A stretch of 17,341 bases of DNA from Armatimonadota bacterium (GTDB taxonomy: Bacteria > Armatimonadota > UBA10988), in contig JACRKZ010000165.1 of the NCBI GenBank assembly GCA_016235455.1, positions 1 to 17,341 of the forward strand, written 5' to 3'. Shown piece by piece: positions 1-17,341 of the stretch. Each line of letters opens with the position of its first letter. Position 1 is the first letter of the stretch. Position numbers and translations under genes: made by a program. The notes under the pieces are model-generated. The model was not told where the DNA came from and searched no databases. It saw nothing but the letters and a program-made list of their open reading frames with translations.

Positions 1-430
1 CAATACCCAGAAGCTGATCAGTGGCTCGCTGGCGACCACCGCCATGACGCTGCAGATCGGCGCCAACCAGAACCAGACGATCAGCTTCACCGTCATGACG
101 GCCACGGCCTCGAGCCTCGGCGTCAGCGGTCTGGCGGTCAGCACGCAGGCCAGTGCCGCCGCGGCCCTGGCCAGCATCGATGCGGCCATCAGCACGGTGA
201 CCACTGAGCGCGCCAAGCTCGGTTCACTGCAGAACCGGCTGGAGCGCACCATCTCCAACCTGGACTCCCAGGCGGAGAACCTGTCGGCGTCCGAGAGCCG
301 CATCCGTGATACGGACGTGGCCAAGGAGACCATCACCATGTCGCGCTTGCAGATTCTGCAGCAGGCTGGTGTGGCGGCGCAGTCGCAGGCCAACTCGGCG
401 CCGCAGGTGGTCCTGTCGCTGCTGCGCTGA
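1..430 (+). CDS. fliC: Flagellin copy 1 (5'-truncated by window edge)
   Basis: The frame is open from base 2 (NTQKLISGSLATTAMTLQIGAN...) to TGA at 428-430. It contains flagellin C-terminal motifs RAKLGSLQNRLE, ENLSASESRIRDTDVAKE and QILQQAG...QAN..PQ.VLSLLR. ATG 44 is an internal Met. Confidence 0.97.
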   Translation, partial: NTQKLISGSLATTAMTLQIGANQNQTISFTVMTATASSLGVSGLAVSTQASAAAALASIDAAISTVTTERAKLGSLQNRLERTISNLDSQAENLSASESRIRDTDVAKETITMSRLQILQQAGVAAQSQANSAPQVVLSLLR

Positions 431-488
431 CGCCCGCCGACCCGGGCGCGGCGCCGTGCGCCGAGTCCGGGCGCCAAATACCTCACTG

Positions 489-522
489 CTGGGCGCGATC
501 TGGCTCGCCAGGTCGCGCCCGG
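489..522 (+). terminator. GC-rich hairpin with CTCG loop followed by T-rich tract; probable terminator/insulator after flagellin 1
   Basis: CTGGGCGCGATCTGG-CTCG-CCAGGTCGCGCCCGG (15-bp stem with G:U pairs), followed by TATGTGTTTT. Confidence 0.55.
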
Positions 523-554
523 TATGTGTTTTGGGATGGTTTACACAGGGGGCT

Positions 555-581
555 TAACCCTCGCGCCGCGCCGGCCGATAG
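555..581 (+). promoter_or_regulatory. Sigma28 (FliA/SigD)-type promoter of flagellin 2
   Basis: TAAC(555-558)-N15-GCCGATAG(574-581) against the consensus TAAA-N15-GCCGATAA, directly upstream of a flagellin gene. Confidence 0.85.
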
Positions 582-588
582 ACCTGTT

Positions 589-664
589 GACGGGCCGGTA
601 AGCCCGCGGGCGAGTGTCTCGATTCTAGTTGTGAGACGCCGCCTGATAGTACGAGGAGACTTCC
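589..664 (+). promoter_or_regulatory. Structured 5' leader of flagellin 2 (two hairpins, TTCTAGTTGT loop, SD GAGGAG)
   Basis: CGGGC-N6-GCCCG (591-606); GTGTCTC-[GATTCTAGTTGT]-GAGACGC (614-639) with outer GGCG/CGCC; GAGGAGACTTCC-ATG. Confidence 0.6.
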
Positions 665-1489
665 ATGGCTTTCAGCATTCGCAACAACGTAACCGCCCTG
701 TTCACGCAGCGGAGCATGAGTGCGACGCAGTCGGAACTCAGCGGAGTGATGGAAAGGTTGTCGAGCGGGTATCGCATCAACAAGGCAGCTGACGACGCGG
801 CCGGCCTCGCTATCAGCGAGAAGCTGCGCGCCCAGGTGCGGGGCCTCAACCAGGCGTCGCGCAACGCCCAGGACGGCATCAGCGTCATCCAGACCACGGA
901 AGCGGCTCTGGGTGAAGGCGGCAGCATCCTGCAGCGCATGCGTGAACTGACGGTGGAGGCGGCCAACGACACGTTGACCAGCGGTGACCGCGCGAACATC
1001 CAGAAGGAGGTGGACGCGCTGCTGTCCGAGGTCGACCGGTTCGCCGGTGCGACCGAGTTCAACACGATGAAACTGATCAGCGGCTCGCTGGCCACCACCG
1101 CTATGACTCTTCAGATCGGTGCGAACAACGGGCAGACCATCAGCTTCACCGTGATGACCGCGACGGCGTCCAGTCTGGGCGTCAGCGGCCTGGCGGTCAG
1201 CACTCAGGCGAGCGCTGCCGCGGCCCTGGCCAGCATCGATGCGGCGATCAGCACGATCACCACCGAGCGCGCCAAGCTCGGTTCGCTGCAGAACCGCCTG
1301 GAACGGACGATCTCGAACCTGGACTCGCAGTCGGAGAACCTGTCGGCGTCCGAGAGCCGCATCCGTGATACGGACGTGGCCAAGGAGACCATCACCATGT
1401 CCCGCTTGCAGATCCTGCAGCAGGCCGGTGTGGCGGCGCAGTCGCAGGCCAACTCGGCGCCCCAGGTGGTGCTGTCGCTCCTCAAGTAA
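665..1489 (+). CDS. fliC: Flagellin copy 2, minimal 274 aa (D0/D1 only)
   Basis: ERLSSGYRINKAADDAAGLAISEKLRAQ, QASRNAQDGIS, LQRMREL, TEFN..KL and the C-terminal flagellin motifs; SD GAGGAG. Confidence 0.98.
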   Translation: MAFSIRNNVTALFTQRSMSATQSELSGVMERLSSGYRINKAADDAAGLAISEKLRAQVRGLNQASRNAQDGISVIQTTEAALGEGGSILQRMRELTVEAANDTLTSGDRANIQKEVDALLSEVDRFAGATEFNTMKLISGSLATTAMTLQIGANNGQTISFTVMTATASSLGVSGLAVSTQASAAAALASIDAAISTITTERAKLGSLQNRLERTISNLDSQSENLSASESRIRDTDVAKETITMSRLQILQQAGVAAQSQANSAPQVVLSLLK

Positions 1490-1519
1490 GGGGCGGCGAC
1501 AGGTAGCCGTGTTCACCAG

Positions 1520-1600
1520 CACGGCGCGGGCCGGTTCTCCGGTCCGCGCCGTGGCCTTTGGGGTAGCTCCCCGCCCGACTCGTCGGGCCGGGAGCTACCC
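1520..1600 (+). terminator. Two tandem hairpins after flagellin 2
   Basis: CACGGCGCGGGCCGG-TTCT-CCGGTCCGCGCCGTG (1520-1553) then GCCTTT; GGGTAGCTCCCCGCCCGA-CTCG-TCGGGCCGGGAGCTACCC (1561-1600). Confidence 0.6.
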
Positions 1601-1636
1601 TATTGGCGTATTTCACCCCACCTTCACGCCGGGAGC

Positions 1637-1663
1637 TCAAGTCCTCCCGCAGATGACCGAATG
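1637..1663 (+). promoter_or_regulatory. Sigma28-type promoter of flagellin 3 (variant)
   Basis: TCAA(1637-1640)-N15-ACCGAATG(1656-1663). The offset to the first leader hairpin is the same as in the other copies. Confidence 0.65.
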
Positions 1664-1670
1664 ACTGAGT

Positions 1671-1752
1671 ACCGGGCAATAGAGCCCGCGCGCGCGAGCA
1701 GTACGGCGGTTCTTGTCTGAGCCGGGGCAGCGCGCATAGATGGAGACTTGAC
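1671..1752 (+). promoter_or_regulatory. Structured 5' leader of flagellin 3 (two hairpins, TTCTTGT loop)
   Basis: CGGGC-N6-GCCCG (1673-1688); CGGC-[GGTTCTTGTCTGA]-GCCG (1704-1724) within GCGCGC/GCGCGC; ATGGAGACTTGAC-ATG. Confidence 0.55.
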
Positions 1753-2577
1753 ATGTCTTTCAGCATTCGGAACAACGTCACCGCGATGTTCACCCAACGG
1801 TCCATGACAAGCACGCAGGCTGAGCTTTCGGGCGTCATGGAGCGCTTGTCCAGCGGCTATCGCATCAACAAGGCGGCCGATGACGCGGCCGGCCTGGCCA
1901 TCAGCGAGAAGTTGCGCGCCCAGGTGCGGGGTCTGAACCAGGCTTCGCGCAATGCTCAGGATGGCATCAGTGTCATCCAGACCGCGGAAGCGGCGCTGGG
2001 CGAGGGCGGCAGCATCCTGCAGCGCATGCGTGAACTGACGGTGGAAGCCGCCAACGACACGCTGACCTCGGGCGATCGCGACAACATCCAGAAGGAAGTT
2101 GACGCATTGCTCTCCGAGGTGGACCGGTTCGCCAGTTCCACCGAGTTCAATACGCAGAAGCTGATCAGCGGCTCGCTGTCCAGCTCGGCGATGACGCTGC
2201 AGATCGGTGCCAACAACGGGCAGACGATCAGCTTCACGATCACCACGGCCACGGCCTCCAGCCTGGGTGTGAGCGGCATTGCCGTGAGCTCGCAGGCTAG
2301 CGCGGCGGCGGCCCTGGCCAGCATCGACGCGGCGATCACCACGGTGACCACCGAACGGGCCAAGCTCGGTTCGCTGCAGAACCGGCTCGAGCGCACCATC
2401 TCCAACCTGGACTCCCAGTCGGAGAACCTGTCGGCGTCCGAGAGCCGCATCCGTGATACGGACGTGGCCAAGGAAACCATCGCGCTATCCCGCTTGCAGA
2501 TCCTCCAGCAGGCCGGCGTGGCGGCGCAGTCGCAGGCCAACTCGGCGCCGCAAGCCATCCTGTCGCTGCTGCGCTGA
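1753..2577 (+). CDS. fliC: Flagellin copy 3, minimal 274 aa
   Basis: Same N- and C-terminal flagellin motifs as copy 2; SD GGAG upstream. Confidence 0.98.
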   Translation: MSFSIRNNVTAMFTQRSMTSTQAELSGVMERLSSGYRINKAADDAAGLAISEKLRAQVRGLNQASRNAQDGISVIQTAEAALGEGGSILQRMRELTVEAANDTLTSGDRDNIQKEVDALLSEVDRFASSTEFNTQKLISGSLSSSAMTLQIGANNGQTISFTITTATASSLGVSGIAVSSQASAAAALASIDAAITTVTTERAKLGSLQNRLERTISNLDSQSENLSASESRIRDTDVAKETIALSRLQILQQAGVAAQSQANSAPQAILSLLR

Positions 2578-2603
2578 TCGGTGCCCGGTAGCATGTGAAT
2601 AGT

Positions 2604-2641
2604 GTGCGGCGCGGACCCCCTGGGCCCGCGCCGCGCCATTT
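2604..2641 (+). terminator. Hairpin after flagellin 3, probable terminator
   Basis: GTGCGGCGCGGACCC-CCT-GGGCCCGCGCCGCGC followed by CATTT. It is related in sequence to the hairpins after the other copies. Confidence 0.5.
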
Positions 2642-2712
2642 GGGTCGGCGCCGCGAGTCCGAATACGACATGGGCCGGCATAGCCATTTCTGGCCCATTG
2701 TGGCTCTGTGAC

Positions 2713-2739
2713 TTAAGTGCGCGCAAGACTGGCCGATGA
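2713..2739 (+). promoter_or_regulatory. Sigma28-type promoter of flagellin 4
   Basis: TTAA(2713-2716)-N15-GCCGATGA(2732-2739). Confidence 0.82.
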
Positions 2740-2746
2740 GTCGAGT

Positions 2747-2827
2747 GACGGTCCTTGTAGACCGTCGAGCGTAGACGAGCGCCGGCTTCTAGTTGTCCCG
2801 GCGCCGCTTGGTTAGAGGAGACTTGAG
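2747..2827 (+). promoter_or_regulatory. Structured 5' leader of flagellin 4 (two hairpins, TTCTAGTTGT loop)
   Basis: GACGGTC-N6-GACCGTC (2747-2766); GCGCCGG-[CTTCTAGTTGTC]-CCGGCGC (2779-2804); GAGGAGACTTGAG-ATG. Confidence 0.6.
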
Positions 2828-3652
2828 ATGGCTTTCAGCATTCGGAACAACGTCACCGCGATGTTCACGCAGAGGTCCATGACAAGCACGCAGGCCGAGT
2901 TGTCGGGCGTCATGGAGCGCTTGTCCAGCGGCTATCGCATCAACAAGGCGGCCGATGACGCGGCTGGCTTGGCAATCAGCGAGAAGTTGCGTGCTCAGGT
3001 GCGGGGTCTGAACCAGGCTTCGCGCAATGCCCAGGATGGCATCAGCGTCATCCAGACCGCGGAAGCGGCGCTGGGCGAGGGCGGCAGCATCCTGCAGCGC
3101 ATGCGTGAACTGACGGTGGAGGCAGGCAACGACACCCTGACCTCGGGCGACCGCGCCAACATCCAGAAGGAAGTTGACGCGCTGCTGTCCGAGGTGGACC
3201 GGTTCGCCACATCCACCGAGTTCAACACGCAGAAGCTGATCAGCGGCTCGCTGTCCAGCTCGTCCATGACCCTGCAGATCGGTGCCAATAACGGGCAGAC
3301 GATCAGCTTCACCATTACCACGGCCACGGCCTCCAGCCTGGGTGTGAGCGGCATCGCCGTGAGCACGCAGGCCAGCGCGGCGGCGGCCCTGGCCAGCATC
3401 GATGCGGCGATCACCACCGTGACCACCGAGCGGGCCAAGCTCGGTTCGCTGCAGAACCGGCTCGAGCGCACCATCTCCAACCTGGACTCCCAGGCGGAGA
3501 ACCTGTCGGCGTCCGAGAGCCGCATCCGTGATACGGACGTGGCCAAGGAGACCATCGCGCTGTCCCGCTTGCAGATCCTGCAGCAGGCCGGTGTGGCGGC
3601 GCAGTCGCAGGCCAACTCGGCGCCGCAGGCGATCCTGTCGCTGCTGCGATAG
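2828..3652 (+). CDS. fliC: Flagellin copy 4, minimal 274 aa
   Basis: Same flagellin motifs as the other copies; nearly identical to copy 3; SD GAGGAG. Confidence 0.98.
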   Translation: MAFSIRNNVTAMFTQRSMTSTQAELSGVMERLSSGYRINKAADDAAGLAISEKLRAQVRGLNQASRNAQDGISVIQTAEAALGEGGSILQRMRELTVEAGNDTLTSGDRANIQKEVDALLSEVDRFATSTEFNTQKLISGSLSSSSMTLQIGANNGQTISFTITTATASSLGVSGIAVSTQASAAAALASIDAAITTVTTERAKLGSLQNRLERTISNLDSQAENLSASESRIRDTDVAKETIALSRLQILQQAGVAAQSQANSAPQAILSLLR

Positions 3653-3697
3653 TCCAGTAGCGCATCGCGGGCGGCCTACTGGTCGCCTGAGTGAGGT

Positions 3698-3739
3698 GCG
3701 GCGCGGCCCGGGCAACCGGGCCGCGCCGCTGTTCTTTTT
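3698..3739 (+). terminator. Rho-independent terminator after flagellin 4
   Basis: Perfect 14-bp stem GCGGCGCGGCCCGG-GCAA-CCGGGCCGCGCCGC with a GNRA tetraloop, followed by TGTTCTTTTT. Confidence 0.85.
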
Positions 3740-3934
3740 GTGGGCTACGGCGGGAGGCGGGCCGAGTCGGACCGCGCGTCCACAACGCGTGCCGCTTTGG
3801 TGGCCAGTATGGTATGAAGTGTCGTCGGTCTCCTTTGCGGGTCAGTCGATGGGCGAGCGAGCCGCATGTTTGGCTCGGCCGCGCCACGGCCTTCTTGTAC
3901 CGACCGACGTTGCTTGAGTAGGGAGGAGATGTCC

Positions 3935-4708
3935 ATGTCTTTCAGGATCCAGAGCAACCCGCTTTCGCTGCAGGGCCAGCAGGGGTTGACCGCGGCCCAA
4001 GGCGCCGGCGGCGCGGCCCGGACGGCAGCAGCGGCCAGGGGCCCGGCCGGCGGCACCGAGATGACCAAGCTGGCCATCGGCGGACAGCAGACCCAAGCGT
4101 GGAGCGCCAACGCCGCGTCGCGCGAGGTGCAGGAGGGCCTGAGCGTGCTGGGTACGGCTCGCAAGGGGCTCGACAACAGCTATGTCGTGCTCAACCGCAT
4201 GGAGATGGCGCTGAGCGAACTGGCCACCGGCGCCAAGACCGAGGCCGCCCGCGCGGACACCCAGAAGAAGCTGGCCGATCTGATGGCCGAGCTCGATAAG
4301 GTGGCCACCGACACGAACTTCAACGGCAAGAAGCTGTTGGATGGCTCCATGGCGCAGAACGGCATGCCGGTCCAAGTCGGCAGCGACACCTTCGCAGTCC
4401 GCTTCGCGTCGGCCTCGTCCCAGGGCCTGGGTCTGAGCGGCCTGTCGGTGAGCGACGACGCCAGTATGCAGAACGCCTTCAAGGCGGTGCAGACAGCGCA
4501 CCAATCACTCGTTGGCAGCAAGATGGACGCGGCCCAGAAGGAGATGGCGATCACCATGGCGGCCATCACGTCGGCCGGCGCATCGGGCCTGGAGGACGTG
4601 CAAGGCACGCTGGCGACAACGCGCTCGCAGATGCTCCAGCAGGCCGGCACGGCGGAACTGGCGCAGGGCAACGCGGCGCCGCAGGCGGTGCTGGCGCTGC
4701 TGCGCTGA
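3935..4708 (+). CDS. Divergent flagellin-like protein (257 aa)
   Basis: Start reassigned to ATG 3935 (SD GGGAGGAG 3921-3928; MSFRIQSN). It retains ASREVQEGLSVLGTA, LNRM, ELDKVATDTNFNGKKLLDGS, VQVG and QMLQQAGTAELAQGNAAPQAVLALLR, but lacks RLSSGxRINxAxDDAAG and RIRDxD. Confidence 0.88.
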   Translation: MSFRIQSNPLSLQGQQGLTAAQGAGGAARTAAAARGPAGGTEMTKLAIGGQQTQAWSANAASREVQEGLSVLGTARKGLDNSYVVLNRMEMALSELATGAKTEAARADTQKKLADLMAELDKVATDTNFNGKKLLDGSMAQNGMPVQVGSDTFAVRFASASSQGLGLSGLSVSDDASMQNAFKAVQTAHQSLVGSKMDAAQKEMAITMAAITSAGASGLEDVQGTLATTRSQMLQQAGTAELAQGNAAPQAVLALLR

Positions 4709-4753
4709 GCGCTGCCACCACGCCCGTTCTGGGGTGGCGTGCAGGAGTGATAA

Positions 4754-4784
4754 CGCGGCCCGGTGCGCCGGGCCGCGCTGGTTT
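4754..4784 (+). terminator. Hairpin after flagellin-like gene 5
   Basis: CGCGGCCCGG-TGCG-CCGGGCCGCG then CTGGTTT. The stem is identical to the inner 10 bp of the flagellin 4 terminator. Confidence 0.55.
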
Positions 4785-4834
4785 GGGTCGCGCGGGTTGC
4801 GGTGGTGAGCGGCTGCGTGGTACCTTCTGATTCG

Positions 4835-6766
4835 ATGGACACCTCGACTGCTCAACCGCAATCCAAACGCCGCAACCCCGGCGTCACGTGGCGCTCCGTG
4901 CTGCTCGCGCTGCTGCTCATCCCCGTCAACATTTACTGGGTTACGGTGGTCGAGGTGCGCTGGTACAGCCTGGACGGCAGTTGCCTCCCGCTGTTCATCA
5001 CGCCGGTATTCATCCTGTTCTGCCTGGTGCTGGCCAACCTCGGTGTGCGGCGACTGCGGGCCAGATGGGCCCTGGCCCAGGGCGAATTGCTGGCCACCTA
5101 CGTCATGGTGGTCGCCTCCAGCACCATCTCCGGCCACGACTGGTGGCAGAACTTCTTTGGCTCGGTGAGCCATCCCTTCTGGTTCGCCACGTCCGAGAAC
5201 CACTGGCAGGAGCGCTTCTTCCAGTACCTGCCGGTGTGGCTGGGCGTGCGCAATAAGGAAGTGCTGCGCGGCTTCTACCAGGGCAACTCGCAGCTCACGC
5301 CGGAGGTCTGGCAGGCCTGGGCCGTGCCGTTGCTGGTGTGGGGCATGTTGTCGGTGGTGATGATCATGATGATGTTGTGCCTCAATGTCATCGTCCGCCG
5401 CCAATGGGCCGAGAATGAGCGCCTGACTTACCCGATCGTGCAGCTCCCGCTGGCCATGACCGAGGAGTTCGGCACCAGCCTGCTGCGCAACAGCATCTTC
5501 TGGTACGGGTTCGCGCTGCCGGTGGTCATCGGCCTGTTCTGCGGCATGCACGCCTTCTTTCCGGCCATTCCCACGCTCAACGTCAAGCTCAACAGCCTGC
5601 ACCGCTACCTCCAGGGCCGGCCCTGGGACTTCATGGGTCAGGCCGACCTGTCGTTCTACCCGTTCATGATCGGGCTGGCCTACTTCCTGCCGCTCGATCT
5701 GAGCTTCTCGTGCTGGTTCTTCTATGTCGTGCGCCTCGGTCAGCAGATCGTCGGCGGCCTGATGGGCGGCGACACCGGTCGCTTCTTCCCGTTCCTCGGC
5801 GAGCAGGGCGCCGGCAGCTGGCTGGCGTTGGCCTTCATCGCGCTGTGGGGCTCCAAGGACTACCTGTGGCGCGTCATGCGCCAGGCGGTGCGCGGGCAGG
5901 AGTGGGAAGACGAGCCGCTGACCTACCGCGCCGCCGTGCTCGGGCTGGTGCTCGGCATGATCTACCTGGTGTGGTGGTCCACCAAGCTCAAGTGCGGCTG
6001 GTTCGTCGCGCTCAGCTTCTGGGTCATCTTCTTCCTGCTGTCGCTGGCCATGACCCGCGTGCGCGCCGAGCTGGGCGCGCCGCACGAGATCTACTTCGTC
6101 AACCCGCGGCGCATCATGTTCACGCTGGTGGGCACCTCGGCCTTCCGGCCCGAGGAGCTGACCTTCCTCTCGGCCACCTACTGGTTCAACCGCTGCTACC
6201 GCTGCCACCCCATGCCACCGCAGCTCGAGGCGTTCAAAATGGCCGAGAACGACCGCATGAACGCCAAGCGCCTGGCCTGGGCGCTGATCGCGGCCACCGT
6301 GTTCTCGCTGGTCGTCTGCTCCTGGGCCAACCTCAGCATCTGCTACGCCGACGGCGCCGCCAGCAAGTGCGGCGGGTTCAAGGCCTGGGTCGGCTGGGAG
6401 AGCTACAACGACCTCAGCCGCTGGCTGGAGGTGCAGCAGCCCGCCGACCGCGCCGGCACGGCCTGGATGGGTGGCGCGTTCATCTTCACCGTGGTCTGCA
6501 GCGCCATGCGCCGACGCTTCCTGTGGTGGCCGTTCCATCCGGCGGGCTACCCGCTGGCGGTCAGCTTCGCCATGGACTACTTCTGGTTCGCGGTGTTCGT
6601 GGCCTGGCTGCTCAAGGCCACGGTGCTCAAGGTGGGCGGCATGCGGCTGTACCGCAAGGGCATCCCGTTCGCGCTTGGACTCATTCTGGGCGACTACACC
6701 ATCGGCGCGATCTGGGCCATCATCGGGCCGCTGGTGCACATGCCGAACTACAAGATCTTCATCTAA
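4835..6766 (+). CDS. Polytopic membrane protein, DUF6785/DUF6784 family (putative transporter), ~643 aa
   Basis: Many hydrophobic segments, with motifs GVTWRSVLLALLL, ELLATY, RRQW.ENERLTYPIVQLP, IGLAYFLPLDLSFSCWFF, RVRAELG, WWPFHPAGY, LKVGGMRLYRKGIPFALGLILGD. Start taken at ATG 4835 (MDTST) rather than GTG 4763, which lies inside a hairpin. Confidence 0.8.
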   Translation: MDTSTAQPQSKRRNPGVTWRSVLLALLLIPVNIYWVTVVEVRWYSLDGSCLPLFITPVFILFCLVLANLGVRRLRARWALAQGELLATYVMVVASSTISGHDWWQNFFGSVSHPFWFATSENHWQERFFQYLPVWLGVRNKEVLRGFYQGNSQLTPEVWQAWAVPLLVWGMLSVVMIMMMLCLNVIVRRQWAENERLTYPIVQLPLAMTEEFGTSLLRNSIFWYGFALPVVIGLFCGMHAFFPAIPTLNVKLNSLHRYLQGRPWDFMGQADLSFYPFMIGLAYFLPLDLSFSCWFFYVVRLGQQIVGGLMGGDTGRFFPFLGEQGAGSWLALAFIALWGSKDYLWRVMRQAVRGQEWEDEPLTYRAAVLGLVLGMIYLVWWSTKLKCGWFVALSFWVIFFLLSLAMTRVRAELGAPHEIYFVNPRRIMFTLVGTSAFRPEELTFLSATYWFNRCYRCHPMPPQLEAFKMAENDRMNAKRLAWALIAATVFSLVVCSWANLSICYADGAASKCGGFKAWVGWESYNDLSRWLEVQQPADRAGTAWMGGAFIFTVVCSAMRRRFLWWPFHPAGYPLAVSFAMDYFWFAVFVAWLLKATVLKVGGMRLYRKGIPFALGLILGDYTIGAIWAIIGPLVHMPNYKIFI

Positions 6767-6795
6767 GTCCAAGGGGATGTCGTTGGAGACGATTC

Positions 6796-8775
6796 ATGCG
6801 CACAGCGCTGGTGTTGGGCTGCCTGCTGACCTTGCCCACCGTGGCGGCTGAGGACTTCGCGCCGCTCCTGGCGCGCTATCGGGCCACGCTGGGCGGGGCT
6901 CCCGCTTCGGCGGCCGACCGCATCGCCAGCCAACGGCCCGATGGCTCGTGGGCCGATGTGGACTATGCCAGTGGCGACCGCTCCAACTGGGGCGCCTCCA
7001 AGCATGTGGGCCACCTGCGTGCCATCGCCGCGGTCAACCCGCCCACCGTCGCGGCGACCCAGGCGCTGAACCGCGGGCTCGATTACTGGCGGCAGCACGA
7101 TTTCACCTGTCCCAACTGGTGGTACAACGAGATCGGCGTGCCGATGACCATGGCCGACATCGGCGTGCTGGCCTACGAGCGCATCTCACCCGAGAACCTG
7201 CGCTACCTGACCGGCACGGTGCTGCCGCGCGCCAAGATCGGCATGACCGGCCAGAACCGCGCCTGGGTGGCCGGCATCACCTTCATCCGCGGCCTGCTGG
7301 TGGGCGATAGCGAGCTGGCCAGCCGCGCCATGGGCGTGGTCATGGAGGAGCTTGTCGTCAGCGGCGCCGAGGGCCTGCAGCCCGACTGGAGCTTCCACCA
7401 GCACGGCCCGCAGCAGCAGTTCGGCAACTACGGCCTGGCCTTCGCCGGCGATATGAGCCGCTGGGCCGACCTGCTGCGCGGCTCGACGCTGGCCGTCGCG
7501 CCCGAGAAGATCAGCCTGCTGCGCAACTACGTGCTCAACGGGGAGAACTGGGTCTGCTGGCGCGGCTACATGGACCTCAGTTCCTGCGACCGGCAGATCA
7601 CTCCCGGCGCCATGCGCGGCAAGGGCCGCAGCGTGGCGGGCATCAACACCCGCATGGTCGGCGTCGACCCCGAGCAGGCGGCGGCCTACCGGGCCGGCGC
7701 CCAGCGCAATCAGCCCGGCGCGGTCAACGACCTGGTGGGCACGCGCTACTTCTGGCGCTCGGATTACCTGATCCATCGCCGGCCCGAGTTCATGGCCAGC
7801 CTGAAGATGGCCTCGCGCCGCGTGATCGGCGCGGAACTTGTCAACAGCGAGAACGTCTCGGGCTACTACCTGGCCGACGGCGCGCTGTTCTGCTACCGCG
7901 CAGGCGACGAACTGGAGGATGTGGCGCCGGTCTGGGACTGGCGCCGAGTGCCCGGCGTGACCTGTCCGCAAGGCACGCGCAGCCTGCGCCCGCCGGGCAA
8001 CCACCGCCTGCCCAGCGACTACGTCGGAGCCGCCTGCGACGGTCAGAACGGCGTGGTCATGCTCGACCTGGCGCGCGACGGCCTGTCGGTGCGCAAGCTG
8101 TTCTGCTTCGCCGGCGACCAGGTGGTCTGCCTCGGCGCGGGCCTCAGCTACCCCGGTGCGGAGCCGGTGACCACTTCGCTCTGGCAGCAGAGGCTGCGCG
8201 GACCGGTCAAGCTCAGCGCCGGCGGCGCCGCGCGCGAACTGGCCACCGGTCAGGAGACCATCGCCGATGCGCAGTGGCTGGAGCACGACGGGATGCGCCT
8301 GACGCTGTTGGAGCCGGCCCGGCTGGTGGTGCAGACGGGCCCGAAGACCGGCCACTGGCGCAACGTCTTCACCACCTCGGGCACGCCGCGCGACGATGTG
8401 ACGTTGCCCTTGTGCTCGGCCTGGCTCGACCATGGCACCAACCCGTCGGGCACCTTCGCCTACAGCCTGGGCACGCCGACCGCCGGCCCGGCCAAAATCA
8501 TCAGCAACACGGCGCTGGTGCAGGCGGTGCGCATGCCCGGCGGGCTGGTGGGTGCAACCTTCTGGGCCGCCGGCCGGCTCGACCTGGGCGACGGCCACAG
8601 CCTGGCTACCGATTTGCCCTGCGCGGTGCTCTTTGATCCCGCGACCGGCACGGCCACCGTGGCGGAGCCGACGCAGAAGTTCCGGACGCTGACGCTGACC
8701 GTGGACGGGGTGGCGCGGGCGGTGACGCTGCCCGTGGGGCTGGAGGCGGGGGCGTCGGTGGTGGTGAAGCGGTAA
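6796..8775 (+). CDS. Secreted polysaccharide lyase family 8 (chondroitin AC/hyaluronate/xanthan lyase-like), ~659 aa
   Basis: SD GGAG then MRTALVLGCLLTLPTVAA signal peptide. PL8 motifs DGSWADVDY, NWWYNEIGVP, TGQNRAW, EGLQPDWSFHQHG....GNYG, WDWRRVPGVT, VVCLGAG, WLDHG. Confidence 0.9.
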   Translation: MRTALVLGCLLTLPTVAAEDFAPLLARYRATLGGAPASAADRIASQRPDGSWADVDYASGDRSNWGASKHVGHLRAIAAVNPPTVAATQALNRGLDYWRQHDFTCPNWWYNEIGVPMTMADIGVLAYERISPENLRYLTGTVLPRAKIGMTGQNRAWVAGITFIRGLLVGDSELASRAMGVVMEELVVSGAEGLQPDWSFHQHGPQQQFGNYGLAFAGDMSRWADLLRGSTLAVAPEKISLLRNYVLNGENWVCWRGYMDLSSCDRQITPGAMRGKGRSVAGINTRMVGVDPEQAAAYRAGAQRNQPGAVNDLVGTRYFWRSDYLIHRRPEFMASLKMASRRVIGAELVNSENVSGYYLADGALFCYRAGDELEDVAPVWDWRRVPGVTCPQGTRSLRPPGNHRLPSDYVGAACDGQNGVVMLDLARDGLSVRKLFCFAGDQVVCLGAGLSYPGAEPVTTSLWQQRLRGPVKLSAGGAARELATGQETIADAQWLEHDGMRLTLLEPARLVVQTGPKTGHWRNVFTTSGTPRDDVTLPLCSAWLDHGTNPSGTFAYSLGTPTAGPAKIISNTALVQAVRMPGGLVGATFWAAGRLDLGDGHSLATDLPCAVLFDPATGTATVAEPTQKFRTLTLTVDGVARAVTLPVGLEAGASVVVKR

Positions 8776-8787
8776 GCTAGCAAAGCC

Positions 8788-8882
8788 GGGGCATGTTGTC
8801 CCGCCTTAAGGCGACTGGTGCTTCCACACGGGGCACCAGGTGCGAGCGTCCTGGGAGCGTGGCGCTCCCAGGACGTCGCTCG
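8788..8882. repeat. Cluster of short palindromes (REP-like) between convergent genes
   Basis: GGGGCA-TGT-TGTCCC; CGCCTTAAGGCG; CTGGTGCTTC-CACAC-GGGGCACCAG; perfect 13-bp CGTCCTGGGAGCG-TGG-CGCTCCCAGGACG. Confidence 0.55.
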
Positions 8883-9020
8883 AAGCGGCGGCTGCGACGT
8901 GGGACATGATGAGCCACTGGTGCCGTCTGATCCGAGCGGAATCGCCGTTCGCCTGAAGGCCGGGCCACGACCAGGCGACGACCGCCCAACCAGTCGCTCT
9001 CGCACCATGGAGTAACGATG

Positions 9021-9047
9021 GGATCGCCTGCAGCCTGGGGGCGATCC
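9021..9047 (-). terminator. Hairpin immediately after the stop of the 540-aa gene
   Basis: GGATCGCC(9021-9028)...GGCGATCC(9040-9047); no strong U-tract. Confidence 0.4.
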
Positions 9048-9051
9048 TCGC

Positions 9052-10674
9052 TTACTTCTCCGCCTCATGCCGCGTCGCAATCGGCACATACCCGATCTCA
9101 AAGCCCTTCGGCGGCGTGACGAGCTGCGCGGGATCGACATCGGCCAGCGTGCCCACCGTGGGCGGCGGCAAGTACTCGCGGTCCTTGGTCCAGCTGCGGT
9201 GCAGCATTTCCACCCGCTTCTGAAGCAACTCGCGCTCGGCATCGGTCAGGTCGGCATTGAGCAGCGCCGGCTGGTCGGCGAAGCGGTACCAGGAGTAGGT
9301 CACCACGCTGCCATCGCCCAGCCTGGCCTTGAACGGGCCGGCCACCGGGCCGGGCTTCTTCCAGCAACTGGTCGCGCTGTCCGGGGTGGTGTAGGGGTCT
9401 TCTACCTTCTCCTTGGGCCGGTCGAAGGTCAGCTTTTGCAGGCCGGTGTCGGCGGGCACCTGGTCGGCGGCGATGGGCACCCACTTGGCCGCCTTCGCGT
9501 CCGCGCCCGTCTCCAGCTTGAAGTACTCGGGCAGCGTGACCAGGGCGCCATCCTTGGTGTCGGTCTTGGTAGCCACCGAGTAGTCCCACCGGTAGCCAAA
9601 GGTGTTGGCGTCGATGGCGGTGGGCTTGGCGAAGCTGGGCCAGGAGATGGGCACCTTGCGTTCCTTGCCGTCGGGACCCGGCTCGCGGATCTCCCAGGTA
9701 GCGCCGCCCTGGCCGGGGAAGACCGTGATGCTGGCGCCCTTGGTGTCGACCTTGCCGCTGGCCGGCGGGCCCCCGTCGAACCAGGCACGCACCGCGTCGT
9801 ATAGCGCCGACTTGTTGTAGGCCGAGTTGCGGTGCACGAGCACCGAGTCGCCCTGGGCATCGCGCGGGAACGAGGTCGGCGCGATGCGGGCGTAGCTGTC
9901 GCCCTTGGCATCGGTGGCCATGCGGCACGGGATCCACTGGGTCTCCATCTGCACGTGGCGATTGGGCTCCACGGGCCGGCTATCGAGCAGCAGCCCGGCC
10001 AGGCGGCGCTCCTTGACGCTCGCATGTGACCAGAAGTTGGGCGTGAAGAACGCGACCGGGCCCTTGAAGTTGCCCGAGTTGAGGAACAGCGTCCAGCAGT
10101 TGCCACCAGTCGGCACGTCCACGCCATTGGTGGTGGCCTTGGGCTCGGTCAGCGGCAGGTTGAAATAGCCCCAGCCGAACAGCCCGCCACAGGCGCCCTG
10201 CTTGATGTTCAGCCCGTCGATGGGGAACAGCAGCCAGGGGCTGAGTTGCGCCACGCCATACAGGCCGCGCGGTTCCTCCCACGAGCCCCAGCCGTGCGCC
10301 GGGCCGTTGGCGATGTCTGAGAAGTTCGGGCCGACTCCGCCCATGATGAACTTGGGCGTCTCGGTGGGGAAGCGCGTGTCACGCCACCAGCCCAGCCCGC
10401 CCTCAACGTCGGAGTAGCAGTCCTTGGGCGCCTCGCCGTCGTACTGGGCGAACATCCAGGTGCCCGGCAGGCCGGTCTGATAGTTGTGACCGGGGTAGTT
10501 GCGCATCAGCGGCCAGGCGGCCACGTACATCGAATAGCCGGCGTTGTACTGTTTGTCGAAGCGCTCGCCGGTCGGGATGATCAGATATCCAGCCAGGTAC
10601 TCGTCCTTTGCCATAGCGGCCCCCATAGTCAGCAACGACAGCAGCAGCGCCATACTCGGTCGAATGGTGCGCAT
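9052..10674 (-). CDS. Secreted protein of unknown function, 540 aa
   Basis: Long ORF with GC-biased codon usage, signal peptide (MRTIRPSMALLLSLLTMGAAMA-K), SD AAGGAAG, and Trp/Tyr/Gly-rich sequence. No family recognised. Confidence 0.85.
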   Translation of the reverse strand: MRTIRPSMALLLSLLTMGAAMAKDEYLAGYLIIPTGERFDKQYNAGYSMYVAAWPLMRNYPGHNYQTGLPGTWMFAQYDGEAPKDCYSDVEGGLGWWRDTRFPTETPKFIMGGVGPNFSDIANGPAHGWGSWEEPRGLYGVAQLSPWLLFPIDGLNIKQGACGGLFGWGYFNLPLTEPKATTNGVDVPTGGNCWTLFLNSGNFKGPVAFFTPNFWSHASVKERRLAGLLLDSRPVEPNRHVQMETQWIPCRMATDAKGDSYARIAPTSFPRDAQGDSVLVHRNSAYNKSALYDAVRAWFDGGPPASGKVDTKGASITVFPGQGGATWEIREPGPDGKERKVPISWPSFAKPTAIDANTFGYRWDYSVATKTDTKDGALVTLPEYFKLETGADAKAAKWVPIAADQVPADTGLQKLTFDRPKEKVEDPYTTPDSATSCWKKPGPVAGPFKARLGDGSVVTYSWYRFADQPALLNADLTDAERELLQKRVEMLHRSWTKDREYLPPPTVGTLADVDPAQLVTPPKGFEIGYVPIATRHEAEK

Positions 10675-10700
10675 GACGTGATCTTCCTTGTCCGGAAACG

Positions 10701-10729
10701 ATTGTTGTCGCTGCGCGTGGGCGAGTCAA
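10701..10729 (-). promoter_or_regulatory. Putative sigma70-type promoter for the 540-aa gene
   Basis: Minus strand TTGACT-N17-AACAAT, ending 26 nt upstream of the ATG. Confidence 0.45.
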
Positions 10730-10748
10730 GTCGAATGCGAACAGCGGC

Positions 10749-11573
10749 TCAGGCGTGGTCGGCCGGGTAGAGCAGCGGGTTGAGCTCGCTGGCGGCCAGA
10801 TCGCCCGTCCGCAGGCCCGGCAACCAGCGCTCGAGATCGTCGATGCGGTTGGGGTTGTTGGTTGGCCCCACGCGCGTGCCGTCGGCGAAGTAGATGATGG
10901 TCATCACCTCGCGCAGCCGGTCGGTGGAGTTGCCGGGCGCGCCGTGCAGCGTCCAGCCGTAGTGGAACGTGGCGTCGCCGGCGCTCATGGCCTCGCCGGC
11001 CACCAGCGGGTAGCCGCGCTCGCGAACGAACTGCTCCAGCCGGGCCTCGGACTCATCGCTGATGGGCAGGTCGCCCAGCCAGCCGACATGGTGCGACCCA
11101 CTGGCGAAGTGCATCGGCCCCATCTCGGGGGTGACGTCCACCAGCGGCATCCATAGCGTGACCGTGTTGGCCGTATCGAGCGGCCAGTAGTGCTGATCCT
11201 GATGCCAGGGCGTGTAGCCGCCGCCGGGCTCCTTGAACAACGCCTGGTCGTGGTAGAGCCTCACGCCCGGCACGCCCATCAGCTCAGCCGCCAACCGCGC
11301 GAACCGCTCGGCGAACACGAACTCGCGCGCCCGCGCGTGGCGTGTCCACAGGTTCATACGCTGGAGGAAGGCCCGGCCGTAGGTGTCGCGCTCGGCCAGC
11401 GGCACGGTCTCTGGGGCGAACTGCTCGACGGCGGCCAGCAGTTCCGGCCGCCAGGCGACCATCTCCGCCGGGCTGGCCACGCCCGGCAGCCGCACATGGC
11501 CGTCGCGGCGGAAGGCGGCGATCTGCTCGGGGCTCAGCGGATAGGCCGACGCCAGTTGGGCACAATCAGACAT
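10749..11573 (-). CDS. Phytanoyl-CoA dioxygenase (PhyH) family Fe(II)/2-oxoglutarate dioxygenase, 274 aa
   Basis: Start at MSDCAQL (SD GAGG). Motifs LSPEQIAAFRRDG, LYHDQALFKEPGG.TPWHQD (HxD), LWMPLVDV...GPMHF..GSH, AGDATFH..TLHGAPGN.T..LR. Confidence 0.92.
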   Translation of the reverse strand: MSDCAQLASAYPLSPEQIAAFRRDGHVRLPGVASPAEMVAWRPELLAAVEQFAPETVPLAERDTYGRAFLQRMNLWTRHARAREFVFAERFARLAAELMGVPGVRLYHDQALFKEPGGGYTPWHQDQHYWPLDTANTVTLWMPLVDVTPEMGPMHFASGSHHVGWLGDLPISDESEARLEQFVRERGYPLVAGEAMSAGDATFHYGWTLHGAPGNSTDRLREVMTIIYFADGTRVGPTNNPNRIDDLERWLPGLRTGDLAASELNPLLYPADHA

Positions 11574-11726
11574 GGGGGCCTCTTCGGGTGTGAATGGCCG
11601 CCGCGGGCGAAGCGCCTGGGCAGCACGAACACTGTGGTGCAGGGAGGCGCCGCGGGCAGGAGAAGCGATCTGTCCCGGCGAACCAGCGCTGCAGCGGCGC
11701 CGTGGCGCGGCCGAGGAGAGAGCGCG

Positions 11727-13214
11727 ATGCCCAGCATGGACCGACGTGACTTCGTGAACTGGTTGGGGCTCGGCGCCTGCGCGCTGGTGGCCGGCTCGGC
11801 CCAGGCCCAGGCGGCCCGACGGCCCAACATCCTCTACATGATGTCCGACGACCATGCCGCCCACGCCATCTCGGCCTACGGCAGCCGGGTCAACCAGACG
11901 CCGAACATCGACCGGCTGGCCACGGGCGGCATGAGGTTCAACCACATCTACGCCACCAACTCCATCTGCACCCCGAGCCGGGCGACGATCCTCACCGGCC
12001 AGTACAGCCATGTCAACGGCGTGCCGGTGTTCAACCCGCTGCCCAACGACCGGCCGGTGGTTTCGGAGATGATGCAGGCCGCCGGCTACTGGACGTCGAT
12101 GGTGGGCAAGTGGCATCTGGGCAGCGACCCACGCGGCTTCGACCAGTGGGAGATCCTGCCGGGCCAGGGCGCGTATGTCGACCCGATGCTGTACAACGCC
12201 CAAGGCCGGAAGAAGTACACCGGCCATTGCACCGATGTGGTCACCGACATCGCGCTGGGCTTTCTGAAGGACCGGCCCCGCGACAAGCCGTTCTTCTCCA
12301 TGGTTCACCACAAGGCGCCGCACCGCAACTGGATCCCCGCCGAACGCCATGCCGCTGCCTGGCGCGACAAGGTCATCCCCGAGCCGGACACGCTGTTCGA
12401 CGACTATGCCGGCCGGGCCGACGCCATTCGCAACCAGAAGCAGTCCATCGCGCGCGACCTGACGCCCACCGACGTGAAGCAGGCGCCGCCCGCGGGCCTG
12501 GCCGGCGACGACCTGACGCGCTGGAAGTACCAGCGCTACATGCAGGACTACCTGGCCTGCGTGCAGGGCGTGGACGAGAGCGTCGGCCGCATCCTCGACT
12601 GGCTGGACACCGAAGGCCTAGCCGACAACACGCTGGTCATCTACACCAGCGACCAAGGCTTCTTCCTGGGCGACCACGGCCTGTTCGACAAGCGCTTCAT
12701 GTATGAGGAATCGGACCAGATGCCCTTCCTGGCGCGCTGGCCGGGGCACATCACGCCGAACCGGCAGTGCGATGCGCTGGGCATCAACTGCGACTTCGCG
12801 CCGACCTTCCTGGAGGTCGCCGGCCGCCCCACGCCGCCGACCATGCAGGGCCGCAGCCTCGTGCAGTGGATGGAGGGCCGCAAGATCGAGGATTGGCGCG
12901 ACAGCTTCTACTACCGCTACTACCACGATCCCGGCGACCACAACACAGCTGCGCAGTATGGCGTGCGCACCAACACGCACAAACTGATCTACTTCTGGCG
13001 GCTCGACCAGTGGGAATGCTACGACCTGACCAAGGACCCCAAGGAACTGCGCAACATCTACCACGACCCCGCGGCGCAGCCGGTCGTGGCGAAGCTCAAG
13101 GCCGAGCTGGCGCGGCTCAAGAAGGAAGTCGGCGACACCGAGGACCGCTACGCTCGGAACGAAGACTGGCCCAAGGGCGGCGTCGATGGCGGTCCTCGGC
13201 CAATCCGGCCCTGA
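11727..13214 (+). CDS. Tat-exported formylglycine-dependent sulfatase (S1 family; resembles hexosamine-6-sulfatase/S1_11 type), 495 aa
   Basis: SD GAGGAG; twin-arginine signal MDRRDFV...AQA; RPNILYMMSDDH, CTPSRATILTG (CxPxR), GKWHLG, HKAPH, YTSDQGFFLGDHG, ECYDLTKDPKELRN. The subfamily assignment is from memory of motifs. Confidence 0.93.
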   Translation: MPSMDRRDFVNWLGLGACALVAGSAQAQAARRPNILYMMSDDHAAHAISAYGSRVNQTPNIDRLATGGMRFNHIYATNSICTPSRATILTGQYSHVNGVPVFNPLPNDRPVVSEMMQAAGYWTSMVGKWHLGSDPRGFDQWEILPGQGAYVDPMLYNAQGRKKYTGHCTDVVTDIALGFLKDRPRDKPFFSMVHHKAPHRNWIPAERHAAAWRDKVIPEPDTLFDDYAGRADAIRNQKQSIARDLTPTDVKQAPPAGLAGDDLTRWKYQRYMQDYLACVQGVDESVGRILDWLDTEGLADNTLVIYTSDQGFFLGDHGLFDKRFMYEESDQMPFLARWPGHITPNRQCDALGINCDFAPTFLEVAGRPTPPTMQGRSLVQWMEGRKIEDWRDSFYYRYYHDPGDHNTAAQYGVRTNTHKLIYFWRLDQWECYDLTKDPKELRNIYHDPAAQPVVAKLKAELARLKKEVGDTEDRYARNEDWPKGGVDGGPRPIRP

Positions 13215-13221
13215 CTCTCCA

Positions 13222-13301
13222 ACCACAGAGGGCACAGAGGAACGACAGGAACTGCTCCTCCTGTTTTGCTGCTCCTCTGTGCTCTCTGTGTCCTCTGTGG
13301 T
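13222..13301. repeat. Inverted element of 9-bp-period CACAGAG/CTCTGTG repeats (REP-like; may act as bidirectional terminator)
   Basis: ACCACAGAG-GG-CACAGAG (13222-13239) ... CTCTGTG-CT-CTCTGTG-TC-CTCTGTG-GT (13275-13301), filling the gap between convergent stops. Confidence 0.75.
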
Positions 13302-13303
13302 CG

Positions 13304-16009
13304 TCAATAGACTCGTTGCTCGACCACCTTGCCGTCGCGCCAGGTGATGTCCACTGTCGCGCCGCCACGCGCGCGGAGGCCGGTGACCCGGCCGTTGGCC
13401 CAGGCTTTGGGCAGTGCCGGCAGCAGTTCGATCTTGCCGCCATGCGACTGCATGAGCATCTCGGCCAGGCCGGCGGCGCCCGAGGTGTTGCCATCGAGCA
13501 CGAAGATGTTCTGCGGCGCCCCGGCGATGCCACCGCGTGAGAAGGTCAGCAGATCGGTGTCGGTGTCCTCGCGCAGCAAGCCGAGCAAGGCGCGATGCGC
13601 CGCCTCGCCGTCGCGCAGCCGGGCCTGGTAGCAGACGGCGTTGCCGGCGCTCCACTCCACGTCTTCCCAGTCGGGCCGGTCCATGCGCAGTTGCAGCGAG
13701 CGGGCCGCGGCCCTGGCCAGTTCGGGCGTGGTGCCGGGCGTGATCTGGTCGAACGGGAACAGCCCCACCAAGTGGCTGGTGTGACGGTGGCTGGTCTCGC
13801 CGCCATCGTCCTGATAGGGCCATTCGAGCAACTGCTGGTTGCGGCCGATCTCATAGGGCGGCAGCTTGGCCAGCGCGGCCTCGACCCGCGCGCGCAAGTC
13901 GGGCTCGACCTCCAGCGCGCGGCTGGCGGCGATGACCTGGCCGAACAACTCGGCGATGACCGCGCGGTCGTGCACCGAGCCTGGCCCGGCCTCGCCACCA
14001 CGCTCGGGGGAGACCGACGGGCCCGCCACCAGATGGCCGTGCCGCGGCTCGGTGAACAGGTAAGCCAGGTAGAACTCGGCGGCGCCCCGCAGCACCGGCC
14101 AGGCCTGCCTGGCCAGGAAGTCGCGGTCGCCGGTGTAGAGATAGTGCTCCCACAGATGCGTGGCGATCCAGGCGCCGCCGGTGACGTGCAGGCCCCAGCC
14201 GCCGCCCCAGCCGGGCGCGGTGTAGCCCCAGGCGTTGGTGAAGACGTGGCAGACCCAGCCCTGGTCCAGCCCGTAAGTGGCCTTGGCCGTGCGGTGGCCC
14301 GGCGCCTGGAGCGACTCGATCAGCCGGAACAGCGGCGCGGTACACTCGCTCAAGTTGCCCGATTCGGCAGTCCAGTAGTTCTGCTGGGTGTTGATGTCCA
14401 GGTGGAAATCGCAGGTCCAGCCCATGTTGCAGGCCAGATTGTCGTTCCACAGGCCCTGCAGGTGCATCGGCAGCGGCGAATCGGCGCGCGAGCCGGCGAT
14501 GGTCAGGTAGCGCGCGTACTGATAGAACAGCGCGCAGAGCTGCGGGTCGTCGCCGCCGGCGCGCAATGCCGCATGGCGGGCGTCGGTCGGCGTGTTGGCC
14601 GCCTGCAGGCCGCCCAGGTCCAGCGTCACGCGCCGGTACAGCGGCTGGTGGTCGGCGATGTGCGCCGCGCGGATGGCCGCGTAGTCGCGGGCCGAGGCGA
14701 TCTCCTGGTCGCAGGCAGCTACAGCGTCGCGGCCCGCGTAGTCGGTACGGAGCGCCACGAGCACGGTGACCGCGTCGGCGCCGGTGACCTTCAGCTCGGC
14801 CCGACCCGGCTCCATTCGGCCGCCGGTGGGCACGAGCCGGATCAGCGCGCGATAGGCCACGCCGCACTTGCCGTCGCTCTGCACGGTCTCATACGCGTGA
14901 CCGGTGACCTCGAGCGTGTCCGGGCCGAGCACGCGCGTCTGGCACGGCAGGCGGCCACCGTCGTAGCGCAGCGCGAAGCTGATCGAGGCAGCCTTGTCGG
15001 CGGTCAGGCGCAGCGCCAGCAGGCCGGCGGGATGGCTGGCCAGCATCTCGCGCTGGTAGCGCACGCCACCGGCGGCAAACGCGGTGCGGGCCAGCGCCTG
15101 GTCCAGGTCCAGTTCGCGCCGGTAGTCGCCGATGGGGCCGTCGATGCCGCTCTGGCTCAGCAGCAGGTCGCCCGCGGGCAGGTTGCTGCCGTAGTTGCCC
15201 TGACGGCCGAGCATGGCGCCGATCAGCGGCTGGGCCTCGGCATAGCGGCCGGCGCGGAACAGCTCGCGGATCTGGGCGAACGCGGCGGGCGCCTCGGGGT
15301 TGTCGTGCTGGTCGCTGGCGGCGCCGGACCAGAACGTGATCTCGTTGAGCGCGAGCCGCTCCTCGGCCGGCCCGCCGAAGACCATGGCGCCCACACGGCC
15401 GTTGCCGATGGGCAGCGCCTCCAGCCAGCGCTCGGCCGGCCGGCGGTACCACAGGCAGTGCGTCGGCTCGGGCGGCGGCGGCGCTTCGCCGACGAAGGTC
15501 AGCGGCACCGGCAGGTCGGTCGCCGGCTCGGCGGCGTCGCGGCTCAGGCGCAAGTTGCCCAGGGCGATATGGTCGGCGGCGATGCCGTCACCGGCGTCGG
15601 TTCCCACGAGTCGCAGCTCCTTCGCCCCACCGAGGGGCAGATGCACGTAGACCGGCTCCTGCCGGATGCGCAGCACCGGTGTCTCGAAGACCTGCCGGCC
15701 ATCGAGCCAGACCTGGACGGTGACCGAGCCCTTGTCGGTCATGTCGGCGCTGACTCCGGCGTAGAACGTCAGCCAGCGGTCAGCCGGGTCGATCTGGTAG
15801 ACTAGCTCCGCGGGCGCATGGAGCGTCAGCCCATGGCGAAAGCGCGTGCCGCCGATGGCCAACGGACCGCCAGACAGGTTGGCGCGGTCGGTGGGCTTGC
15901 CCCAGCCGACCGAGACGCGCGTCGCGCCGGCCAGGTCCAAGTACACCTGGTCGGCGGACGCAGACGCCACCAAGCCCAGCATCAGCCACGCCGCCAGCAG
16001 CTTCGTCAT
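13304..16009 (-). CDS. Secreted GH95 glycoside hydrolase (alpha-L-fucosidase/alpha-L-galactosidase-like) with N-terminal NPCBM/NEW2 domain, 901 aa
   Basis: Signal peptide; NPCBM-like GWG...GGPLAIGG..F.HGL..HAP...GAKELRLVGTDAGDG..DH. GH95 motifs LWYRRPA..W.EALPIGNGRVGAM, LNEITFWSG, YRRELDL, YARYLTIAGSR, LQGLWN, INTQQNYW, SVSPE, HRHTSHL, DGN...GLAEMLMQSH, LLPALP..W..G.V.GLRARGG. Confidence 0.92.
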   Translation of the reverse strand: MTKLLAAWLMLGLVASASADQVYLDLAGATRVSVGWGKPTDRANLSGGPLAIGGTRFRHGLTLHAPAELVYQIDPADRWLTFYAGVSADMTDKGSVTVQVWLDGRQVFETPVLRIRQEPVYVHLPLGGAKELRLVGTDAGDGIAADHIALGNLRLSRDAAEPATDLPVPLTFVGEAPPPPEPTHCLWYRRPAERWLEALPIGNGRVGAMVFGGPAEERLALNEITFWSGAASDQHDNPEAPAAFAQIRELFRAGRYAEAQPLIGAMLGRQGNYGSNLPAGDLLLSQSGIDGPIGDYRRELDLDQALARTAFAAGGVRYQREMLASHPAGLLALRLTADKAASISFALRYDGGRLPCQTRVLGPDTLEVTGHAYETVQSDGKCGVAYRALIRLVPTGGRMEPGRAELKVTGADAVTVLVALRTDYAGRDAVAACDQEIASARDYAAIRAAHIADHQPLYRRVTLDLGGLQAANTPTDARHAALRAGGDDPQLCALFYQYARYLTIAGSRADSPLPMHLQGLWNDNLACNMGWTCDFHLDINTQQNYWTAESGNLSECTAPLFRLIESLQAPGHRTAKATYGLDQGWVCHVFTNAWGYTAPGWGGGWGLHVTGGAWIATHLWEHYLYTGDRDFLARQAWPVLRGAAEFYLAYLFTEPRHGHLVAGPSVSPERGGEAGPGSVHDRAVIAELFGQVIAASRALEVEPDLRARVEAALAKLPPYEIGRNQQLLEWPYQDDGGETSHRHTSHLVGLFPFDQITPGTTPELARAAARSLQLRMDRPDWEDVEWSAGNAVCYQARLRDGEAAHRALLGLLREDTDTDLLTFSRGGIAGAPQNIFVLDGNTSGAAGLAEMLMQSHGGKIELLPALPKAWANGRVTGLRARGGATVDITWRDGKVVEQRVY

Positions 16010-17340
16010 GGCGCAAACAACTCCGGCAGCCGCCGCCGGATGAGCGCCTGGTCGTCGGCCGGTAGCGCGGTCAGCGGCGTCGGCTTGTCCTGCGGGCGTG
16101 TGCCCTTCTGGTTGATGCGGTTGAGCAGGCTCCAGTTGCGCGTGATGCCGGTCGGCTCGGCCGCATGCAGGTCGTAGCGCGTGAAGTCGATGACCGTCTC
16201 GGGGCCGTTGGCTTGCCAGTCGCGCAGCAGCGCCAGGCGGAAGTCGCGGTTCATGAACCAGCGGATCTCCAGGTTGGCGTCCGACCCGCCGATGCCGCTG
16301 CCGCGTTCGACGAAGCGGTAGTCCAGTCTGCTGTTGTCCGAGTGCTGTGCCCGGAACGCCTCGCCGAACTCACCCTCGGTGATGCAGCGCGCATCGGGCC
16401 AGCGCCGCCGCACCTCGGCGCCGTAGGCCGGCAGGTGCTCGGTGCCGCCGATGCTCACCTCCCAGATGACCGTCGCCCAGCCGAAGCCGTTGCGCCGGAA
16501 GCCGTCGTCGAAGTGCAGGCCGGTGGTGAAAACCTGCTCGGCCAGGCCCTTTTCGACGCCGTGGTGGCTGAGGATGGTCTCGATGGGTCCCAGGCCGAGC
16601 CGGCTATTGTGGCCCTCGGCGAAGCCCAGCCGGCGCGCGGCCAGGAAGTCGCACGACCAGCCGTCGAGGCAGACGCAGTCAATCAGGTCGGCCGCCTGCT
16701 GCGCGGGTTTGCAGTAGTGCTCGCGGCTGGGGTAGTAGGGATAGCAGATCGAGCCGTCGCCGTCGCCGTTGTCGATGCCGAACTGGCTCCAGATGGTGCC
16801 CTGGCAGACGTGGATGCCCTCCTGCTCGGCCAGGAAGCGCAGGTTCTCCGCGGCCAGGAAGCCGGCCACCACGCTCTTGGGCCGGTAGCCGCCGCCGACC
16901 ATCTCGCTGACCAAGGCCAGCCCGTCGTGCAGGTCGCGGTTGGTCTGCTCGCGGGTGTTGTGCATGGGCGAGAAGTAGGCGCCGGGGATGAAGGTGATCT
17001 CGTCGCCAAGCTCGCGCTGATAGGTCGTCACCAGGTGGCGAATGGCCACGTAGTTGGGCCGCGGGTCCTGCAGTGCCAGCCAACTCAACGCCCAGGTCAT
17101 GCGCGCGCCGGGGAAGGCCAGCGCCAGGTTCTCGCGCATGGCGCGCACGGCCTCGGGCGTGTGCAGCGCGGCTTCGTCGCTACCGGCGTTCTGCGTGCGC
17201 GTGACCTCGATCTGGTTGACGCGGATCAGGCCAACGAAGGTCAGGTAGCGACCGCCGAGCAGCGGCGTGGTGGGCGCCGAGCCGGCCGTGGCCAGGAGCG
17301 CGGCGGTGGACAGCAAGGCGCTGGCGGACGAGACGAACAT
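16006..17340 (-). CDS. DUF3863/DUF3864-domain secreted protein (start may lie beyond window)
   Basis: RYLTF...IRVNQIEVTR, MTWALSWLAL, GDEITFIPGAYF, GGYRPKSVVAGFL, QGTIWSQ..IDNGDGDGSICYPYYPSREH, RWFMNRDFRLALLRDW, VIDFTRYD, NWSLLNRINQKG.RPQD. The stop overlaps the GH95 start (ATGA). Confidence 0.78.
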   Translation of the reverse strand: MFVSSASALLSTAALLATAGSAPTTPLLGGRYLTFVGLIRVNQIEVTRTQNAGSDEAALHTPEAVRAMRENLALAFPGARMTWALSWLALQDPRPNYVAIRHLVTTYQRELGDEITFIPGAYFSPMHNTREQTNRDLHDGLALVSEMVGGGYRPKSVVAGFLAAENLRFLAEQEGIHVCQGTIWSQFGIDNGDGDGSICYPYYPSREHYCKPAQQAADLIDCVCLDGWSCDFLAARRLGFAEGHNSRLGLGPIETILSHHGVEKGLAEQVFTTGLHFDDGFRRNGFGWATVIWEVSIGGTEHLPAYGAEVRRRWPDARCITEGEFGEAFRAQHSDNSRLDYRFVERGSGIGGSDANLEIRWFMNRDFRLALLRDWQANGPETVIDFTRYDLHAAEPTGITRNWSLLNRINQKGTRPQDKPTPLTALPADDQALIRRRLPELFAP

Positions 17341-17341
17341 C

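Follow-up and report, generated by a model that had tools for sequence, protein, structure and literature searches.

An invariant hairpin loop in flagellin leaders of an Armatimonadota bacterium, a possible operator in a family with no detectable CsrA or FliW

Motile cells make few proteins in larger amounts than flagellin, and only a small number of systems that match its synthesis to its export are known, namely CsrA-FliW, FlbT-FlaF and FlgM-sigma-28. The 17,341-nt stretch of Armatimonadota DNA analysed here (the window) carries several flagellin genes whose 5' leaders share a short motif, presented in part as a hairpin loop, which raises the question of whether anything reads this loop. The answer that we prefer, with a probability of about 0.45, is that flagellin mRNAs carry the element as a cis-acting RNA signal and that its loop is an operator replacing CsrA-FliW control.

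The genes, promoters and RNA features are collected in Table 1; leaders 1, 2 and 3 precede the genes starting at 665, 1753 and 2828. The protein encoded by the fifth gene is 34% identical to the neighbouring flagellins and has no specific orthologue in the five other genomes of the family. The class-3 consensus of sigma-28 (FliA) is TAAA-N15-GCCGATAA, and the promoter of a further flagellin gene of this genome, on contig C164, matches it exactly. Since the genome also encodes FliA (232.7 bits; cut-off 189.6) and FlgM, the boxes and the two genes together identify sigma-28 class-3 flagellin promoters. The positions of the transcription starts, and hence of the 5' ends, are predicted ones.

Table 1. 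Coordinates of flagellin genes, promoters and leader features in the window.
Feature	Position	Strand	Basis
Flagellin coding sequence, 3' part	2-430	+	direct reading, domain search
Flagellin, 274 aa, Flagellin_N and C	665-1489	+	domain search
Flagellin, 274 aa, Flagellin_N and C	1753-2577	+	domain search
Flagellin, 274 aa, Flagellin_N and C	2828-3652	+	domain search
Divergent fifth flagellin paralogue, 257 aa	3935-4708	+	Flagellin_N only, 5.5e-11
Sigma-28-type promoter of 665-1489, TAAC-N15-GCCGATAG	555-581	+	direct reading, regex match
Weaker sigma-28-type promoter of 1753-2577, TCAA-N15-ACCGAATG	1637-1663	+	direct reading
Sigma-28-type promoter of 2828-3652, TAAG-N14-GCCGATGA	2714-2739	+	direct reading
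Hairpin 1, leader 1, CGGGC-CGGUAA-GCCCG, ~3 nt from predicted 5' end	591-606	+	minimum-energy folds
Hairpin 1, leader 2, CGGGC-AAUAGA-GCCCG	1673-1688	+	folds
Hairpin 1, leader 3, 8 bp, core CGGUC/GACCG (2749-2764), loop CUUGUA	2746-2767	+	folds
Hairpin 2, leader 1, 14 bp, one bulge, apical loop AUUCUAGUUG, motif 623-632	607-645	+	folds
Composite hairpin, leader 2, deletion variant UUCUUGU (1710-1716)	1690-1735	+	folds; whole-leader z -0.82
Hairpin 2, leader 3, GCGCCGG/CCGGCGC plus outer helix, loop CUUCUAGUUGUC, motif 2787-2796	2773-2808	+	folds
UUCUUGU at -43 of fifth gene, single-stranded, 3' of two small hairpins	3892-3898	+	folds
UAG (647-649), then Shine-Dalgarno GAGGAGA (653-659), leader 1	647-659	+	direct reading

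The motif TTCTAGTTGT occurs three times in the 6.5-Mb genome, each time on the sense strand of a flagellin leader and 41-43 nt 5' of the ATG: in leaders 1 and 3 (623-632 and 2787-2796) and on contig C164. These are 3 forward and 0 reverse matches genome-wide, and the reversed sequence, used as a control, gave 6+4. The shorter TTCTTGT starts at -43 in both leader 2 (1710-1716) and the fifth leader (3892-3898), where no other part of the fifth leader can be aligned; it has 274 matches genome-wide, and ~0.003 are expected per leader (130 nt). Direct reading bears out all four positions given in the earlier note on this DNA, as well as its statement that the motif ends 31-36 nt ahead of each ATG. 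The sixth flagellin leader of the genome (contig C6) does not carry the motif, and among 13 sigma-28-like promoter-plus-ORF candidates it is present in two flagellin leaders only. These observations support a real, sense-strand element specific to flagellin leaders.

An exposed, invariant loop of 10-12 nt is a typical seed target, and the loop might therefore be met by a small antisense RNA in a kissing interaction. However, the 10-mer has no reverse-strand copy in the genome, the few complements of 8-9 nt lie in ordinary sequence whose contexts, as read, bear no sign of an sRNA gene, and Hfq was not found in the 93%-complete genome, so that we consider an antisense partner quite improbable.

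Folding places the motif in the apical loop of a 13-14-bp hairpin (hairpin 2) in all three full copies. The hairpin z-scores of two copies are -3.71 and -4.65, whereas whole-leader values are modest (-0.8 to -2.5). The first of these is hairpin 2 of leader 1, which folds alone at -18 kcal/mol with 9 of the 10 motif nucleotides unpaired at probabilities of 0.75-1.0; that of leader 3 (z -1.20), a region spanned by RNA-library contigs (2769-2875), is no more stable than its shuffles. For leader 2 the earlier note had drawn a CGGC/GCCG hairpin with a 13-nt loop, which the minimum-energy fold does not form: the UUC of the motif is paired (unpaired probability 0.14-0.22) and a 6-nt loop, UUGUCU, is left. 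The same note's extension of the element to the divergent fifth gene holds for the sequence but not for the structure, as folding gives no hairpin around the motif there (whole-leader z +1.18).

The spacers had also been described as otherwise unalignable and the stems of hairpin 2 as entirely different. In fact, leaders 1, 3 and C164 align end to end with a mean column identity of 79%, and because they align over their full length, the stems count as homologous, and what separates them is three compensatory pair changes. Loop conservation with stem turnover is thus too strong a description of related stems with 2-3 such changes. The substitutions include U-A to C-G, C-G to G-C and U-G to C-G, to which inspection by eye adds U-A to G-C. 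Within the 13-pair helix the paired fraction of cells is 89.5%, and sliding the 3' partners by 1-3 columns lowers it to 39-53%. For n=3 paralogues the covariation lacks statistical significance: 60 of 500 shuffles scored at least as high. The longest invariant runs of the alignment are the motif itself (10 nt) and AGGAGACTT (9 nt), and no other exceeds 4 nt. One RNA-library contig, from a related strain or a paralogue, keeps CTAGTTGT and then continues into a different arm, GACGGCGC (loose end at 2816).

Could the shared letters simply be left from recent duplication and gene conversion of tandem paralogues, without any function? The three full copies are indeed paralogues with leaders that much alike, and with ~57% of the columns invariant a 10-nt run is only moderately unlikely (estimate ~0.02, excluding two conserved blocks). 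Yet the arms flanking the loop changed and the loop did not, which is impossible for a conversion tract; furthermore, the fifth leader retains the 7-mer at -43, and the core persists in the RNA-library variant and in a relative (G004, below). Lack of function is, in our view, very improbable.

Folding hardly distinguishes the sense strand from the antisense strand (of the three hairpins, one folds better in the sense strand, one in the antisense strand and one alike in both), and folding energy is therefore no proof of a role as RNA. Equal folding would suit a DNA operator at which a transcription factor binds downstream of the promoter, but the motif is not palindromic beyond CTAG, its register is fixed to the AUG and not to the promoter, and the flanking inverted repeats vary yet keep pairing, which matters to RNA and not to a DNA-binding protein. 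To this explanation we give the least credence of all.

Beyond the host genome, the one clear homologue belongs to a genus-level relative, G004, which carries TTCCAGTTG in a homologous hairpin (GCGUC-ACUUCCAGUUGGA-GACGC, at -46) whose 3' arm, GAGACGC, is the same as in leader 1. The folds of G004, of leader 2 and of the fifth gene's leader show the motif either partly paired or outside a loop. An exact match to TTCNAGTTG occurs in 0.18% of random 120-nt genome segments. Other genera of the family show loose resemblances at most; a search of six family genomes with a covariance model of the three copies found nothing further at E<=1, and none of 192 flagellin leaders from other phyla contains the element. 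No family of Rfam 15, including preQ1-I, fourU and flg-Rhizobiales, matches the leaders even at E<=10; that search gave six matches at E<=10, all far below gathering scores and none over a motif hairpin, two of them in inter-flagellin spacers (24.5 bits against 191 at 1485-1628, minus strand; 17.1 against 70 at 3631-3738). Clear occurrence is thus confined to one genome and one homologue in another genus.

The CsrA-FliW context sets this family apart within its phylum. Both csrA and fliW are present in 15/15 flagellin-bearing genomes sampled from other families, whereas neither was detected in the six genomes of the host's family (five flagellin-bearing; completeness 72-95%), with control genomes giving matches. 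Similarly, flbT and flaF were not found in the host genome (G000, 93% complete), although a Caulobacter control gave matches. A hairpin with GGA in its loop that ends 18 nt or more ahead of the AUG is found in 13 of the 18 leaders from the other, CsrA-bearing families and in 1 of 14 leaders of the host's family, that one inside the promoter -35 box. The new hairpin ends at -33, within the range of the relatives' GGA hairpin ends (-20 to -57). The motif contains no GGA and the loops of the motif hairpins no ANGGA; with csrA and fliW undetected in the six genomes, this supports the earlier note's reading that the loop is not a CsrA GGA site. A second GGA, overlapping the Shine-Dalgarno sequence, is present as GGAGAC (655-660, 1742-1747, 2817-2822), but trivially so, as any GGAG Shine-Dalgarno sequence would provide it. 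Because UUCUAGUUGU stands where relatives show a GGA loop, and because the family has no detectable CsrA or FliW, the UUCUAGUUGU hairpin probably marks a separate way of controlling flagellin synthesis. Many flagellated bacteria do without FliW and we know of no dedicated replacement in them, so that non-detection of csrA and fliW does not by itself require a new regulator.

According to the operator reading, the sigma-28 promoter would give a flagellin leader of ~77-84 nt, the 5' end of which would fold into the small hairpin 1, probably a stabiliser. Hairpin 2 would keep UUC(UAG)UUGU single-stranded 41-43 nt ahead of the AUG and ~20-25 nt ahead of the conserved UAG...GGAGAC ribosome-binding region. 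The loop would be the recognition site of a putative trans-acting factor, most likely a protein, that may set flagellin translation or mRNA life and so fill the role of the GGA hairpin and CsrA-FliW. Reading at the level of RNA rather than of DNA, the binding of a factor and the direction of its action are what we infer from the sequence. The flagellar gene neighbourhoods scanned for a binder hold only standard flagellar and pilus genes.

Hairpin 1, which has a 6-nt loop and begins 10 nt past the -10 box, was confirmed by reading and folding in the three window leaders that the earlier note had named. In leader 3 a U-A pair replaces the G-C pair of leaders 1 and 2; the C164 copy folds imperfectly, and relatives likewise have a hairpin directly after the -10 box. 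5'-terminal stem-loops act as mRNA stabilisers, the ompA leader being an example, and hairpin 1 resembles these in lying ~3 nt from the predicted 5' end in three leaders. Stabilisers of this type account for hairpin 1 only and not for hairpin 2.

The stabilising role may, however, extend to the whole element, which could act without any factor, either as a stabiliser of a very abundant mRNA or by keeping U-rich sequence accessible, as a ribosome standby site or enhancer, in an mRNA of 65% GC. The constant distance to the AUG (-41 to -43), the pyrimidine- and U-rich motif, its single-stranded state in the fifth leader even without a hairpin, hairpin 1 at the predicted 5' end and the want of a regulator candidate in the scanned neighbourhoods all agree with this. 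Standby or enhancer function needs a composition, whereas here ten letters are invariant, among them CTAG, which has 4064 copies in 13 Mb (both strands) and is by estimated expectation about ten-fold depleted; moreover, the motif is missing from the other sigma-28-promoter candidates. We consider a factor-independent element unlikely.

The ribosome-binding region has a second UAG, found at -28 to -9 in 12 of 14 family leaders compared with 12% of GGAG-N5-9-ATG sites genome-wide. In addition, the 16S gene reads ...GGATCACCTCCTTTCTAGGG, and UUCUAG is common to the 16S tail and the loop. Both facts would fit an intramolecular switch in which loop UUCUA pairs with UAGAG/AGGA and masks the ribosome-binding site, mimicking the cell's own 16S tail (CCUCCUU-UCUAG), and leader 3 does permit 7 bp between the loop and UAGAGG. 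Leaders 1 and C164 permit only 3-4 bp, however, 53-80% of shuffled loops pair as well with the ribosome site in all five leaders, and the 16S 6-mer match was noticed post hoc; a switch is improbable. On direct reading, the loop UAG and the UAG adjoining the Shine-Dalgarno sequence are 21-23 nt apart. CsrA, in the available text of PMC4894983, reads a loop site and a site in the ribosome-binding region ~18-21 nt apart. A bolder and rather doubtful form of the operator reading is that in this family the CsrA-FliW checkpoint has been replaced by a regulator reading two UAG-containing sites ~21-23 nt apart, the UUCUAGUUGU loop and the pre-Shine-Dalgarno site. If true, the two-site arrangement would fit an RNA-binding protein that acts as a dimer and keeps ribosomes from entering until export of flagellin is possible.

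Several known systems resemble the element in part. In Salmonella, FljA represses fliC mRNA within a phase-variation circuit; as that system is generally described, the likeness lies in a leader read by a specific protein and in coexisting flagellin genes, the difference in the phase-variation circuit. Small hairpin-plus-tail riboswitches such as preQ1-I share a ~40-nt hairpin just 5' of the Shine-Dalgarno sequence, and one preQ1-I aptamer also carries UUCUAG in its loop, but the leaders, as stated, match no Rfam family. In Caulobacter, FlbT and FlaF control fljK mRNA (cited in PMC4894983 and PMC13277936), again a protein regulator acting on a flagellin mRNA 5' UTR with several flagellin paralogues; here, both genes are undetected in G000. 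The closest likeness is to the CsrA-FliW operators of B. subtilis hag and C. jejuni flaA (SL1/SL2), which, as far as the available text of PMC4894983 describes them, share a sigma-28 promoter with a short leader, an invariant-loop hairpin upstream of a conserved ribosome-binding site with a site spacing of ~21 nt, and stems kept by compensatory changes. They differ in the loop, which here is UUCUAGUUGU and lacks GGA, and in the two regulator genes, undetected in the six family genomes.

A lineage in which neither CsrA-FliW nor FlbT-FlaF genes are detectable thus keeps an operator-like hairpin at the position of its relatives' CsrA site, but the invariant loop is another one. Should this loop be read by a factor, that factor would represent a third type of flagellin translational checkpoint, and the loop sequence offers a direct bait for seeking that putative factor. 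If nothing reads it, the case would show in what way a strongly expressed leader is remodelled once CsrA control has been lost.

The assembly that holds the window (contig C142) measures 6.5 Mb and is 93% complete. Tandem flagellin genes open the window, and two further flagellin 5' ends lie at contig ends (C164:12632 and C6:48954). Sigma-28-type boxes were found upstream of every ordinary flagellin gene, the C164 promoter being an exact TAAA-N15-GCCGATAA, and the genome (G000) encodes FliA (232.7 bits, over the cut-off) as well as FlgM, FliS, and a diderm-type flagellar cluster. Upstream of the divergent flagellin, no sigma-28 -35 box could be recognised. The reading frame of the C164 flagellin diverges from its paralogues past residue 173, close to the contig end, which is probably an assembly break within the repeated array, and this contig may be continuous with the beginning of C142. 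The gap of about 1.3 kb 5' of this gene contains no convincing ORF. Downstream of the flagellins, the window carries a polysaccharide-utilisation stretch without flagellar genes.

Coordinates of flagellin genes, leader features, and neighbouring sequences
Feature	Position	Strand	Description
Flagellin 3' fragment	window 2-430		
Flagellin gene	window 665-1489		274 aa; Flagellin_N + Flagellin_C
Flagellin gene	window 1753-2577		274 aa; Flagellin_N + Flagellin_C
Flagellin gene	window 2828-3652		274 aa; Flagellin_N + Flagellin_C
Divergent flagellin paralogue	window 3935-4708		257 aa; Flagellin_N only, 5.5e-11; 34% identity to neighbours
Polysaccharide-utilisation stretch	window 4763-17340		DUF6785/DUF6784 membrane protein, PL8 lyase, PhyH-domain protein, sulfatase, GH95 + NPCBM, DUF3863/3864
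Full motif, leader 1	C142:623	sense	42 nt from motif start to ATG
Full motif, leader 3	C142:2787	sense	41 nt from motif start to ATG
Full motif, C164 leader	C164:12589	sense	43 nt from motif start to ATG
UAG near Shine-Dalgarno	window 647-649, 1737-1739, 2813-2815, 3919-3921; loci L041, L015, L034, L042, L014		
G002 paralogous leaders	L041 (G002:C141), flagellin starts L041:3357 and L041:2247	minus	hairpin 9-10 nt past -10 box
Gap 5' of C164 flagellin	L206, G000:C164 11310-12631		
C164 frame departure	L206 13150-13372		
16S rRNA 3' end	G000:C178 ~26046-26070		GGATCACCTCCTTTCTAGGG

The earlier note had located a motif, TTCTAGTTGT or its shorter variant TTCTTGT, in the flagellin leaders, and a direct re-check found all of its coordinates correct. 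The full motif has three copies genome-wide, all in the sense orientation and all in flagellin leaders, namely leaders 1 and 3 (upstream of the genes at 665 and 2828) and the C164 leader, whereas the reversed word, used as a control, gives 6+4 matches. TTCTTGT occurs 274 times, corresponding to an expectation of about 0.003 per 130-nt leader, and begins at -43 both in leader 2 (upstream of 1753) and in the fifth leader (upstream of 3935), which apart from this word does not align with the others. The sixth flagellin leader, on C6, was found to lack the motif. The motif is not a general mark of the sigma-28 regulon: among 13 sigma-28 promoter-plus-ORF candidates in the genome, only two have it and both are flagellin leaders, and the fliS promoter lacks it.

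In the three full-copy leaders, both the minimum-energy and the centroid fold present the motif as the apical loop of a 13-14-bp hairpin (hairpin 2), with unpaired probabilities mostly between 0.8 and 1.0; z-scores for this hairpin alone were -3.71 in leader 1, -4.65 in the C164 leader, and -1.20 in leader 3. Folding also confirmed the companion hairpin 1 in the three window leaders, a U-A pair taking the place of G-C in leader 3, and returned an imperfect form of it in the C164 leader. The loop proposed for leader 2 was not reproduced, as the UUC of the motif is base-paired there and only 6 nt remain in the loop. The fifth leader has the motif in single-stranded form, 3' of two small hairpins.

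The spacers had been described as unalignable and the stems as entirely different, but the three full-copy leaders can be aligned along their entire length (mean column identity 79%) and are therefore homologous. It is very unlikely, in our view, that the motif is a mere relic of this paralogy. Two invariant stretches stand out by their length, the motif itself with 10 nt and, at the ribosome-binding site, AGGAGACTT with 9 nt; all others are at most 4 nt long. The inner stems of hairpin 2 read GUGUCUC/GAGACGC, GCGCCUC/GAGGCGC, and GCGCCGG/CCGGCGC, and the copies differ by U-A to C-G, C-G to G-C, and U-G to C-G changes. Two pairs altered on both sides are counted on the alignment; a further one, from U-A to G-C, is masked by a gap. 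Of the cells in the 13-pair helix, 89.5% pair, compared with 39-53% when the 3' partners are shifted by 1-3 columns. The covariation score was equalled by 60 of 500 shuffles, so that significance is out of reach with three sequences. We consider it very probable that the hairpin is a selected, flagellin-specific leader element that acts in the transcript. Antisense and sense strands fold about equally well. A role as a DNA operator appears extremely unlikely to us.

Window positions 2769-2875, which include hairpin 2 and the gene start, are covered by contigs from metatranscriptomic libraries of four bioreactor-community samples; these contigs are assembled, may stem from DNA, and do not allow 5' ends to be read. 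They leave out most of the window, including leaders 1 and 2, which is uninformative either way. In one of the RNA-library contigs, GGAGACTTGAG...ATG is attached to a different upstream sequence, with CTAGTTGT kept and followed by a new arm, GACGGCGC.

Five of the six species of the family in our collection bear flagellins, which are 75-79% identical to those of the window. The leader of G004 carries GCGUC-ACUUCCAGUUGGA-GACGC at -46 and has the 3' arm GAGACGC in common with leader 1; its fold may pair part of the motif. G003 has TTCAAGTGG, one mismatch away from the motif, in a 5' hairpin. The 8-nt loop ACAGUUGC, which shares AGUUG with the motif, is identical in the 5' hairpins of two paralogous G002 leaders on stems with compensatory changes (by eye, U-A to C-G and C.A to A-U); judged from these sequences, another genus seems to show the same pattern, with a loop that is kept while its stem varies. 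Nothing convincingly resembling the motif was seen in the G005 leaders. An exact TTCNAGTTG turns up in 0.18% of random 120-nt windows of G000, a proportion that rises to 2.9% if one mismatch is allowed. Exact TTCTAGTTG yielded four matches in the five other family genomes, none with a flagellin start in the next 100 nt, and TTCCAGTTG, with 26-99 matches per family genome, was dropped as a search word because it is too frequent to inform. A covariance model (R1) built from the three full copies and searched against the six genomes recovered just its training sequences, plus two weak matches (E 0.13 and 0.89), and no Rfam family matches the leaders. Further flagellin relatives, at most 60% identical in named genomes and at most 53% in metagenome contigs, all belong to other phyla; 192 leaders of other-phylum flagellins contained no exact TTCNAGTTG and 10 one-mismatch occurrences, near the 2.9% random expectation. 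We class the leader element as a putative flagellin-leader operator hairpin, with narrow phylogenetic support.

What the loop might contact was approached from several sides. In a self-pairing switch, the loop UUCUA would mask UAGAG/AGGA; UUCUAG is indeed common to the loop and the 16S 3' tail CCUCCUUUCUAG, but shuffled loops give equally good duplexes with the Shine-Dalgarno sequence, and we regard such a switch as improbable. The UUCUAG that follows the 16S anti-Shine-Dalgarno equals the first six letters of the motif, a match noticed post hoc, and the 16S-tail pattern had a single match in relatives, in G004, without 16S-like sequence before it. A duplex between the loop and 16S rRNA itself was rejected, as 49 shuffled loops out of 100 did as well as the best one (-11 kcal/mol, near the 3' end). 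The idea that GUUGU pairs with the AAC AAC codons (+19 to +24) was also discarded: these are invariant in 13 of 13 ordinary flagellin starts, the divergent fifth flagellin having AGC AAC there, and so offer no variation in which covariation could show. That the loop is an sRNA target is quite improbable, since neither a complementary sRNA nor Hfq was found in this 93%-complete genome. Regulator candidates beside the fliS, flgM-flgK, and flhA-flhF-fliA clusters displayed just standard flagellar or pilus domains, and three ORFs next to flgM and fliA (107, 145, and 284 aa) are without a confident Pfam match. That the element works without any factor, as an enhancer, standby site or stabiliser, seems rather unlikely, though less so than the other rival readings. 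Regarding a protein partner of the leader element, a specialised flagellin paralogue of Caulobacter acts as a translational co-repressor, and by this analogy the divergent flagellin would be a candidate regulatory partner; the five other family genomes hold no specific orthologue of it. In the literature searched on Armatimonadota flagellin and flagellin leader control (including PMC4894983 and PMC13277936), we found no account of the motif and, for Armatimonadota flagellin, nothing on regulation.

The layout of the leader element resembles a CsrA-type flagellin operator, but it differs in that the loop has no GGA and that CsrA and FliW were not found in G000; the FlbT/FlaF system differs as well, its genes not being found there either. 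Neither csrA nor fliW was found in any of the six family genomes, whereas both occur in all 15 flagellin-bearing genomes outside the family (40 relatives surveyed), often adjoining the flagellin gene and in several relatives immediately 5' of it as fliW-csrA (e.g., G028:C185 and G019:C157). Consistent with this distribution, a GGA-loop hairpin, typically with CAGGAAG, whose 3' end is 18 nt or more upstream of the AUG was detected in 13 of 18 other-family leaders (ends -20 to -57) but in 1 of 14 family leaders, where it is located in a -35 box. Besides CAGGAAG-type loops, the other-family leaders (loci L017-L040) possess AAGGAGGA Shine-Dalgarno sequences. The CsrA/FliW-bearing relatives have an ordinary CsrA circuit, of which we found no description for the phylum. 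In both leader 1 and the C164 leader, the new hairpin reaches as far as -33, inside the GGA range of the relatives, and therefore occupies the position of their CsrA site. In addition, 12 of 14 family flagellin leaders have a UAG at -28 to -9, compared with 12% of GGAG-N5-9-ATG sites genome-wide; it lies 0-6 nt 5' of the GGAG Shine-Dalgarno, in no consistent frame relative to the start codon. In the three full copies, 21-23 nt separate the loop UAG from this second UAG; CsrA, according to PMC4894983, bridges a site in a loop and one at the ribosome-binding site, with a spacing of about 18-21 nt.

Based on pairwise identities to named matches (L044-L120), the flagellins of the family have nearer counterparts in Actinomycetota, Chloroflexota, and Firmicutes (at most 60%) than in the remaining families of the phylum (24-45%), a hint that the flagellin, or else the entire filament module, may differ in origin from the CsrA-controlled one. 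Our main reading, to which we assign a probability of roughly 45%, is that the leader element serves as an operator for a putative trans-acting factor that would control translation initiation, functionally replacing the upstream site of CsrA.
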